A stretch of 64,000 nt of DNA from a virus (lineage: Duplodnaviria > Heunggongvirae > Uroviricota > Caudoviricetes). Shown one piece after another: positions 1 to 64,000 of the stretch. A program made the translations under genes and the position numbers. The notes under the pieces were generated by a model. That model made no database searches. It saw only the letters and a list, made by a program, of their open reading frames with translations, and was not told the DNA's origin. Each line of letters begins with the position of its first letter. Positions within the stretch are counted from its first letter, which is position 1. The stretch is taken from the IMG/VR virus record IMGVR_UViG_3300031992_004563, positions 265,798 through 329,797 of that record; one strand, written 5' to 3'.

Positions 1-241
1 ATAGCGATTACACTGGAGCTTACAGGCTAGGCTACGATGGTTATATGGACATTAGCAATAAGAATGACGAGTATCGTACTTTCGTTTGCCTACACTTTGG
101 CGACGCGTTAGCGTCTTAATAAATAATAAAACTAATTTTTATTAATTATATGATTAAAAAATTGTCAAAATCACAGGTTTACATAATGTTTTTAATGTGT
201 CTGATTCTGATCTTGATATAACTTCTATAATATAAAAAAAG

Positions 242-1234
242 ATGCGATCAGAAATTAATCAAAACAGCATATTATTTTTAACTGCAAGTGAAGATACATC
301 ATATGGTTATCTAGATGGAAACAAATATATTTGGACAATGGGAACATTATATCCAACTAACAGTTATGATGAAATTATCAAAGATAATGAAGAAGTTATT
401 GCAACTTCAATAACAACAATGGCAAACACTTTAGGATTAAACAGTAGCCTTAATGTTGAATGGAGTGAAGAATCTGGTTTAACTGAAGATACTATTAAAG
501 CTGCTATAGAGGACATTGCAAAAAACAAACAAGATGTATTGATAACTGGTCAAAATATTTCAATCGATGCTTCTAATAATATATCTGCAGAAGGATATGT
601 ATTTAATATAATAAATGGTGCATTTGCAGAAAAATATAAACAACTTCCAAATGAAGGTGGCCAAATAGTATCAAATATTATTAGTCAATCTGGATCACAT
701 GCCGAAGGTTATAATACAGAATCTTTAAATTACGGAAGTCACTCTGAAGGATATAAAACTAAAGCATTAGGCGTAGGTTCTCACGCAGAAGGACAAAGCA
801 CTGAAGCAACTGGAAATTATACTCACGCTGAAGGCTCTTTAAATGTAGCTTCCGCCTTGGCTGCTCACGCAGAAGGCTAGAGTTCAACTGCTTCTGGCCA
901 AGGTTCTCACGCAGAAGGTCTTCGAACAGTTACATCTAACACAGTCGCTCACGCAGAAGGCGAATCAACAACTGCTTCTGGTCAAGGTTCTCACACAGAA
1001 GGTAAAGGCACAACAGCATCTGGTTTATTATCACACGCTAAAGGCTTTAATTCAACGGCATCAGAACAATGTTCTCACGCAGAAGGCTATAATACTTCAG
1101 CATCAGGACACTCATCACACACTGAAGGTTCTCGTACAATTGCATCTAATGAATGTGAACACGCGCAAGGTAATTGTAATGTATCACATAAAAATTCAAA
1201 TACCTATGGTGATGCAGGAAACACAATAGATTAA
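242..1234 (+). CDS. Tail-fibre-like repetitive protein, about 14-aa repeats (xSHAEGxxTxASGxG); read through an in-frame TAG at 878-880
   Basis: ATG at 242 follows an AT-rich intergenic region. Frame 2 is open from 242 to TAA at 1232-1234 apart from one TAG at 878-880. The SHAEG-type repeat continues unchanged across the TAG. Confidence 0.5.
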
Positions 1235-1252
1235 CTTGGTATTGGACATTTA

Positions 1253-1444
1253 TTGAATGATGTTCCTCAAAGAAAAAATGCAATTGAAGTAATGCAAAAT
1301 GGTGACTACTATTTATATGGTGTAGGTGGTTATCAAGGAACTGATACGAAAGTTCAAAATGCTTCAATTTTAACATTACAAGAATACATTGTATCACTTG
1401 AAGCACGTATTGCTGCATTAGAAGGTAACACTCCAGTATCATAA
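1253..1444 (+). CDS. Short coiled-coil/fibre C-terminal-like ORF (…QEYIVSLEARIAALEGN) in the same frame as 242-1234, separated only by TAA 1232-1234; TTG start in ORF track
   Basis: Same frame (2) as the upstream repeat protein. The heptad-like C-terminus resembles fibre trimerisation segments. Could be a separate small gene or the 3-prime part of a disrupted fibre gene. Confidence 0.3.
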   Translation: MNDVPQRKNAIEVMQNGDYYLYGVGGYQGTDTKVQNASILTLQEYIVSLEARIAALEGNTPVS

Positions 1445-1626
1445 TTCAAATAATGCATAATAACAAAATAATGGGATTCCAAAAGATTCCCATTATTTAT
1501 TTTTCATTTGAACAAAAATATATAAAAAGTAAACATTTATTATTCAAAAAATTAACGGTTCAGATCATCTATTATATAGATCTATTTCCAGATCCATTTG
1601 ATCTGCTTCTAGATAATATAGTATAT

Positions 1627-2448
1627 TTAGTGGCATTTTTCTAATCCTTCTTTAACAGATATGTATTTATTTAATATATTTGGAATACTAAAATCAACTT
1701 CTTGATCTGGATTATCTTTATCTCGTTTTTTATCTGTTAATACATATGCTCGTCCATATAAATCCGCAAATTCTTTAATTGTTATTTTTTCCGGATTGAC
1801 ACAATTATACAATCCTCCATTTTTATTTCCGGCTTCTATAATTCCTCTTACTGCATCATCAATATATGTAAAACATCTTGTATTTTGTCCATTATTATAT
1901 AATTCAACCCAATCTAAATGTTTTAAACACCATAATAAAGTGTCTTTTCTTGGTTCTGGTCCATATACATTATGAAGTCTTACTCCTGTTGCATATGGTG
2001 CATAAATTCTTGCAAAATCTTCATTGAATCTTTTGCTTAATCCATATAATGAAGTTGTGTTATTATTATTTGCGGTGCTGCTTGATGTATAAACCAGTTT
2101 AATTCCACGTTCATTACATATTTTAGCAAGTTTAACAAACGCTATTATATTATCTTCAACAATTGCATCTAAATCATTATTAAATACGCTTGTTTGTGCA
2201 GCCAAATGATAAACAATATCTATATTATACAAATTAATTAAAAATTCTATATGATTGACATCCATTCCGTGTTTTTTGTCGACTTCATATATATTTGATG
2301 TTGGATATGATTCTCTAAGTTTTTTAACTAATTCTTTTCCTATAAATCCATCACTTCCAGTCACAATAATATTTCTTTTTGCATTGTCATTTGGCATCAT
2401 TATCAATTCAGTATGTGAGTCATTAAATGTGCAATCCAAAACACCCAT
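1627..2448 (-). CDS. NAD-dependent epimerase/dehydratase (extended SDR family)
   Basis: Rossmann motif IIVTGSDGFIGKEL and a YxxxK catalytic motif (YGLSK). The 26-aa extension before the Rossmann motif suggests the true start may be the internal MM at residues 17-18. Confidence 0.7.
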   Translation of the reverse strand: MGVLDCTFNDSHTELIMMPNDNAKRNIIVTGSDGFIGKELVKKLRESYPTSNIYEVDKKHGMDVNHIEFLINLYNIDIVYHLAAQTSVFNNDLDAIVEDNIIAFVKLAKICNERGIKLVYTSSSTANNNNTTSLYGLSKRFNEDFARIYAPYATGVRLHNVYGPEPRKDTLLWCLKHLDWVELYNNGQNTRCFTYIDDAVRGIIEAGNKNGGLYNCVNPEKITIKEFADLYGRAYVLTDKKRDKDNPDQEVDFSIPNILNKYISVKEGLEKCH

Positions 2449-2451
2449 TGA

Positions 2452-3036
2452 CTAAAATATTTCACATTTATTATCTATTGTTATGAATTTTTGATTTGGA
2501 TCATTAGAATATTTTTTAAATGCATGACGCATTATAAATTGTTCTGAATTTTTTAGATTTTCAATATTTAAAAACTCTAATGATTCTTGATAGAATTTTT
2601 TAAGTGCTTCTTTTTTGCCTATACAGCATCCTGCATTAAAATATCTATATGGTCCTAAATGAATTCTATTTGGAATGCAATCAATAAAAACATCTGGATA
2701 ATTATTACATGATGGATTATATATAATGTCATAACCAATCCTTAAATACTTATCTACTATGTCATCTAGATGTGTCAAGAGAACATCGTAGCCATCTAAA
2801 AATAAAACATATTCTTGATCTATTTTTTCTAATGTATCTAAGAAAAATCTTATTTTATTTGGCATATACCATTGCTGTGTAGTATCATAATCTTTTGGAA
2901 CACAATTAATCAATGGAATATTATATTTTTTGCATTGTTGAAATAAACAGCAATCTTCGTCAGAAGTCCATGTAGAAATAATTGCCAATTTAGATTTATC
3001 ATAATTCGCATTAACTTGATGCTCATTGAAAATCAT
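2452..3036 (-). CDS. Hypothetical protein, possible nucleotide-sugar transferase (DGYD/DxD-like motif); ends in TAG, same frame as the epimerase ORF
   Basis: 194-aa ORF. Its stop is TAG (2452-2454) and the downstream epimerase ORF is in the same frame. A fusion by TAG read-through cannot be excluded from sequence alone. Confidence 0.4.
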   Translation of the reverse strand: MIFNEHQVNANYDKSKLAIISTWTSDEDCCLFQQCKKYNIPLINCVPKDYDTTQQWYMPNKIRFFLDTLEKIDQEYVLFLDGYDVLLTHLDDIVDKYLRIGYDIIYNPSCNNYPDVFIDCIPNRIHLGPYRYFNAGCCIGKKEALKKFYQESLEFLNIENLKNSEQFIMRHAFKKYSNDPNQKFITIDNKCEIF

Positions 3037-3236
3037 ATCAAATGTTCTTGGAAGTTGAGATTTATTCTATCCATGAAAATGAAGAACATTTGGATAAAAA
3101 TTATTAAAATTTGTTATTTTCATTATTATTTTTGCATAATATTTTAAAATTATATGTTATTTATAGATAAATGTTTTAATAAATATATTGAAAACAAATT
3201 GAAATAAACGAGTTAATAAAAATATATTTTTTAATT

Positions 3237-3617
3237 ATGGCAAAGAAGAAAAGAAAAACATGGATATCTCGTTTATTTGATATGGATGATTCTACCGTAT
3301 CAGCATCAACTGTCTTTTTATTTTTAACATCATTTATTGCATTATTTCTTTTATTAGTTCCAGCCGTTGCAATGCTAATTGAAGTTTATTTTAATCATAC
3401 TATTGCATCCGATATTTCCGGAATGGCAGAATATATTGCAGCTGTTTGTGGAATATTTGCATCTGGTGGAATTCTGAAAGGATGGACAAATTATACAAAT
3501 TATAGATTCAATAAAAAATCTAAAGAGGAAATTGCTCACAAATTAGAAAAAGAAATAAAAGAAGAACTTGAAGATGAAAATGATTCAGATGATGAAGAAC
3601 CTGAATTAGATGCATAA
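3237..3617 (+). CDS. Small membrane protein with two predicted TM helices and a highly acidic C-terminus (holin-like topology)
   Basis: Hydrophobic stretches VFLFLTSFIALFLLLVPAVAMLI and IAAVCGIFASGGIL, then a D/E-rich tail. Confidence 0.4.
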   Translation: MAKKKRKTWISRLFDMDDSTVSASTVFLFLTSFIALFLLLVPAVAMLIEVYFNHTIASDISGMAEYIAAVCGIFASGGILKGWTNYTNYRFNKKSKEEIAHKLEKEIKEELEDENDSDDEEPELDA

Positions 3618-3620
3618 TAA

Positions 3621-3648
3621 AAAGGAACTCTAAAATGAGTTCCTTTAA
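3621..3648 (+). terminator. Stem-loop terminator (AAAGGAACTC…GAGTTCCTTT)
   Basis: Perfect 10-bp inverted repeat immediately after the stop of 3237-3617, followed by T-rich sequence. Confidence 0.5.
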
Positions 3649-3654
3649 TTTCGT

Positions 3655-3700
3655 GGATCTAGTGGGATTCGAACCCACGTGTTACATATGTTCCAACCTG
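3655..3700 (-). tRNA. tRNA-like 3-prime half (T-arm GTGGG-TTCGAAT-CCCAC plus acceptor strand and an encoded CCA). No matching 5-prime half or anticodon arm could be folded.
   Basis: The minus strand reads …GTGGGTTCGAATCCCACTAGATCCA. The T-arm is canonical and close to that of the tRNA-Arg at 13159-13232. The complementary 5-prime acceptor strand GGATCTA was not found upstream. Confidence 0.3.
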
Positions 3701-4140
3701 CTTTCTACATGTTTAGTTTGATTTAATTTTCGTATATTGCTAAACCTCAAACTAGCCAACAATATCTTAAGCTATTATAATTTCAAATTTGTTTAATAGC
3801 ATCACAAATTCTAATATCCAATATTTCTGCACCACTATAATCAATTCACCCTTGGATTATGGGTTTGAGTGATGTATGGTGAAATTACCTTGTAACTTCA
3901 TTAAGCGTGATCTTACTGTACTTCAGATCAAGCAGCCATAGCGTATTCATCTTCGCCATTTATTATTTTCAAAGAACATTTATTAGACGCATATCTTTAT
4001 GGCGTCACATGCTTACAAATCAAAATCAATGCAGTCAAAACCAAATAGACCCATAATTTTAATTTATATATTTATTATAAACAAAAACTGTAAAAAGTTT
4101 CAAAAATAAATATAAAAATAAAAATTTATTTTTGAATAAA

Positions 4141-4443
4141 ATGAATAGTTCAACAAATGAAGTTTTAAAAAGAACATTATCTACTACAAATGCACATGTA
4201 GAATTAGATCATATGACTACAATGACCGAATAGTTGGGTGATGTTTCTATTGATGTTAGCGCATATTATGATTATGATAAAACAGAAATTCCAGCGGATC
4301 CAAGCATATCTGAAGAAGATATAGTTAAAATGCGTCATACACATTTATATTTAGAAAGTAATAATTCTTCTACATATTTTACAGATATGTTTCAATATTA
4401 TATAGATAATAGTTTATATCCAACCACAAATTTTTTTAAATAA
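4141..4443 (+). CDS. Hypothetical protein with one in-frame TAG (4231-4233)
   Basis: ATG at 4141 with a TAtttTTG -7-like box about 15 nt upstream. Frame 1 is open through the TAG to TAA at 4441-4443. Confidence 0.45.
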
Positions 4444-4450
4444 TTAAAAT

Positions 4451-6601
4451 ATGTCAAAAAAATATACAAATAAAAGTAAATTATTAGGAAAGATTGGCAC
4501 TGAAAATTATAGAGTATCAAATTGCCCAGTACATTTACCTAAAGAAAATGTCAAGTTTTTTATGGCAATGCAAGATGCAGGAAATAAAGATCCATTTTCT
4601 TCTAATACATGGAGTAATCAAATTACGCCTGATTGGATGAAACCATTTCATGAATCTGTTGTATCTGCAATTTCTAAAGGAATTAAAAATGCATTAAATG
4701 AATCAAATGGTCTTGTGTCTGAAGAAGAATGTCTAAGAGCAAATTTGGTTTGTTTATATGATCATTCAGAACAAAATAATTTCTTTATTATTAAAAATCC
4801 TAGTGTAGAAGATATTAAAGAAATTGGAACATTTCATGATAGATATTATTGGCATAAAAAGGATACAGACGATAAAAAAGATCGTTTGATTGCTGATATG
4901 ATACAATGGGCGTTTTATAATATTAAATTAGATGGGTTAACTAGTATAGAATATGATGATGAAAATGTTAATTTATGTAGTTTTGGTTTAAAAAATGATG
5001 AAGAACTTTATAAATCTGTATATAAATTATATTTAGATAAAGATTAGTGGGCAGATAGTTCAAAATTATTAGATAGATTAAAATATGTTTTAAATATGAT
5101 TGATCAAAGTGTATTAAATAAACGAGATCATTATGGTTTTGGACTTGGTACACGTTTGTCTTTCATTGAATATTTTTTTAAAGAATATAAAGAAAATTTA
5201 GAACGATATAATACAAAAGACGATAAAGATTATTATTTAAAACGCATAAAAGAAAAGGAACAAATATTGTCTTCATATGATTCATTTAAATCATATATGA
5301 AAGATTAGGTTAAAAAATCTGTATGTGCTGGTGATTCTAGTAGTGCTACACTATTATTGAATTTAAAAACTGAATAGATTTTTGATCAAGCACCTAAAAC
5401 AATAATTCATTTTATAAAAACATTTCAAGAATATAAAGATGAAATGTATAAAATTTTAACCGAAGATCATAAATTAAAAGAATCTCAAGAATTTGATTTT
5501 AATTCTTTATTAAATGAATCACAAGTAAATTTAGCAATTGATGATTTTGATTATAGTGATGCATCAATAAATAATGTAAAATCTGATATAATTGATGTTA
5601 ATGATGTCATTAAACATAGAATTGAATTAAATAAATTTAATGAGTTATGTGAAAAGGTAAGTGTTTTCAATATCACTTCTAATGAATTTTATCAAATTTG
5701 TAAATTACATAATTAGTATGGTTTTAAATATACTGTAAAAGCAGGCACAGATGGCAATGCTGAAGAATTATCAGAATTAATTGAATACATTACAAAAAAT
5801 ATTGATACAGAAGTTGATTTAAACTGGATTGATGTTACTTAGATAACTGATATGTCTTATCTTTTTAATAAATCATAGTTTAATGGTGATATTTCAGAAT
5901 GGGATGTTTCTAATGTAAAAGATATGGCACATATGTTTGACCAATGTGCATTTGATGGAACATTCTCAGATATTTCTGGGTGGGATGTTTCCAAAGTTGA
6001 ATGGTTTGATGGAATGTTTTCATATTCGCCATTCAATAAACCAGATATTTGCAACTGGAATATGAAAAATGCTCATAGTACGACTGGAATGTTTACTGAT
6101 TCAGTATTCTGTCAAGATATTTCAAATTGGAATCTTCCATTAGGATGTGATGTAACTCATATGTTTAGCGCAGATTTCCCACAAAGTTATAAGCCAAAAG
6201 TTATTAAAGACATAATTAAAAAAGCTAAAGACGAATTCGATGAAGATGTTGAAGATTAGGAATCATTTGAAGATGAAAGAATTCGTAATGGATATGATGA
6301 TGACACAGATGATTCGTATAATGATGAAGATGATTCAGATGTTAATGAAGGATTTGTATTTGAAGGCGAATGTGCAGGAGATTGTGGTGGTGTTTCAGGA
6401 TCTTATAATATACCAATGAATACTGTTGGTGTTGGAAATATTGTTCCTGCTGGTACACCCGCAATGACAGGATCACAACAAGCAAATGATTCTTAGAATG
6501 GTTCTGGTGATATTACCATTCCCACATCGTCGAAGAAAAAATCAAAAACTAAAATAAAAGAAAAAGAAACTTTATACTTTCCTATCGCTGTCAAGAAATA
6601 A
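4451..6601 (+). CDS. BspA/DUF285-type repeat surface protein (repeat FNGDISxWDVSxVxxMxxMF) with an acidic C-terminal region; 8 in-frame TAG codons
   Basis: Four track ORFs (4451, 5096, 5444, 5924) all lie in frame 2 and are separated only by TAG codons (5045, 5306, 5381, 5714, 5840, 5876, 6257, 6494). There is no TAA or TGA in frame until 6599-6601. The DUF285-like repeats are clear in the 5924-6259 segment. Confidence 0.6.
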
Positions 6602-6699
6602 TTAATAATTAATAACTAGAAAAGGATTTATCTTTCCGTTAATTACAAGTAATTATTTTAGGACTCCGCGACGAAAAGTTTTTTCGCTGCAGTGTATTA

Positions 6700-7440
6700 A
6701 TGAAAAATATTAGTAAACAAATATTAGAAGCTGTACATAGAGGTATTCAATTGGCACTAGATGATATAGAAAATAATGATTTAAATAATTCTATATCATC
6801 TAAAAATGATATCATAGATAGTGAAGATTATATTACAAATAAAATAAAGTTTGAAAAATTATCTAAACAAATTCATAAATATTTAGATGATTCATTATAT
6901 ACAAGTGAAAATGAAAAATTAACATAGGCAATATTTGATATAGCAGAAATATGTAAACATTTTCCATTTAAATTTAAAGTTTCTACAGAATTTGAGCTTA
7001 TATATATTATTGATGTATTAATAGTTAATGACCCTGAAATAAATTTAAATTGGGTAGATACATCTAATATAACCCTTATGAAACGATTATTTATGAATAA
7101 AAAATTCAATGGTGACATTTCAAAATGGGATACATCTAATGTAATTAGTATGGATAGTATGTTTTATGGATCTACATTCAATGGTGATATTTCCAAATGG
7201 AATGTATCTAAAGTTAAAAATGCTAATCAAATGTTTGCACATTCAGATTTTAATTCACCTATTGGAAATTGGAAATTTAAATCATTGCAATCTGGCGATG
7301 AAATGTTTTGGGGAACAAATTTTAACCAAGACATATCAGAATGGGGTGATTATATATCAAAAGATGAAACAATAAGAGATTTATTAGTTGGTGCTAATAA
7401 ACTTAGAAAGTATAATAGGCCAAAGGGCTATAATATTTAA
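6700..7440 (+). CDS. Second DUF285/BspA-type repeat protein; one in-frame TAG (6925-6927)
   Basis: ORFs 6700-6927 and 7078-7440 share frame 1 and are separated by a single TAG with no other stops. Repeats FNGDISKWDTSNV…MF, FNGDISKWNVSKV…MF and FNQDISEW are present. Confidence 0.6.
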
Positions 7441-7472
7441 ATAATAAATAATAAAAGAATTAATTTTAATTT

Positions 7473-7823
7473 ATGGAACCAAAAGAAAGAACAGAGAGAA
7501 CAGCTTATCCAAATGGCCCAAAGGTTAGTGTTGCATCAGTAAATGATGGAGGCGATAATCTTGGTCAAGATTTTAATTTGGATTCTGATGATACTAATGC
7601 TGATACATATTTTGAAGGTGGCGATTTAAATTTTGAAGATGATAATGCACCATCTACAGAAGATATTGAAAAAGCTGAAGAAGAAGTAAAGAAAATGTCT
7701 GATGAAGAAATTAAAATTAAAGCATTAAATCAAGCTGTTAATGTTGCAAAATTAATGTCAAATGTTGGAACAGATGATGTTATTGAAATTGCAAAGAAAT
7801 TAGCTAAATTTATTAAAGGATAA
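7473..7823 (+). CDS. Acidic protein with a conserved C-terminal helix (…ALNQAVNVAKLMSNVGTDDVIEIAKKLAKFIKG)
   Basis: 116-aa ORF. The N-terminus is D/E-rich and the C-terminal 35 aa are paralogous to 7860-8261. Confidence 0.5.
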   Translation: MEPKERTERTAYPNGPKVSVASVNDGGDNLGQDFNLDSDDTNADTYFEGGDLNFEDDNAPSTEDIEKAEEEVKKMSDEEIKIKALNQAVNVAKLMSNVGTDDVIEIAKKLAKFIKG

Positions 7824-7859
7824 TAATTAAAGAATAATAAAAAATATATCAAATATATT

Positions 7860-8261
7860 ATGAACGTTAATTTACAAAAGTTTATTGAAGAACATATGCT
7901 TCCAAAAAATGAAAAACCCCTAAATGAAGGTGAAATGCTTTAGGAAGATGTTCTTAATGAAGATGATGTTAATGAAGCAAATGAGTCAAAGCCAATGACA
8001 GAAGAAGAGCTCAAAATTGAATCATTAAAAATTGCTACTAATATTGCAAAGTTGATGTCTGATGTAACTACTGATGATATTATTACTATTGCTGATAAAG
8101 TATCAGGTTTTATTCGTGATCACCAAATTGGTTCTGAAGAAACTAAATCTGAAGAATCAGATGTAGCTGCTGATTTAGAATTACCATCTGATGAAGAAAG
8201 TTCTGAAGAAAAACCAGAAGAATCATCTGAAGAAAATAAAGAAGAAAATTCTGCTGAATAA
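7860..8261 (+). CDS. Paralogue of 7473-7823 with an acidic Ser/Glu-rich tail; one in-frame TAG (7941-7943)
   Basis: ATG at 7860 is in frame 0 with the track ORF 7995-8261. The shared motif LKIESLKIATNIAKLMSDVTTDDIITIADKV matches the upstream gene. Confidence 0.5.
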
Positions 8262-8266
8262 TTATA

Positions 8267-8926
8267 ATGGCTAAGAAAAAGAAAATAGAACATCCATTTA
8301 CAGTTGTTTATGTATATGCTCCTGAACAATATAAGCAAGCATATATGGAAGGCAAAGAAATTCCTCGAGTAAAAATTGGGGAAACATATGCTGATGCAAA
8401 TGATTGTCAAACCTGTATGGAAGCTTCTATGAAAAGAATTAATCAATAGTCAACTTCTTTTGAAGAATATAATTATTTGCTTCAATGGTTTGTATTTCCA
8501 TTTAAAGAAGGAACTGATATTGCTATTAGAAAAATTCTTACTGAAAACATTTATCATTTATCATCGTCTGCTAAGATAGATAATGTTAATGATATGAAAA
8601 TTAAAAGATATGGCGAAGATAAACGCCAATCTAAAATTGGTCAAGAATTTGCATATAAAGTTTCTATTGCACAAGTTAATACGGCAGTATCTGCATATAA
8701 ATTAAAAGCAAAAATGGAAGAACTTATAAATGACAGAGGAATTGATCCTGCATTTAAAGTCAGACTTCGAGGAATTATAACAGATATGCTGGAGAATCTT
8801 GATGATGTTGTTAAAGAATCTAAGGATTATTATGTTGAATTAAATGATATTGAAGATAATCATATTATTCACAAAAAACGCTCCAGATTCAATTTTGAAG
8901 AAGATAATATAGATTTTAATTATTAA
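8267..8926 (+). CDS. Hypothetical protein with a T5orf172/GIY-YIG-like N-terminal segment (VVYVYAP…KIGETY); one in-frame TAG (8447-8449)
   Basis: ORFs 8267-8449 and 8477-8926 are both in frame 2 and are separated by one TAG. Confidence 0.4.
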
Positions 8927-8953
8927 GTAATTAAAGTGTCCCAGAATTAAAAT

Positions 8954-8986
8954 AAATGCTATTAGAATTGATTTCTAATAGCATTT
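8954..8986. terminator. Bidirectional hairpin terminator (AAATGCTATTAGAA…TTCTAATAGCATTT) between convergent genes
   Basis: Long inverted repeat between the + gene ending 8926 and the - gene ending 8993. Confidence 0.5.
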
Positions 8987-8992
8987 GTTATT

Positions 8993-9670
8993 TTAAAATT
9001 CAAAATCAAACAAATCTTGTGTTTTTTCAAAAACTGAATTAAAATATTCAGTATTTTTATTGTCCTGTAAATAAATTAAAGTATTTCCAATATTATTTTT
9101 TCTAATATAATAATTAGTTAAATTATAATAATCTTGTAATTTTTTAGCAACCGTAGGTATAATATGTTTATTTCCATTTATATGTATAACACAAATATTT
9201 TCTGGATTTACTACATTTTTGATACATATTCCATAATTATAATTTTCTACAGTAAAACAAAATGCATAGTTTGAATAAGTGTTTTTAGATCTAAATACAT
9301 AATTACTCCAAAACATTCCACGTATGTAATAATCATATAATTCCTTTTTAACTGGAATATATTTTTCTCCTATATTGTCTTTGCTTTCTGGTGTAATTCT
9401 TAATTCTAAATAAAGGGTTGGACATAAATTATGATGTGCATATTGCATATATGCATAACCATACTCTGAAAATTTTTTATTAAACCAGTTTCTAATAAAA
9501 AACCGTTCGCCCTCATTATATTGGGATAACGTAAATTCTAATAATAGAATATTTTTACTAAGAAGTTCTTGACCATGTTGCCATTGATTCCAGCAACAAC
9601 AATTTGAATGTCCAATGAGAAAGGCCTTTAAAGGCGTGTCAATTGTTTTTAAGTTTAGTTTCTTTTCCAT
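8993..9670 (-). CDS. Hypothetical protein (Cys-rich motif GHSNCCCW)
   Basis: 225-aa ORF terminated by TAA. Confidence 0.5.
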   Translation of the reverse strand: MEKKLNLKTIDTPLKAFLIGHSNCCCWNQWQHGQELLSKNILLLEFTLSQYNEGERFFIRNWFNKKFSEYGYAYMQYAHHNLCPTLYLELRITPESKDNIGEKYIPVKKELYDYYIRGMFWSNYVFRSKNTYSNYAFCFTVENYNYGICIKNVVNPENICVIHINGNKHIIPTVAKKLQDYYNLTNYYIRKNNIGNTLIYLQDNKNTEYFNSVFEKTQDLFDFEF

Positions 9671-9780
9671 AATTTTAAAAATTTATTTTTATTAAACAAA
9701 TTTTAAACTTATATTACTTTACAGTATTTCATATAAGCCTAAACTTAAATATTATAGAATAAAAAATAAAAATAGTTTTA

Positions 9781-9817
9781 AAAATGCAATTAGAATCAGT
9801 TTCTAATTGCATTTTTT
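9781..9817 (-). terminator. Hairpin terminator (AAAATGCAATTAGAA…TTCTAATTGCATTTTTT) downstream of the OMP gene; same design as the 8954-8986 hairpin
   Basis: Inverted repeat followed by a T-run. Confidence 0.5.
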
Positions 9818-10013
9818 ATTTTATAAATTTCCATATATTATCAAAACCTAATTTAATAAATGGAAATTGAAATCTATAAGCAAGATGCAAATTAAAATAA
9901 TGTTCAGTTTTTGAATTCCCGTAATGAAAACTTAAATGTTTCCAATTATCTTTTAATGGTAATGCATGCCAATTAAATCTAATTAATCCATGTAAAAATT
10001 TATATTCCATCAT
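9816..10013 (-). CDS. 65-aa ORF resembling terminal OMP beta-strands (…YRFQFPFIKLGFDNIWKFIK); probably the frameshifted C-terminus of the 10010-10834 OMP
   Basis: The +2 frame relative to the upstream OMP ORF has a 4-nt ATGA overlap. A C-terminal aromatic-rich strand typical of the beta-barrel terminus is present. Confidence 0.35.
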   Translation of the reverse strand: MMEYKFLHGLIRFNWHALPLKDNWKHLSFHYGNSKTEHYFNLHLAYRFQFPFIKLGFDNIWKFIK

Positions 10014-10834
10014 AATTCAAATCCAAAACCAAGATTCCATCCAAAGTTTTTTCCATATGCAAATTTTTCACAGCCAATATCAAATAAATTAAATCTGATA
10101 CCAGCTAAAACATATGCATTTATAATATCATTATTGAAAAAAGAATAGTTAACAGAACATGCTAAATTATTCAATGCAAAACCTTCATGTTTCTTTTTTA
10201 CAGGATCATAATATGTATACATTGAAGGATTTGGAGAAAACCCTAATTCTGATTTTATTGTCCAGTTTTCAATCTCATGAGTGTATCTGAAATAAACATA
10301 AGTTGAATATAGCTTTTTATAAGTATTTGCGTCTTTTTCTATTTCTTCGCTATTGCCTGAAAAATAATCACCACCACCAATCATAACAGCTGCACCAATT
10401 TCTAATCCATTATTTTCTTCCATAAACATTAATGGCCGAATAATTAATTCAACTTCATCTTGAGTTGATCCTGCACGTGATTTATCATATGCAAAATTAA
10501 AATATTTTGATCCACCAAAATAATAAAAATGTGTAACCTTTGCAGTAACCCAATCACCAGGACATGTATATGATAAGTATACATCAATTTCTGGAACTAA
10601 ATGATAAAAATCTGAATATACCCCAGATCCAACATTTACCCATGTTCCTACAGTTACACCATATGCAGAAAATTCAAGCCAAGGTTGTAAACTTAAACCA
10701 CCTTCAGCAAAACCTCGCCAAGAATAATTGGCTACTGCTTCTGCACCTCCAGATAATGAAATATGTTCCCAATCGTGTGAATACATTGATAAAGAACATA
10801 CTAAACATATTAAAGTTATTAAAAATTTTTTCAT
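10010..10834 (-). CDS. Outer-membrane beta-barrel (porin-like) protein with an N-terminal signal peptide; TGA stop overlaps the next ORF in ATGA
   Basis: Signal peptide MKKFLITLICLVCSLSMYS followed by alternating aromatic/hydrophobic beta-strand pattern. Resembles Bacteroidota OMP beta-barrel proteins. Confidence 0.55.
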   Translation of the reverse strand: MKKFLITLICLVCSLSMYSHDWEHISLSGGAEAVANYSWRGFAEGGLSLQPWLEFSAYGVTVGTWVNVGSGVYSDFYHLVPEIDVYLSYTCPGDWVTAKVTHFYYFGGSKYFNFAYDKSRAGSTQDEVELIIRPLMFMEENNGLEIGAAVMIGGGDYFSGNSEEIEKDANTYKKLYSTYVYFRYTHEIENWTIKSELGFSPNPSMYTYYDPVKKKHEGFALNNLACSVNYSFFNNDIINAYVLAGIRFNLFDIGCEKFAYGKNFGWNLGFGFEL

Positions 10835-10846
10835 TATATTTTGTTT

Positions 10847-11161
10847 TTATTTTTTATTAGCAAATTGAGAATTTAATGGAGTAATTATTTGTTCAATTGG
10901 AGGTTCTTCCACCTTTACTTCATTTGTTATATTCTTTGTATTTAAACAATGATTTGGATTATGCAATTCTACTTTTAGTCCTTCAAATAATTTTTGAAGA
11001 ATTGTTTCTTCAATAACAACTTCAGGAACCAACACATTTTCAAACATATGTTCAGTTTCACATATTTGTCCTATAATAGGAGCTTTTTCTTTTACTACTA
11101 CGCCTTCATCTGTTAATGTTTCTCGTGTAAATACTATTTTATATTTTCGTGTTAAACCCAT
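10847..11161 (-). CDS. Hypothetical protein
   Basis: 104-aa ORF, co-directional minus-strand block. Confidence 0.45.
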   Translation of the reverse strand: MGLTRKYKIVFTRETLTDEGVVVKEKAPIIGQICETEHMFENVLVPEVVIEETILQKLFEGLKVELHNPNHCLNTKNITNEVKVEEPPIEQIITPLNSQFANKK

Positions 11162-11181
11162 AAATTATATAAACTTAATTT

Positions 11182-11769
11182 TTATAGGTAGTCTTTACCA
11201 TTTTCTACAATTCTCCAACAACGGTGATCCCATATATTGAATGGTTGAATATGCATACAAAATTCCTCTCTACCAGTTTTTTCATCTAATACACACCAAT
11301 AATCTTGGTCAATAAAAAATGCAACTCCTTTGCATATGCCATAAACATCTTCACCTATTTCATTTTGAACTTTTTTACCAACCCATTTTTTAAGTGTACG
11401 TCTATGATAATTATATACGCTATTTTTACTTTTTAAATCTTTATCACCAGCTTTTAATCTATCTTTAAATAGTTCATAAAGTTCTTTTGTATTAGTGACT
11501 ATACAATAATATGGACAATTATAATATGAAGAATATTCTCCATATTCCTTTTTTAAATCTTCACGTTGCTTTTTATATTCTTCAACATGTTCTGGAAATT
11601 TCTTACAATATTCATCAAATTTATCACTATCATCACATTCCATTGCATTAATTTCTGCTTTTTCTGCACGATTAATATTAGCAACTTTTTCCATGTATTC
11701 AAAGTGCCTTTCTAAATATGCTTTAGTTTTTTCTTTAAATTCCTGAATTGATACTTTTATTGCGTCCAT
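11182..11769 (-). CDS. Hypothetical protein (Cys/His-rich)
   Basis: 195-aa ORF. Confidence 0.5.
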   Translation of the reverse strand: MDAIKVSIQEFKEKTKAYLERHFEYMEKVANINRAEKAEINAMECDDSDKFDEYCKKFPEHVEEYKKQREDLKKEYGEYSSYYNCPYYCIVTNTKELYELFKDRLKAGDKDLKSKNSVYNYHRRTLKKWVGKKVQNEIGEDVYGICKGVAFFIDQDYWCVLDEKTGREEFCMHIQPFNIWDHRCWRIVENGKDYL

Positions 11770-11777
11770 ATTATTGA

Positions 11778-12170
11778 TTAAAAAGGTTTTGTATTAAAAT
11801 AATCATCAAACTTTTCTTGTTCCCACCAATCGATACTCTCAATTAGGCTTTTAATAGATTTTTCCATTGCTTTATATGATCTAAATGGTTTTTTGCTTCT
11901 TAGCCAAAATAGATATGATGGGTATGTATCACTGCCATCTGCAAGAATTTCCCATTTTCCATCACTATAATTTCTATTTACACATCTAAAAAGTTTTCCA
12001 AGCCTAACAAAATCATTACAAAAGAAAAATATCATATATCTTTCTTTTAAATGTCCACAACAACTTTCCCATGTTTCTACACCTGTTAACGAGTTAAGTT
12101 TTTGACATAACTCAACACATTCTTTATCCATATCTTCAATTGGAAGTTCTATTTGTCTATCATTTATCAT
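11778..12170 (-). CDS. Hypothetical protein (Cys-rich)
   Basis: 130-aa ORF overlapping the next gene by 4 nt. Confidence 0.5.
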   Translation of the reverse strand: MINDRQIELPIEDMDKECVELCQKLNSLTGVETWESCCGHLKERYMIFFFCNDFVRLGKLFRCVNRNYSDGKWEILADGSDTYPSYLFWLRSKKPFRSYKAMEKSIKSLIESIDWWEQEKFDDYFNTKPF

Positions 12171-13141
12171 ACATTTAATATTTGTTTTAATTGTTCTATT
12201 TCAATGTCAGATAATTTAGAAACAAATTTTGACATTTTGTTATATATTTTTTTAATCTCATTTTTCTGCTTTGTTTTTTCTTTTAGTATTGGAGTCATTT
12301 TTTCTTTATATAAACGCTTTGTTTTATTATAAATTTTAAAATGTGTTAACCATTGTCTAATTTCCCATTTAAAATTTACATCTTCAAATATATTGTGATC
12401 TTTATAGAATTTAGATTTTAATGCAGTATTAACAAACATTTCCGGAAAATCTTCTGGAATTTTTACATATGTAGAATAGCCTCTTAAATATTGCCAATGG
12501 GTATTTCCATATTTTTTTGCATCCATACATGGTTTAGAAACACCATTTTCATCTGGTTCAAAATGACATAAAAATGTTCTAAATGTATAAATTTCACGAA
12601 TGTCATCTTCATAATCCTTATAAAATTTTAATTCCCAGTTTTTTCTTAAACCAAATACAATTCCTTCGTTAGCAAATACAAAATTGCAATTTGCCTCATA
12701 ATAGCGTTTATTATTTTCATCTATATATGTATTAATAATATCTTCATATACTACTGTTTCATCTGGAATAATATCATATCCATCAGCAGATTTAAATTCT
12801 TCGTCAATAGTTTCATTAGCTTCATCTCCAGATAAACATATTTCATTTATACGTGTTCTATCGGCATAGCTTTTGCTTTGTTCATTATATGCTGGATCCT
12901 CTTCAATGTAATAAAAAATTCGTAATGCATATTTGCCATACATTATATATGCACCAGTTTTATTAACATATGTTTTGTATTTGTCAGATATATCTATAAG
13001 TTCAAAGCCACGATTGATTATCGTGACTTCTTTACCAATGATTTTTTCAAGATATTCATCTTTTCTAAAATCTGTATGAGAATTGTTTTTATTAACTACT
13101 TTAACTTTTTGTCCAATTTTGTATTTATATGTAATTTCCAT
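12167..13141 (-). CDS. Hypothetical protein
   Basis: 324-aa ORF. Confidence 0.5.
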   Translation of the reverse strand: MEITYKYKIGQKVKVVNKNNSHTDFRKDEYLEKIIGKEVTIINRGFELIDISDKYKTYVNKTGAYIMYGKYALRIFYYIEEDPAYNEQSKSYADRTRINEICLSGDEANETIDEEFKSADGYDIIPDETVVYEDIINTYIDENNKRYYEANCNFVFANEGIVFGLRKNWELKFYKDYEDDIREIYTFRTFLCHFEPDENGVSKPCMDAKKYGNTHWQYLRGYSTYVKIPEDFPEMFVNTALKSKFYKDHNIFEDVNFKWEIRQWLTHFKIYNKTKRLYKEKMTPILKEKTKQKNEIKKIYNKMSKFVSKLSDIEIEQLKQILNV

Positions 13142-13158
13142 AATTTTGTAATTTTTTG

Positions 13159-13232
13159 TACCTCGAGTGGGATTCTAACCCACAACTCCCATCTTAGAAG
13201 GATGGTACTCTATACAGTTGAGTTATCGAGGC
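13159..13232 (-). tRNA. tRNA-Arg (anticodon UCU, reads AGA)
   Basis: The minus strand reads GCCTCGA-TA-ACTC-AACTGTATA-GAGT-A-CCATC-CTTCTAA-GATGG-GAGTT-GTGGG-TTAGAAT-CCCAC-TCGAGGT-A. Acceptor, D, anticodon and T stems all pair, and loop positions 34-36 are TCT. Confidence 0.7.
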
Positions 13233-13234
13233 AT

Positions 13235-14005
13235 TTAATTTACTTTATATAAAAGTTTTTTCTTTTCATTATATCTCCAAAATTCACAATGTAATTTATT
13301 GATTATATAATTTTGCCTGTTTATGTCTCTTTGACATAAAATATTTTCATCTACATTTTCATAATGTGTAGATTCATCATATTCAAATGCAATATTTAAA
13401 TCTTTATCATAACCATCTAAAAAATATCCAGCTACTTCTATTTCCCCACCATTTTCTGCATGCTATAAATTCCAATGTTTTTCTTCATTTAATTTATTAA
13501 TATATTCACATCCCCTTTTAGAATACCTACATTTATATTTCACTTTGCATGATTTAAGATATTTTATAGTATTTAATCTTATTTTTTCTTTTTCTTCATC
13601 TGTCCATTTATGCCAATTTTGTGTCCATTTTCCATTAATATAATTTTCTTTTCTTTTTTCTACCTATTTTTTAACTCTTTCATCATTTTCAGATGTTAAT
13701 CCTTTATTCCATGCTATATGCCCTACTGTATGTCCATGATTTCCAGGATGAATTTTTCTATTTGGGTTTTCTTTACATCTATTTATATGAAATGTAATAC
13801 CAGATTTAGTAGATTTTATTTCATTATTACAATATGGACAAGTATTTGTAATTATCTCTTTAGTTCTTTTTGATATAGATTTAGTAATATTATCACACAC
13901 TACTTTATTCTTTTCATAATTTGGATTTAACTTGCAATGTGTAGAATGTCCAGCCAATTTATATTTAGATTCAAATTCTTTATTACAATATTTACATTTA
14001 AACAT
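13235..14005 (-). CDS. Homing-endonuclease-like protein (N-terminal zinc-finger/HNH-like Cys-His motifs, C-terminal YxLDGYD…NIAFEYDE nuclease-like segment); two in-frame TAGs (13664-13666, 13463-13465)
   Basis: The track ORF 13664-14005 ends in TAG. The same frame continues without TAA or TGA through a second TAG to TAA at 13235-13237, 3 nt before the tRNA-Arg 5-prime end. Motifs CKYCNKEF…HSTHC and HPGNHGH are present. Confidence 0.5.
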
Positions 14006-14034
14006 AAAAATAAAATAATTTTTATATTTATTTC

Positions 14035-14068
14035 TATGCTCTAGTCCATTGAGCTACCGAGCCAAGTT
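14035..14068 (-). pseudogene. Diverged partial copy of a tRNA 5-prime half (acceptor plus D-arm: GGCTCGGTAGCTCAATGGACTAGAGCA) immediately upstream of the endonuclease-like gene
   Basis: About 70% identical to the 5-prime 27 nt of the tRNA-Arg at 13232. No anticodon or T-arm follows. The ATG of the 13235-14005 gene lies about 30 nt downstream. Confidence 0.35.
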
Positions 14069-14274
14069 AAATTATCGTTTATAAAATTCTCTAAAAATAT
14101 CACTATGAATTTTTGAGGTTTTATTTAATTCTTTTTTATATGCTACAATTGCAATACCTGCACCTAATACAAATAAAAAACCAAATGCTATTCCAAAAAA
14201 CATTAATGCTTCCATCGTTAAACAAATTTATTTTTAATTATTATAATTATAAAAAATTAAAAGTTTAGGTAAAA

Positions 14275-15126
14275 ATGCATTTTGTACATTCATTATGGAC
14301 TAAACCTCTAATAGCTAATAGACGAAATATAGAGTTTAAAACATCATTATTAACAACTACATTATGTAATGCAGTTTCTGTTGCATGGGTTAATCATTTA
14401 GGTGGAAAAATAAACTTATATGCAGATGGTTTAGGAAGAGATATGTTAGGATTTCTTCCTTATGATAATATTTATGAATTACATGTACCTGTTCATATAC
14501 CCGTATGCACATGGGCATGTGGAAAGTTTTTAACATTAGAAAAAATGCCATTAGGCGATGTTCATATTGATGGTGATGTTTTTCTTAAATCTGAAAAACT
14601 TATTGAATTGTGTTCAGATAATTCATATGATATGGTTGTTCAATCAATAGAAAATGATAAAACAACACTTAAAAAATACTATTCAGCCGTAAGAGAACTA
14701 TTAAAGAAAAATAATATTAAGCCAAAAACATGTTCATTAGAAGAAAGTCCATCATATAATTGTGGAACAATTGGATTTTTTAATAATGAATTAAAACAAA
14801 AATATTTGATTGAATATTTTACAATGCTAAATAACATTATTAATAATAAATCATTATTAGTTGATTTAAATAAAAATTTAAATGCAATTCCTGATTTAAT
14901 AATGGAACAACAATTTCTTTATGAATTGGCTACACCATATAAAGTTAATAATCTATTAGGTGATGCAGAAACAATGTATGATAATGCAATTAAACTTAAC
15001 TATCAACATATTCTTGGAGGATTTAAAGAACAGCAATTGGATAAAATTTTGCAAGAACTTAAATATGTTGATGAAAAAATTTATAAAGAAACATTAAAAT
15101 ATATTAACTTTTTAATTAATTTTTAA
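14275..15126 (+). CDS. Hypothetical protein
   Basis: 283-aa ORF, TAA stop, followed by a hairpin. Confidence 0.5.
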   Translation: MHFVHSLWTKPLIANRRNIEFKTSLLTTTLCNAVSVAWVNHLGGKINLYADGLGRDMLGFLPYDNIYELHVPVHIPVCTWACGKFLTLEKMPLGDVHIDGDVFLKSEKLIELCSDNSYDMVVQSIENDKTTLKKYYSAVRELLKKNNIKPKTCSLEESPSYNCGTIGFFNNELKQKYLIEYFTMLNNIINNKSLLVDLNKNLNAIPDLIMEQQFLYELATPYKVNNLLGDAETMYDNAIKLNYQHILGGFKEQQLDKILQELKYVDEKIYKETLKYINFLINF

Positions 15127-15145
15127 AATTTAACATAAAAATATT

Positions 15146-15179
15146 AATGCCAATAAACTTAAGTTTGTTGGCATTTTTT
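15146..15179 (+). terminator. Hairpin terminator (AATGCCAATAAACTT…AAGTTTGTTGGCATTTTTT)
   Basis: Inverted repeat plus T-run after 14275-15126. Confidence 0.5.
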
Positions 15180-15231
15180 ATTAAAATAAATATAAAAAGT
15201 TATGCGATAAAAAATAATTTTTAAGAAAAAT

Positions 15232-18006
15232 ATGGTATATAAAAATTTAGGTTTGCCTGCTACATTAATTCATAGTGTTAATGGCAAGAAATATACTTTA
15301 AATGGAAAATTATTGGCAGTTAATGAATCTTCAAAAACATGTACAATGCAATTTGGAGATAAGCAAAGTGAAAATATTCCATTAACAGAAGTATATTTAA
15401 ATGAAGCTGCATTATCAGATCTTATTAAAAAGACTGGTAAAAAACTTAAAGATGTTGCTGGCAAATTATGGGAAAAAATTAAAGGAATTGCTAAAATTGT
15501 TGGTGGTTGGTTAGTTCCAGTTGATCAAGATGGAAATGAGTTAATTCAATACATTAATAACCCACTTAACTTAGCAGTAATGCCACTTCCTTCATCAATT
15601 TCATATGCTCCATCAGAAAGAACAATTGCATTATGTGAAGAAAATGGTGCTAAAGTTCGTAACACTGGTTCATTAGATGAAGCTTTTGGATCATTAATTG
15701 ATAATGATAAAAGCCAAATTGAGACTTATTGGTCAAGAGTAATGAAGGAATATGTTAAAAATGAAAGTTTAACATTAAGTGATACAGTTAAATTGGTTAA
15801 TGAATCATATTATCAACGCGAAACAATTGATGGCACAGAACCAATTAATGAAGCGGTGGTTTCATTAAAATCACCAAATGAAAGAATGTATGGACGTTTT
15901 GTAAATACAAATGAATTAATTAAATTAATTACAGACAATATTTTCCACCAAATGCATCCATTATATGTTCATAAAAAAGGTGATAGTTATGTAAAACCAC
16001 TTTTAATTTGGGGTGCTCCTGGTATTGGCAAAACAGCCGTTATTAAACAAGCTGCTAAATTTATGAAAGAAAACTATAATACCAAGCTTGATCTTGTTAC
16101 TATGGCATGCGGTGGTATTAAAGTGGATGACTTCAGTTTGCCAGATACAGCTAAAAACCAATATGGTCAAGAAATTGCAGTTGAAATTCCAAAAACATGG
16201 TTACCTGTATATGATATCGATGGTTTATCAAAAGAACAAATTGAAAGACTTGATGCTTTTTATAATAGTGGTAAATATCGTATTAGAGACTTTATGTCAG
16301 ATGACCTTAAAGATAGAAAAGATAAAAATGGTGAAAATGTTTTAAGCTTGGAAGATAATGGTGTTGGTGAATCATATGATGGTGGTATTTTATTCTTCGA
16401 TGAGTTTGCTCGTTTACGTCAACAAAAAGTAATGGATGTAATGATGACTCTTTGTGGTGATAGAACATACCAAAAAATGATTCTTGCATCAGGTTGGTCA
16501 ACAATTGCAGCTGCAAACCGTCTTACAGATGATAAACTTCCTGAAAATAATGTAGACTTCCGTTCTTTATGGGGTGAAGCAATGAAAACTCGTTTCACAC
16601 ACTTAACATTTGTTCCAACAAAAGTTGAATGGTTAAGATGGGCAAGAGAAGTCAATGAAGATGGATACCAAAATGTTGATGAATTAATTTGTAAATTTAT
16701 TGAAAAATCACCAGATGGTGTTTGGTATGATGCATTAGACTTTGGTTCAAGAGAAATTGCAGATCCAGATGTTGCAAGAATTCTTGGTGTTGATGCATCT
16801 TCCAAAGGCGCGAAGGGTGGTTCAAGTTCAAATGGAACATGGGGTACTAATGATTTAACACGTGATGAATTAAGAAAAGTTTCTAAATACAATTCAGATG
16901 TAAATGCAAATGTTGATAACATGGAAATGATTGCATGGAATGGCCGTACATGGGATCAAAAAATCTCACGTGTATTCTTAAGTGGTTTACGTCAATTATT
17001 CTATGGACATCCAGATTGGTACGAAGATTGCTTCTCAACACAAAAACGTGTTCGTGAATTAAATGGTGGTGCAAGTTCAGAAGAATATATTGTTAAAAAT
17101 ATAGATGTCAATAAATTAAAAACTCAATTAAATAAAGTTCCAAGAGATAGATGGTTCAATTGGACAAAAGGTATTTATGAAAAAATTGATCCAAGCCAAA
17201 ATTCAAGAAATAATGATAGATATGATTTCTTAATGAAATATCTTGGATATATTATTGAATCTGAAACAGGTAAAGGTGGTGTTCCAAGTAAAGCATGGGA
17301 TCATTATAACAGTATTGATTCAGTTATTGATGAAATTGATATCCGTGAAATTTATAATAAAGGACAACTTAGAAGCACAGCTGCAAGAAGAGATGATAAT
17401 ATGTTATTTGATACAATGGCAGATTATAGTCAAGCAACAGCTGTTAACTGGAAATCTAATATTGCAAATGTTGATGAAGTTATTTCTATTGTATTAGATG
17501 CACTTCCAAAATACATTACAGTTGATGAAATTATTAAAGATCAAAAACGTATTGAGAAATTTGCAGGTAAATATGCTGCTACTCCTGCTGATTTACAAAT
17601 GTTTAAAGATGAATATACTTTGCATTTAACAGATGAAAATGGAAAAGAAATTAAAACTGTTCCAACATTATTCTCAAAAGCACTTGAATATAATGAAGAT
17701 CTTGAAGAAAGAGTAACATTTGTATTAAAACAATCAGGTGTTGCTAAAAAACTTGCAAATGTTGCAATGTGGATTTCAAAAGTTGCAATTCAAATTAATC
17801 AAAATACTCCTATTACAGCTGCACTTGGTATTGAAGGTGAAGCAACCGATGGAACACTTGCAGATAGAGTATATAAGATTATGGAAGGCAATCAAGAAGC
17901 AATGGCATTCTATGAAAAAGATTCAGAAATTAGAAAATATAGAATCATGGATCCTGCAATTGTAATTTTGAAAGCAATGAGATTCTATAGAGAATCACAA
18001 CAATAA
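15232..18006 (+). CDS. Large AAA+ ATPase (MoxR/CobS/AAA_5-like); no in-frame TAG
   Basis: 924-aa uninterrupted ORF. Walker A LLIWGAPGIGKTAV, Walker B GGILFFDEFARL and a sensor-1-like motif STIAAANR. Confidence 0.75.
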   Translation: MVYKNLGLPATLIHSVNGKKYTLNGKLLAVNESSKTCTMQFGDKQSENIPLTEVYLNEAALSDLIKKTGKKLKDVAGKLWEKIKGIAKIVGGWLVPVDQDGNELIQYINNPLNLAVMPLPSSISYAPSERTIALCEENGAKVRNTGSLDEAFGSLIDNDKSQIETYWSRVMKEYVKNESLTLSDTVKLVNESYYQRETIDGTEPINEAVVSLKSPNERMYGRFVNTNELIKLITDNIFHQMHPLYVHKKGDSYVKPLLIWGAPGIGKTAVIKQAAKFMKENYNTKLDLVTMACGGIKVDDFSLPDTAKNQYGQEIAVEIPKTWLPVYDIDGLSKEQIERLDAFYNSGKYRIRDFMSDDLKDRKDKNGENVLSLEDNGVGESYDGGILFFDEFARLRQQKVMDVMMTLCGDRTYQKMILASGWSTIAAANRLTDDKLPENNVDFRSLWGEAMKTRFTHLTFVPTKVEWLRWAREVNEDGYQNVDELICKFIEKSPDGVWYDALDFGSREIADPDVARILGVDASSKGAKGGSSSNGTWGTNDLTRDELRKVSKYNSDVNANVDNMEMIAWNGRTWDQKISRVFLSGLRQLFYGHPDWYEDCFSTQKRVRELNGGASSEEYIVKNIDVNKLKTQLNKVPRDRWFNWTKGIYEKIDPSQNSRNNDRYDFLMKYLGYIIESETGKGGVPSKAWDHYNSIDSVIDEIDIREIYNKGQLRSTAARRDDNMLFDTMADYSQATAVNWKSNIANVDEVISIVLDALPKYITVDEIIKDQKRIEKFAGKYAATPADLQMFKDEYTLHLTDENGKEIKTVPTLFSKALEYNEDLEERVTFVLKQSGVAKKLANVAMWISKVAIQINQNTPITAALGIEGEATDGTLADRVYKIMEGNQEAMAFYEKDSEIRKYRIMDPAIVILKAMRFYRESQQ

Positions 18007-18031
18007 TTATTAAAAATAATTAAATTTGAAT

Positions 18032-18060
18032 AAAGGCATATTTTATTAAAGTATGCCTTT
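18032..18060 (+). terminator. Hairpin terminator (AAAGGCATA…TATGCCTTT)
   Basis: Inverted repeat directly after the ATPase stop codon. Confidence 0.5.
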
Positions 18061-18101
18061 ATTTATGTAAAATAAATATAAAAAATATTAAATAGAAAAA
18101 T

Positions 18102-19127
18102 ATGTCATCTATATTTAATGGGCAATTTGGAAAAAATACTACAGATGATCAAAAACGTACATATCAATGGCATGAAGATCAAGAGACACGATCAAAATAC
18201 CAATATAAAGAAAGATATAAAAGTATAAATATTTCCAAAATATTAGAAGATAAAATTCCATTAACAAGTGGTGGATATATAACAATTAAACCTGCAGCTA
18301 TTGCAGATGATGTCAAGTTAATGATGGATGAAATGAGGCGAGATCCAAAATATGAATTTATTAAGCCTTATATTCAAAAACCTGTTATTTGGACATATGA
18401 AATAGGTGCAGCATTAACAGATGGTATTCGTATTTATATGTCACCAATATTTGCAGCAACATTACTTAGTTCAAATCCTAGAACTGGTATGGGTGGTAAA
18501 GAAGCAGATGAATTTTGGAATAATTTAAATCCTACCGAACAACGTGATTCTAAAAACCGTGCACAATTCAGAATGATGAAAACTAAATATGTTAGATTTG
18601 CAATTATTCATGAAGTTTATCATATCATATATAATCACGTTAGACGTGGTATTCTTAAATATGGTTCAAATCCAACTAAACAAGAACATGATGTTGGTAA
18701 TATTTCAATGGACCTTGAAATCAATAGAGATATTGAATCAACTTTTCCAGATTTAAGAGGCTCAACAGAAAAAATTGGTGCAATATGGTATATGCATGAA
18801 AAATTCTTTAATAAAAATGGTAAGCCATTTATTAAAGATATTTGGGAAGATATATGGGATGATTTTATGAATAGAAATAAAGATTTTGATCTTTCTGATC
18901 CATTTGCAAATGAAGGAGCAAATCCTGTTCAAGAAGATAAAACTAAACAAGGCCCATTTGCAGATGGTTGGAGAAAAGCTGTTGATGCAATTAAAGGTAA
19001 AATGATTGATCCACGAACATTTAATATACCGGGTGGCTCTGGTACAATTAGTGGAAATATTAAAGACGCTTTAGACCAAATATTTAAAGCTGCCGCTGAA
19101 GGAAATGGTGTAGAAGATGAAGACTAA
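18102..19127 (+). CDS. Putative zinc metallopeptidase-like protein (HExxH: FAIIHEVYHIIYNH)
   Basis: 341-aa ORF without TAG. The HEVYH motif lies in a helix-like context. Its position between the AAA+ ATPase and the VWA protein recalls DUF2201-type metallopeptidase+VWA proteins that pair with MoxR ATPases. Confidence 0.5.
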   Translation: MSSIFNGQFGKNTTDDQKRTYQWHEDQETRSKYQYKERYKSINISKILEDKIPLTSGGYITIKPAAIADDVKLMMDEMRRDPKYEFIKPYIQKPVIWTYEIGAALTDGIRIYMSPIFAATLLSSNPRTGMGGKEADEFWNNLNPTEQRDSKNRAQFRMMKTKYVRFAIIHEVYHIIYNHVRRGILKYGSNPTKQEHDVGNISMDLEINRDIESTFPDLRGSTEKIGAIWYMHEKFFNKNGKPFIKDIWEDIWDDFMNRNKDFDLSDPFANEGANPVQEDKTKQGPFADGWRKAVDAIKGKMIDPRTFNIPGGSGTISGNIKDALDQIFKAAAEGNGVEDED

Positions 19128-19147
19128 AAATAATAATTAATTATTAT

Positions 19148-21727
19148 ATGAAAAAAGAAAAGATTAATACTGATAGATTATTTGGAAAGCCTTTAAACGA
19201 AACAGACATTTATTAGGTTCCACCAACAGATGAAAATGGAAATGTTCATATGTTTTCAATTGATTAGCTTGCTGCAATTTATGAAGCAATGAAGCCATTA
19301 TTAAATGCATAGGAATTATAGGATTTTAATGATATGTCTCCTGAAGATTAGGAACAATATTTAACAGGCTTTGGTGCAAATATATTAGAATGGAAAAAAG
19401 CTAAAGAAGCAGCAAATGATCCTGACTCAGACGAATAGAAACCTGGTATGCCAGGACAACAACCACCAGAAGATGGTTTAGACCATTGGCAACCAGTAAA
19501 AAAATCAAAAAATAAAAGTCAACAAGGATAGCAACCAAAAGGCAATAAAGTTTATTCAGATATTCAAGAAGAACTTGATAAAATTGAATAGGAAAATCAA
19601 TAGGCTGAATAGGATGCAGAAAATAGTAACAATCAATCTGCTGATAGTAGTGATGCATAGGATATTGCAGATAACGCAAATGATATTGCATCTTCTGCAC
19701 AAAAAATGGCAGATGCAGCTTAGGCCGCTGCTGATGCTGCACAAAATGCGGCAGATTAGGCAGATGAAAATGCTCGTGATTCCGGCTCACCAAAGGATGT
19801 AAGAAATGCTGATAGATCTTAGAATTCAGCAGATGCTGCATAGGATTTAGCAAATCAAGCAAAAGAAGCAGCTGAAAGAGCATCTCAATTAGCAAAGGAT
19901 GCATAGGAAGCTGCTGATAGAGGTGATACATTAGAAGCTGAAAGAAAAACTAAAGAAGCGTATGATGCGGCTAAAGAAGCATCTAATAAAACTAGAGCCG
20001 CATAGATAAATGCAAAAGATGCATTAAATGCAAGTAAATAGACAGCACAAAATCAACCTGGCCAAAATGGTCAAGGACAATCAGGTCCAGGTCAAAATGG
20101 TCAAGGACAATCAGATAGTGATATTAATAATATGTCTGCATAGGATGCTGCTAATGCTGCTCAACAATCTGCTACAAATGCTCAAAATTAGGCAAATCAA
20201 GCATAGGCAGCCGCTGATGCAGCATAGGAAAAAGCAGATACATCTGGAAGTTCGGCTGATTAGGCAAAAGCAGATGCGGCTCAATAGGCAGCCGATAATG
20301 CTCAATCAGCTGCTGATTAGGCATAGGCCGCTGCTAATGCTGCTCAACAGGCAGCCGACAATGGAAATACATCTTCAGCACAACAATAGGCAAAAAATGC
20401 AAGAGATGCTGCAAATAGTGCTCAACAATATGCTCAGTCTGCTCAATAGAATACTGGACAATCTGGTCAACAATCTTCACAAATGTCAGGAGGCGAATCA
20501 GGTCAGAAAGGACAAAACAGTGAATAGGGTTCTGGCCAAGAATCTAATTCACAAGGCCAAAGCCAAGCTGGTTCAAATTCAGGTCAATTAGATCCAAATG
20601 GACGTCATGGATAGATTGGTAAACCTGGACAATAGGGCCAACAAGGACAACCTGGTGATATGGATGATGCCGATACAGACCCAACATTAAAAAAGGTTGA
20701 TAATAAATTTGACCAAAATGGCGAAATTGTTCATAAAAGGCCTGTAAGTCTTGATATGCCATTTGATGGAAATGATTTTGTTGCAAATGATGAAGAAATG
20801 AGAGAAAAATGTCGTGAAATGGCAGAACGTGCAGGTCAGCCACTTGACGCAGATGATTATATTTCTCCACAAGAATATGCTACAAGAAAATATCAAGAAG
20901 CAAAATCTGCATTACAAAAATGGAAACAAAATACACCTGGTTCTGCTGGTAATCCTCCTGGATATCTTACAGAAGTAATGGATAGATTATTTGCTACAGA
21001 AATTGATTGGCGTGATTTAGTTCAAGAATTTATGACAGATAAATCACCTGAAGATATTATTGATGTATGGTCTAAACGCCGTATGGGATTGCCTGATACA
21101 CACCCATTCCATAGAGGAAGATATTTGCATCCTTATGAAGATTTTGAAGAAAGAAGATCAGGTATTGCACAAGTATTCTTCTTAGTGGATGCATCTGGTT
21201 CTATGGGTGTAACTGCAGGTGATGGCAGAAATATATTTGAACATATTATGTCAGAACTTATTCAAATTGAATTATAGGTTAAAATTAAACGTTCTGCATA
21301 TGCAACATTTAATGCTGGTCATATTTATAGAGATGATATTTTCACTTGGACATATCAAGATGCAATGGATGAAGAATCATTAATGGAAGAATTTAAATTA
21401 CCTTCTGCTGGTGGTGGAACATCTGCAATAGAGGGTATTAAATCTATTCAAGAATATGAAGATGTATATAGTACAAATGACCCATGGACATTATTAATTG
21501 TAGTAACTGATGGTGGTGACTATTATGAAGGATTAAAAGATATTTGTAAAGACCCAGAATAGGTTGAACATATGTTATGGATTATAACAGCCGAAGGCGA
21601 AGATTATTTTAAAGGCAGAATTAAAGCTTTAGGTGAACAAGGTGTTCCTAGTGATCATATTGTATGTGTAGATATTAATAAAGAATGGGGTGTAGATGAA
21701 GAAATGGTTAAAAAGAGCAAAAGATAA
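19148..21727 (+). CDS. von Willebrand factor A (VWA/MIDAS) domain protein with a long N-terminal Ala/Gln-rich low-complexity region; about 40 in-frame TAG codons
   Basis: ATG at 19148 is in frame 2 with track ORFs 20660-21277 and 21365-21562, and there are no TAA or TGA codons until 21725-21727. The MIDAS motif VFFLVDASGSMG is present. TAG codons replace CAA/CAG in parallel AAQ-AADNA repeats. Confidence 0.65.
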
Positions 21728-21796
21728 TTAATGCCACATTTATATTAAAATAAATAATAAAATAAGATAATATATAAAAATATATAATATTTTAAA

Positions 21797-23752
21797 ATGA
21801 AGAGAAATTTAAATGAAAATGCACATTTAGACGAAGGTGTAAAAATTTGTGTATCTGAAATTCGTAATGATGATCAATCAATGGATTGCAATGAATTAAG
21901 AGATATCTTTGTTGAAGAAGGTGCTGAAGTAGAAGGCAGTCATGGTTTTTATGATGGTGCGCCTGCAACATTCATGACAGTTTACAATTTAAATAAAGAT
22001 AGAGTTGTAGAAATTCTTCAAGATTTTTTAAATGCATCTGAAGATGTAGCTCCAGCAGAAGACTATATTCAAGAAGATGAAGAATTAGAAAACGATTTTC
22101 CTGCATATGAAGACGTTGAAGCTGAAAATGATTTAGATCCTGAAGAAGATGCATTAAATGACGAAGCATTATTAGAAGGTGATAATATTCTTGATGATGC
22201 TAAAGAAGAATTAAGAGATGTATTATCACGTATAGATGATGAGATTTATCTTAGTTATGATGGAATTGTATTGGATACTGTTTTATCAGATGACAATTTA
22301 ACCGTATATTCTATTGATTCTGATGGTAATATGGAAACTAATGAGGAAGATATTGTAAATGCATTTGATTTAACAGATGCCGATGATATCTTTACATTAT
22401 GTGACGTTATTAAAGATGCTTTAGAATTTGATGCTCAATATCCTGCATATGATGACGTTGATATTGATGACGATGAATAGCCACGATTTGAAAAAATGAA
22501 ACGTCATGGTCGTCTTGATGAAAAGAAGAAAAATGATTGTTGCCCAGGTACAGGTAAAGTAAATGAGGCTGAAGCAATTGATGCAGTATTAACTGATATT
22601 GATGCACAAGTTTTAAATGAGTCTAAAGAAGCTGAAGCTAAAAAACAAAATGCATTAGAAGTTAAAACTTTAAAAGCATTATCTGAAAATCAACATTCAT
22701 TACATTCTAATATTAGTTATAATGGCAAAACATTTGATAAGATGACACTTAAAGAGTTAAAGAATTTATATGAAACTGTTAATGCATCTGTTGAAGAATT
22801 AACTAATAAAACACTTAATGAAAGTGCAATAGATGAAAAATTATTAAACACAATTAATAATAAGAAACAACTTCTTAACTATCTTGATGAAGAAATTACA
22901 TACAGAACAACTCGTATGGAATGCTTAAAGAAACTTAATGAAGATGGCGCTGAAATTTCTGATGAAGAATTAAAGAACTTATTTGGACCAGCACAAGGTG
23001 AAGAAGAAACACCTGCTGAAAACAAAGAAGAATCATCTAAGGAAAATAAAGAAGAAAGTTCAGAAGAAAACAAAGAAGAATCATCTGATGAAAATTCAGA
23101 AGAAGATGGTGAAACTGTTGAATTATCACGTATTGTAATTACATTAAAAGATTCTGAAGCCGCAAATGATTTAAAACAAGCTTGTATTGAAGCAGAAATT
23201 CCAGAAGATGCATTTGAATTAGAAAATGTTGAAGAAGAATCAGCAACTGAAGATGAAGAAAATTCAGAAGAAAATAAAGAATCTGATGAAAATTCAGAAG
23301 AAAATTCAGAAGAAAACACTGAAGAAAATGCAAATGAATCTTATGAATATGCTAAATATGTTAAGTATTTAATGGAAGGTGAAATTCCTACAGAAGAACA
23401 ACCTGCAGAAGAAGCTCCAGTCGAAGATCAACAACCAGAAGAAAATGCTGAAGAAAATTCAGAAGAAAATAAAGAATCTGATGAAAATTCAGAAGAAGAT
23501 GAAGAAGATAAACAACCTAAATTTATTTTAACTAATACAGATTATGCATCTAAATTAGCTAAAGTATTAGAAGATGTTTATGGAATTTCTAAAGAAGAAT
23601 TCGAAGAAATGGTTGGTGGTAAAATTGTAGAAGAAGATTCAGAAGAAGAAAACAAAGATGAAAATTCTGAAGAAAATAAAGAAGAAAGTTCAGAAGAAAA
23701 TAAAAATGATGAGGAAGAAATTGATCCATCAGATTTATTTAAAAATCTCTAA
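21797..23752 (+). CDS. Hyperacidic repetitive protein (ENSEENKEES repeats); one in-frame TAG (22478-22480) joins the two track ORFs
   Basis: ORFs 21797-22480 and 22496-23752 share frame 2 and are separated by a single TAG. D/E content is extreme. Confidence 0.45.
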
Positions 23753-24149
23753 TATATGAATTACAAGCGCATCCAATTTTTGAATTGGGTGTTTGCTCGT
23801 TTTTCAATTAGTTTTCATTTTTAGAAGGAGTGGCTTGTGAAAGTCATTCCTTTGTTTATATAATAAACAAAACAATATATAAATCGTATAATAATCAAGA
23901 TATAGTGTTTTTATGATAATAAATAAACTGAAAAATGAAAACTAATTTTAATGAAGATAAATGAATTTATCAATATTGCTAAAGAATTTATTATAACACA
24001 ATATAATAGATTTATTGTTTTTGTTAAAAATGTGTTTAATAAAAAACCTAAAATAAATAAACAAACAGATAACAATGACATTCATATTGTAAAAGTTAAA
24101 GTTAAAAATGTCAAAGTTAAAATTAAATGAAAACTAATTTATAAACAAT

Positions 24150-25241
24150 ATGGCACAAACTAGATTTTTTCAACATTTAAATGAGAATGAAAGTGATTTT
24201 CAAAAAGTGACTACATTGGAATATATTGATAATTCTGATGGTTTTTCTATGTATTATTTTAAAGATGGATCTAAATGTAATAAAACTTATATTGCACCTG
24301 TAAATGCTAATTCAATTGAAGGATTTGAATTTGCAGAGGTTACAAGTCCTGGTAATGTATGGAAACTAAAAAAAGTTATTCCTGTGCAAGAAAAAAGGCA
24401 AACAGCTGTTAATGCAGATGGTGTTTTAGTAGAAGCTCCTACATGGGAAGAATTTACAAATAGTAAAGCAGAACGTAAAACACGCGTAGATGTTTTAGGA
24501 AAACCATTAAAGGTTGATAATTATGAAATTCCAAATGATAGTGATTATTCTGTACAAGCTTATATGGATGCATTAAAAACAAAACCTAAAACTGCACCTG
24601 TACCTGCGCCTGCACAATCATTTGATTTTAATAATGATACACAAAAATCTGCAAAAAAAGTTGAAACACAAAAGCCTGAATTGCTTAATAAACTTGCTGA
24701 AGTATCAGTTGTAGATGATACAATGTATATTTATATGGATCCATTTATAAAAAATGTTAAAAATGTTGAATTTATTTTTGAAAACAAAAATCGTTGTGAA
24801 ATGACAGCCGATGAGTTTATAGATAATGCATTAACACCAAAAGAAGAAAAAGTTGTTGAAAAAGTCGTTGAAAAAGAAGTTGTAGTTAAAACATCTGATA
24901 CAGATATTGATCTTGGAATTGATAATGTTCAAAAAGGTTTATTAGACAATATGATTGATATGTCTAATAAAATGGAATGTGCAATTGATATGGAATTAAC
25001 TTTAAAACTTCCACCATCATCTGTTTATAAACTTATTAAATCGGTTTATCCTGAAGGAATGGATAAAGGGTTTGTTAATATTCTTGCAAATAGAATGCAG
25101 GTTAAAGAGCTTAAAGAATCTGTGGCTGAAGGATTATTAGCATTTTATGACGATGAATATAATAATGAAGATTCTAATAAAAATAATGGTAATGATTCTA
25201 ATATTACCGATACTGTTAAAAAACCAGGTCGTAAAAAATAG
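24150..25241 (+). CDS. Hypothetical protein; ends with TAG then TAA two codons later
   Basis: 363-aa ORF. TAG 25239-25241 is followed by ACA GTA TAA. Confidence 0.5.
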   Translation: MAQTRFFQHLNENESDFQKVTTLEYIDNSDGFSMYYFKDGSKCNKTYIAPVNANSIEGFEFAEVTSPGNVWKLKKVIPVQEKRQTAVNADGVLVEAPTWEEFTNSKAERKTRVDVLGKPLKVDNYEIPNDSDYSVQAYMDALKTKPKTAPVPAPAQSFDFNNDTQKSAKKVETQKPELLNKLAEVSVVDDTMYIYMDPFIKNVKNVEFIFENKNRCEMTADEFIDNALTPKEEKVVEKVVEKEVVVKTSDTDIDLGIDNVQKGLLDNMIDMSNKMECAIDMELTLKLPPSSVYKLIKSVYPEGMDKGFVNILANRMQVKELKESVAEGLLAFYDDEYNNEDSNKNNGNDSNITDTVKKPGRKK

Positions 25242-25292
25242 ACAGTATAATATTTCATTATAAATAATAAAAATCATTTTTTAGTTTTATTA

Positions 25293-25763
25293 ATGAATAC
25301 AATATATATGACATCTGATAGTGAGAATAAGTTGAGGTCAATATATACAAATTTAAAAAACTATTATATATTAGATGTATAGTCTTTTATAAAAAGTTTA
25401 AATTTGGATATGAATAAACAAAGTAGTATATTCATTATTAATGATGAAATACAAACTTTAGTGAGTTCATAGTTGAAACTTAAAAAATATAAAGGTGTCA
25501 TATATATTAATCATCATTTATCAAAAGAATTATACAATTCATTTAAACTTTATTTTTAGAAATGTGGAGAAGATATTAAAATTGTCTTAATTGACAATGG
25601 ATAGTTTCCAAAGCATTAGGATATAATGGATATATTTGATGAAGTTATTTTCTATGAAAGATTTAGAAAAAATAAAATCGTAGAATTTAATGGTTTTGAT
25701 AAAAATCAAAATGACGTCATTAATAATATTAATATGGATGAAAATGATTTAGGCGATGAATAA
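25293..25763 (+). CDS. Small hypothetical protein with 5 in-frame TAG codons
   Basis: ATG at 25293. Frame 0 is open to TAA 25761-25763 apart from the TAGs. TAATG overlap with the next gene. Confidence 0.4.
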
Positions 25764-27907
25764 TGAAATACTTTACATTTGAATAGTTTAGTCGTTCTGA
25801 TACAGCAAAAAGGAAAAATATAGATAATTCTGTTCCGTCTGATCTTAGACCACATGCTGAAGAATTAATTAATAATATATTAGATCCTTTACGTGATGCG
25901 TGGGGTAGTGATTTATATTTAACCTCTGCCTATCGTGGTTATGCACTTAATAAAGCTGTAGGTGGTTCTACGACATCTGCACATTCTTATGCGTATGCAG
26001 CTGATTTAGTTCCAAAAAATGGAAAAACTCTTGAATTTAAAGAGTTTGCAATGAAATGGCTTCTTAATAATGGAGTCAATTTTGATTAGTTTATTGATGA
26101 ATATAGTGGAAAAAGTTCATGGGTTCATATAGGTATTCGTAATGGTAGTGGAAATTAGAGAAAACAATATTTAAAATACCTTAATGGAAAATACACATCA
26201 ATTAATCCAAATATATATAAGCCTGGTTCTAACTCACAATCTTCTACGTCATCTGCGTTACCAAGTTTTGGTGGTTCATCTTCTAGTTCTTCACAATCAA
26301 CAGGAATTAATGTTACTGAAATAACAACCGGTGGCAGTACACAAACTGGTAGCACTGAAGGATTATTAAAAGGTCGTTCAGTCTATTTAAAAGATATAGA
26401 TTATGAAGGCATTAAAGCAAACGATGTTTTTGCAAAAGATGAATCAGGTGAGCCATTGCTTGATGAAAATGGAGATTTTATTATTTCTGACGCATATTTA
26501 ATGGATGGTGCAAATGAATCTGAATCTGATGCTATTGAAAGCACTGATGAATTAGATCCAGAACCATTTGATTTTGATATGTCATCTATTACTATTGAAA
26601 ATACTGAATAGATGAAAGGCATTCAATATAATGCCGATGGTTCATATGTTGTTAAATAGAGTAAAACCATTCAAGAAATAATGGCATTAGTTCAACAATG
26701 GTGGCAAATGATTCAATCTTTAAAGAAAATTGATTTTAAACATATTTAGGATTCAATTAAAAACGTAAAAGCAGAGACTGAAAATGCAGAGACTCCATCT
26801 ATTAATGCAATGGTTTATATGAAAGCAGCATTCGATATGTATGGACATGCATATAGAGAAGGAATGACTTGCCCAATTTGTGGAAAGAAAGCAAGATTTT
26901 TACCACCTGGTGGATATTGTTCCATTGAGTGTTTGTTAAAAGCTGTAAAAGATAAATCACTTGCATTTCTAATGTCTCCTAATGATAAGTATGGTTGGCT
27001 TCAAGAAATTATTGATCAATTATGTGCGGTATTGGATTTAACAAATTTATTAATTAATTCAATAGTATTAATTCCTGACATTATTAGAGAATTGGCATAG
27101 CTTCCATAGGAATATAAAGATTATGTATAGGCAAAAATTGCTGAAGGGTTTGCAGAATTATAGGAATTAATTCAAAAAGCAATGGTTAAGAAAAATGAAT
27201 TGCTTGCAAAAATATTAAAACCTATTAATTTTGGTATTATTGCAAAACCTGTTGCAATGGCAATGCAGGTAATTGAAGTTATTAGAAATGCATTATAGGT
27301 TGCATAGGAAGCATTTAATATGGCATTTGATGTTGTTAAAATGATATTAAGTAAATTATCATTACCAAGTGTTGCACCAGGATTAGTTCTTCCAGCAGAA
27401 TCATTTGCGTGGTCATTAACTCCAAGATCATTTATAAGCCCAATGCCATATACATGCCCAGATGCAGGTAAAATATTTGTGGTTTTGCCTGGTGGCAGCG
27501 GTGCACCTATACAGGGTTTAAAACCTTTGTTGCCATCAGCACTATAGGATCTTAATATGGAATCAATAGATTCAGTAATTTAGGGATTATTTCCACCATT
27601 AACGCCAATGGATTATTATTTAGAGCCAGAATTATTTCAAATAAGATATCTGTTCAGTGATCAAAGTGATTTAGTTTTTTAGATTAGGCAACAATTAGAA
27701 GATTTTTTAAGATGCGGTCCAGATTATCTTCCAAAATTTGAAAATTTATTACCAATTAAAATGTTTACATTTGGAAAAGGCACACCTAATGAAATATAGA
27801 TTCCACTTCCAAATATGGGATATTTATGGTTTTTATTAGGATTACTGGATGCATGGGCACCTCATAGCCAATCAATGGTAGGAAGTATATTAAATCCTGC
27901 AATATAA
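25763..27907 (+). CDS. Large protein with an N-terminal peptidase M15 (D-Ala-D-Ala carboxypeptidase/lysin-like) domain; many in-frame TAGs; candidate tail-associated lysin or tape-measure-like protein
   Basis: Motifs LTSAYRGYALNKAVGGSTTSAHSYAYAADL match the Zn-dependent M15/VanY-type fold. Track ORFs 26810 and 27320 and the TAGs at 25784 and 26087 are all in frame 2. Terminates at TAA 27905-27907. Confidence 0.55.
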
Positions 27908-27909
27908 TA

Positions 27910-27938
27910 AAAGGAATGCACTAGAATGCATTCCTTTC
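27910..27938. terminator. Bidirectional hairpin (AAGGAATGCA…TGCATTCCTT) between convergent genes
   Basis: Perfect 10-bp inverted repeat. Confidence 0.5.
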
Positions 27939-27966
27939 TGTTTATATATAAACTATTACTATTAAC

Positions 27967-28296
27967 TCAATACCCAAGTTCTGCGCCTAAAGCTGACATT
28001 ACTAATGATGAAGTCATCAATTTTCCTAAAGTTCCATTTTGATCAATGCCAAGTATCTTACAAATTGCTTTCATAATTGCCGGCCCAATTGTTGCACCTG
28101 CAACACCACCAAGAAGTGCAGTAAATAACCCTTCATCCATCACATCGTCTATTGACTTTCCTTCTTCCTATGCAATTGCAGCCGATTCAACAATATAGTT
28201 AAAAAGCTTCTTTGCATTTTGAACTTCTTTTACTGAAACTTTACTTAAATCTACTCCTTCAAATAATTCATTAGTTGCATGTGAATGCTAAATCAT
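27967..28296 (-). CDS. Small Gly/Ala-rich hydrophobic protein with two in-frame TAGs (possible membrane protein)
   Basis: Minus-strand ATG at 28296, TGA stop at 27967-27969, 110 codons. Segment LLGGVAGATIGPAIMKAI. Confidence 0.3.
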
Positions 28297-28323
28297 AATA
28301 ACCTTTATTATTTTTATTATTTA

Positions 28324-28488
28324 TTAAAATAAGTTGTTTTTAGGTTTCTTTTTTCCGCCAACAATTGTAAATTTTTTTGTTGGTTCTTTTTGTTCAGCTT
28401 TTATAATTAAATCTGGAGCTTTAGATAATTCAAGATTTTTATGTCCACAACCTGGACAAAATGTTGCTATTTTTGGATCTAATTTCAT
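28324..28488 (-). CDS. Small zinc-ribbon protein (CPGCGH)
   Basis: 54-aa ORF directly after the stop of 28490-28888. Confidence 0.35.
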   Translation of the reverse strand: MKLDPKIATFCPGCGHKNLELSKAPDLIIKAEQKEPTKKFTIVGGKKKPKNNLF

Positions 28489-28489
28489 A

Positions 28490-28888
28490 TTATTTCTTAA
28501 TTTGTTGAATATTATTCAAATTAAATTTTTTAAGCTTAAATTCATTATTACCAACAACTGAACAATTAAAAATAAAATTATCTTTATCAAATTTATGAAC
28601 AACACATCCTTCATAAAGTTGATCATCTTTATCTGAATGCCATCTATATTTTGGCCTAAGTTCTTCTACTGGTATATCTAAATCAATACCTAAATTTTTT
28701 GCATTTAATAAACGTCTAGATTCGAAATATGATTTTTCATTTTCTAATTGTTGTTTCTTTTCTTCTTTTTCATCTTCCAAATCTTGAATATCTTGTTCTT
28801 CTTGAAATTCTTCTTCTAAATCTTGCATTAGCATTTGTTCTTCAAGATCCACATTGTCAATATCATAGTTAATATCATTTACGTCCAT
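28490..28888 (-). CDS. Hypothetical protein with an acidic N-terminus
   Basis: 132-aa ORF. Confidence 0.45.
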   Translation of the reverse strand: MDVNDINYDIDNVDLEEQMLMQDLEEEFQEEQDIQDLEDEKEEKKQQLENEKSYFESRRLLNAKNLGIDLDIPVEELRPKYRWHSDKDDQLYEGCVVHKFDKDNFIFNCSVVGNNEFKLKKFNLNNIQQIKK

Positions 28889-28946
28889 GTTAACCCATAT
28901 TATTAATTTTCTTTGTATTTATTTCGTTTCATTTTCAAAAAAGTTA

Positions 28947-29708
28947 TCAGTCTATGTGCCAATAATTATTCCTAATAACTTTATATTCATATACATTCTG
29001 TGTATTATAGTCAATATCATCATTTTGTTTATCACGAATATCAGAAGGATCAATATTTTTATCTTCTTGAATAACTAATGGAATTGATGGAATATATGTA
29101 TTTAATTCTGGTTTATCCATTGGAGCCCTGTATAAAGGCCCATCAGCAACCCAAAGAAATTTATCAATAAAATCCAAATAATATTCCATTCCTTTTCGTG
29201 AAAGAGCATACATTGATGTAGTCCATAACCCAACACCTGGGTGTTTTACCCACCATTTAGACTCATCCATATAGTCTTTAATTCTTGGATCAGCCGTAAA
29301 ACCACCAAATTGAAGAATATCAAAATCTTCTGGAATATTTTTTAAAAATTCTTCCCATGCAACATGATCTTTTAAAAATCTAATATCATCTTCCATAATA
29401 AGACAATATTCATATCCTTGGTCATATGCTTGTTTAACCATTGAATAATGATTATGCGTGCAATCATATTCATTAGGTTTTGTTAATTTACCTAATTTAT
29501 TTTGATTTAGAACATACATCATCACTTTATTGTATTTCGAAAATGGTACAGTTGTTCTAATATCAAGTTCTTCTTGTGTATATAAATCTTCTAAAAGACC
29601 AAAATCTCGAAGTTGTTTAAGCATTAAATCTCTCCTATCCTTACGAGTGGAGAGATTTAACATAAAGATATGTTGAAATTTTGAAAGTAGTGTATAGTAA
29701 ATATTCAT
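28947..29708 (-). CDS. Glycosyltransferase family 25-like (LPS/LOS glycosyltransferase)
   Basis: N-terminal motif LNLSTRKDRRDLMLKQL is typical of GT25. Confidence 0.6.
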   Translation of the reverse strand: MNIYYTLLSKFQHIFMLNLSTRKDRRDLMLKQLRDFGLLEDLYTQEELDIRTTVPFSKYNKVMMYVLNQNKLGKLTKPNEYDCTHNHYSMVKQAYDQGYEYCLIMEDDIRFLKDHVAWEEFLKNIPEDFDILQFGGFTADPRIKDYMDESKWWVKHPGVGLWTTSMYALSRKGMEYYLDFIDKFLWVADGPLYRAPMDKPELNTYIPSIPLVIQEDKNIDPSDIRDKQNDDIDYNTQNVYEYKVIRNNYWHID

Positions 29709-29803
29709 TTCAAGACACTTTATTTTAATTATAATAGTTCAATTATTTAAATTGTTTAAATTCACTAGAGTGTATCTAAATTATAATAGTAATTAATTTA
29801 ATA

Positions 29804-30877
29804 CTACCATATAGCTTTAAATATTTCAACTACATTATTTTTAGTATCATCAAAAGATTTTTTAACAGTGTTTTTTATAACTGTTCCTGCCTCTTTTAAT
29901 TCTCCTAAATCTGATTTACTTAATTTAAAATCAGTTGAACTACTTTTCTTTTTAGCAAATTTTCTTCCGCCTGACATATATTTTTCTTCTAATGTCATAT
30001 CATTAGATATTTTTGTACTCATTATAAGAGACATATGTTGTTCACCATATTTATTGACCAATTTATTCCATTGTTTTTCAGTAAATACTCTATTGCCAAT
30101 ATTATATGTCGGGTGTTGTTCACTATATTGATTATCATAATAAACCTTTGTTGTATTTTTACCATCTGAAACTATAAAATATAATACCATTTCATATACA
30201 TCATAACCAACATTTTTAATTGTCCATTTTACATATGATGTAGTATAATTAATTTTCTTTTTAGTATTAATATCTGTTTCATATGAGTTATTATAAAAAG
30301 GTGCATATGATTCTTCTAAGAACATTCCGTATCCATTTGTTGCAAAAACCAAATTTGTTCCAATAAGAGACTTTAAATAATTATAGTGTTTTTCAACAAT
30401 GAAAGGAAAATTCTCCATATCAATTCGTGTATATTTCTTTTCACCATTGCATATATATTTAACTTTTTCTCCTGTATTCAAATCAGTTAAATATAATACC
30501 CAATCATCATAGTCTTCAATACGTTTAACATCATTAACATAAAATCTATGTCCTTCTATCCAACGTTTATGCGTACCGGCAACCATACCATCTAAATAAT
30601 TAAACGCATCATATTTATATTGATTTGCTGTATACATTAAACCAAAGTCTTCTTTCCAAAATCTGTCATAATCCATAAAATTATGATAGTGCTCTATAGG
30701 TTGATCAAACAAATCAGTATAATTTGAACCGGTTAAAGGAACAAGATATAATGTTTCACCTTTTAAAGATGAAATGTTTTTAAACTGATAATTTGTTTCT
30801 TTGTTAAAAGACGAATTTGCAAATACACAAATAATATTTAAACAATAGACCGAAAAAATTAAAAAAAGGCGTTTCAT
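29804..30877 (-). CDS. Secreted hypothetical protein (signal peptide)
   Basis: N-terminal MKRLFLIFSVYCLNIICVFA. Promoter motif upstream. Confidence 0.5.
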   Translation of the reverse strand: MKRLFLIFSVYCLNIICVFANSSFNKETNYQFKNISSLKGETLYLVPLTGSNYTDLFDQPIEHYHNFMDYDRFWKEDFGLMYTANQYKYDAFNYLDGMVAGTHKRWIEGHRFYVNDVKRIEDYDDWVLYLTDLNTGEKVKYICNGEKKYTRIDMENFPFIVEKHYNYLKSLIGTNLVFATNGYGMFLEESYAPFYNNSYETDINTKKKINYTTSYVKWTIKNVGYDVYEMVLYFIVSDGKNTTKVYYDNQYSEQHPTYNIGNRVFTEKQWNKLVNKYGEQHMSLIMSTKISNDMTLEEKYMSGGRKFAKKKSSSTDFKLSKSDLGELKEAGTVIKNTVKKSFDDTKNNVVEIFKAIW

Positions 30878-30894
30878 AATCGTAATCTTTAAAA

Positions 30895-30943
30895 TTAACG
30901 ATACAAAATTACTAATATTTCATTATATTAAAAAATAGAAGTT
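30895..30943 (-). promoter_or_regulatory. Conserved promoter motif (coding strand AACTTCTATTTTTTAA-N19-TAATTTTGTATCGTTAA), -7 box TAnnTTTG about 26 nt upstream of ATG
   Basis: One of six near-identical copies upstream of minus-strand genes. Matches the Bacteroides-type -7 element. Confidence 0.55.
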
Positions 30944-30966
30944 AAAATAACTCCTATTTAAAAATG

Positions 30967-30997
30967 TTTGAGGCCATATTATTTCAATGGCCTCAAA
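30967..30997 (-). terminator. Hairpin terminator (TTTGAGGCCAT…ATGGCCTCAAA) after the flotillin gene
   Basis: Inverted repeat downstream of the 31013 stop. Confidence 0.5.
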
Positions 30998-31012
30998 CAA
31001 ATATTAATTGAA

Positions 31013-32965
31013 TTACTTCACCTCTTTAAACTCTACATTATCCTTTTTAGATTTTGTATGTTTTACAGGTTCTTCTGTTGAAGGTGTTTCAACCTCTACT
31101 GGAATTTTTGATTCCTCTGGCTTTGGCAACGATGTTGTAGGTTGATTTTTACCAAGAAGATTCAAAATTTGAGGTTTAAGACCATCATTAACCATGCTAA
31201 CCATTGGAGCAAACTTCTCAAGCCAAGTCTTAGCAAATTCAGCGCTTGTATTCTTATCACCATAAACTGTAACATTGCCAAGTTGAATATGTTCAAGAGT
31301 CTTAGATTGTGCTTCAGCAATACCCTTCCATTGATCAGTCATCATATATTGAACAACTACCTCAGGATTTCCACCAGCGGTTTCAACCATTTGCTTAAAT
31401 GCAAGTGCTGGTGCCAATGCAATTTGTTGTTGCTGTTCAGCCTCTGCCATAAGAGATGCTCGTTTACCCTCAGCTTGTGCAAGCAAAATAGATTTTTCAC
31501 CTTCTGCATCTGCAAGTTTCTTTTTACGAATTGCTTCAGCTTGTGCTTCAGCCTCTTTCAAAATTTTTGCAGCGGCTGCTTCTGCCTCAAGTGTTGCAAC
31601 AGCCTTTGTCTGTTCAGCTTTAATTGTTGCTTGCTCTTTTTCTTTTTGAGCCTTAACAATCATTGTTGCTTGTAACTCGGTTTCTTGAGCTTTAGCCTTC
31701 ATTTCATTAACTTTCACTTGTTGTTCTTGCTCAGTTTGTGCAACGGCCATTCGAGCTTCAACCTTTGCCATACCAGTAACCTTTTCTGCTTCTGCCTCAG
31801 CCTTGCCTGCTTCTGCTTTTGCTTTAGCAACATCAATAGTTGCGGTCTGTTCTGCTACACCTGCCTTTTTATTAGCCTCTGCTGCTTTTTGACGGCGTTC
31901 AGATTCATATTCAGCAATGCTTGCTTGTTTCTTTTGAGTTGCCTCAGAAATCTTTGCCTCTTTTAATTGTTCTGCCTCAGCTGCTTTTGCTTCAGCATCA
32001 GCCTTTGCTTTAGCAACATTAACAGCTGCAATGGATTCTTGCTCTGCTTTTGCAGAATCAGCTTTTTGACCAGCAGTAGCAACTGCAATTGTTTGTTCTG
32101 CCTCAGCGTCGGCAACACCTTCAGCACGTTCCTTTTCAGCTTGCGCCAATTGAATTGCCTGATCCTTACGAGCTTGTGCAACTGCAACCTCTTGTTCCTG
32201 AACTGTTTTAGCAACTGTTGCCAATTGTTCACGCTCAGCCTCTGCAACTTGAATTGCTTCCTCCTTTTTAGTATTGGCAATTTTAATTTTACCTTGCTTT
32301 TCTTGCTCTGCAATATCTGCTTCTGCTTGCGCCTTTGCTTGAGTTGCGGCTTTCTTACCCAAGTTTACAATATAGTTTGCGTCATCATCAATATTAGAAA
32401 TATTAATATTAATAATACCAAAACCAACTTTATTCAACTCCAACTCAATCTTTTGCTTTGCATTCTCAAGGAACTTATTACGGTCAGCGTTAATTTCCTC
32501 AATAGGCATTGTTGCCATAATAGCACGAGTTTCACCAATAAGAATATCCTCAATTTGGCTATCCATTGCTCGTACATCAGAACTTAAGAAACGAGCTGCT
32601 GCATTTTGCATAAGGGTATCAGTTGTTCCAATACCAGTAATCAATGTTACAGGAATAGTTACTTTAATGTTTTGTGAAGATAGACCTGTAATATCGGCTT
32701 TAATCTTGTGAGGTACTAAACTCATCATTTTATATTCCTGGATAACTGGCCATACAAAAGTACCACCGCCATGAATAATTTTTGATGTAAGGATACGATC
32801 TACAGATTTACCATTTTCATCAAATGATTTCTTTGTGCCAGCCTTACCAAATACTACAAGAATTTGGTCACTCGGGCAACGACGATAGCGAGATAAAATC
32901 CAAATAGTTGTCAAAACAACCACAAGTACAATAACTGCTACAGTAATAAAAATTGATACATTCAT
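31013..32965 (-). CDS. Flotillin-like SPFH/band-7 domain protein with a long Ala/Glu/Gln-rich coiled coil
   Basis: N-terminal TM helix, an SPFH-like domain, then an EA-repeat flotillin-type region. 650 aa. Antisense ORFs in this region are low-complexity artefacts. Confidence 0.75.
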   Translation of the reverse strand: MNVSIFITVAVIVLVVVLTTIWILSRYRRCPSDQILVVFGKAGTKKSFDENGKSVDRILTSKIIHGGGTFVWPVIQEYKMMSLVPHKIKADITGLSSQNIKVTIPVTLITGIGTTDTLMQNAAARFLSSDVRAMDSQIEDILIGETRAIMATMPIEEINADRNKFLENAKQKIELELNKVGFGIININISNIDDDANYIVNLGKKAATQAKAQAEADIAEQEKQGKIKIANTKKEEAIQVAEAEREQLATVAKTVQEQEVAVAQARKDQAIQLAQAEKERAEGVADAEAEQTIAVATAGQKADSAKAEQESIAAVNVAKAKADAEAKAAEAEQLKEAKISEATQKKQASIAEYESERRQKAAEANKKAGVAEQTATIDVAKAKAEAGKAEAEAEKVTGMAKVEARMAVAQTEQEQQVKVNEMKAKAQETELQATMIVKAQKEKEQATIKAEQTKAVATLEAEAAAAKILKEAEAQAEAIRKKKLADAEGEKSILLAQAEGKRASLMAEAEQQQQIALAPALAFKQMVETAGGNPEVVVQYMMTDQWKGIAEAQSKTLEHIQLGNVTVYGDKNTSAEFAKTWLEKFAPMVSMVNDGLKPQILNLLGKNQPTTSLPKPEESKIPVEVETPSTEEPVKHTKSKKDNVEFKEVK

Positions 32966-32998
32966 AATTTTTAAATATTTAAAAGTTTATAAAATTTG

Positions 32999-33523
32999 TT
33001 ATACATAAAATTTTCCATTATCAGCTGATATAATAATTACTTCATCGCCAAGTTTATGTTTTTCATTCAATGAATACACTTTAATTTCTTGACCATTGAA
33101 ATCTGGAATATTTACATAATATGCATTTTCTTCATCTGTGCATACAATTGAAACTACACCTTTATGCCCAATAAAATCTTCTGGTGTTTGACCAACAGGT
33201 TCATGCCGTAATTTGAGCAATAATATTCCTATATAAAATAGAATTACTGTAAATGCAATTCCAAGTACAATAGCAATCAAATAATCATACCAAACAAGTG
33301 TACCATTATATGATACTAATGACAACCATCCAGCAAAACCCATTAAGAAATGAATAATTCCTTTAAATGATAGAATATCACCCCATGACAAATCACCAAA
33401 TCCATCACCATCAAAGTCAATATCCGTATCAAAATCAGTTCCACCAAACATGGCAATAAAAAATTGAATAAGGAAAATTGAATAGGCTATAATAGCCAAA
33501 GAATAATAAATTGTTGTTAACAT
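32999..33523 (-). CDS. NfeD-like membrane protein (YuaF/YqiJ-type), the usual partner of SPFH proteins
   Basis: Polytopic N-terminus with a DxDxD-rich loop and a C-terminal soluble OB-like domain. Lies immediately upstream of the flotillin gene. Confidence 0.6.
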   Translation of the reverse strand: MLTTIYYSLAIIAYSIFLIQFFIAMFGGTDFDTDIDFDGDGFGDLSWGDILSFKGIIHFLMGFAGWLSLVSYNGTLVWYDYLIAIVLGIAFTVILFYIGILLLKLRHEPVGQTPEDFIGHKGVVSIVCTDEENAYYVNIPDFNGQEIKVYSLNEKHKLGDEVIIISADNGKFYV

Positions 33524-33628
33524 TATTAATTAAATTTAAATGTTAGTAAATAATTTAATTTGTTTAAAATATAGGTTTATGCCAAATTACACAAACCTAT
33601 ATTTTATATTCATTAATTTTTAAATGTT

Positions 33629-35023
33629 TCACTTATTATCTTTGAGATCATTAAGAAAATTCCAAATTTTATTAATTACTTCATCATGTTCTTGTATCTT
33701 TTTATTAAGATCCGTATGAATATCAGTAATTGCATCATTAACAATCTTAACAACCGGCTTAGTAACAGGAGTAGTATACTCTTTTTTAGGCTCAACATAT
33801 TTATCAAGTTGATAGCTATAAAATTCTTTATAATTTGATACATGAACATTTAATTTGCTACCAAATCGTACAAGATACTTAGTTTTTGTACCACTATCAC
33901 ATCGATGTCGAATAATTTCATCAATAACTCCATGTGTGCCTTTCAAACTGCCAGTTTTAACCACAACTTTATCACCAACTTTAAATTTATTTACAAAGCG
34001 CGGTTCAGATTTAACTGTATCCTGTGGTCTAAATTCAACCATTTGAATAGGATTGGTTTTTGCCGGTTTTTCAGCATCCTTTTTTGTATCACTTTGCTTA
34101 ATATCGTCATTTACAACATCTGCAATAACATCCATAATAGAATTAAATGTTAAACGGCCATCCTCATTAGCATTAAGAATATTATAAATGTCATGAAACA
34201 TTTCTTGTGTAATGGTATAAATTTTATCCTGACCAAGATTAAGTTTAAATATTGTAATTGTAAATTTAGACCCTGTAAAATTCTTACGATGCTTAAGCAT
34301 TACTGCATAATCCTTTGTCAATTCACGATAAAGTGTGCATTGTTCAGTTTCACACCAATGAGGGTTCTCAGTCTTAACATTTTTCTTAAGTTCATCAACC
34401 AACTTTGACACACCTGATTTAACAGTTTCCTTTGCATCATTATAGGTCTTTTTAAATTTGTCAGAATCCTTTGTAAATGTTTCAACCTGATTTTTGGCAG
34501 AATTATAATAATCATTTACAATATCCAAAAAATCATCTAACTTATCTTGAAGATTTGCATTTTGTGCAATATCCAAAAGTTGTGAAACATATTTACGAAC
34601 ATTTTGACAGCCGTCTTTAATATCATCAATTTTAAAATTGAATACTTTATTAAGCAATCTCATTTCATTTCCAGCAAATACAGCATATTGTTTATCTTCA
34701 TAAACATAAAGATCATGTTCACTAGTATAAAGAATACGTTCAACACCAACACATTTATGTACTAATACATTTTGATATTTAACTGTTGAATTTTTACCAG
34801 CATTTGGCGTAGAAGGGGTAATTGTAATTTTTACAATAACTGGGTCATTTGGATGAGATTTGCTTGCAGCATATCCAAGAATAGTGTTTTGATCACGACC
34901 CTCACTTACATTTTTAATATATTGATCTGTTGAAATAACAAGATCATAAGTACCATCTTTTTCCTGATACTCTACTACATATTTAGGTTTAAATGACATG
35001 TAATCTAAAAATTTCTTTGCCAT
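33629..35023 (-). CDS. Hypothetical protein containing a KOW-like motif (FKVGDKVVVKTGSLKGTHGVIDEI)
   Basis: 464-aa ORF. Confidence 0.45.
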   Translation of the reverse strand: MAKKFLDYMSFKPKYVVEYQEKDGTYDLVISTDQYIKNVSEGRDQNTILGYAASKSHPNDPVIVKITITPSTPNAGKNSTVKYQNVLVHKCVGVERILYTSEHDLYVYEDKQYAVFAGNEMRLLNKVFNFKIDDIKDGCQNVRKYVSQLLDIAQNANLQDKLDDFLDIVNDYYNSAKNQVETFTKDSDKFKKTYNDAKETVKSGVSKLVDELKKNVKTENPHWCETEQCTLYRELTKDYAVMLKHRKNFTGSKFTITIFKLNLGQDKIYTITQEMFHDIYNILNANEDGRLTFNSIMDVIADVVNDDIKQSDTKKDAEKPAKTNPIQMVEFRPQDTVKSEPRFVNKFKVGDKVVVKTGSLKGTHGVIDEIIRHRCDSGTKTKYLVRFGSKLNVHVSNYKEFYSYQLDKYVEPKKEYTTPVTKPVVKIVNDAITDIHTDLNKKIQEHDEVINKIWNFLNDLKDNK

Positions 35024-35054
35024 AATTTTAAAAATTTTAAGTTTATAATGTTAA

Positions 35055-35330
35055 TTATTTTTTCTTATCTATAAATGACCAAGTTGAACAGTGTCTAAAA
35101 ATTTCTGGATTTGCATCAGTAAAATCATTAAAATCAATTTCACTAAGAGGAATTTTTACACCCGTTCCCATGTAATCACAACTAATCCATGCAAATTCTT
35201 TTTCAAGATTTGAAGTATTTACAATAATAGGATATCTTACATGAACATTTTTCTCTTTAAGCAATTTAAGCACCTTTTTATAGGTTTCATTAGATTGCTC
35301 AAGTTCTTCAGCATTTAATTTTTTAATCAT
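35055..35330 (-). CDS. Hypothetical protein
   Basis: 91-aa ORF. Confidence 0.4.
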   Translation of the reverse strand: MIKKLNAEELEQSNETYKKVLKLLKEKNVHVRYPIIVNTSNLEKEFAWISCDYMGTGVKIPLSEIDFNDFTDANPEIFRHCSTWSFIDKKK

Positions 35331-35470
35331 ACGCTTTATAAATTTATGTTTATAATTTCATTTCGCTTTATTATTATAATTAAGGTTTTAAAAAAGTTTA
35401 CAGTTTTTTCAAATAAAAACAATATTTTGGTTTTGTACTAAAATATTCAAATAAAAATTTAAGGCATTTA

Positions 35471-36049
35471 ATGAAAGTAATTATTATTGAGGGGCCTGAT
35501 AATACTGGTAAAAATACATTAATAAATCATGTTTTGGATAATAATGAAATTGTGAAAATTATTCATTGCAGTAAGCCAAAACAATTGGACAATGTTTTAT
35601 ATCATCAATTCATTTCATTTAAAAAATTAGCTGAAGAAGCAATTAAAGATTATAGTTTAAATTCAGATGAGGTTTTAATTTATAATCGTTATCATATTGG
35701 CGAATATGTTTATGGTCAATTATATAGAGATGAAAATCCTGAACAAATTCTTGAAGTAATTCATCTTATTGAAGATACAATATTAAATGCAATTCCTCAA
35801 GATAATATTTCATATATTCAATTGTTATCTCGTTCAGCAAAACTTTTACAAAACAATGATGATAATAAATCTTTATCTAATGCAAGACTTGATTTAATTG
35901 AAAAAGAAAATCAATTATTTAAAGAAGCTTTTGAAAAATCAAAATTTAAAAACAAACATATAATTTATATCGATAAAGAAAATACAGATACATTTAAAAC
36001 AAGAGAACAAATTATTGACGAATTTGATATTTTTACAAAAAATGATTAA
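35471..36049 (+). CDS. P-loop (d)NMP kinase-like protein (thymidylate/deoxynucleotide monophosphate kinase family)
   Basis: N-terminal IIIEGPDNTGKNT P-loop in the typical dNMP/thymidylate kinase context. Confidence 0.5.
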   Translation: MKVIIIEGPDNTGKNTLINHVLDNNEIVKIIHCSKPKQLDNVLYHQFISFKKLAEEAIKDYSLNSDEVLIYNRYHIGEYVYGQLYRDENPEQILEVIHLIEDTILNAIPQDNISYIQLLSRSAKLLQNNDDNKSLSNARLDLIEKENQLFKEAFEKSKFKNKHIIYIDKENTDTFKTREQIIDEFDIFTKND

Positions 36050-36058
36050 TAATAGTTT

Positions 36059-36778
36059 ATGTTAAAAACTGAAGATATTAAAAATCTATTAAAAGAAAAA
36101 TATAAAAATGAAGAATTTAGAGTAACTAAATCTGGTGTAAAAACTGTTGAACTTCAAGGTATTCAGTTTGAAGCTGATAAAGATTCTATTATTCGTGAAC
36201 CAAATTATGATTATGCAAATAGGGAAATTCAATGGTATGAATCACAATCATTAAATGTTAATGATATTCCAGGTGGAGCACCAACAATTTGGAAACAATG
36301 TGCAGATGTAAATGGTGATATTAATTCAAATTATGGTTGGATGATTTATTCAAAGGAAAATGGCTCACAATATAATAACTGCGTTTGGCAATTAGTTAAT
36401 GACCCAACTACAAGAGAAGCTTGTATGATTTATAATAGACCAAGTATGCATGTTGATGCAACATCAAATCATAAACATGATTTTTGTTGTACTTATGCAG
36501 TTCAATGTTTCTTAAATGAAGTTAATAGATATCACACATCGCCAGATGGTGATAAAGTTAAAATTGGTTTAGATTATTATACATTAGATTATATTGTATA
36601 TCAAAGAAGTTGTGATGCAGTATTTGGTTATAATAATGATGTTTTATGGCATACATATGTACGTGATAAAATGCTAAAAGATTTTAATGAAATGGGTTTA
36701 AATGTTAAAAAAGGCATAATAAATTATAATTGTGGCAGTTTACATGTTTACGAGAGACACTTTAAGTTCTTAGACTAA
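36059..36778 (+). CDS. Thymidylate synthase/pyrimidine hydroxymethylase family enzyme, divergent (Cys-Cys in place of the canonical Pro-Cys-His)
   Basis: YQRSCDAVFGYNNDVLWH aligns with ThyA YQRSCDVFLGLPFN. The active-site region HDFCCTYAVQCF aligns with PPCHAFFQFYV. Confidence 0.6.
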   Translation: MLKTEDIKNLLKEKYKNEEFRVTKSGVKTVELQGIQFEADKDSIIREPNYDYANREIQWYESQSLNVNDIPGGAPTIWKQCADVNGDINSNYGWMIYSKENGSQYNNCVWQLVNDPTTREACMIYNRPSMHVDATSNHKHDFCCTYAVQCFLNEVNRYHTSPDGDKVKIGLDYYTLDYIVYQRSCDAVFGYNNDVLWHTYVRDKMLKDFNEMGLNVKKGIINYNCGSLHVYERHFKFLD

Positions 36779-36802
36779 TAACTTAATTAATATATAAAAT
36801 GA

Positions 36803-36900
36803 AGGCTAGAAATTTAATTTCTAGCCTTTTATATTTTGCATAATGAATAATTTTTAATTCATTATGCTGCAAAATACTGCATAATGAATAATTTTTAAAT
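36803..36900. repeat. Terminator hairpin (GGCTAGAAATT…AATTTCTAGCC) followed by two tandem ~33-bp direct repeats, each a perfect palindrome (GCATAATGAATAATTTTTA(A)ATTCATTATG)
   Basis: Direct reading of 36803-36900 between convergent genes. Confidence 0.5.
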
Positions 36901-37212
36901 CATTATGACAAAATTCTTTGCTGAATCAAGTTCATTATCTGTACATACCAATGTATGTGCTCTATTAATACCTTGTAAACTCAATGTTTCCAAACTTGGA
37001 TTTACTGATGCCACAATAAACAAATCATAATCATTTAAACTTGTTGCATCCTTTAATTCACCTGTAATTGTATTATAGTTGTCAGTGTTAAGATAACGTG
37101 TACAAATTACTGCATCCTTAATTTGGCGATCTGTATACTTTTCAAGCTTGTGTACAAAGGTGTTAATTTTTTCTTGATTTTCTGTTGTTGCTCTTACGAT
37201 AATTGTTTTCAT
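36895..37212 (-). CDS. Hypothetical protein
   Basis: 105-aa ORF. Confidence 0.45.
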   Translation of the reverse strand: MKTIIVRATTENQEKINTFVHKLEKYTDRQIKDAVICTRYLNTDNYNTITGELKDATSLNDYDLFIVASVNPSLETLSLQGINRAHTLVCTDNELDSAKNFVIMI

Positions 37213-37306
37213 GCTTCATTAATATAAATTTTTGATTTATATATTATATGTTGGTATTTTAGAATGTTTCATTTTTTAATAAATATATTGAAAATAAATG
37301 TATTTT

Positions 37307-38425
37307 ATGAATAAAAAACAATTATATGAATCAATAATGTCTTCTGTTTCTAAAGAGGTTAAAAAGGCTTTATTAGAATATAGAACAAAATCTGTAGATA
37401 CATATGATATAAATCTAAAAGATGTTGAATAGTATTTAAAAACTACATTACAACAATGGATTTATGCAAAAATTAAAAGTATTCAAGGCTTACGCTATGA
37501 ATTTTGGAGTTGGGGTGATTCTGGAGCAATATATGTATATGTTGGATCTATATATCCTAATCAACCTATAAATATTACTATTTCTAATAAATCATATTAT
37601 AGAGATATTCGATCAGACTTACAAAAAATACAAGATTACCTTAAAGATCATAAAGAATTTCAAATAACATCTTCTAGAATAGCAAGAGATCAACGTTTAG
37701 AATGTAGATATTTTGTTGAAAAAGATAAAGATTTATATGATGCCATACAAAATGCAAAGAATAAATTTGAACAAGATGTTGAAGAAGCTAATACAGATGA
37801 ATTTGCACCAACAGAAAGAGATTGGATTAAGATGGTTGGATATATGAATAATCATTCAAATCCAGAACGTGTTGCAAAATCTTGTAAAGAACCAAGAAAA
37901 ATTGTTGCAAGATATATAATTGCTAGAACTCTTGGTTGGGATGAAGCTGCACATGAATTTAAGTATAAAATTTTATCCGAACATATTTTAAGTGAAGCTC
38001 AACTTGAAGCATATAGAAGAAAATATGCAACATATAATATTCCAGATGATATAAAGGAATTAATAGAAGATTTTAAAGAAGCTGATGAAACTGGTGGTTT
38101 AAATAGAAATATAGAACATGCTGATATATTGCCAAATCAACTTAAAAAATATATACATGATAATATAAACATTAAATCTTATACAATTGAAATTCCAGAA
38201 GATAAAAATGTAGTTCCAATTAAAAAGACTGGAAGATATAGAAGTGGATTTGGATATAATTATATTCCAGTTGGCAATGCAAAATGTGTGATTTTACATA
38301 TTACATTAATAAATGGACAAACTAAAGATTTATTATTTGTTTATAAACATAATAATAATAAACAATGTTTTATTACAACAAGAGATTTATATAATATATC
38401 ATATTTTGATAATAATGATTTTTAG
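37307..38425 (+). CDS. Hypothetical protein with one in-frame TAG (37430-37432)
   Basis: ATG at 37307 and the track ORF 37832-38425 share frame 2. No other stops lie between them. Confidence 0.45.
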
Positions 38426-38482
38426 GGAGCAAATCCAAAAACATCAGCATATACTCTAGATACAATTATAAATCAATAAAAT

Positions 38483-38509
38483 AAAAGGTTGGAAATTTTC
38501 CAACCTTTT
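38483..38509. terminator. Bidirectional hairpin (AAAAGGTTGGAAA…TTTCCAACCTTTT)
   Basis: Inverted repeat between convergent genes. Confidence 0.5.
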
Positions 38510-38510
38510 A

Positions 38511-38816
38511 TTATGCAGAAAAACTTATAGTTCCAACCTCATTTTCCAATTCACATACAGAATCTGTACATGCGCACCATTTTCCGTGTTTAGCAGATTC
38601 TTGTAAACAATCTGCTGTAAAGTTTACTCGCCAAATATCAGTATTGCCTTTTTCATTAATAAAATCAAGGCAACATTGAACCAAACGGTCTTGAAGTTCC
38701 CTTGCAAGATTATTAGCTTCAGGATTTTCAAGCAATTCTTGACGTCTTTTAATGGCCTCTGCTTCTCTTTTGCAGATTTCATCATATGCTTTTGCTTTTC
38801 TTTCTTCTAATGTCAT
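38511..38816 (-). CDS. Hypothetical protein
   Basis: 101-aa ORF. Confidence 0.45.
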   Translation of the reverse strand: MTLEERKAKAYDEICKREAEAIKRRQELLENPEANNLARELQDRLVQCCLDFINEKGNTDIWRVNFTADCLQESAKHGKWCACTDSVCELENEVGTISFSA

Positions 38817-38948
38817 AATTATTAATATTTTAAATTTTAACTAAGCAATAAACCAACTATTACACCAATAATTGCGCCAATACATCCACATCCAATTATT
38901 AAATAATTGCATATAGCCAATCTGGTATTTCAAATTCAATTTTCATAC

Positions 38949-39563
38949 TTATTTTTTAATATATGCATAAAGTAAAGTTAAACCTTCTTTTTTTAATTCA
39001 GCAGGAACCCCAATATTATTCAATACACGAGTATCAAATGCATGAGTAATAAAATGGCAACCATGTGCAGTATCAACTGCTTTAATAATATTTCCTTCTG
39101 GATAATCAGATGCTGCATAATTAATTTTATTATATGCAAGTTGGATTTCAACTGGGTCCTGAGTATCTACGTCAATAACCCAGTACTTATTATCTTTATC
39201 ACTGCCGGATTTCATAACAGCTGAATCAAGCATTCCTTTAAGAAGCATTGAAGAACCGCCGTTAACTTCATTTTTAATATTCTGCATTACAATAGATTGC
39301 AGTGCAAAAAGAACATTAAGAATTGGTTTTGGATTTACACAAATATATGCACGACATTGATGTTGTTTGCAAAGCTCGATGATTTCTTGTTCACGCTTCT
39401 CAAAATCTTCCATACTTTGAATATGATAAGATTTAATAGTACGCTCAATGTGCTCATCATTATCTTTTGCACGCATACAAACCCAAACCCAAATAATGGT
39501 TTTCTTTTTAGGGTCAAACTCTAAAAAGGATTTAATTGCTTTAAAATTGTTAATTTCTATCAT
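38949..39563 (-). CDS. Hypothetical protein
   Basis: 204-aa ORF. Confidence 0.5.
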   Translation of the reverse strand: MIEINNFKAIKSFLEFDPKKKTIIWVWVCMRAKDNDEHIERTIKSYHIQSMEDFEKREQEIIELCKQHQCRAYICVNPKPILNVLFALQSIVMQNIKNEVNGGSSMLLKGMLDSAVMKSGSDKDNKYWVIDVDTQDPVEIQLAYNKINYAASDYPEGNIIKAVDTAHGCHFITHAFDTRVLNNIGVPAELKKEGLTLLYAYIKK

Positions 39564-39568
39564 AACTA

Positions 39569-39868
39569 TTAATTATTTTTAGGTCTAAATGATACATAAT
39601 AAGAACCATCTACAATTTCATTTCCAATTGTGTGTCTTCCAAAGAAAAATTTTCGATAAGTTCCAATTATACAATTTCCAAGAATTTCATTTTCAAATAA
39701 TTCTTTATTTTCATCAAAGAGATAAAAATCTCCTGTATGAGAACCACGTGGAGTTTTAATACTAACATAAGTAATTCCTAAATTCTTTAATGCTTCTTCA
39801 CATTCCATTGTTGCACCAATGTGCCAACCTAAATTAGGAATTTTAGTATTTACATGGATTTCTTTCAT
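39569..39868 (-). CDS. Hypothetical protein
   Basis: 99-aa ORF. Confidence 0.45.
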   Translation of the reverse strand: MKEIHVNTKIPNLGWHIGATMECEEALKNLGITYVSIKTPRGSHTGDFYLFDENKELFENEILGNCIIGTYRKFFFGRHTIGNEIVDGSYYVSFRPKNN

Positions 39869-40040
39869 AATTACAATAATGTTCCTGTAAATTGGCCAAC
39901 AGTAATATCTCGACCATTGAATTTAGCAGTTACATCACATTTATATCTATTTGATAATTTAGACATTTCTGCTTGTAAATGTCCAAGACTGCATCCAGGC
40001 GCAGGTTCTACATGTATTTTACTAATGCCAGGTATCATAA

Positions 40041-40310
40041 TTATTTAAGATTTTGTAATTCACGTTTTCTACGTTCTGCACAGTATTTACAATTGCCTTT
40101 GTGGGAAAAATATCCATATCCACCATAGCCAGTAGAGATTGAACCAATAAGATATTCGCAGCTATCAATAATTACAACTCTAACGTTAAGATCGTCATAT
40201 ACTCTATATACATCATTTGTTTTTTCAACTTTATGATATACATTAGTATCAGGCTGTTCACTGCAAGAAATCATTGCAAATAATGCTACTAAGATAAAAA
40301 ATTTCTTCAT
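40041..40310 (-). CDS. Small lipoprotein (signal peptide plus lipobox …AMISCSE)
   Basis: N-terminal MKKFFILVALFAMISC. Confidence 0.5.
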   Translation of the reverse strand: MKKFFILVALFAMISCSEQPDTNVYHKVEKTNDVYRVYDDLNVRVVIIDSCEYLIGSISTGYGGYGYFSHKGNCKYCAERRKRELQNLK

Positions 40311-40311
40311 A

Positions 40312-40698
40312 TTATTTTGATTTTTTAGTTCTTGTTTTCTTTGGTTTTTCTTCTATTTCACCTTTAGCGATTTTCTCAGCTTTTTCTTTTTCTTTAGCCT
40401 CACGTTTCAATCGGCGTTGTTCATCACCCCAGGCTTTTGCACGTTCAACGAGTTCTTTATGTTTTTGCTCAGCTTCTTCAGGGTGTTCACGTTCCCAATT
40501 AATTTGGTCCCAAACAAAACTTCCATAACCAAGTTTCCAACTATGATAATGAGGACACATTAAAAACCAATGGCTATTACCTTTATATTTTTCAATACAT
40601 GCACCTTTCATTATGCATGTTTTCTTACATACATCCTCTTGAAATTGAGGAACATCGCTAGCTTTATAAAAGTCTTTATTTGCCATATTATTCTTCAA
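40312..40698 (-). CDS. Hypothetical protein (Cys/His-rich N-terminus, lysine-rich tail)
   Basis: 128-aa ORF. Confidence 0.45.
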   Translation of the reverse strand: MKNNMANKDFYKASDVPQFQEDVCKKTCIMKGACIEKYKGNSHWFLMCPHYHSWKLGYGSFVWDQINWEREHPEEAEQKHKELVERAKAWGDEQRRLKREAKEKEKAEKIAKGEIEEKPKKTRTKKSK

Positions 40699-41560
40699 TA
40701 AGATTCATTTCTATGAGCATGCTATATAATTTTTTCAAATCACATGCATAGTATCCATAAGAACAATATCCACCATAATAATCAGATTCGCCTCGTTCCT
40801 CTACAGTTACAGTTTCACGATAAAGTTTCTTATATTGAAGCATTGAAATGTTAGGACATACTTCAGTAAGCAAATCATCAAATTCTTTAAATTCGCTTGG
40901 TTGGGCTTCAGCACTAATATTACCACTAGCACCAGTATAATCACCCCATGTCCCGCCAAGACACCATTCTTCACTTCTCATTTCATCTTGTTTCATCCAA
41001 GATTCACGTATTTTAAACAAAGATTCATACTTATTCATTTTATGTACCTCCATTTCTTTAATTACAAATTCAATTTCACTAAATTCTTTAGATAGACCAT
41101 CAATATCAGGTTTTTCAAATTCTGCATGCTTAATAGTAATATGTGCCTTACGATCTTGTTGACGAATGCTATCATTATATAAACATGTATCTCTATCTTC
41201 TTTAAAATATACAAATTGAATTTTAACATGTTCACTATCAAAAATATAATGTGTACATTCATTATAAATGGCTTTAACCAATTTATGTTGTGTTTCATTG
41301 GTTAAAAATAATCCATCTATAATCCAATGATTATAATTTGCATTATGATGTATAATTGAATAGCAAAAACTTGAGTCTCTTAAAACATTTGTAAAAGATC
41401 TTTTCTCACGTTTAAGATAATCTTTATCAAAATCAATGTAGCATGTATTTGAATTAAATGTAGATAAAAACTTTTCACCATTATTGGCACTTTGTGCATA
41501 ATGAGTTTTACCACTACCAGGCAATCCAATTAAAATTTCTACTAATACTTGATTTTTCAT
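40688..41560 (-). CDS. P-loop kinase, polynucleotide kinase-like (Walker A GLPGSGKTH)
   Basis: N-terminal ILIGLPGSGKTHYA resembles PNK/AAA_33-type kinases. Lies immediately downstream of the RNA ligase gene. Promoter motif at 41579-41627. Confidence 0.5.
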   Translation of the reverse strand: MKNQVLVEILIGLPGSGKTHYAQSANNGEKFLSTFNSNTCYIDFDKDYLKREKRSFTNVLRDSSFCYSIIHHNANYNHWIIDGLFLTNETQHKLVKAIYNECTHYIFDSEHVKIQFVYFKEDRDTCLYNDSIRQQDRKAHITIKHAEFEKPDIDGLSKEFSEIEFVIKEMEVHKMNKYESLFKIRESWMKQDEMRSEEWCLGGTWGDYTGASGNISAEAQPSEFKEFDDLLTEVCPNISMLQYKKLYRETVTVEERGESDYYGGYCSYGYYACDLKKLYSMLIEMNLIEE

Positions 41561-41578
41561 AACTATTCAATTTTTAAA

Positions 41579-41627
41579 TTAACGATACAAAATTAATATA
41601 TTTTATTTAAATTAAAAAATAGAAGTT
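41579..41627 (-). promoter_or_regulatory. Conserved promoter motif copy (…AACTTCTATTTTTTAA…TAATTTTGTATCGTTAA…)
   Basis: Lies between the terminator hairpin 41636-41658 and the ATG at 41560. Confidence 0.55.
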
Positions 41628-41635
41628 AAAAATTT

Positions 41636-41658
41636 AAAGGTGGAATTGCACCACCTTT
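41636..41658 (-). terminator. Hairpin terminator (AAAGGTGGAATTGCACCACCTTT)
   Basis: Perfect inverted repeat after the RNA ligase stop codon. Confidence 0.5.
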
Positions 41659-41661
41659 AAA

Positions 41662-43335
41662 TCAATTTTCATCTGGATTTTCTTCACCATATCTTTCTTG
41701 CATTTCATAATCTGATGTAACACCTTTATCCATATCTTCAGCTTCCTTACCAAGGAATTTCAAACATTTAAGTTTGAATGCTTCTGCTACAGGGTCATCA
41801 TTAATTCTAAGAACGATACCTTCACGAGGAAGTTCATTTTTACACATTGGTTCATTTTCTTCCATTCCAAAGTTTTTATCCTTTTTCATTCTAGAAAGAA
41901 CATTTTCATTCCAATGATTTCTAAGATCCAAATCAGGATAAAGATCTTTCATTAAGCCATTATACAAAATTGTAATTGGTTTAATTTTTGAAGCATCATT
42001 AGTATTATTTTCTTTATCACGTTTTTGAAGTGCAGGAATAAGAGTATGCAATGTATAATCATGTACATCTTGAACATTAAATTCATATACATCCCCATTT
42101 TCAAGTACATGTTTAATACGGTAAATCATTAAATAATTATCACCTGTTTTACAACCATAGTCATAAACTTTTCCACCAAGTGATTGGATTCCCGATGTAG
42201 AATTTGTTACATATCCACAAATTTCTCCATAAAATGTCATTCCTTGAGGAATAAAATCTTTAAGGATTTTGTAATATGTTGCCCAAATATCTACTCCATA
42301 AAAACCTCCAGACTTGCCACCATATTTAAATCTAAACAATGATTTAAATTTATCCCAAAAAGTAATTTCTGGTTCATTTTGGTTTTTACGTTTCTTTTTC
42401 TTAAACATTGATTTCAATGTGCTTGTAATATGAAGCCACCATGCATAAATTATTTGGTAAATAATTGCAATCATATTTTGATTTTTAATTACACCACGAG
42501 AGCTATAAATTACATCATAGCCTTCAGTAGTAAATTGCAAAACTTTAGGCAAATATACAAAAGCTTTTTCATACAAACCACCATACTTAGGTTTATGAAC
42601 TTTTACATTACCAAAAATCGCTGATGAACCATGTTCCTTAACGGTAATTGATACTGAAGTTTCAGGTTTAATTCTATTCATTGAACGTTGAAGTTGTTCA
42701 GTATCATAATGAAATGCAAATTGTCCAGGAATCATACGATCATATTTTTTAATTTGCTTTTCATGACGGCCTTTTTTAACTCCACCATTTCGGCCTTTTA
42801 CTTCAGGAACATATGCTTTTACAAACAAACGTTCACCTACAGTATCAAAATCTTCACCAAGATGTGCAGACCAATCAAAATTTTCCAAGTCTGCTTCGTA
42901 TTCACCCATTTGGTATGGAGAAATAAGATAACCCATTGACATTACACCACGAAGTTTCTTCATACGAACACGACAGTTCTTACCAAAATAACCTTTATTA
43001 AGATTCAAATAATGTTGAATCTCTTCTTCAGATGCATTTTGTTTTCTCATTTTTTCCAAATGAGGACCTACATCTTGATAATTTGAATTAAGTGTGATAT
43101 CATCAAATTGATTAGTTGAAGATAGAAACAAACTATCAAGTTGACATTCATTGGCTACATAAATCATATAGCTTCCTGTTTTAACCAAATCTTTACGAAC
43201 TACGATATCTCTGCCTTCAACCATCACTGTGGCAAGAAAATCGGAATTTTCAATTGGTGTCAATTCACCAATTTGAACAACAGTTGCACAATATTCATGT
43301 GACATGTCTTTTGATTGTGATAATACATTTTCCAT
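41662..43335 (-). CDS. ATP-dependent RNA ligase-like protein (N-terminal OB-like domain as in DraRnl/NgrRnl-type ligases; motif I KEHGS; motif IV EGIVLR; motif V KLKCLKF)
   Basis: N-terminus …YCATVVQIGELTPIENSDFLATVMVEGRDIVVRKD… resembles the N-domain of Rnl5-type ligases. Nucleotidyltransferase motifs are present. Confidence 0.55.
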   Translation of the reverse strand: MENVLSQSKDMSHEYCATVVQIGELTPIENSDFLATVMVEGRDIVVRKDLVKTGSYMIYVANECQLDSLFLSSTNQFDDITLNSNYQDVGPHLEKMRKQNASEEEIQHYLNLNKGYFGKNCRVRMKKLRGVMSMGYLISPYQMGEYEADLENFDWSAHLGEDFDTVGERLFVKAYVPEVKGRNGGVKKGRHEKQIKKYDRMIPGQFAFHYDTEQLQRSMNRIKPETSVSITVKEHGSSAIFGNVKVHKPKYGGLYEKAFVYLPKVLQFTTEGYDVIYSSRGVIKNQNMIAIIYQIIYAWWLHITSTLKSMFKKKKRKNQNEPEITFWDKFKSLFRFKYGGKSGGFYGVDIWATYYKILKDFIPQGMTFYGEICGYVTNSTSGIQSLGGKVYDYGCKTGDNYLMIYRIKHVLENGDVYEFNVQDVHDYTLHTLIPALQKRDKENNTNDASKIKPITILYNGLMKDLYPDLDLRNHWNENVLSRMKKDKNFGMEENEPMCKNELPREGIVLRINDDPVAEAFKLKCLKFLGKEAEDMDKGVTSDYEMQERYGEENPDEN

Positions 43336-43436
43336 AATTTTAAATGTTTAAATTTTTACTAAAGTTCGAGTTTCTCCGCCACCAGCGATATTTCTATCGC
43401 AATTTTATTATTATAAATATTATTTTATTTTTGTTT

Positions 43437-43634
43437 TTAAGGCAATATTTTCCATTGATAACACCACCATTTAATATTGTATTTTTCTTTAAGCCAATCC
43501 CAATGGGTTTTTACTGATTTAAGAACCCCAATCTTTTTGTTTGCAGTACAATAAATAATTGGTTCATTTGGCAATTCTGGAAAATACACATCTGCATTTT
43601 TCCATTCTAGTGTTAATATAAAATTATTTTCCAT
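43437..43634 (-). CDS. Small hypothetical protein
   Basis: 65-aa ORF. Confidence 0.3.
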   Translation of the reverse strand: MENNFILTLEWKNADVYFPELPNEPIIYCTANKKIGVLKSVKTHWDWLKEKYNIKWWCYQWKILP

Positions 43635-43691
43635 AATTTAAAAAATTAAAAAATGGTGACTCTTTTTCAAAGCCACCATTTAAAAAGTTAA

Positions 43692-45071
43692 TTAAAATAA
43701 CTCTTCGCTTTTTGGCTTTTCTTTAGTCTTTGGCTTTGTTTCTTCTTCATCCTCAATAGGTGTATTATCCAATGCACATAATTCATTATAGTATTCATTT
43801 TCACCATCGTGGAAGCAGTCATCAACCATTTTTTGTGCAATAGAACGTGCATCACAATTTTTCTTAAATGCATCAAAAATCCTATTGCGTAACTCATCAT
43901 ACTTTTCTTTATTACTTGCAAGCTCATCCATTTGTGCAAGACATTCATCAAGATTTGATAAGTCCTTTTTAATGAATACACCAAGTCCTAATTCAAGTGC
44001 TGTTTTATTTAGACACTTTGTGTTTTCATCATACATACGACATGCATTACCTGCATTCCAATCTAACAATGGAATTGAACCCATTTGAATAATCTCAAAT
44101 ACTGAATATTCAAAATCATCTCCATAACATCCATCAGTTTTAAGATGGAAAAAGTCACATCCAAATGCAGACTTTGCAACGCATCTCATTCCTTCTTCAC
44201 GTTTATATGCATCAAATACATAACACCAACCTTTTTCACGTTTAGGGGTATCAAGCATTGGATCATCATATGCAATACCATTTTCTTCTCTCCACTTTTT
44301 ATCTGAAGCCATTATACAAGCCTTAGATGGAAGACGGTTTCCTTGCTCATCAAATGAATAAAGCAAGTCAGGAATTGTAGATACATTAATTGTACGTTTA
44401 ATACCACGCATTTCCAACTCATAATCATGTGCATAAAATTTATCACGACCACGAAGTAAACGAGTTGGGTCTTTAAATCCAGAATGACGACCAAGATAAG
44501 TTATTCGACGTAATTTCTCATCAAATGGAACCCATTGTTTCTTATCTTCATCTGAATAATTATGTGGAAGAATTAATTGAACAAAACGTTTTCTAAATTC
44601 TTCTTCACCACACGCTGCACAAATTTTTTGTGCTACCATTGCCTTTGGTGCAAATGTAATAATTTTATCAAATGCCAACCAAAATTCTGAATTATGCAAT
44701 AGTGGTCCATAATATGCAGCAAATCCCAATACATTATGATCATTACATACAATTGCTTTTCTTGTAGTAATTTTATTCATAACCAAATCCATCCAGAGAT
44801 TATGATATTTTTCATCTGCTTTTTTCTCCATAATGGAATTAATGATAACCAAATCAGCTTCATTAATATGATTAACTGTATTTTCAGAATAATCATATTC
44901 TACGGCGAATGGAATGCTTTGTGTGCCACCATCCATCTCAGCCTTTTCATGTGCTTTTACATAAATAACTTCAACTTCATGGCCAGCAAGCTTCAAGCCT
45001 TTATTTAATTCTATAACATATCGGGTTACACCAGAACCCTCAATGCGTGCCATCAATTGTACAATTTTCAT
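43692..45071 (-). CDS. Glycosyltransferase, GT4-like N-terminal domain
   Basis: N-terminus MKIVQLMARIEGSGVTRYVIELNKGLKLAGHEVEVIY is typical of GT-B/GT4 enzymes. Confidence 0.5.
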   Translation of the reverse strand: MKIVQLMARIEGSGVTRYVIELNKGLKLAGHEVEVIYVKAHEKAEMDGGTQSIPFAVEYDYSENTVNHINEADLVIINSIMEKKADEKYHNLWMDLVMNKITTRKAIVCNDHNVLGFAAYYGPLLHNSEFWLAFDKIITFAPKAMVAQKICAACGEEEFRKRFVQLILPHNYSDEDKKQWVPFDEKLRRITYLGRHSGFKDPTRLLRGRDKFYAHDYELEMRGIKRTINVSTIPDLLYSFDEQGNRLPSKACIMASDKKWREENGIAYDDPMLDTPKREKGWCYVFDAYKREEGMRCVAKSAFGCDFFHLKTDGCYGDDFEYSVFEIIQMGSIPLLDWNAGNACRMYDENTKCLNKTALELGLGVFIKKDLSNLDECLAQMDELASNKEKYDELRNRIFDAFKKNCDARSIAQKMVDDCFHDGENEYYNELCALDNTPIEDEEETKPKTKEKPKSEELF

Positions 45072-45074
45072 ATA

Positions 45075-46415
45075 TTAAAATAAACTTTGTTTTGTTGCTA
45101 TATTAAGTACTTCTTGTTTTGTATTATCTTGAAATGCTACATTAGAAGTATGTTCTCGATTATTATATTCCCAATTATTCAAAATGTTTACAACTTGAGA
45201 AACAATAAATTTCGCTGTGTTAACTGGAACATTTTGACCAATTTTTGCAAGATTTGTTTTATCTCCATATATAATAAAATCTTCTGGCATACCCATTAAT
45301 GAAAGATATTCCCTTATTGTGCAAAATCTCTTACCAGTATAATGAATCATATTAGGTATTGATCTAAATTGAACAGATGGAAAATAATCCTTAAATACCC
45401 ATGCATCTTCGCCATAATAATTCAAACCTTGTGAAGTTTTTTCAAAGATATGTTTAAAATACTTTTCAACCTTTGCCTTTTCTTCATCAGTGTATTTATC
45501 AGATTCTTTAACAAATTTCAAAAAATCTTCAAGTTTACCAGTTTTCATTATATATGTTATAATGTTTCTTTTATCTTTTATTTCATCTGCCCAATTTTCA
45601 CCATAATTTTTAACATTATAATCAATAGCTGCGTAATTATGAATAAATGATTCTACTGGTGTTTGTTGAGGAGCGTCCTTTGATATTGATTCAAAAAATT
45701 CTGGAATAAGAATAGAATCTTTTTCATAACCAAACAATGGTGGTTTTTGTTCTGTGTTTTTTCCTTGCCATTGAGTAAAAATAACAAATGTTCTTGGTCT
45801 GCGTTGGCAATTATGATGAAGAACTGTATCTGTTTTATAATAAAGAACAGAATATCCTGCATTCTTTGCAATATCCTCCAATGATGCACGAACATCATCG
45901 CCTCTGTCACCAACCAATGTAGGTGCATTTTCAAACACATATACTTTAGGTTTAATAACATTTAAAGTATAATATGTAATCCATTGCATATTACAATTTC
46001 TGGATTCTTTTGTTTCATTAGCAGCTTTAGTAACAACTGATAAACCTGAACATACAGGAACTGCAACAACTAAATCCATATCTGAAAAATCTGGCAATGG
46101 AACATCATCTTCAAGTCCTTTTCGTACTTTTAAATCAGTTGAATGAATGTCCATATCAAACATCTTTCTATTTGTTATTTGATAATATGGAACTTTATAT
46201 CCATCCTTTGTAGATTTAAATAACCATTCTCTTAAATTATATTCATTACCTGCACCTGTTATAATAGGATTATCTTTATCACCAGCTACAGTTATTGCAT
46301 CAAGCCCATCATACGATAAAATCCATTCGGCTTGATGGCCAATGGCTTTTAACGCTCCTATATACATTCCGCCTGTTAATGGTTGAATACATCCCCATTT
46401 AATTTCTTTTGACAT
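45075..46415 (-). CDS. DNA (cytosine-5)-methyltransferase family protein, divergent
   Basis: Motif I-like PLTGGMYIGA, motif IV-like AVPVCSGLS, motif VI YVFENAP, motif VIII CQRRPR, motif X IGQNVPVNTAKFI. Confidence 0.55.
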   Translation of the reverse strand: MSKEIKWGCIQPLTGGMYIGALKAIGHQAEWILSYDGLDAITVAGDKDNPIITGAGNEYNLREWLFKSTKDGYKVPYYQITNRKMFDMDIHSTDLKVRKGLEDDVPLPDFSDMDLVVAVPVCSGLSVVTKAANETKESRNCNMQWITYYTLNVIKPKVYVFENAPTLVGDRGDDVRASLEDIAKNAGYSVLYYKTDTVLHHNCQRRPRTFVIFTQWQGKNTEQKPPLFGYEKDSILIPEFFESISKDAPQQTPVESFIHNYAAIDYNVKNYGENWADEIKDKRNIITYIMKTGKLEDFLKFVKESDKYTDEEKAKVEKYFKHIFEKTSQGLNYYGEDAWVFKDYFPSVQFRSIPNMIHYTGKRFCTIREYLSLMGMPEDFIIYGDKTNLAKIGQNVPVNTAKFIVSQVVNILNNWEYNNREHTSNVAFQDNTKQEVLNIATKQSLF

Positions 46416-46423
46416 ATAATATT

Positions 46424-46786
46424 TTATTTTCTTTTTCTATATACAAAATCCAAAAATCGTTTAATTGGACAAATTTTTTCTTTTGGTTTTTCTTTTTCGA
46501 CATTGTGATATGATCCACGATTACATACATTAAAAATATGTGGTGTGCTATAACCAGATACATCTAAAAAGTCATCAGATAAATCATCAAACATATCTTC
46601 CAAATCATCTGTTATATCATCAATCATATCATCTATATCATCTATTAAATCATCTACATCATCCGATAAGTATTTTATATCATCCATATCAGATGCATAG
46701 TATTTATTTGATTTAATTTTATAATTAGATGAAAATGGTTTACTTAAATCTTTATATTTAAAATGTCTATATATCATTCTTTGCAA
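46424..46786 (-). CDS. Hypothetical protein with a DD-rich repeat segment
   Basis: 120-aa ORF. Confidence 0.4.
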   Translation of the reverse strand: MQRMIYRHFKYKDLSKPFSSNYKIKSNKYYASDMDDIKYLSDDVDDLIDDIDDMIDDITDDLEDMFDDLSDDFLDVSGYSTPHIFNVCNRGSYHNVEKEKPKEKICPIKRFLDFVYRKRK

Positions 46787-46974
46787 ATTGCAACACCGCC
46801 TTCTGGTGTAGTTACAACTAAATACTTTGAATTACCAACTTCAATCTCATCTACGCCATAACTTGCAGTTTGGCCATTTACAAAATACTTTCCATAGTTA
46901 CGATATGGAACAAATGATGTAAATAATACTATTACAGTAAATATTACACAAAACCAAATTAAAAACTTTTTCAT
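46774..46974 (-). CDS. Small secreted/membrane protein
   Basis: 66-aa ORF with a hydrophobic N-terminus. Confidence 0.35.
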   Translation of the reverse strand: MKKFLIWFCVIFTVIVLFTSFVPYRNYGKYFVNGQTASYGVDEIEVGNSKYLVVTTPEGGVAICKE

Positions 46975-47090
46975 ATTAAATGTATTTAAAAAATCTTTGG
47001 CGTTTTAACTCAACATCTGTTATAAATTTAGTACAACTGCATGTTTTAGTTTTTTCACAAGTATCGAATAACTTGCATATTTTACAATAT

Positions 47091-47723
47091 TCACTTACCA
47101 TAATAATCTCCGTAAAAATACTTTAAACCATTTGATTTAACATAATTATTATATAACACTTTTAAGTGATGTTTATTAAAATACTCTTCAGGCGTATAAC
47201 CAATTAAAGGCTTTTCTACATCTCCAATTTCAATATCTTTTAATGTATCGAATACAACTAAAACAAAATTGGCAGTGTTTTTATGAATTTTTGGATGAGT
47301 ATTTTCTAATTTATTTACCAACCAATTATACTCTTTTTGATATGAAAAATCTTTTCCAAAATATGCTTTAGCCGCACCAAGCCAATCACATATAAGTTCT
47401 ACTGCATATTTATATGGCATTTCAATACATGTTGTTCCATTGTCATAATTATCTGTCCAATACTCATAATGATGAGGATTGCGGCCTTTATGATGTTGCC
47501 ATGCCAATGAATAACCTTTATCCGCTTTACATGCATTAATTGGAGAACTTGAGCCTTGATAATATTTTACAGACTCCCAAAATTCAATCCATGAAAATTT
47601 GGACATATCATGCATAATACCTTGCCAATAAAGACCAGCTTTAAAGCAATAATATGCAACCCAATATTTATGAATACAAATTTTCTTAAAATGCAACCAA
47701 GTATTTTTAAGCGTTATTTTCAT
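47091..47723 (-). CDS. Hypothetical protein (His-rich motif WQHHKGRNPHHYEYW)
   Basis: 210-aa ORF. Confidence 0.45.
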   Translation of the reverse strand: MKITLKNTWLHFKKICIHKYWVAYYCFKAGLYWQGIMHDMSKFSWIEFWESVKYYQGSSSPINACKADKGYSLAWQHHKGRNPHHYEYWTDNYDNGTTCIEMPYKYAVELICDWLGAAKAYFGKDFSYQKEYNWLVNKLENTHPKIHKNTANFVLVVFDTLKDIEIGDVEKPLIGYTPEEYFNKHHLKVLYNNYVKSNGLKYFYGDYYGK

Positions 47724-47737
47724 ATTGTTTATTTGTT

Positions 47738-48052
47738 TTATTTAAAATTACACGTATTGTTAGAATTATAAATTTTTTTAAGTCTGTCAAATATGTAGAA
47801 AAACCATAATGGAGTAATATATGCATCATCTTCTTTTACCAATCCCAACATTTCTCTATAAGTATCTAAATTTATAATTTTAAATACTGTATCAATTCCA
47901 ATACTTCCAAATAATAGCCATGCAATTGGTGTTAATACTATCAACATTGGTATTGAAAATGCCCAGCAAAACACTACAGTTATAAGATACAAAAGAAAAC
48001 CTATTATACAATACAATGTAATTAAAATTCTAAATAAAAAATTTCTTATCAT
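47738..48052 (-). CDS. Small membrane protein (two or three TM helices)
   Basis: 104-aa hydrophobic ORF. Confidence 0.45.
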   Translation of the reverse strand: MIRNFLFRILITLYCIIGFLLYLITVVFCWAFSIPMLIVLTPIAWLLFGSIGIDTVFKIINLDTYREMLGLVKEDDAYITPLWFFYIFDRLKKIYNSNNTCNFK

Positions 48053-48053
48053 A

Positions 48054-50045
48054 TTAATTAAATTTTTGAAGTTTATTTAAAATTTGTTTATATGCCAACT
48101 CATCATTAGATGTTATTGGGCGTTTAATTTTATTCTTAAGCTTCCACCATTTAATGGTTTCTTTAATAAGTTCATCGCTTACGTTAGGAACTTTACCCTT
48201 AAGCATTAAAATGAACGAATCCTCCATTTTGCTCTCTTCAACAAGTTTTGCATGAACTGATTCAAGCATTGGCATTATATCCAAATAATCTGCACGGTTA
48301 ACTCGGTTATTAAGATAATATTCAACAGTTTCAAGATCTAATGCATCATAATTAAGAAGTTCACGTTCATCGGTATATACTTTGAATGCTATACGATTTT
48401 TACGTTCAGTTTCTCTCCACCAATCACTTTCTTTAGATGGCATATATTTGATAACAAATTCACCAACCGAATTTTTCTCGATATTATATACTCCAGTACT
48501 TGGTCTAACTGGCAAACCCCAATCATCATCTCTATTACGATTCCAGGAATAGAAACGTTCATCAAATCTTTCTTGAGTTCCAGCCACATAGTTTTCAAGG
48601 AATAATACACGGGTTCCAACCTTAATATCTTTATTAACTTCTTTTACAAACTCCCAATAACTTGGATGTCCATCAGTTAATTTCTTAACTCCTGCATCAT
48701 ATATAAATTCTATATAAGGAGAATCCAAACCATCCGTAAATAGATTAACAGGATTATGAGGAGCAAGAACATCAGAACGATCAAGTAATCCTTGAAGCAA
48801 ACAGAAATTAAATTTGTATCTGTCGATAAAGTCCTCAATTTGTTCTTTTTTGCTTGAAGCCCAATAATGAGTACCAGACTCTTCCAGTTCATTAATAAGT
48901 TTTTGAAGCTCATCTTGTTTTGGGAACAAATATGGATAGATAATCAAATCTGCCCAAATACGATATACATTATCTCCATTACGAATAATAATATATGTTT
49001 GTTTATCTTCCAAATCTAATTCATTTCTGAAATATGGGTTATGAACAAAATGATTTCCAATTCTCATGTCTTTACCACGTTTGCCATAACGACGAGGCCT
49101 AAATACTCGAATACCCTTTTCCGGCAAGAACAAATCAATATGATTATCACGAAGAAGCCATTCATCAAATTGTTCAATTTTCGAAAAATCAAGACCACCA
49201 TCTCTCCAATCACCTACCTCTTCATCCATGTATAATACATCCTGGAAGAAATGAATAGGTGTATCAATAGGTGCAGGCATTCCCTCTTGAATTTGAACAA
49301 TATCCTCGTTAACACCAAGATACAATTCAATTTGTCCAAGAACTCGTTGAATACGTGTTATTTTTCGTTGAACAATAGCAATTGCTTTTTCGCAATCTCT
49401 ACGAATAATATCAAATTTTGCTTGTTGTTCGGCTATACTCATTTTAACAATCGCCAATCGCCGATCCAATTCCTCTTTAAGAGCTAACGTACTTTTTTCA
49501 GCATTTACATACGTCATTTTAGATGACATACTTACCAATGCAGTAGAGTTGTCATCATTCTCATTATCATCAATATCATATTTTTTAAGGAAATCGGTGT
49601 CTTTACCCATAATAGCATTTGTAGCGCCATTTATGTATTCAAGCAACTCTTCTTTATCCTTAAACACAAAATATTTACGACCATCTTCATTGCGATCCAG
49701 ACTTAATGCTTTAATCTCCCATTTGTAATCGTGTCCAAAACCATCACCAACTTGGCATTCTTCACCAGTGAATGGATTAAATCTAACAGCTTTTACATCA
49801 AGATGATATGTATCGAGTTCTACCTCAACCCGTTGATTATCTTTAAACTCGATTTTAGTATCTTTTACCGGTTCAATGGAAATAATACGATAGCAGTATG
49901 GATCGTGCCATTGCACATCCACTATATAATTACCTGGATGGATTTCCTTTTTCCACTCATCTGGATGGGTTTCACGAGCATTAGCGATTTGACCCTCAAT
50001 TGTTGTTAAATCTCTACTCGTGTATTTTTCAATTCCGTTCTCCAT
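48054..50045 (-). CDS. Large hypothetical protein
   Basis: 663-aa ORF preceded by a promoter motif copy at 50069-50110. Confidence 0.5.
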   Translation of the reverse strand: MENGIEKYTSRDLTTIEGQIANARETHPDEWKKEIHPGNYIVDVQWHDPYCYRIISIEPVKDTKIEFKDNQRVEVELDTYHLDVKAVRFNPFTGEECQVGDGFGHDYKWEIKALSLDRNEDGRKYFVFKDKEELLEYINGATNAIMGKDTDFLKKYDIDDNENDDNSTALVSMSSKMTYVNAEKSTLALKEELDRRLAIVKMSIAEQQAKFDIIRRDCEKAIAIVQRKITRIQRVLGQIELYLGVNEDIVQIQEGMPAPIDTPIHFFQDVLYMDEEVGDWRDGGLDFSKIEQFDEWLLRDNHIDLFLPEKGIRVFRPRRYGKRGKDMRIGNHFVHNPYFRNELDLEDKQTYIIIRNGDNVYRIWADLIIYPYLFPKQDELQKLINELEESGTHYWASSKKEQIEDFIDRYKFNFCLLQGLLDRSDVLAPHNPVNLFTDGLDSPYIEFIYDAGVKKLTDGHPSYWEFVKEVNKDIKVGTRVLFLENYVAGTQERFDERFYSWNRNRDDDWGLPVRPSTGVYNIEKNSVGEFVIKYMPSKESDWWRETERKNRIAFKVYTDERELLNYDALDLETVEYYLNNRVNRADYLDIMPMLESVHAKLVEESKMEDSFILMLKGKVPNVSDELIKETIKWWKLKNKIKRPITSNDELAYKQILNKLQKFN

Positions 50046-50068
50046 AATGTAAATCTTTTAAATTTTGT

Positions 50069-50110
50069 GCAAAATTAATACAAAACTATTAATCTAAAAA
50101 ATAGAAGTTA
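50069..50110 (-). promoter_or_regulatory. Conserved promoter motif copy (variant with GCAAAATTAATA)
   Basis: -7 box TAATTTTG lies 26 nt upstream of the ATG at 50045. Confidence 0.5.
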
Positions 50111-50114
50111 TATT

Positions 50115-50339
50115 TTATATTAATTCCAAATCCTCTTCGGCCCAATTAAGCGCAGTTAATCTATGAGTAAATCCATTTTCATAAAAATCAAAAATATCTC
50201 CCCTTTTTCTATGACGAATTTTACATTTTAAATGTGTTTCTACTTCATCACCCCATAAATCGCGTGACCACCAAGTAAAATCTATTGGTGTATTATATGG
50301 TATATCTTTACCATTTATATCTTTTAAACCTGTTAACAT
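50115..50339 (-). CDS. Small hypothetical protein
   Basis: 74-aa ORF. Confidence 0.35.
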   Translation of the reverse strand: MLTGLKDINGKDIPYNTPIDFTWWSRDLWGDEVETHLKCKIRHRKRGDIFDFYENGFTHRLTALNWAEEDLELI

Positions 50340-50346
50340 ACAAAAA

Positions 50347-50598
50347 TTATCTATCTGCCCATGGGCCAGATTTTTCTTTAAATTTTACACATAAATCATT
50401 ATCATAACGATTATATGTTACATCAAAACCCGCTTCAGTTAACAATTGCTGTAATCCATCTTCATATGGGATTACAGTAAAAGAATTATTCATTAATCCT
50501 TGTTTAATTCTCGGTAATGCTTTTTCAAAGGCAATTTGTGCCTGCATTTGTTCTGCTATTGTCATCATATTATTCAAGTAATTTGCATTCTTCTTCAC
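50347..50598 (-). CDS. Small hypothetical protein
   Basis: 83-aa ORF. Confidence 0.35.
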   Translation of the reverse strand: MKKNANYLNNMMTIAEQMQAQIAFEKALPRIKQGLMNNSFTVIPYEDGLQQLLTEAGFDVTYNRYDNDLCVKFKEKSGPWADR

Positions 50599-51247
50599 TA
50601 TATAATGAATGGAGTTTTTCTAACCACCATTTAGTTTTTACTTTAACAGATGGACGTCTTTGACCTTTAAGTAAAGTACTGCGTTTAAATACCACACCTT
50701 CTTTGACTGTTGGGTATTTTGCATCTGCCTGTGTCCAATCATTTTCCTGTATATCTTTAATAATTTCAGCAGTTAGAGGGCCTTTATATATAAGTTCAGG
50801 TATTTCTATACCACAGCCATTAAATATTGTGTAATATTCTTCTGGTTCAATATATCCCTTTTTCTTAAGAAATACATCTGTAAGAGCTAATCTCATTTCA
50901 TCACCTTCAACATGCTTACCAGCAAATGAATTATCTCCATACCATTCAAACACAAATGTTAATTCATCTACACCATTAAAGACTTTTTTCTTTGCAGAAT
51001 TTTCTTTAATGAGTTTAGCCAAAATATCTTGATAATTTGAATTATAAAACCATTGAACAACTGGTCCAAACTGTTCACTGTTTTCATCTACAGTAACAGT
51101 ACGTGAACCACATGGGCCAAATGTTTTCTTGCGACAATTATATGCCACAACAAAATTTTGTCCATCTAATTTATTAAAACCCCAAACAATATCTCCTTTT
51201 AAAGAGCCATCATCTTGGATTCTCGGTATACTATCGTAATGTTTCAT
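50570..51247 (-). CDS. Minimal ATP-dependent ligase-family nucleotidyltransferase (motif I KLDG, III FVFEWYG, IV EGVVFK, V KVKTKWW); RNA ligase-like
   Basis: Covalent nucleotidyltransferase motifs occur in canonical order in a 225-aa protein. Confidence 0.5.
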   Translation of the reverse strand: MKHYDSIPRIQDDGSLKGDIVWGFNKLDGQNFVVAYNCRKKTFGPCGSRTVTVDENSEQFGPVVQWFYNSNYQDILAKLIKENSAKKKVFNGVDELTFVFEWYGDNSFAGKHVEGDEMRLALTDVFLKKKGYIEPEEYYTIFNGCGIEIPELIYKGPLTAEIIKDIQENDWTQADAKYPTVKEGVVFKRSTLLKGQRRPSVKVKTKWWLEKLHSLYSEEECKLLE

Positions 51248-51251
51248 AAAT

Positions 51252-51512
51252 TTATTCTCTTTCTTTTAAACAAGCTTCCAAATCTTTAATTATGGTTTCA
51301 TCGCTCAAAAGACAGGTTTCTTGCGTATATGGATAGTACTTATGTTTACCATCAAGAGATTCAACATAATACGGTTTACTTGGATCTTTTCCATTGTTAT
51401 ATCCATTAACTACTCGGCCTACTTTCAATGTTCCTTTTACATCAATAAGAACAATGTCGCCATCATTTAATACAACCGGATTCCATCCAGATAATGATAC
51501 AAATCGTTTCAT
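51252..51512 (-). CDS. Hypothetical protein
   Basis: 86-aa ORF. Confidence 0.4.
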   Translation of the reverse strand: MKRFVSLSGWNPVVLNDGDIVLIDVKGTLKVGRVVNGYNNGKDPSKPYYVESLDGKHKYYPYTQETCLLSDETIIKDLEACLKERE

Positions 51513-51513
51513 A

Positions 51514-51966
51514 TTAGCAATATGGTAAATTATAGTATTTGTTTAGTTTATAATTATACACATTTTCCTGTAAGTACGCCCAATATAAGCATTTTAAATG
51601 TGAAAGAATTTTTTCATCTTTAATATTATCTTCTAAATGCTTAAAATATTTTGAATTTAATTTTTCGATAAATGCATCTCTATAATATTGTCTAACATTT
51701 TTTGGAAGACAATTATAGTACATACCAGTTTCATGAATTATTTTAGAAAATATATTAACAAACCAATATTTAACAGATTGATCTTCTGTATGTAAAATAA
51801 TATCTTCACACACATCTACAATATATTGTCTTGCTGTATGTTTTCCTGTTAATGAATCAAAAAGTAAAGTAGCTTTATATTTTTCTGATTTGCCTATTAA
51901 ACCTCGTAATTGATTAAATAATGAGGATATAGTATTTTCATTATAATTTTTAAAGTTCTTTTTCAT
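51514..51966 (-). CDS. Hypothetical protein
   Basis: 150-aa ORF. Confidence 0.45.
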   Translation of the reverse strand: MKKNFKNYNENTISSLFNQLRGLIGKSEKYKATLLFDSLTGKHTARQYIVDVCEDIILHTEDQSVKYWFVNIFSKIIHETGMYYNCLPKNVRQYYRDAFIEKLNSKYFKHLEDNIKDEKILSHLKCLYWAYLQENVYNYKLNKYYNLPYC

Positions 51967-51968
51967 AA

Positions 51969-52457
51969 TTATGCTAAAATATTTTTAAGGCGAAAATAAC
52001 TTTCATTAAAAAGATTATCATATGCATCATAATATGGCTTAAATAAATCCATCGTCCTAGCCCATCTAAGTGAATCTTTTTGACGCTCTTTCTTTTCATA
52101 TTCTTCATAAGACATCTCAGGATGAAGTTTATTCCATTCCTCGATAAATTTATCATGAGAATCTTTATAATATACATATGAATCTTTAGGCTCAAAATAT
52201 GGTTTAGATATAGATTGAACAAAATCTCTAAATTGAGCAGTTATTTTATATACATCATAAAATATACCATTTTTATTAACAAACTGCTCATAAATATCTC
52301 CAAGTGTTATAGATTCTCTAATAACATTTTTACGCTCAATACCCATATCGCCTGTATGTTCAAATGCCCAGGTATCAAGATAATTTCTTACTACAAAATC
52401 TTTACCAAGTTTTTCAATAAGAGCATTAAACTCTTTAATTTGTTTGTTGTACGTCAT
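51969..52457 (-). CDS. Hypothetical protein
   Basis: 162-aa ORF. Confidence 0.45.
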   Translation of the reverse strand: MTYNKQIKEFNALIEKLGKDFVVRNYLDTWAFEHTGDMGIERKNVIRESITLGDIYEQFVNKNGIFYDVYKITAQFRDFVQSISKPYFEPKDSYVYYKDSHDKFIEEWNKLHPEMSYEEYEKKERQKDSLRWARTMDLFKPYYDAYDNLFNESYFRLKNILA

Positions 52458-53004
52458 AATAGTATAAACTGTTTGTATTAAATTGTCCTACCCGATTAAT
52501 TGAACTAAATGTTCCTTCCCAATCTTGCAAAGGAATATTATGTTGAAACAAATCATTAATATGATTCATAAAATAGATTTCATATTCACAAATTTCATGA
52601 TCCAACATAATATCATTTATGCATTGAGTATTTAAATATTGATGTGCTTCTTCTAAATTAGAAATAAACATACCAGTAAAAAATCCATGAAGATGATGAG
52701 TTTGTGCAAATGCAGACGCCCAACACCAAACACCAATAATATTTTGAGCATGAATTAAATGTACATTATTTTCATGTATAATATATTGGCCAGAATCCAA
52801 ATTAGGATGAAGCAAACCATAAGATGTTCCATGACCACAAATAATTAATGTGTCATCTTCAGTTATTAATGCTTCTTCTACTGCATCTTCATAATTCTCA
52901 TCATCATGACAAATTACAATTAACCGGTCAATATGCAATCCTTGCCACATTGCCTGTAGCAAGCCAGTATCCCGATCACCACTATTTGCATATATTACTG
53001 TCAT
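52435..53004 (-). CDS. Hypothetical protein
   Basis: 189-aa ORF. Confidence 0.45.
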   Translation of the reverse strand: MTVIYANSGDRDTGLLQAMWQGLHIDRLIVICHDDENYEDAVEEALITEDDTLIICGHGTSYGLLHPNLDSGQYIIHENNVHLIHAQNIIGVWCWASAFAQTHHLHGFFTGMFISNLEEAHQYLNTQCINDIMLDHEICEYEIYFMNHINDLFQHNIPLQDWEGTFSSINRVGQFNTNSLYYYDVQQTN

Positions 53005-53010
53005 ATCTTA

Positions 53011-53427
53011 TTATTTTATTAAATATTTCTTATATGTTTCAAAAATAGATAAAATGTTATCTCTTCCAGGAGGATTGCTTGAATGGCATTCATAATATGG
53101 AAATTCAAATCCATAATCTTCTATAATATCACATATTTCTACTGCAACATTATATCCTGTTTTTTCATCATCACTTATGTATGAGCCTAAATCATGGTCA
53201 AGACAAAAACAATTAACATATTCATTTGGATCTTCTTTTATCCATTTATTGCTCCAATCTACCCATGCATCATATGATTTACACCATACGATTTCAACAT
53301 CATGCCCATCAACCAAAGATAAAAATTCCTTTGGAACAACTTTATTCCAATAAGTAAATAAACTCATTGGATCACGTTGATCATCAATCCAAATTACTCT
53401 GTACTTTGTCTGCTTCATTATTGTCAA
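53011..53427 (-). CDS. Hypothetical protein
   Basis: 138-aa ORF. Confidence 0.45.
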   Translation of the reverse strand: MTIMKQTKYRVIWIDDQRDPMSLFTYWNKVVPKEFLSLVDGHDVEIVWCKSYDAWVDWSNKWIKEDPNEYVNCFCLDHDLGSYISDDEKTGYNVAVEICDIIEDYGFEFPYYECHSSNPPGRDNILSIFETYKKYLIK

Positions 53428-54046
53428 ATATTTTTAAATTCATAAGTTTTTTAACTAATTCATCTGGAATATCTTGAAAATCAATCCAGTCCCATTTAGC
53501 TATCATAAATGAAACCCCATTTTCTCGAGGAGTATCATATGCATCAAATATTCCATTCCAAACTTTGCTACGTTGTCTCCATTGTCTCCATGTTAAATTT
53601 GGATCAGGATCGCCTTGGTCACCATACCAATACTCATCAACAATGGTCATCAATAAATCTATATTTTCATCTTTTCCATAACCAAATTCTGGACCAAAAT
53701 AATTTCCATATAAATTTCCATGATATGGATAAATCATTACTTCAAACGGATAATCAAGTTCTCCTCTTAATCTAGCTTTTTCTGTATCATCACCAATTCT
53801 ATGAAGATCCCTAACAATTTCAAGTTTAACTGCTAGTAAATTCATTTCAGTTGGATCATTTTTATATTTTATAATATCTTTTTTAAGATAATCACTCATC
53901 TTAGAAGCCAACCCATAAAAATTTTTATTAAGCAATGAATTTGCCATATTTTTCAATGCTTGTTTTCTAATAGACTTTAATTGGTCTAAAGCTTTTTCAA
54001 TACTTTTTGTACGAAACTTAATTCCTGTGTATACAGTAAAACTCAT
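53384..54046 (-). CDS. Hypothetical protein
   Basis: 220-aa ORF with a promoter motif copy at 54073-54114. Confidence 0.45.
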   Translation of the reverse strand: MSFTVYTGIKFRTKSIEKALDQLKSIRKQALKNMANSLLNKNFYGLASKMSDYLKKDIIKYKNDPTEMNLLAVKLEIVRDLHRIGDDTEKARLRGELDYPFEVMIYPYHGNLYGNYFGPEFGYGKDENIDLLMTIVDEYWYGDQGDPDPNLTWRQWRQRSKVWNGIFDAYDTPRENGVSFMIAKWDWIDFQDIPDELVKKLMNLKIFDNNEADKVQSNLD

Positions 54047-54072
54047 ATAATTAACATTTTTAAATTTTATGA

Positions 54073-54114
54073 TGCAAAATTAATATATTTCTATTAAATT
54101 AAAAAATAGAAGAT
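54073..54114 (-). promoter_or_regulatory. Conserved promoter motif copy
   Basis: GCAAAATTAATA…AAAAAATAGAAG upstream of the ATG at 54046. Confidence 0.5.
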
Positions 54115-54189
54115 TCCAATTATTATATAAAAACATAGAAGGTTGTTTCACAACAACCCTCTATTTAAAATCTTCTAATATTAACAAAT

Positions 54190-55359
54190 TTAATATGATT
54201 CAATATTAAGATCATGGAAACATTGTGCAATTTCCGTTTGATCACCCATTACTTTGCCAGCATCGTCACTTACTTTAATACAATTAACCATTGGGCTATT
54301 TGCATTCATTCGACACATTGTAAGTTTCATTACAATATTCTGACTTGGCGTATTGGTATCACATGTAAGATTAGTTCCAATACCGGCAGAACATTTAATT
54401 TTGCCTTTGCAATAATCAGCAATTGCTTTAAATTTTGGGAATGTTAATGCATTAGAGAATACAATTGTTTTGTCCTTTGGATCAATTCCCTTAGATTTAT
54501 AAGCTTCAATTGCCATTTGGGTGAATTCATACTCATCACCTGAGTCATGACGAACACCATCAAACAATTTTGCATGCTTCAAACTAAATGTATCGAAGAA
54601 TGCTTTACTTCCATAAGTATCTGTCAATGCAATACCAAGAGCACCATCATAAACAGATACCCAATCCTCATAGGCTTTATAGTTTGCATTGCGATAACCA
54701 AACTGTGCGCCATGGAACATTACCCACTCATGAGCAACAGTGCCAATAGGCTTCATATCATACTTCATTGCAAGGTGTACATTGGATGTTCCTACACAAT
54801 AAAGTGCATTTTCTTTAAGACGTTTTACAACGGCATCCTGAACGGCATAACTGAAACGACGACGAGTACCAAACTCACTAAATACCAATCCATGCTCATT
54901 GGACAATGCAATTTTCTTATCGAGACGAGAAAGTACATCAGCCATATTAACGATATGAACACTATTAGAAATTTCAGATACAATTGCAAGACATGCAATC
55001 TCCCAAAGTGTTAAACTATAAAGTTTATCAGCTGCAGTAATATGCAAAATTTGACTATCATCAAGCCATGCAGTTACTTTAGTTGAATCAAATCTAAATC
55101 CACGAAGCCATTCCCAATAGAATTGAGGAATATATGTAATATGATTTTTACACCAATAAAACTCTTCGTCAGTAAGACTTAAATTTTCAAGTTCTTTAAT
55201 ACTTTTGATAATTCTATCCAATTCACCACGAGTTCGTTTAACTCGATTTCGGTCAAAAAACTCAAATACACCTTCAGCTTCAGGATAAAGCTTCATGTAT
55301 GCATAACTCATACTAAGTTTGTACAAGTCAGTGTCCAAAATACTTTTAATTACTCCCAT
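54190..55359 (-). CDS. pncB: Nicotinate phosphoribosyltransferase
   Basis: Aligns with E. coli PncB at ILDTDLYKLSM, FSEFGTRRRFSYAVQDAVVKRL, IGTVAHEW, GIALTDTYGS and VRHDSGDEYEF. Confidence 0.85.
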   Translation of the reverse strand: MGVIKSILDTDLYKLSMSYAYMKLYPEAEGVFEFFDRNRVKRTRGELDRIIKSIKELENLSLTDEEFYWCKNHITYIPQFYWEWLRGFRFDSTKVTAWLDDSQILHITAADKLYSLTLWEIACLAIVSEISNSVHIVNMADVLSRLDKKIALSNEHGLVFSEFGTRRRFSYAVQDAVVKRLKENALYCVGTSNVHLAMKYDMKPIGTVAHEWVMFHGAQFGYRNANYKAYEDWVSVYDGALGIALTDTYGSKAFFDTFSLKHAKLFDGVRHDSGDEYEFTQMAIEAYKSKGIDPKDKTIVFSNALTFPKFKAIADYCKGKIKCSAGIGTNLTCDTNTPSQNIVMKLTMCRMNANSPMVNCIKVSDDAGKVMGDQTEIAQCFHDLNIESY

Positions 55360-55362
55360 ATC

Positions 55363-56835
55363 TTATTTTAAATTAAAATGTTGTTCAATATATTCATATA
55401 ATGCTTCTGGAGTGTTTTCAATAATGTTATCCAAAAGAGCATCTTTCATCATTTTTTTAATTTCACCAATTTGTTTACCTGGTTCAAGATGGTATTTCTC
55501 CATAAGATCATTGCCAGTTACGCATGGTTGGAACATACGAACATAATCCTTATGAGCAATATCTTCAATACGTTCCATTAATTCATTATATCTAAATTGG
55601 AAGTTTTGTTTCTTGTTTTCGTTCTTTGTCGTAATATCAGAATTAGCAAGAATCATCAATTCCTTGATATAACCATTTGCATCATTAACCAAACGACGAA
55701 CACCTGCATCGGTTACTTCATCTCCACAAATTGCTTGAGGACGCATATGAAGTTGAACCATAAGAGCAGTAAATTTCATATTTTCATCCTGAGGCATTTT
55801 TAACCGTTTAAATATAGATTCCACCATCTTTGCACCTACATATTCATGATTGTCAAAAGAATAACCATTGTGGGCATCATAATGACGTGTAGGTATTTTA
55901 CCTATGTCATGTAATAGTGCGGCAATACGAAGATATACATTCTCAGTTTGTAAACAAACACTTCGTAAAACATCTAATGTATGCCAATAGATATTTTTAT
56001 GTTTATCTGTATATCGAGGACCACACTTACCAGTAGTATCAAGTGCATCCACTTCAGGCAAAAACTTTTTAAGTAATCCAGTATTCTTTAAAATCTCAAT
56101 GCCATCAGCTGCATAATCTGAACTCATAATTTTTAAGAATTCTGTCATAATACGTTCAGCTGAAATAATATCCAAACGATCCAAATTTTTTACAATTGCA
56201 TTATATGTAGTTTGTTCAATGCCAAAACCAAGTTTACATGCAAAACGAACTGCACGTAACATACGCAATGGGTCATCAGAAAAAGTAATATCTGGATTAG
56301 TAGGAGTTTTAATAGTACCAGTTTTCAAATCTTCAATACCACCAAATGGATCAACCAATTCTCCAAAATGATCACTATTAAGGCAAATAGCCATTGCATT
56401 AATTGTAAAGTCACGACGAAGTTGGTCATCTTGAAGAGTGCCTTCCTCAACAATAGGTTTACGACTACCACGCTCATAAGATTCCTTACGTGCTCCGACA
56501 TATTCTACTTCAAAATCACCAAATCGAACCTGTGCAGTTCCAAAGTTTTCAAAAATAGACAATTTAATATTTTTGAAATTAGTTTGTGTTTTAAGATATT
56601 GCTCAAAATGACGAGCCATTACTTGCCCTTTTCCAACTACAACGACATCAATATCGTCATTAGGTCTGCCAAGAAGCAAATCACGAACATAACCACCAAC
56701 AACATAACAAGGATATTGAAGGTGATCAGCCACATATTTGATATTGCATAAAACTCCAAAAACTTCTTTATTTCGTTTTTGAATTTCTTTTAAAATACTT
56801 TCTTTGTCTAATTGTTTTAACATATATTTTTTCAA
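55363..56835 (-). CDS. cca: tRNA nucleotidyltransferase (CCA-adding enzyme, class II head domain plus HD domain)
   Basis: GGYVRDLLLGRPNDDIDVVVVG, RRDFTINAM and HD motif HTLDV…LLHDIGK. Confidence 0.8.
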   Translation of the reverse strand: MKKYMLKQLDKESILKEIQKRNKEVFGVLCNIKYVADHLQYPCYVVGGYVRDLLLGRPNDDIDVVVVGKGQVMARHFEQYLKTQTNFKNIKLSIFENFGTAQVRFGDFEVEYVGARKESYERGSRKPIVEEGTLQDDQLRRDFTINAMAICLNSDHFGELVDPFGGIEDLKTGTIKTPTNPDITFSDDPLRMLRAVRFACKLGFGIEQTTYNAIVKNLDRLDIISAERIMTEFLKIMSSDYAADGIEILKNTGLLKKFLPEVDALDTTGKCGPRYTDKHKNIYWHTLDVLRSVCLQTENVYLRIAALLHDIGKIPTRHYDAHNGYSFDNHEYVGAKMVESIFKRLKMPQDENMKFTALMVQLHMRPQAICGDEVTDAGVRRLVNDANGYIKELMILANSDITTKNENKKQNFQFRYNELMERIEDIAHKDYVRMFQPCVTGNDLMEKYHLEPGKQIGEIKKMMKDALLDNIIENTPEALYEYIEQHFNLK

Positions 56836-56843
56836 TTTGATGT

Positions 56844-56884
56844 TGCAAAATTAATATATTTCTATTAAATTAAAAAATAGAAGC
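56844..56884 (-). promoter_or_regulatory. Conserved promoter motif copy upstream of cca
   Basis: TTGCAAAATTAATA…AAAAAATAGAAG. The -7 box lies about 12 nt from the ATG at 56835. Confidence 0.5.
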
Positions 56885-56928
56885 TAATTATTTTAGCTCC
56901 TATTCATTATTTTGTTTCACATTATGTA

Positions 56929-57576
56929 TTAGATTACATTAATTTGACAAGATCTCATTACTTCAAGTGCAGCCTCATGTTTTTCAGGAGTAACACCTGC
57001 ACAGCATTTACTATCTACTGTAATCTCCGCAAAATCATATGTAAATGCTTTAAGAATAAGTGCATTAGATACTACACAAATATCTGTACAGAATCCACAC
57101 ATTTCAATCTCCATAGGAATAGGCTCATTTTGATGGTCTTTTTCCAAATTCATAATACACTCAGGCAGAGACACATGATTCTCGAAAAATTCTTTCCATT
57201 GGCCAACAAGTTTCTCCTTAATGCGTCCACCCTCTACAGAGCCAAAAGTAAACTTAGGAATAAACTTGATTTCCAATCCTTGTTTTGCTTTTTCCATTGC
57301 AGCATCTTCAATTTGACTAGTTACTCGCCAACCACATTGAATTTCATATCCTTGATCACATATACAATGCTCTACTGGAAGCTTCTTGCCCTCACGGGTT
57401 TCAAGATAATTATTAAAATGGGTATCCATTGTCAAGAAAATAGCATCACCATCAAATGTCAAAATCTTGTCTACAATATTAGGCACTGCTTTCTGCGCCT
57501 CTGTATTTTCTAATGTTCCATAGATGAAGTCATTCTGAGCATCAACTACAACCAAAACTTTAATCTTGTCTTTCAT
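56929..57576 (-). CDS. pncA: Isochorismatase-family hydrolase, probable nicotinamidase
   Basis: VLVVVDAQNDF and GFCTDICVVSNA match the PncA/isochorismatase fold. First gene of an operon with cca and pncB. Confidence 0.65.
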   Translation of the reverse strand: MKDKIKVLVVVDAQNDFIYGTLENTEAQKAVPNIVDKILTFDGDAIFLTMDTHFNNYLETREGKKLPVEHCICDQGYEIQCGWRVTSQIEDAAMEKAKQGLEIKFIPKFTFGSVEGGRIKEKLVGQWKEFFENHVSLPECIMNLEKDHQNEPIPMEIEMCGFCTDICVVSNALILKAFTYDFAEITVDSKCCAGVTPEKHEAALEVMRSCQINVI

Positions 57577-57578
57577 AA

Positions 57579-58391
57579 TTAAATTAATGTTTTTGCTTTT
57601 TCTAACAAATCTTTAAAACAATTCATAAACTCCTCTGCCATTTCTTGTGTCGGGAATGATAGCATTGTTATCCAACCATTATAGCATTTGTTAACTGTGA
57701 ATCCTTCAGACACTGTAGAAACAATACAATATTTAGGATTTTTATGTGATGTTTCTTTACTCCAATCTGGACGCCAATTGTCAATCCATGCTCTACGCAA
57801 TCTAATTAATCGACCATATGCAATAAATGCATCTGCATCATCCTCGTCAAAGCCATGCGCAAAATGAGGATAATAATGCATATGTTTTTCAAATGGATAA
57901 AAATTATCACAGTAATCTTCCCATGTTTGAGGAACTTTAGGTTTAGGATTTAATTCCTCTTCATCAAAAACTTGAAGAGCAAATTCTTTTGCCTGACCAC
58001 CAGCTTTATACATTTTTTGAGCTTCCTTAAGAGTAAGCCTAATGCATCTTTCTACTATATCAGTGTCACCATATCGATTTTTTACTACATTATCGTCAAC
58101 TATAATTTTAGATGCAATGCGTTTAAGTTGTTCTGCTGACTTAGAATCAATATCTTTAAATGGACTTTGATCAAATTCCAAAATCACTTTTGGCCAATGT
58201 CCATTGCGTTTTGTATTTGTGTTTTTCTCACATTTTTGAATTTCATATGAGTAATAAAATCCTATAGCGCTGCCAACATCAACTCCATACACACGACGCT
58301 CACCATTTGAACATGAACTATCAATTACTCCAATTTTTCCAGTTTTATTAACTTTAACCCTGTCGCCAATTTGAAATTTTTTTTGTGCCAT
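57579..58391 (-). CDS. Hypothetical protein
   Basis: 270-aa ORF with a promoter motif copy at 58411-58459. Confidence 0.5.
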   Translation of the reverse strand: MAQKKFQIGDRVKVNKTGKIGVIDSSCSNGERRVYGVDVGSAIGFYYSYEIQKCEKNTNTKRNGHWPKVILEFDQSPFKDIDSKSAEQLKRIASKIIVDDNVVKNRYGDTDIVERCIRLTLKEAQKMYKAGGQAKEFALQVFDEEELNPKPKVPQTWEDYCDNFYPFEKHMHYYPHFAHGFDEDDADAFIAYGRLIRLRRAWIDNWRPDWSKETSHKNPKYCIVSTVSEGFTVNKCYNGWITMLSFPTQEMAEEFMNCFKDLLEKAKTLI

Positions 58392-58410
58392 AATATATTC
58401 ATTTTAAAAT

Positions 58411-58459
58411 TTAACGATACAAAATTATTCTATTTCTATTAAAATAAAAAATAGAAGTT
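58411..58459 (-). promoter_or_regulatory. Conserved promoter motif copy
   Basis: TTAACGATACAAAATTA…AAAAAATAGAAGTT lies 29 nt upstream of the ATG at 58391. Confidence 0.5.
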
Positions 58460-58499
58460 AATTATTATAACCTCTATTTAATATTTGTTTTAATTTTAA

Positions 58500-58916
58500 T
58501 TACCAATTATCAGTAATATCTTTAGTTTCTTTACATTCATTGCATTTAATACTTACACTGTGTCCTAACCCACCAGGTGTAATTTCATATGTAAATTGTT
58601 GTCCCATTGCAGAGAAAAATGTTTTGCCTTGTTCAGCAAATTCTTCTTTATGACGATGTGCATTTTTAAATTCCATTGCTGCTTTAGTTTCATTATCAGT
58701 CAATTCAAAAACTACATTGTTTTTTCCATTTTGATAACATGGTTCTAAATCAACATTTTTTCCAGTATTTGGATGTCCGCATATTGGGCATTTCCATGCA
58801 TATTCATCATTTGCAACCTTTGGCATTCCAAATTGAGCTTCTGACTCACGTAAATCTTCAATACTTGCAACAAAATCTCCATTACAATGTTCACAATGAC
58901 ATTTGTAATATGTCAT
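58500..58916 (-). CDS. Zinc-ribbon hypothetical protein (CxxC…CxxC)
   Basis: 138-aa ORF with the pairs CHCEHC and CPICGH. Confidence 0.45.
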   Translation of the reverse strand: MTYYKCHCEHCNGDFVASIEDLRESEAQFGMPKVANDEYAWKCPICGHPNTGKNVDLEPCYQNGKNNVVFELTDNETKAAMEFKNAHRHKEEFAEQGKTFFSAMGQQFTYEITPGGLGHSVSIKCNECKETKDITDNW

Positions 58917-58976
58917 ATAATATTCCTTTTCTGCCTATTCTAATGTTCTAATCATATATAATTATTTAATTTTTAT

Positions 58977-59768
58977 TTAATCCCACCAGCCTTCAATACC
59001 AGCACCATCATTAATTTCGTCCCATATTTTTCTTTTTAATTCTGTTAATTCTTCTTCTGGTAATGTTTGTGGGCCAGATGTTAATTCTTTAATACGTTTT
59101 TTATATTCTTTTTCTTTTTCTTCATAATCTTTGCCAATAATTAAATCAAATATCTTTTTATAATGAAGTTTACGTTCTTTTGCCAATTCTGTGTAGAATT
59201 CTTTACTTTTTTGCTTATGTTCTTTTGATTCATCACCATGCATACAAGTAGAACCATCAGCATAAAGAGTTACTTTACCAGACGCTATTAAATCATAACC
59301 TAAACGTTCTCTAAGTTCTTCTTCATAATCACGATCAATTTCAGCAATAAGTGCTTTCATCGCAGAAATACATTTATTACGTTCTGTTTCTTCTGTATTA
59401 CCATAATAATCCAAAGCATTTGCCAATTGTACAATACCAAATTTAAATAAATCAATTTGATAATGATAATCAAATGAACGCCAAGTTTTAAGAACTGGCT
59501 GAAATCTTTTCAAATTGCTAAAATACCATTTAGTATTATACCACCAATCTCTTAATCGATAATATACGCTATATTTCCAAAAATCTTTAAATTTTTTTGA
59601 AAACTTTTTATTTTCTTCATCCCATTTCTTTTCTTGCCAATCCCAATATTCACGTGGGTTATTCCATTCTTGAACAACCTCTTTGCTTTTTATAGGATCT
59701 GGTTTTTCAATTTTATCCAAACCCATTCGTTTAATAGCTTTTTCGCTTAATGCATGACTTACTGGCAT
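58977..59768 (-). CDS. Hypothetical protein (Lys/Glu-rich, Trp-rich)
   Basis: 263-aa ORF. Confidence 0.45.
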   Translation of the reverse strand: MPVSHALSEKAIKRMGLDKIEKPDPIKSKEVVQEWNNPREYWDWQEKKWDEENKKFSKKFKDFWKYSVYYRLRDWWYNTKWYFSNLKRFQPVLKTWRSFDYHYQIDLFKFGIVQLANALDYYGNTEETERNKCISAMKALIAEIDRDYEEELRERLGYDLIASGKVTLYADGSTCMHGDESKEHKQKSKEFYTELAKERKLHYKKIFDLIIGKDYEEKEKEYKKRIKELTSGPQTLPEEELTELKRKIWDEINDGAGIEGWWD

Positions 59769-59788
59769 AATATTAAAAATTAGTTTAT

Positions 59789-60217
59789 TTATAATAGGCT
59801 TAAATGACCTGTTAGTTTATTTAATGATTCACTTTCCCATGGGCCAATTCCTAAACATGTATTTGTTGGAATACCATGAAATTCAGTTAAACCTGCATCT
59901 GTTATTAATGCATGAGGAATATCTAGTTCTTCACATTTTTTATTTAATTCTAAAAGTTGTTCTTCATTATCAATACCTACAACAATTTTAGTAAATATTC
60001 CATTTAACCAATTATCCAATATACAATCATCACCAAATTCAACTTCATATCTTGTTGTAAATTGATTGTTAGGATATTCACATTTTATTTTACTAAAAAA
60101 TTTTAAAAGTGAACCCAAACTTGCGTGACAACATTGTGCAGCAAATTTGCCTTTTCTAATTCCATGTTCACCTTTTAAAAGGTCTTTTCTAAATACTATT
60201 ACTTGTTTTGTTTCCAT
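59789..60217 (-). CDS. Peptidyl-tRNA hydrolase, PTH2 family
   Basis: VIVFRKDLLKGEHGIRKGKFAAQCCHAS, …ITDAGLTEF…CLGIGP and C-terminal TGHLSLL align with PTH2. Confidence 0.75.
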   Translation of the reverse strand: METKQVIVFRKDLLKGEHGIRKGKFAAQCCHASLGSLLKFFSKIKCEYPNNQFTTRYEVEFGDDCILDNWLNGIFTKIVVGIDNEEQLLELNKKCEELDIPHALITDAGLTEFHGIPTNTCLGIGPWESESLNKLTGHLSLL

Positions 60218-60750
60218 AAGTCAAATTTATCAATTGTTTCTTGTCCATACTTTTTCCAATGGGCCAATGAACTTTTATTTAATTTTATATTAAGTGTTGG
60301 GTTGTTAATAATATGTCTTAAACATTCTCTATGAATATGATTCAATATATTTTGTATTTCATGCACATAATTAAAATTTATTGAATCATTAGATGTATTT
60401 GGATGAAATTCAAATCTTCCATAATAAAAGTTTATACGGCCATATTGAGTATCAAAATAATAATCATAAGGGTTTTCATTATATGGTAATGGCCATCCCT
60501 CTTTATTATACTTATCTATTTCTGATTGAAAAATTACAGTTTGATGATAAGTACTATACCTACCATTTTTTATAATTTCTTCTGTTACTTCTATAGGTTC
60601 AATATTATCCAGCTTTTCAGTTATTTTATTACCATTCTTGGATAATAATGTAACCCTGTTTTTACTGGCAATAATATCTTCAACTTTAAGATATTCTTTA
60701 TTGCCTTTAATGGTAACATAATTTCCAGTTTTTAATTCAGATGCTTCCAT
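60199..60750 (-). CDS. Hypothetical protein
   Basis: 183-aa ORF. Confidence 0.45.
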   Translation of the reverse strand: MEASELKTGNYVTIKGNKEYLKVEDIIASKNRVTLLSKNGNKITEKLDNIEPIEVTEEIIKNGRYSTYHQTVIFQSEIDKYNKEGWPLPYNENPYDYYFDTQYGRINFYYGRFEFHPNTSNDSINFNYVHEIQNILNHIHRECLRHIINNPTLNIKLNKSSLAHWKKYGQETIDKFDLWKQNK

Positions 60751-60765
60751 AATTATTTAAGATTT

Positions 60766-61152
60766 TTACACCATTCTTTTTTCGCTATAAATACACCAGC
60801 CTTTAACATTCATTTTTTCATTTTTCTTTGGACAAAATACATGTCGTTTATCATCTTCAATAGGTTGAGCATGTACACAATGCTGGCATGTATCATCATC
60901 CCATCTATTATGGAATTTTTCGCATCCGCATCTGCCCTTAATATATTCTTGTCCTTTACACCTGCCACTTCTAGCCTCATCACAGTACTTACATTTAGGA
61001 TCCATAAAATCCTTTTCTCCAATAAGAAAAACCTCTGGAGTGACATTATCAAAATGTAATCTATCCATGTCGTCTTGAGCATAATTACCCATACGCACAC
61101 GATTCAACATATCTAATAATTGATTTTCATATTCTTTACCAATATTTCCCAT
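60766..61152 (-). CDS. Cys/His-rich hypothetical protein
   Basis: 128-aa ORF with many Cys and His. Confidence 0.45.
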   Translation of the reverse strand: MGNIGKEYENQLLDMLNRVRMGNYAQDDMDRLHFDNVTPEVFLIGEKDFMDPKCKYCDEARSGRCKGQEYIKGRCGCEKFHNRWDDDTCQHCVHAQPIEDDKRHVFCPKKNEKMNVKGWCIYSEKRMV

Positions 61153-61156
61153 GATA

Positions 61157-61450
61157 TCACGCTAAAGTTTTTAATCTTGTAAATAACAAATCTTTATCAC
61201 CCAAACATGCTACGGCTGTAATGGTATTATTTAAATCTGGTTCTTCGAAGAAACTAAAGTCATATTCATGTTCTTTCATTTCTTCAATCTTTTTATCTAA
61301 TCGGCAATTAAGATAAATTAAAGTTGTATTTAAATCATACTCACCTGGGTGTTCAAGAATCCATTGTGCCAAAGCATGTCCACCTTGAACAGATGCATAC
61401 ATAGGTGCTAACCTACGATTGCATAAAATATACATTCTTTTTTCTTCCAT
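61157..61450 (-). CDS. Small PTH2-like protein (degenerate; …SVQGGHALAQ…TAVACLGD…)
   Basis: Weak pattern similarity to PTH2 in a 97-aa ORF. Confidence 0.3.
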   Translation of the reverse strand: MEEKRMYILCNRRLAPMYASVQGGHALAQWILEHPGEYDLNTTLIYLNCRLDKKIEEMKEHEYDFSFFEEPDLNNTITAVACLGDKDLLFTRLKTLA

Positions 61451-62283
61451 TATTCTATAGGTTTTATAAACTTAAGTGTTTTATATGTGTTTATTGCATA
61501 ATTTGGTATATTGTCAAATGTATATACACCATTCCCATCTGGTATACTTGGGTCTGAATAAAATTTTATATTTTCTGGCAGTTTTTTAATATCTATCTAT
61601 AATATTGTATATTCATTATCATCAAGATGTTCAGTTTTATCTCTAAAATCCTAAAGCATTTTCATTATACATAGTTGATGATCTGATAATGCATCAGTTT
61701 TTGTTCCCATTAAATATATTCTATCTGGATAAGAAAATACATTATTTTTATGTTTTGGAATTAAACCATTTTTTAAAATTTTATTTACATTAATAGAGGG
61801 TGTTGCATGATACAAATATTTATATGTTTTAATTATATCTGTAATATCTTTTGCAAATTTCTATTCAAAAATTATAATTAAAAGACCTTTATAATGTCGA
61901 GGATTTAATAATTTATAATATCCACATGTATTCATAAAATGAATTAATTCACCAACTATATTTTTCGATGTATTTTCATCTAACATAAATACAATTTGAT
62001 TATTTAAAATACCATTATTTCTACGCTTTGTTATTTCAACTTGAAAATCTTTTAAATCAAATTTTCTACATGCCAATTCTTTAACTTTATTTATATCATA
62101 TGATTTAATTAAACCTTCATTTATTTCATCTTTTAACATATTCTCATATGATAATATATTTGTTAATATTTCAGTTTTTAAAGATTCATCTATTTTTTCT
62201 AATTTTCCAGATGAACCTGATTTAAATAATTCTTTATTTTTATGATATTGTATTATTAAATTTTCAAGTTCCTGTGTAGACAT
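61450..62283 (-). CDS. Hypothetical protein read through three in-frame TAGs (61861-61863, 61651-61653, 61597-61599)
   Basis: Track ORF 61861-62283 ends in TAG. The same minus-strand frame has no TAA or TGA until 61450-61452, which overlaps the next ATG (TAATG). Confidence 0.45.
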
Positions 62284-62349
62284 TTTTACTAAAATTATTT
62301 TTAATATAATATTATTTTATTTTTATGAAAAAGTTTAAAAATATCATAA

Positions 62350-62380
62350 AAATAGAGGACCGATTTCTCGATCCTCTATA
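62350..62380 (-). terminator. Hairpin terminator downstream of the capsid gene (AGAGGACCGATTTCTCGATCCTCT)
   Basis: Near-perfect inverted repeat after the 62406 stop. Confidence 0.45.
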
Positions 62381-62405
62381 ATATAATGGTTTTTAATTAT
62401 TAAAA

Positions 62406-64000
62406 TCAAAGACCACGGCAATCAACGAAGAATGTAAGGTATTGAGTTTCTGGGAAGAAACCTGCGTCTACCAATGCATAACGTGATTTAATCATGAGTT
62501 TTGGAGCCATTGTACCTTCAGCGATGATACGAACAACTTCGGCCATGATGTATGGGCAGAAATGAACACCTGGTTCGTCTTTTGCACCTTTACGTCCAAC
62601 TAATACACGAGTATCAGAAGCTTTCATCAATGGGTCTACGTAAACTGTTAAACCACATACTGTACCGATTGGGTAAAGTTGACCTGCAGTTTGTTTAACT
62701 GTATTTTCAATTGGTGAGAAGCTATAATGTGCATCAGATTGTAACAATGTAGCAACACGGATGTTAGTTACAACGAATGTAGCAGCACCGTAACGACCAC
62801 GTTGTTGGATCCAGTTAGAAGCAGCTAAGATATTTGTGAAGATTCTCTTGATGAGAGTGTCACGGTTTTCGAAGTTAGCGCCTTCAATAACACCCATAGG
62901 CATTAATGGAAGTTCAACCATTCTTTGAGAAGCGTAACGTTGTTCAGCATCAATATATTCACCTTCAGGAATAGCAAATGCGCGTACTTCAGGATCAGCT
63001 GTTTTGTCGAATTTTTGGAAAGTCATATTTAAGCAAGCTTCAAGACCTTCAACTTCAACAAGTTTAGCGTGGTTCTTCCAACCAAGAGCAAATAAACGAG
63101 ATGTGATGTGACGGTTGATAGTTTGTGATAATTCATTAACACCAGCGTTTTCAACGATCTTTAATACATCGATACCCCATTGTTTTTGTAAGTCAGAAAC
63201 TTGTTCTTGAGTTACTGCACATGCAACTTGGATTGTACCAACTGCAATGTTCTTTGTGAAGAGTTGTAATGAGATTTGACGAGCAGGAGTTAATTCACCT
63301 GTAGCGCGGCTCATTGGTTCATAAAGAACTGTACCATCTTGGTATGTACCAGCCCAAGCATCTTTATCTACTTCACCAGCACCAGTAAAACCAAGAAGTG
63401 AATCTTCTAACATAGAGATTAATTTAGGAGCTTTAACTGTTAAGTTTACATCACCTTCTAATTCTACGTCACCATTAGCGAATGTTTCGCCAAGAGATTG
63501 GTCACCATTAACAACTTTGAACATTGGGTCACCATCAATACGACTCCAACCAATAAATTCAACTGTAAGGTGTTCGTCTTTTTCAACTAAAACTGTACCA
63601 GCTTTTAAACCAGCTTCTTCAAGTTCATGTTTAACAATAACTGCTGGTTTTGCATCAGAACCTTCAGCAAGTACAAGAGCAGCTTTAAATGCGTGAGGAA
63701 GACCATATGCTTCAAATGCTCTATTTGCAACAGTATTAGCTTTTGGTGTACGAGCACTATGAATGTATGCAGGATTTGCATGATCAGCATCAAATGCAGG
63801 AGTTGCACCATATGGTTGTTTGCTACCACTGTATACATAATCCATATATGGAAGAACACCACTAGGACCTGCAAGAGGAGTAGTATTTACAAGTTCAAAA
63901 CCAATAGTTTTAGCAGCAACTTTCATTGCTAATGGAAGAAGAGCTGGGAATTTATCACCAGAACCAAGGATTTGGTCATCAGCTTGTGCTGAACCAGACA
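62406..64000 (-). CDS. Major capsid protein, T4 gp23 family (5-prime partial; the ORF continues beyond the window edge)
   Basis: C-terminal GVHFCPYIM…KSRYAL matches T4 gp23 GIYYAPYV…KTRYGI, and upstream DKFPALLPLA matches KKFPALAAS. The frame stays open beyond 63926 to position 64000. GC content and codon bias are noticeably higher than in surrounding genes, and there is no in-frame TAG. Confidence 0.75.
   Translation of the reverse strand, partial: SGSAQADDQILGSGDKFPALLPLAMKVAAKTIGFELVNTTPLAGPSGVLPYMDYVYSGSKQPYGATPAFDADHANPAYIHSARTPKANTVANRAFEAYGLPHAFKAALVLAEGSDAKPAVIVKHELEEAGLKAGTVLVEKDEHLTVEFIGWSRIDGDPMFKVVNGDQSLGETFANGDVELEGDVNLTVKAPKLISMLEDSLLGFTGAGEVDKDAWAGTYQDGTVLYEPMSRATGELTPARQISLQLFTKNIAVGTIQVACAVTQEQVSDLQKQWGIDVLKIVENAGVNELSQTINRHITSRLFALGWKNHAKLVEVEGLEACLNMTFQKFDKTADPEVRAFAIPEGEYIDAEQRYASQRMVELPLMPMGVIEGANFENRDTLIKRIFTNILAASNWIQQRGRYGAATFVVTNIRVATLLQSDAHYSFSPIENTVKQTAGQLYPIGTVCGLTVYVDPLMKASDTRVLVGRKGAKDEPGVHFCPYIMAEVVRIIAEGTMAPKLMIKSRYALVDAGFFPETQYLTFFVDCRGL

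What the first reader, a model, noticed from the sequence alone, without database searches (positions are those of the whole stretch)
43692..46415. C5-cytosine-methyltransferase-family protein immediately upstream of a GT4 glycosyltransferase
45075-46415 carries recognisable C5-MTase motifs (I, IV, VI, VIII, X) but with an atypical motif IV (PVCSGLS rather than PCQGFS). The next gene downstream is a GT-B/GT4 glycosyltransferase. The pairing recalls phage systems where a base modification is further glycosylated, as in glucosyl-hmC. Together with the ThyA-like gene this suggests layered DNA modification as an anti-restriction strategy.
Basis: inference. Interest (0 to 1): 0.55.

Follow-up and report, generated by a model that had tools for sequence, protein, structure and literature searches.

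The report
Phage hmC-sugar module with odd methyltransferase
This phage carries a T4-style kit for replacing cytosine with sugar-coated hydroxymethylcytosine, and joined to the sugar-adding gene is an uncharacterised type of cytosine methyltransferase that keeps this company in many unrelated phages, which is puzzling because the kit removes the enzyme's normal substrate.

Summary
45075-46415 (-) encodes a 446-aa C5-cytosine-methyltransferase-fold protein with motif IV PVCSGLS. Three bases downstream, 43692-45071 (-) encodes a 459-aa GT-B glycosyltransferase.

The glycosyltransferase is not a generic GT4. It belongs to the T4 DNA alpha-glucosyltransferase family: Pfam AGT above cut-off, PHROG E 3.6e-36, and a model matching T4 AGT at E 4e-20 and TM 0.83.

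The ThyA-like gene (36059-36778) is a T4 gp42-type dCMP hydroxymethylase with the Asp residues diagnostic of 5hm-dCMP synthesis. A dNMP kinase precedes it. So the glycosylated base comes from the ThyA homolog, not the methyltransferase. No TET/JBP was found.

The unexpected part is the methyltransferase. It belongs to a virtually phage-only clade with its own motif signature (xPLxGG, xC[S/A]GLS, ENAP, QNVP). It fails NCBIfam's dcm cut-off. Its genes lie next to hydroxymethylase, kinase and DNA-glycosyltransferase genes in rumen jumbo phages, an environmental (IMG/VR) T4-like lineage, Pseudoalteromonas phage XG4 and Bacillus phage G.

Most likely (about 0.5) it adds 5mC to cytosines that escape replacement. 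A non-canonical reaction on hmC-DNA is not excluded (about 0.25).

The parts
45075..46415 (-). 446-aa C5-cytosine-methyltransferase-fold protein. It belongs to a virtually phage-only clade with signature motifs QPLTGG (I), NEY (II), PVCSGLS (IV, catalytic Cys122), ENAP (VI, Glu162), QRRPR (VIII) and GQNVP (X).
   Evidence: Pfam PF00145 E 3.4e-18. NCBIfam TIGR00675 47 bits, below the 100.65 cut-off. AF2 model pLDDT 89.9; Foldseek top hits are DNA C5-MTases. Alignments A1 and A2. Clade signature across 150 representatives.
43692..45071 (-). 459-aa GT-B DNA glycosyltransferase of the T4 alpha-glucosyltransferase (AGT) family. Predicted to glycosylate 5hmC in DNA; the sugar donor is not assignable.
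   Evidence: Pfam AGT PF11440 34.7 bits against a cut-off of 25. phrog_2888 alpha-glucosyltransferase E 3.6e-36 over residues 1-410. PDB T4 AGT E 1e-11. The model's top 9 PDB hits are all T4 AGT (E 4e-20, TMt 0.83); the next family is at 1e-9. Gly14 (T4 G15), Asp111/His112 (T4 D115/H116) and Glu321/Glu326 are conserved; T4 His114 is Asn110 here.
36059..36778 (+). 239-aa T4 gp42-type deoxycytidylate 5-hydroxymethyltransferase. It makes 5hm-dCMP. Key residues are Cys144, Asp141, Asp186 and Asp194.
   Evidence: phmmer against PDB T4 dCMP hydroxymethylase, E 4e-52. tblastn T4 gp42 40% identity, E 1e-53. Diagnostic residues follow PMC13326640.
35471..36049 (+). 192-aa dNMP kinase, inferred functional analogue of T4 gp1. 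It would phosphorylate 5hm-dCMP on the way to the dNTP pool.
   Evidence: phrog_761 thymidylate kinase E 7e-11. It sits immediately upstream of the hydroxymethylase here and in 12 related loci.

Best explanation
The two ORFs are the post-replicative half of a T4-type cytosine hypermodification module.

Shown by homology:
- A gp42-type hydroxymethylase (36059-36778) and a dNMP kinase (35471-36049) feed 5hm-dCTP into replication.
- The AGT-family enzyme (43692-45071) then flips hmC out of the duplex and transfers a sugar from an NDP-sugar to its hydroxyl.

Inferred:
- The co-transcribed upstream gene (45075-46415) encodes a catalytically intact, SAM-using member of a virtually phage-only C5-methyltransferase clade.
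- It attacks C6 of a flipped cytosine with Cys122 and methylates C5 of those cytosines that entered the DNA unmodified, in sequence contexts set by its fast-evolving target-recognition region.
- The virion DNA would then carry glycosyl-hmC plus 5mC and essentially no bare cytosine.
- The two post-replicative enzymes are co-expressed because they share timing and substrate (nascent phage DNA).

Confidence is about 0.85 for the hmC-plus-sugar part and about 0.4-0.45 for the stated role of the methyltransferase.
For: Hydroxymethylase and kinase:
- Hydroxymethylase E 4e-52 to T4 gp42.
- It keeps Asp at the positions equivalent to E. coli ThyA L143, D169 and N177. This is the 5hm-dCMP rather than the 5-hydroxy-dCMP signature.
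- Kinase assignment.

Glycosyltransferase:
- GT = AGT family.

Methyltransferase is catalytically intact:
- MT fold and catalytic residues Cys122, Glu162, Arg206 and Arg208, plus the ribose-binding acid Glu58, are invariant in the family.

Sequence-specific DNA recognition:
- The target-recognition region (216-345) diverges about twice as fast as the core.
- Tandem or duplicated paralogs occur. Both features are as in sequence-specific DNA MTases.

Gene linkage:
- Among MT loci at least 45% identical to the window protein and with at least 3 kb on both sides, 12 of 14 carry the ThyA-like gene and the kinase within 10 kb, and 11 of 14 carry a DNA-GT.
- Starting instead from the hydroxymethylase, 21 of 80 loci have an MT-clade gene within 3 kb.

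5mC-type case:
- In cyanophage S-TIM54 the MT sits 2 kb from a ThyA homolog with Asp at the N177 position but a ThyA-like PCH active site. That is a likely 5m-dCMP synthase, so post-replicative 5mC would be the same product.

Other:
- No dCTPase homolog was found in the window.
- Strong CpG depletion with TpG/CpA excess (0.55 and 1.28) is compatible with methylated cytosines, but it is not specific.
Against: - A C5-MTase cannot methylate hmC, so the linked pathway depletes its substrate.
- In Pseudoalteromonas phage XG4 a T4 gp56 dCTPase homolog (40% identity) lies 450 bp downstream of the MT. Near-complete replacement is therefore expected there.
- The clade differs from canonical enzymes at residues that, in M.HhaI, line the site of methyl transfer. 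My recollection of the Lukinavicius 2012 engineering work is that these are Gln82 and Asn304, here changed to Ser/Ala and Gln. Val121 is changed to Ala. The CmoX paper confirms the role of Asn304.
- Motif I departs from FxGxG.
- The protein fails the NCBIfam dcm cut-off.
- No member of the clade has been assayed, as far as the searched literature shows.
- Only 64 kb of a probably larger than 200 kb genome was seen.
Confidence: 0.5

Rival explanations
1. The methyltransferase-fold enzyme does not write 5mC. It performs different C5 chemistry within the hmC pathway. Candidates are: acting on hmC in DNA (Cys attack at C6, then loss or exchange of the hydroxymethyl group); hydroxymethylating residual cytosine in DNA so that the GT can finish it; or transferring a group other than methyl.
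For: - The clade is tied to hydroxymethylase, kinase and GT genes in at least four phage lineages. It is often translationally coupled to the GT and sometimes sits between alpha-GT-like and weakly beta-GT-like genes.
- It sits next to a dCTPase in XG4.
- Signature substitutions cluster around the transferred-group and C5 pocket. A canonical phage MT in an R-M context keeps PPCQGFS, ENV and GNAVP.
- A natural precedent exists: changing the Asn304-equivalent residue re-tunes the cofactor (CmoX, Arg, Cx-SAM).
- From memory: C5-MTases can add and remove aldehydes at C5 in vitro (Liutkeviciute et al. 2009).
Against: - The SAM ribose-binding acid (Glu58) and most cofactor-side motifs are conserved.
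- No cofactor-synthesis gene such as CmoA is linked.
- The residue at the CmoX position is Gln, not Arg.
- Distant clade members have an ordinary Pro-Cys.
- No direct biochemical evidence exists.
Confidence: 0.25
2. Post-replicative MT -> TET/5mYOX -> GT route, as in Burke et al. 2021. The MT makes 5mC, a dioxygenase oxidises it to 5hmC, and the GT glycosylates that.
For: C5-MT plus GT clusters of this kind are known in metaviromes. Only part of the genome is in the window.
Against: - No Tet_JBP or other dioxygenase hit in the window ORFs of 90 aa or more that were scanned (about 75).
- None in the annotated relatives or in the L013-type cluster.
- A complete pre-replicative hmC route is present instead.
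- Contigs carrying both ThyS and 5mYOX are reported to be very rare.
Confidence: 0.05
3. The MT acts on something other than phage DNA. One option is host (cytosine-containing) DNA, to mark or silence it. The other is RNA, in the manner of Dnmt2, given the tRNA-repair genes nearby.
For: Phage DNA may lack its substrate. The window contains two RNA ligases, a kinase, a CCA-adding enzyme and PTH2.
Against: The conserved neighbours across lineages are DNA-modification genes, not RNA genes. The large DNA-MTase-type recognition domain and the best structural matches are DNA enzymes.
Confidence: 0.1
4. The GT modifies a cell-surface or other non-DNA acceptor, and its position next to the MT is incidental.
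For: GT-B enzymes are mostly non-DNA enzymes. The window has other GT-like genes.
Against: There is a ten-order E-value gap between T4 AGT and the best GT4 structure. All hits in cultured phages are T4-type alpha-GTs or phage G gp306. The gene is conserved in linkage with the hydroxymethylase.
Confidence: 0.03

Closest known systems
T4 glucosyl-hmC pathway (gp42 dCMP hydroxymethylase, gp1 dNMP kinase, alpha-glucosyltransferase)
   Same: Homologs of gp42 (40% identity) and of alpha-GT (fold TM 0.83), plus a dNMP kinase that is a functional analogue of gp1 rather than a demonstrated homolog. The order of events is the same: pre-replicative hmC, then post-replicative glycosylation.
   Different: - No gp56 dCTPase or beta-GT homolog was seen in the window.
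- One of the three glucose-contacting histidines of T4 alpha-GT is Asn, so the sugar is uncertain.
- T4's linked DNA methyltransferase is an adenine enzyme (Dam), not a C5 enzyme.
Phage C5-MT / TET (5mYOX) / GT clusters (Burke et al. 2021 PNAS; bioRxiv 2023.12.21.572611)
   Same: A C5-MT-family gene is clustered with DNA glycosyltransferases and sugar-nucleotide genes.
   Different: There is no dioxygenase, and hmC comes from a ThyA homolog. Whether the published MTs belong to the same clade could not be checked because no sequences are held.
CmoX, DNA cytosine C5-carboxymethyltransferase of Synechococcus phage S-B43 (PMC12783734)
   Same: A phage C5-MTase-fold enzyme that is diverted from plain methylation and used as a handle-maker for hypermodification. 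It is altered at the M.HhaI Asn304 position.
   Different: CmoX has SPPC and Arg at that position and needs a linked CmoA. The window enzyme has PVCS and Gln, and no CmoA is present.
Bacillus phage G gp301 with gp319/gp315/gp313/gp306
   Same: gp301 is the best viral structural match of the MT (E 4e-21). The same module lies within 25 kb in a cultured phage: a hydroxymethylase-type ThyA homolog, kinases, two alpha-GT homologs, a sugar nucleotidyltransferase and a C5-MT.
   Different: Only 26% identity. Motif I is closer to canonical (IFGG) and motif X is QGVP. The genes are dispersed rather than adjacent. They are uncharacterised experimentally.
Orphan and multispecific phage C5-methyltransferases (anti-restriction)
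   Same: Same fold and catalytic residues. Variable recognition domain. Paralogs within one genome.
   Different: Those enzymes keep FxGxG, PCQ, ENV and GN[AS]V, and they work in phages with ordinary cytosine. This clade is found with cytosine-replacement genes.

Membership tests
DNA C5-cytosine methyltransferase (Pfam PF00145 / NCBIfam TIGR00675) | Profile match above the curated cut-off | tested here: inconclusive
   Pfam 66.6 bits against a cut-off of 22, met; the match starts at profile position 26 and so misses motif I. NCBIfam TIGR00675 47 bits against a cut-off of 100.65, not met.
DNA C5-cytosine methyltransferase (Pfam PF00145 / NCBIfam TIGR00675) | Motif IV Pro-Cys nucleophile | tested here: inconclusive
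   Cys122 is invariant, but the preceding residue is Val (PVCSGLS), and Ser replaces the usual Gln after Cys. Distant clade members have PPC or CPC.
DNA C5-cytosine methyltransferase (Pfam PF00145 / NCBIfam TIGR00675) | Motif VI ENV Glu and motif VIII RxR that hold the cytosine | tested here: met
   E162-N163 (ENA), Q204, R206 and R208 are invariant.
DNA C5-cytosine methyltransferase (Pfam PF00145 / NCBIfam TIGR00675) | SAM-binding motifs I (FxGxG), II (acidic residue) and X (GN) | tested here: inconclusive
   Motif II N57-E58 is conserved. Motif I is QPLTGG. Motif X is GQNVP, against GNAVP in a canonical phage enzyme.
DNA C5-cytosine methyltransferase (Pfam PF00145 / NCBIfam TIGR00675) | Two-domain C5-MTase fold | tested here: met
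   Model pLDDT 89.9. Top PDB hits are MET1, DIM2, ZMET2, DNMT1, M.HaeIII and M.HhaI, E 1e-13 to 1e-11.
DNA C5-cytosine methyltransferase (Pfam PF00145 / NCBIfam TIGR00675) | Produces 5-methylcytosine in DNA with SAM | not testable with these tools
   Needs an enzyme assay or methylation-aware sequencing.
T4 DNA alpha-glucosyltransferase family (Pfam AGT PF11440) | Profile and structural match specific to AGT rather than to generic GT-B or GT4 | tested here: met
   Pfam AGT 34.7 bits against a cut-off of 25; GT4 models are below their cut-offs. PHROG alpha-GT E 3.6e-36. Foldseek T4 AGT E 4e-20 and TMt 0.83, against MshA at 1e-9.
T4 DNA alpha-glucosyltransferase family (Pfam AGT PF11440) | UDP-binding and catalytic residues (T4 Gly15, Arg204, Asp115/His116, Glu311) | tested here: met
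   G14, D111, H112, E321 and E326 are conserved and invariant or nearly invariant in 23 homologs. The equivalent of Arg204 was not aligned residue by residue.
T4 DNA alpha-glucosyltransferase family (Pfam AGT PF11440) | Glucose-contacting His114, His116 and His140, which would indicate a UDP-glucose donor | tested here: inconclusive
   His114 is Asn110 here and His116 is kept. His140 was not aligned.
T4 DNA alpha-glucosyltransferase family (Pfam AGT PF11440) | Transfers sugar to 5hmC in duplex DNA | not testable with these tools
   Inferred from homology and from linkage to the hydroxymethylase.
T4 gp42-type 5hm-dCMP synthase (ThyA superfamily) | Catalytic Cys; Asp at the E. coli ThyA N177 position (dCMP specificity); acidic residue at L143 (water access); Asp, not Asn, at D169 (hydroxymethyl rather than hydroxy product) | tested here: met
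   C144, D194, D141 and D186. E 4e-52 to the T4 enzyme.
C5-MT / TET(5mYOX) / GT post-replicative pathway | A Tet_JBP-type dioxygenase encoded beside the MT | tested here: not met
   No such Pfam hit in the window ORFs of 90 aa or more that were scanned, nor in related loci. The window is only part of the genome.
CmoX DNA carboxymethyltransferase | SPPC motif, Arg at the M.HhaI Asn304 position, linked CmoA | tested here: not met
   The window enzyme has VPVC and Gln394. No CmoA-like hit in the window.

The most novel reading that the evidence does not exclude
The clade to which 45075-46415 belongs is not a 5mC writer. It would be a new kind of DNA cytosine-C5 enzyme that works on hmC-substituted phage DNA together with its partner glycosyltransferase. 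Examples: converting or exchanging the hydroxymethyl group at chosen sequences, installing the hydroxymethyl handle on DNA cytosines that escaped replacement, or transferring a non-methyl group. Any of these would yield a base not yet catalogued.
Probability: 0.25. Interest if true: 0.85.

Novelty: new variant of a known kind. Interest (0 to 1): 0.6.

Why it matters
The hmC-plus-sugar part extends the T4 paradigm to uncultured low-GC phages whose closest relatives come mainly from what appear to be rumen and gut metagenomes. That part is expected biology.

The methyltransferase is the interesting part. It belongs to a large clade: 308 representatives at E<=1e-30 in a library clustered at 50% identity. 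The clade is virtually phage-only and has its own active-site signature. It is embedded in pathways that remove the canonical substrate of such enzymes.

Two outcomes are possible.
- These phages deliberately carry two cytosine marks. That would bear on how completely pre-replicative substitution works outside T4, and on which restriction or glycosylase defences are being countered.
- The fold has been recruited to new chemistry. CmoX was recently shown to be such a case, and a second one could yield a new DNA base and a new tool enzyme.

Cultured carriers exist (Bacillus phage G, Pseudoalteromonas phage XG4, cyanophage S-TIM5), so the question is directly testable.

Tried and rejected
- DNA-level search of the region against GenBank phages found nothing.
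- I looked for TET/JBP, dCTPase, MazG or dUTPase domains in about 75 window ORFs, including a pooled scan of 36 small ORFs. None was found. T4 gp56 tblastn also found nothing in the window.
- I considered that the ThyA homolog might be a 5-hydroxy-dCMP synthase, as in RB69 and DLP3. I rejected this because the diagnostic residue is Asp, not Asn.
- I considered CmoX-type carboxymethylation. I rejected it on the Arg and CmoA criteria.
- I tried to check whether the published TET-linked phage MTs belong to this clade. No sequences or supplements are held.
- Iyer et al. 2013 could not be retrieved.
- The Dorea phage hit turned out to be a canonical MTase in an R-M context. I used it as a comparator rather than as a relative.
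- I could not inspect the cofactor pocket of the model because coordinates are not exposed.
- Dinucleotide and palindrome statistics are suggestive (CpG 0.55, CATG 0.58), but they cannot assign a target.
- The unknown ORFs downstream of the MT in the L013-type cluster gave no PDB or Pfam match.
Full report
**What is there.**
The region is transcribed on the minus strand.
- ORF 45075-46415 encodes 446 aa. ORF 43692-45071 encodes 459 aa.
- The stop of the first and the ATG of the second are 3 nt apart. They are almost certainly co-transcribed.
- The window is low-GC (about 29%) phage DNA. It carries a gp23-type major capsid gene at 62406-63926.
- The closest relatives are metagenomic contigs of 140-500 kb. 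Many come from what appear to be rumen or gut samples. That origin rests on two MAG record titles (RUG343, goat ileum) and on my reading of the JGI sample codes.

**The methyltransferase-fold protein.**
- It passes Pfam PF00145 (66.6 bits, cut-off 22). The match starts at profile position 26 and so misses motif I.
- It fails the NCBIfam dcm model (47 bits against 100.65).
- A confident model (pLDDT 89.9) matches only DNA C5-methyltransferases in the PDB.
- In an alignment of 32 homologs the following are invariant:
  - the nucleophile Cys122
  - Glu162-Asn163
  - Gln204, Arg206 and Arg208
  - the ribose-binding Glu58 of motif II
- The enzyme therefore looks catalytically alive and nucleoside-cofactor dependent.
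The protein differs as follows:

| Motif | Canonical | This protein |
|---|---|---|
| I | FxGxGG | QPLTGG |
| IV | PCQ | VCS |
| VI | ENV | ENA |
| X | GNAVP | GQNVP |

- These are clade features, not accidents. Across the 150 best representatives of a profile search of 1.8 billion proteins the pattern holds: xPL[T/I/V]GG, [P/C]xC[S/A/G]GLS, ENAP, QNVP. That search gave 308 representatives at E<=1e-30 and 2,040 at E<=1e-3.
- The Asn-to-Gln position is the one that selects Cx-SAM in the natural carboxymethyltransferase CmoX, where it is Arg.

**The glycosyltransferase.**
- Pfam AGT is above its cut-off, while the GT4 models are below theirs.
- PHROG alpha-glucosyltransferase matches over the full length, E 3.6e-36.
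- The only hits among 50,697 GenBank phages are T4-type alpha-GT genes and Bacillus phage G gp306.
- phmmer finds T4 AGT in the PDB.
- A model (pLDDT 88.4) has T4 AGT chains as its nine best PDB matches (E 4e-20, TMt 0.83). The next family, the GT4 enzyme MshA, is at 1e-9.
- Residues reported as functional in T4 alpha-GT are conserved: Gly14, Asp111, His112 and the Glu321...Glu326 pair.
- One glucose-contacting His is Asn110 here, so I do not assign the sugar.

**The source of the hydroxyl.**
- The ThyA-like ORF 36059-36778 matches T4 dCMP hydroxymethylase at E 4e-52.
- A 2026 study showed that some gp42-like enzymes make 5-hydroxy-dCMP instead, and that Asn at the E. coli ThyA D169 position diagnoses this.
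- The window protein, and all linked homologs I aligned, have Asp there (Asp186). They also have Asp at the N177 position (Asp194, dCMP specificity) and at the L143 position (Asp141).
- It is therefore a 5hm-dCMP synthase by current criteria.
- The ORF just upstream (35471-36049) is a dNMP kinase.
- No TET/JBP domain, and no gp56, MazG or dUTPase homolog, was found in the window.

**Comparative genomics of the methyltransferase.**
- The family has 619 homologs in the 5.8-billion-protein set.
- It is almost absent from 185,579 species genomes. There were four hits, all on MAG contigs; one is the same record as a 410-kb IMG/VR viral contig, that is, a jumbo phage binned as a Firmicutes MAG.
- I collected 89 non-redundant MT loci.
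- Among loci with at least 3 kb on both sides, results by identity to the window protein were:

| MT identity to window | Loci | ThyA-like within 10 kb | Kinase within 10 kb | DNA-GT within 10 kb |
|---|---|---|---|---|
| >=45% | 14 | 12 | 12 | 11 |
| 38-45% | 17 | 4 | 4 | 6 |
| <38% | 6 | 2 | 1 | 4 (all 6 have at least one of the three) |

- In the 38-45% class, two 'orphan' genomes carry the hydroxymethylase about 30-35 kb from the MT.
- Typical gene orders:
  - kinase - hydroxymethylase - (short ThyA paralog) - AGT - MT - (weakly beta-GT-like GT) in jumbo phages
  - hydroxymethylase - MT - AGT (L008)
  - kinase - MT - GT ... GT - MT - ... - hydroxymethylase, with arabinose/NDP-sugar-type genes in between (L029)
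- Searching from the hydroxymethylase side, which is not biased towards the MT, 21 of 80 loci have a clade MT within 3 kb.
- A third lineage of 16 IMG/VR contigs has this order: gp42-like (56% to T4) - dCMP deaminase - a strong AGT (Pfam E 9.6e-90) - MT. The AGT and MT overlap by 4 nt.
- Cultured carriers:
  - Pseudoalteromonas phage XG4: hydroxymethylase - sugar activation - two GTs - MT - gp56-like dCTPase.
  - The cyanophage S-TIM5 group: the MT lies 2 kb from a ThyA homolog with Asp at the N177 position.
  - Bacillus phage G: gp301 is by far the best viral structural match of the MT model (E 4e-21; the next hit is 7e-14). It lies within 25 kb of a hydroxymethylase-type ThyA homolog, kinases, two alpha-GT homologs and a sugar nucleotidyltransferase.
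- The recognition region (residues 216-345) evolves about twice as fast as the core. Paralogs occur in tandem or twice per cluster. Both are as expected for sequence-specific DNA enzymes.

**Interpretation.**
- The hmC-plus-sugar pathway rests on strong homology and a conserved gene set. I hold it at about 0.85.
- The role of the MT is inferred.
- The conservative reading is a SAM-dependent 5mC writer that covers cytosines left unmodified. It would be co-expressed with the other post-replicative enzyme.
- This reading fits four observations:
  - the intact catalytic and ribose-binding residues
  - the variable recognition domain
  - the S-TIM5 case
  - the absence of a dCTPase in the window
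- It fits poorly with the gp56 homolog beside the MT in XG4. It also fits poorly with the clade-wide changes at residues that flank the transferred group.
- These points keep open a non-canonical reaction on hmC-DNA or with another donor (about 0.25).
- The known MT->TET->GT route is unsupported here (about 0.05).
- Action on host DNA or on RNA is possible, but the conserved neighbours do not suggest it (about 0.1).

**Literature.**
- Full-text searches found the TET-linked MT/GT systems, the ThyA-linked GT systems, the 5-hydroxycytosine pathway and CmoX.
- They found no description of a C5-MT clade tied to ThyA-type hmC modules.
- The 2023 preprint only lists 'methyltransferases' among genes seen near GTs.

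**Verdict.**
- The pathway is a new member of a known kind. The conserved, signature-bearing MT partner is an apparently undescribed variant and worth an experiment.

Noticed in passing
window 46424-46786 (-): The 120-aa ORF immediately upstream of the MT has a long Asp-rich acidic tract (DDVDDLIDDIDDMIDDITDDLEDMFDDLSDDF). It could be a DNA-mimic or anti-restriction protein, or it could simply be low complexity. The only hit is a weak PHROG match to a 'virion structural protein'.
   Followed up: no
window 40688-43335, 50570-51247, 53011-53427, 55363-56835 (-): An RNA-repair gene set is present: two RNA ligases (557 aa and 225 aa), an AAA_33 kinase-like protein, a CCA-adding enzyme, and (exact ORFs not assigned) a cREC_REC cyclic-phosphate domain protein and a PTH2 peptidyl-tRNA hydrolase. 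This suggests counter-defence against tRNA-cleaving systems.
   Followed up: partly
window 54190-55359 and 56929-57576 (-): A nicotinate phosphoribosyltransferase and an isochorismatase/nicotinamidase-like protein. This is an NAD salvage pair, possibly a counter to NAD-depleting defences.
   Followed up: no
window 1627-3036 (-), 14275-15126 (+), 28947-29708 (-): Further sugar-related genes are present: an NAD-dependent epimerase, a PLOD-type GT fragment, DUF6734, and a GT25 'glucosyltransferase' (phrog_2835). They might add a second sugar to DNA or modify the host surface. The GT25 gene is syntenic near the hydroxymethylase in relative L004.
   Followed up: no
L006:8162-8737, L025:6811-7386, L027:4270-4860, L043:4233-4823: In jumbo relatives a second, shortened ThyA paralog (about 190 aa) follows the hydroxymethylase. 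It is 25% identical to it, keeps the Cys and RS(N)D motifs, and lacks the segment around INSNYGW. It has no Pfam hit and is absent from the window. Function unknown.
   Followed up: partly
window, whole: CpG is strongly depleted (observed/expected 0.55) with TpG/CpA excess (1.28). CATG (0.58) and CTAG (0.54) are the most under-represented palindromes. This could reflect cytosine methylation and deamination, host restriction avoidance, or low-GC background.
   Followed up: partly
L003:3369-4613: A close relative (MT 89% identical) carries an IS605 OrfB/TnpB-like gene inserted next to the small RNA ligase gene. No counterpart was seen at the corresponding place in the window, which suggests a recent mobile-element polymorphism.
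   Followed up: no
L001:7022-7552 (Pseudoalteromonas phage vB_Psh_XG4, unannotated record): A T4 gp56 dCTPase homolog (40% identity, E 4e-40) lies just downstream of the clade MT. Pfam does not recognise it.
   Followed up: yes
L013 (IMGVR_UViG_3300008107_000017, 12-33 kb): A distant clade MT (30% identical) sits inside the replication module. It is surrounded by an elaborate amino-sugar pathway: KDO8P-synthase-like, DegT aminotransferase, hexapeptide acetyltransferase, two epimerases, kinase, nucleotidyltransferase, HAD, and GT2, GT1 and GT-B enzymes. No ThyA or TET lies within 21 kb. This is possibly a complex DNA glycan.
   Followed up: partly
window 31013-32965 (-) and 47091-47723 (-): A 650-aa SPFH/Band-7 domain protein and a DUF5662 protein. 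The latter has a His-rich motif and is conserved just upstream of the MT in close relatives only.
   Followed up: no

What the first reader, a model, noticed from the sequence alone, without database searches (positions are those of the whole stretch)
54190..57576. Phage-encoded NAD salvage pair (PncA nicotinamidase plus PncB NAPRTase) in one operon with a CCA-adding enzyme
The minus-strand operon pncA (56929-57576), cca (55363-56835), pncB (54190-55359) carries the first two Preiss-Handler steps, nicotinamide to nicotinate to NaMN. Phage NAD-reconstitution pathways are known to counter NAD-depleting defences such as Thoeris, DSR/SIR2 and CBASS-NADase. A PncA-PncB route would recycle the nicotinamide released by NADases. 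Having a tRNA 3-prime-end repair enzyme in the same transcription unit suggests a combined counter-defence cassette.
Basis: partly seen in the sequence, partly recalled or inferred. Interest (0 to 1): 0.7.

Follow-up and report, generated by a model that had tools for sequence, protein, structure and literature searches.

The report
Phage nicotinamidase–NAPRTase NAD salvage genes
A large T4-like phage carries intact-looking genes for the two enzymes that turn nicotinamide into the NAD precursor NaMN, one of them co-transcribed with a tRNA-end repair enzyme; it is a real example of a phage NAD-rebuilding kit of a type already noted by annotation, and its anti-defence role is still untested.

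Summary
The three ORFs exist at exactly the stated coordinates. PncB passes the curated NAPRTase equivalog cut-offs and keeps the phosphohistidine motif (H210). The isochorismatase-family protein has the Asp12-Lys108-Cys167 triad and the nicotinamidase-specific metal site (D51/H53/H70), invariant in 87 relatives. Its best sequence and fold matches are nicotinamidases. The middle gene is a class II tRNA nucleotidyltransferase with an HD domain; CCA versus A- or CC-adding specificity is unresolved.

The genes are not one operon. A strong terminator-like hairpin plus a conserved promoter/operator-like element separate pncA from cca. cca and pncB, 3 nt apart, share a unit, and this holds in relatives.

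The window has no NadD or NadE, but a close relative's 204-kb genome encodes NadE about 90 kb from its pncA.

Across 36 viral lineages, this PncA clade sits near NadE (24), Adps-like/Namat-like genes (22/19) or PncB (7). It sits near CCA only in this lineage (1).

An NAD-salvage role is well supported. A counter-defence role is plausible by association but untested. The "combined cassette" with cca is lineage-specific co-regulation. Phage Preiss-Handler genes were already noted by annotation in gut jumbo phages, so this is a new member of a known kind.

The parts
58396..58466 (-). Promoter/operator-like intergenic element upstream of o57579 (start of the o57579-pncA unit)
   Evidence: One of 5 copies of a ~70-nt repeat. 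Core is CTTCTATTTTTTA..TAATAG..TAATTTTG, about 25-35 nt before the ATG.
57579..58391 (-). o57579, 270 aa, unknown function; stop codon lies 2 nt before the pncA start
   Evidence: No Pfam/NCBIfam/PHROG hit. Only 30 homologues, all in this phage lineage. Always directly upstream of pncA in relatives. AF2 pLDDT 71; only a weak Tudor/KOW-like N-terminal barrel.
56929..57576 (-). PncA-like nicotinamidase, 215 aa
   Evidence: Isochorismatase domain. D12/K108/C167 and D51/H53/H70 invariant in 87 sequences. Profile hits in the PDB are nicotinamidases. AF2 pLDDT 87.4; top Foldseek hits are 5ZN8, 1ILW and 3O93.
56875..56905 (-). Terminator-like hairpin between pncA and cca
   Evidence: 13-bp stem followed by a T-run. 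-14.8 kcal/mol, z -5.27, 0 of 200 shuffles fold as well.
56822..56892 (-). Promoter/operator-like element upstream of cca
   Evidence: Repeat family D1. Exact 26-nt match to the copy downstream of pncB. Conserved in relatives upstream of the cca unit.
55363..56835 (-). Class II tRNA nucleotidyltransferase with C-terminal HD domain ('cca'); probable true start ATG at 56823
   Evidence: Pfam PolyA_pol, PolyA_pol_RNAbd, HD and tRNA_NucTran2_2. TIGR02692 scores 345 bits, below its 438.8 cut-off. Motifs GGYVRD47, DIDVV61, RRD140, DDPLR187, HD309. Nearest PDB entries are A-adding, CCA-adding and CC-adding enzymes.
54190..55359 (-). PncB nicotinate phosphoribosyltransferase, 389 aa; start is 3 nt after the cca stop
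   Evidence: NF003704 416.5 bits (cut-off 379) and TIGR01514 374.9 bits (cut-off 269.55). PDB 2IM5 E 1.8e-96; GTVAHEW motif with H210. 85% identical in L001/L002.
54135..54164 (-). Terminator-like hairpin after pncB
   Evidence: 13-bp stem. -17.7 kcal/mol, z -5.65.
54051..54121 (-). Promoter/operator-like element upstream of o53384 (next unit: o53384, cREC, o52435 ... RNA ligase)
   Evidence: Conserved in L001, L002 and L004.
53011..53427 (-). cREC-domain protein (context: RNA-repair / ADPr>p-processing domain)
   Evidence: Pfam cREC_REC 54.5 bits. [quoted passage not shown] A paralogue sits directly upstream of NadE in the relative L092.
50570..51247 (-). RNA ligase (context: RNA-repair set in the unit downstream of pncB)
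   Evidence: Pfam RNA_ligase 37.7 bits; PHROG 968 RNA ligase.

Best explanation
The locus is the entry branch of a phage-encoded deamidating NAD salvage route in a large T4-like, probably jumbo, phage. PncA hydrolyses nicotinamide to nicotinate. PncB then uses PRPP, with ATP coupled through phospho-His210, to make nicotinate mononucleotide (NaMN). NaMN is finished to NAD by NadD and NadE, which are not in the window. NadE is phage-encoded elsewhere in a close relative's genome, and NadD is presumably supplied by the host. The genes lie in two adjacent transcription units: o57579-pncA, then terminator and promoter, then cca-pncB. These units carry the same promoter/operator-like element as the neighbouring RNA-repair units (PNK-like gene; cREC ... 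RNA ligase), so NAD salvage and tRNA/RNA repair are probably switched on together. The likely benefit is to keep or rebuild the NAD pool during infection from nicotinamide. That nicotinamide would be released by host NADase defences and by NAD-consuming reactions. Shown: gene identities, catalytic residues, transcription signals, conserved neighbourhoods. Inferred: enzyme activities, pathway flux, timing, and the counter-defence benefit.
For: PncB is above the equivalog cut-offs and has the His motif. PncA-like has the triad plus metal site invariant in 87 sequences, and nicotinamidases are its best sequence and fold matches. Of 36 dereplicated viral lineages carrying this PncA clade, 29 have another NAD-pathway gene within 10 kb: NadE 24, PRPS/Adps-like 22, Nampt/Namat-like 19, PncB 7, NadD-like 3. 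Complete PncA-PncB-NadD-NadE cassettes exist, e.g. L084. NadE acts only on the deamidated intermediate (established pathway knowledge). The partner in Phass-1 matches the solved Namat structures at E 3e-105, and NARP1 is an experimentally validated counter-defence (10.1101/2024.02.11.579819). The close relative's contig (L002 = L092) has NadE about 90 kb from pncA. The order pncA ... cca ... pncB, and the transcription-unit layout, are conserved in L001, L002 and L004. Terminators and the shared promoter-like element.
Against: There is no biochemical or genetic test. No NadD, NadE, Nampt, NMNAT, KptA or sirtuin was found in the 64-kb window. PncA-like reaches no NCBIfam nicotinamidase cut-off. 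It also has a roughly 20-25-residue longer Lys-to-Cys segment than canonical enzymes, modelled with lower confidence. The four-step route costs more ATP than Nampt routes (PMC9316036). The counter-defence role rests on analogy and neighbourhood, not on data for this pathway. Terminator and promoter calls come from sequence only.
Confidence: 0.6

Rival explanations
1. General auxiliary metabolic genes. PncA/PncB simply raise NAD supply for phage replication and phage NAD-using enzymes in gut or rumen hosts that depend on niacin salvage, with no specific link to NADase defences.
For: This is how PMC11662467 interprets Preiss-Handler genes in gut jumbo phages. PncB occurs in many large phages, including cultured Atu_ph07 and Phosso. 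No defence or anti-defence gene was recognised next to the locus.
Against: The same PncA clade is most often fused into cassettes with Namat and Adps-like genes, which are known counter-defence enzymes. A nicotinamidase specifically recycles the product of NAD cleavage and does not import new precursor.
Confidence: 0.25
2. Metabolically coupled RNA repair and NAD recycling. NAD-dependent removal of 2'-phosphates during tRNA repair (KptA/Tpt1 or sirtuin type) releases nicotinamide, and PncA/PncB recycle it. On this reading the cca-pncB co-transcription reflects one repair process.
For: PMC9503650 documents that one wing of phage RNA repair consumes NAD and that cREC occurs only in such contexts. 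cREC, two RNA ligases, a PNK-like gene and cca surround the locus. In L006, Tpt1, PNKP, a CPD domain, NadD-like and NadE all lie near PncA. RNA-repair genes lie near PncA in 13 of 36 lineages. cREC is adjacent to NadE in L092.
Against: No KptA, sirtuin or other NAD-consuming enzyme was detected in the window. The cREC neighbour o52435 could not be assigned. CCA addition itself uses CTP and ATP, not NAD. CCA is near PncA in only 1 of 36 lineages.
Confidence: 0.12
3. The isochorismatase-family protein is not a nicotinamidase but hydrolyses another amide or ester, and its position near pncB is coincidental.
For: Only 56 bits to the generic Pfam domain and no NCBIfam equivalog hit. Relatives score weakly to biuret amidohydrolase as well as to PncA. 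Other family members (triuret hydrolase, CSHase, NicF) appear lower in the fold list.
Against: The D-x-H...H metal site, which by my own knowledge is typical of nicotinamidases and absent from CSHase- and isochorismatase-type members, is invariant. 12 of 13 significant PDB profile hits are nicotinamidases. There is strong and repeated linkage to NAD genes.
Confidence: 0.05

Closest known systems
Bacterial PncA-PncB nicotinamide salvage feeding the Preiss-Handler pathway (PncA, PncB, NadD, NadE)
   Same: Same two enzyme families, same catalytic residues, same predicted chemistry.
   Different: Encoded by a phage. PncA belongs to a divergent viral/metagenomic clade with a longer Lys-Cys segment (all 120 best hits come from metagenome sources (ENA, Logan, JGI), none from NCBI or UniRef). 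NadD and NadE are not adjacent. pncB is co-transcribed with a tRNA nucleotidyltransferase.
'NAD-jumbo phage' Preiss-Handler gene clusters (pncB-nadD-nadE, e.g. Kuafu_71; PMC11662467)
   Same: Large gut-associated phages carrying deamidated-route NAD genes; phage pncA is mentioned.
   Different: That report is KEGG-level annotation only, without active-site, structural or transcription-unit analysis. Here pncA and pncB are separated from NadE by about 90 kb in the relative, and are interleaved with cca.
NARP1 (Adps + Namat), phage NAD reconstitution pathway 1
   Same: Recycles the nicotinamide released by NADases. The window's PncA clade is usually adjacent to Namat and Adps-like genes in other phages.
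   Different: The window has neither Adps nor Namat. Its product is NaMN, not NAD, and it needs NadD and NadE.
NARP2 / KVP40 NadV-NatV (Nampt + NMNAT) and NARP3 (PnuC + NadR; PMC13464706)
   Same: Phage-encoded NAD salvage intended to restore the NAD pool.
   Different: Those are amidated routes through NMN or nicotinamide riboside. None of their genes is in the window.
Phage tRNA repair and maintenance sets (T4 Pnk/Rnl1-type repair; phage tRNA nucleotidyltransferases; E. coli multifunctional CCA/HD enzyme)
   Same: Class II nucleotidyltransferase head plus HD domain, surrounded by RNA ligases, a PNK-like gene, cREC, PTH2, a tRNA and a tmRNA.
   Different: Below the equivalog cut-offs. Specificity is unresolved. 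It is transcriptionally fused to pncB in this lineage.

Membership tests
Nicotinamidase (PncA; isochorismatase-like cysteine hydrolase) | Isochorismatase-like alpha/beta fold | tested here: met
   Pfam PF00857 at 56.4 bits against a cut-off of 27. AF2 pLDDT 87.4. Foldseek top hits are 5ZN8, 1ILW and 3O93, TM (target-normalised) 0.75-0.80.
Nicotinamidase (PncA) | Asp-Lys-Cys catalytic triad | tested here: met
   D12, K108 and C167 align to D10 and C133 of 1IM5 and to the conserved Lys of 5ZN8. They are invariant in 87 sequences.
Nicotinamidase (PncA) | Metal-binding D-x-H...H site, which distinguishes nicotinamidases from other family members (own knowledge) | tested here: met
   D51, H53 and H70 align to D52, H54 and H71 of P. 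horikoshii PncA. Invariant in 87 sequences.
Nicotinamidase (PncA) | Score above a curated equivalog cut-off (e.g. NF008623) | tested here: not met
   The window protein has no NCBIfam hit. Relatives score 26-30 bits against a cut-off of 174. It is a divergent clade.
Nicotinamidase (PncA) | Hydrolysis of nicotinamide to nicotinate | not testable with these tools
   Needs an enzyme assay.
Nicotinate phosphoribosyltransferase (PncB) | Curated equivalog/subfamily score, with both the N-terminal and catalytic domains | tested here: met
   TIGR01514 374.9 against 269.55; NF003704 416.5 against 379; PF17767 + PF04095.
Nicotinate phosphoribosyltransferase (PncB) | Phosphohistidine in the conserved GT-x-A-H-E-W motif (own knowledge: His219 in Salmonella PncB) | tested here: met
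   GTVAHEW at 206-212, His210, aligned to the same motif in 2IM5 and 1YIR.
Class II CCA-adding enzyme | Head-domain motifs (GGxVRD, DxD, RRD, [ED]DxxR) plus body domains | tested here: met
   GGYVRD47, DIDVV61, RRD140, DDPLR187; Pfam head + RNA-binding + tRNA_NucTran2_2.
Class II CCA-adding enzyme | Full CCA specificity, as opposed to A-adding, CC-adding or poly(A) polymerase | tested here: inconclusive
   Below all equivalog cut-offs (best is TIGR02692, 345 against 438.8). The nearest PDB relatives include the A. aeolicus A-adding enzyme, T. maritima CCA and CC-adding enzymes at similar scores.
Single operon pncA-cca-pncB | Co-directional genes with no internal terminator or promoter | tested here: not met
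   Hairpin plus U-run and a promoter-like element lie in the 93-nt pncA-cca spacer. The feature is met only for cca-pncB (3-nt gap) and o57579-pncA (2-nt gap). RNA data are lacking.
Complete deamidating nicotinamide-to-NAD pathway encoded by the phage | NadD and NadE also present | tested here: not met
   Neither is present in the 64-kb window. NadE is present in the relative's genome. NadD was not found for this lineage. The rest of this phage's genome is unseen.
NARP1 / NARP2 / NARP3 | Adps + Namat; Nampt + NMNAT; PnuC + NadR | tested here: not met
   None of these families was detected among 73 window ORFs scanned against Pfam.
Anti-defence function against NAD-depleting systems | Restores NAD and phage plating in hosts with Thoeris, DSR or SIR2-HerA | not testable with these tools
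   Needs infection experiments.

The most novel reading that the evidence does not exclude
Phages possess a distinct, widespread deamidating class of NAD reconstitution built around this viral PncA clade. It comes in at least two forms. One is PncA-PncB-(NadD)-NadE, of which the window's lineage is a dispersed version. The other is PncA-Adps-like-Namat-like-(Macro)-NadE. In the second form Namat-like enzymes may condense ADPR-PP with nicotinate to give NaAD directly, which NadE then amidates. Such routes would act as counter-defence, possibly working where amidated intermediates or nicotinamide itself are targeted. They would be co-regulated with RNA repair, because both answer abortive-infection effectors.
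Probability: 0.3. Interest if true: 0.75.

Novelty: new member of a known kind. Interest (0 to 1): 0.5.

Why it matters
Phage NAD reconstitution is an active front in phage-defence biology, and all three validated pathways (NARP1-3) use amidated chemistry. This locus and its relatives show that a nicotinamidase-based, deamidating route is common in large gut and environmental phages: at least 488 IMG/VR contigs carry this PncA clade. The route often sits directly beside the validated NARP1 genes and NadE. That gives concrete, testable candidates: this pncA/pncB pair, compact four-gene cassettes such as L084, and the PncA-Adps-Namat-NadE cassette. These could be used to ask whether a fourth type of NAD rebuilding exists, and why phages would pay for the longer route. 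For the window itself the result is mostly a careful confirmation plus a correction of the operon structure.

Tried and rejected
(1) One three-gene operon: rejected, because a terminator and a promoter-like element lie between pncA and cca.

(2) The PncA-like protein as a non-nicotinamidase hydrolase: disfavoured.

(3) Host or origin from PncB. The genome-contig scan returned a single 37%-identical Clostridia MAG and was uninformative. PncB clusters at 55-60% identity lie on roughly 185-190-kb contigs that look like phages, not bacteria.

(4) o57579, pncA's co-transcribed partner. It has only 30 lineage-restricted homologues, a moderate AF2 model, and only non-significant Tudor/KOW-like matches. 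Function unknown.

(5) o52435, next to cREC, as a candidate NAD-consuming repair enzyme. It has 676 relatives with invariant GHG...C...E, but no PDB or Pfam match, so it was not assignable.

(6) Namat in the window's lineage: the 204-kb relative's contig was not among the best 80 of 290 loci, which is inconclusive.

(7) Supplementary tables of PMC11662467 are not held, so counts of phage pncA could not be checked.

(8) No riboswitch or other Rfam family lies near the locus.

(9) DNA-level similarity to GenBank phages is negligible, at most 10% coverage.
Full report
**What is there**

The window is from a phage. It has a T4-type Gp23 major capsid protein (62406-63926), a DNA glucosyltransferase-like gene, a C5 DNA methylase, RNA ligases, one tRNA-Arg and a tmRNA, at about 29% G+C. 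From about 28 kb to 64 kb almost all genes are on the minus strand. Relatives share 79% identity in the capsid protein. They lie on contigs of 204 and 233 kb, and homologues of lineage-specific genes lie on contigs of up to about 491 kb. This is therefore a large, probably jumbo, phage lineage.

The three ORFs of the finding are exactly where stated.

**PncB**

The 389-aa product passes NCBI's curated models: NF003704 at 416.5 bits (cut-off 379) and TIGR01514 at 374.9 bits (cut-off 269.55). It has both Pfam NAPRTase domains. Its closest solved relative is the Porphyromonas gingivalis NAPRTase 2IM5 (E 1.8e-96). The conserved GT-x-A-H-E-W motif is intact, with His210. From my own knowledge, this motif carries the autophosphorylated histidine, His219 in Salmonella PncB. 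PncB is the most conserved of the three genes in relatives, at 85% identity.

**PncA-like protein**

Pfam gives only the generic isochorismatase domain (56 bits), and no NCBIfam model is hit, so this assignment needed testing.

- *Sequence.* The best PDB sequence matches are nicotinamidases. With a 37-sequence profile, 12 of the 13 significant PDB hits are nicotinamidases or pyrazinamidases: P. horikoshii, B. subtilis, S. aureus, Drosophila, S. pneumoniae, S. mutans, yeast Pnc1, M. tuberculosis and A. baumannii. The only other hit is a weak CSHase-related one.
- *Catalytic residues.* The alignments place D12, D51, H53, H70 and C167 on D10, D52, H54, H71 and C133 of 1IM5, and K108 on the conserved lysine of B. 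subtilis PncA. By my knowledge of that structure, these are the catalytic Asp and Cys, the three zinc ligands and the catalytic Lys. All six residues are invariant in 87 sequences from the window and viral loci.
- *Structure.* An AlphaFold model (pLDDT 87.4, pTM 0.88) has nicotinamidases as its top Foldseek matches.
- *Divergence.* The Lys-to-Cys segment is longer than in canonical enzymes and is modelled less confidently.

**The middle gene**

It is a class II tRNA nucleotidyltransferase with an HD domain. It has the motifs GGYVRD, DxD, RRD and DDPLR, and HD at residue 309. It stays below every equivalog cut-off. Its nearest solved relatives are A-adding, CCA-adding and CC-adding enzymes with similar scores. 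'CCA-adding' is therefore plausible but unproven. Its real start is probably the ATG at 56823.

**Transcription layout**

The three genes are not one operon.

- *Gaps.* The o57579 stop lies 2 nt before pncA, and the cca stop 3 nt before pncB. pncA and cca are 93 nt apart.
- *Terminators.* The pncA-cca spacer contains a 13-bp-stem hairpin (-14.8 kcal/mol, z -5.3) followed by a U-run. A similar hairpin (-17.7 kcal/mol, z -5.7) follows pncB.
- *Promoter-like element.* Right after each hairpin comes a conserved element, CTTCTATTTTTTA-TTAATAG-TAATTTTG, about 25-35 nt before the next start codon. It occurs five times in the window, against 0 in shuffles. All copies are on the minus strand, upstream of the PNK-like gene, o48054, o53384, cca and o57579. 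Its 3' end fits the Bacteroidota -7 box TAnnTTTG (own knowledge). It also contains a dyad, TTCTAT-N11-ATAGAA.
- *Conservation.* The element is conserved in L001, L002 and L004, all copies on the coding strand and most 24-27 nt upstream of a gene start. There too, pncA lies in an upstream unit while cca and pncB share one unit, with small inserted ORFs.

The layout is therefore [o57579-pncA] | [cca-pncB] | [o53384-cREC-...-RNA ligase], probably all in one regulatory class. This rests on sequence signals only.

**Is the pathway complete?**

Seventy-three window ORFs were scanned against Pfam. None was NadD, NadE, Nampt, NMNAT, PnuC, KptA, sirtuin or Nudix. However, the 204-kb contig of the close relative (L002 = L092) encodes a clear NadE (165 bits) about 90 kb from its pncA, directly downstream of a cREC gene. 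The lineage thus encodes at least three of the four steps. NadD was not found and is presumably supplied by the host.

**Wider context of the PncA clade**

At least 488 IMG/VR contigs encode relatives. In the best 80 loci (72 of them at least 15 kb, 36 lineages at 70% identity), genes within 10 kb were counted per lineage.

| Gene within 10 kb | Lineages (of 36) |
|---|---|
| NadE | 24 |
| PRPS-like | 22 |
| Nampt-like | 19 |
| Macro | 10 |
| PncB | 7 |
| Thg1 | 7 |
| RtcB | 4 |
| NadD-like | 3 |
| CCA | 1 (this lineage) |

In all, 29 of 36 lineages have some NAD-pathway gene nearby and 13 of 36 have an RNA-repair gene nearby.

- *Complete cassettes.* L084 is a compact PncA-PncB-NadD-NadE cassette.
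- *Link to NARP1.* The Nampt-like partner in phage Phass-1 matches the solved Namat structures 9W5X/9W5W at E 3e-105, against 1e-43 for classical Nampt. The commonest setting of this PncA clade is therefore next to the validated NARP1 counter-defence genes plus NadE.
- *Caveats.* The sample is the 80 loci most similar to the query, many from one dataset. Detection used tblastn with a few reference proteins.

**Interpretation**

The NAD-salvage reading (nicotinamide -> nicotinate -> NaMN, finished by NadD and NadE) is well supported. The counter-defence reading is plausible by association with NARP1 and by analogy with NARP1-3 (10.1101/2024.02.11.579819; PMC13464706), but it is untested.

The 'combined cassette' idea needs rewording. 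The cca-pncB coupling is real and conserved in this lineage, but it is not general. What recurs more widely is NAD genes lying among RNA-repair genes. A published rationale exists for that: KptA/sirtuin-type repair consumes NAD, and cREC processes the ADPr>p by-product (PMC9503650). No NAD-consuming repair enzyme was found in the window, and the cREC neighbour o52435 could not be assigned.

**Novelty**

- Phage NAD salvage has been known since KVP40.
- The two Aravind-lab surveys describe only NadV/NadM/NadR.
- The NARP papers held here do not mention nicotinamidase, nicotinate or NadE.
- PMC11662467 already reports, by KEGG annotation, Preiss-Handler clusters (pncB-nadD-nadE) and phage pncA in gut jumbo phages.
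- pncB is annotated in cultured jumbo phages.

The window is therefore a new, well-verified member of an already noted but uncharacterised kind. The more novel lead is the widespread PncA/NadE-flanked NARP1-like cassette seen in passing.

Noticed in passing
L003 (Phass-1) 8001-12439; also L025, L027, L037 and about 19-22 of 36 lineages: Recurrent co-directional cassette PncA-like | PRPS/Adps-like | Namat-like | (Macro) | NadE, sometimes with RtcB inserted. The Namat-like protein matches the solved Namat structures 9W5X/9W5W at E 3e-105. A nicotinamidase and an NaAD-specific amidating enzyme flanking NARP1 genes suggests a deamidated NARP1 (nicotinate + ADPR-PP -> NaAD -> NAD). This is not mentioned in the NARP papers held.
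   Followed up: partly
L084 9992-13116 (also L069, L086): Compact four-gene phage cassette PncA-like, PncB (486 bits), NadD-family (106 bits, just under the 112 cut-off) and NadE (176 bits). This is a complete nicotinamide-to-NAD deamidating pathway on a 127-kb viral contig.
   Followed up: partly
L092 2498-3750 (same contig as L002): In the window's close relative, NadE sits directly downstream of a cREC-domain gene, about 90 kb from pncA. In the window a cREC gene (53011-53427) lies just downstream of pncB. The NAD/cREC proximity therefore recurs.
   Followed up: partly
L006 2344-10600: On a 389-kb contig the PncA-like gene lies with a tRNA-ligase CPD domain, a 441-aa NadD-like protein, NadE, PNKP and Tpt1/KptA. 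KptA is an NAD-consuming RNA 2'-phosphotransferase that releases nicotinamide.
   Followed up: partly
window 3651-4052 (-): Phage-encoded tmRNA (Rfam RF00023, 81 bits; ARAGORN tag peptide GEDEYAMAA). Together with PTH2 (59789-60217) and a tRNA-Arg(TCT) at 13158-13232, it points to a translation-rescue toolkit.
   Followed up: partly
window 62352-62379, 56875-56905, 54135-54164 (-): The terminator-like hairpins share a conserved stem base (ATAGAGG...CCTCTAT / AATAGGAG...CTTCTATT). The CTTCTAT half is also the invariant 5' part of the promoter-like element, so terminator and promoter signals overlap in this phage.
   Followed up: partly
window 52435-53004 (-): o52435, packed against cREC, belongs to an uncharacterised family with 676 representatives and invariant G57-H58-G59, C94 and E119 (a His/Cys dyad-like signature). 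It has no Pfam or PDB match; one relative is fused to a GNAT acetyltransferase.
   Followed up: partly
window 31013-32965 (-); L002 10687-11511; L010 8007-8837: SPFH/Band_7 proteins. A 650-aa one is in the window, and in relatives a 274-aa Band_7 gene is inserted directly after pncA. Another lies next to the Nampt-like gene in L010.
   Followed up: no
L004 18953-20047: A relative on a 233-kb contig encodes a class I peptide chain release factor (PCRF + RF-1 domains) a few genes downstream of pncB.
   Followed up: no
window 40688-41560 and 41662-43335 (-): A PNK-like P-loop kinase (AAA_33) and a 557-aa protein with the PHA02142 OB-fold domain (RNA-ligase-like). The kinase is preceded by the same promoter-like element as cca and pncA's unit.
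   Followed up: no
window 43692-46415 (-): A DNA alpha-glucosyltransferase-like gene and a C5 cytosine methylase lie side by side. A thymidylate-synthase-family hit occurs among the smaller ORFs (member not resolved). Together these suggest modified DNA bases.
   Followed up: no
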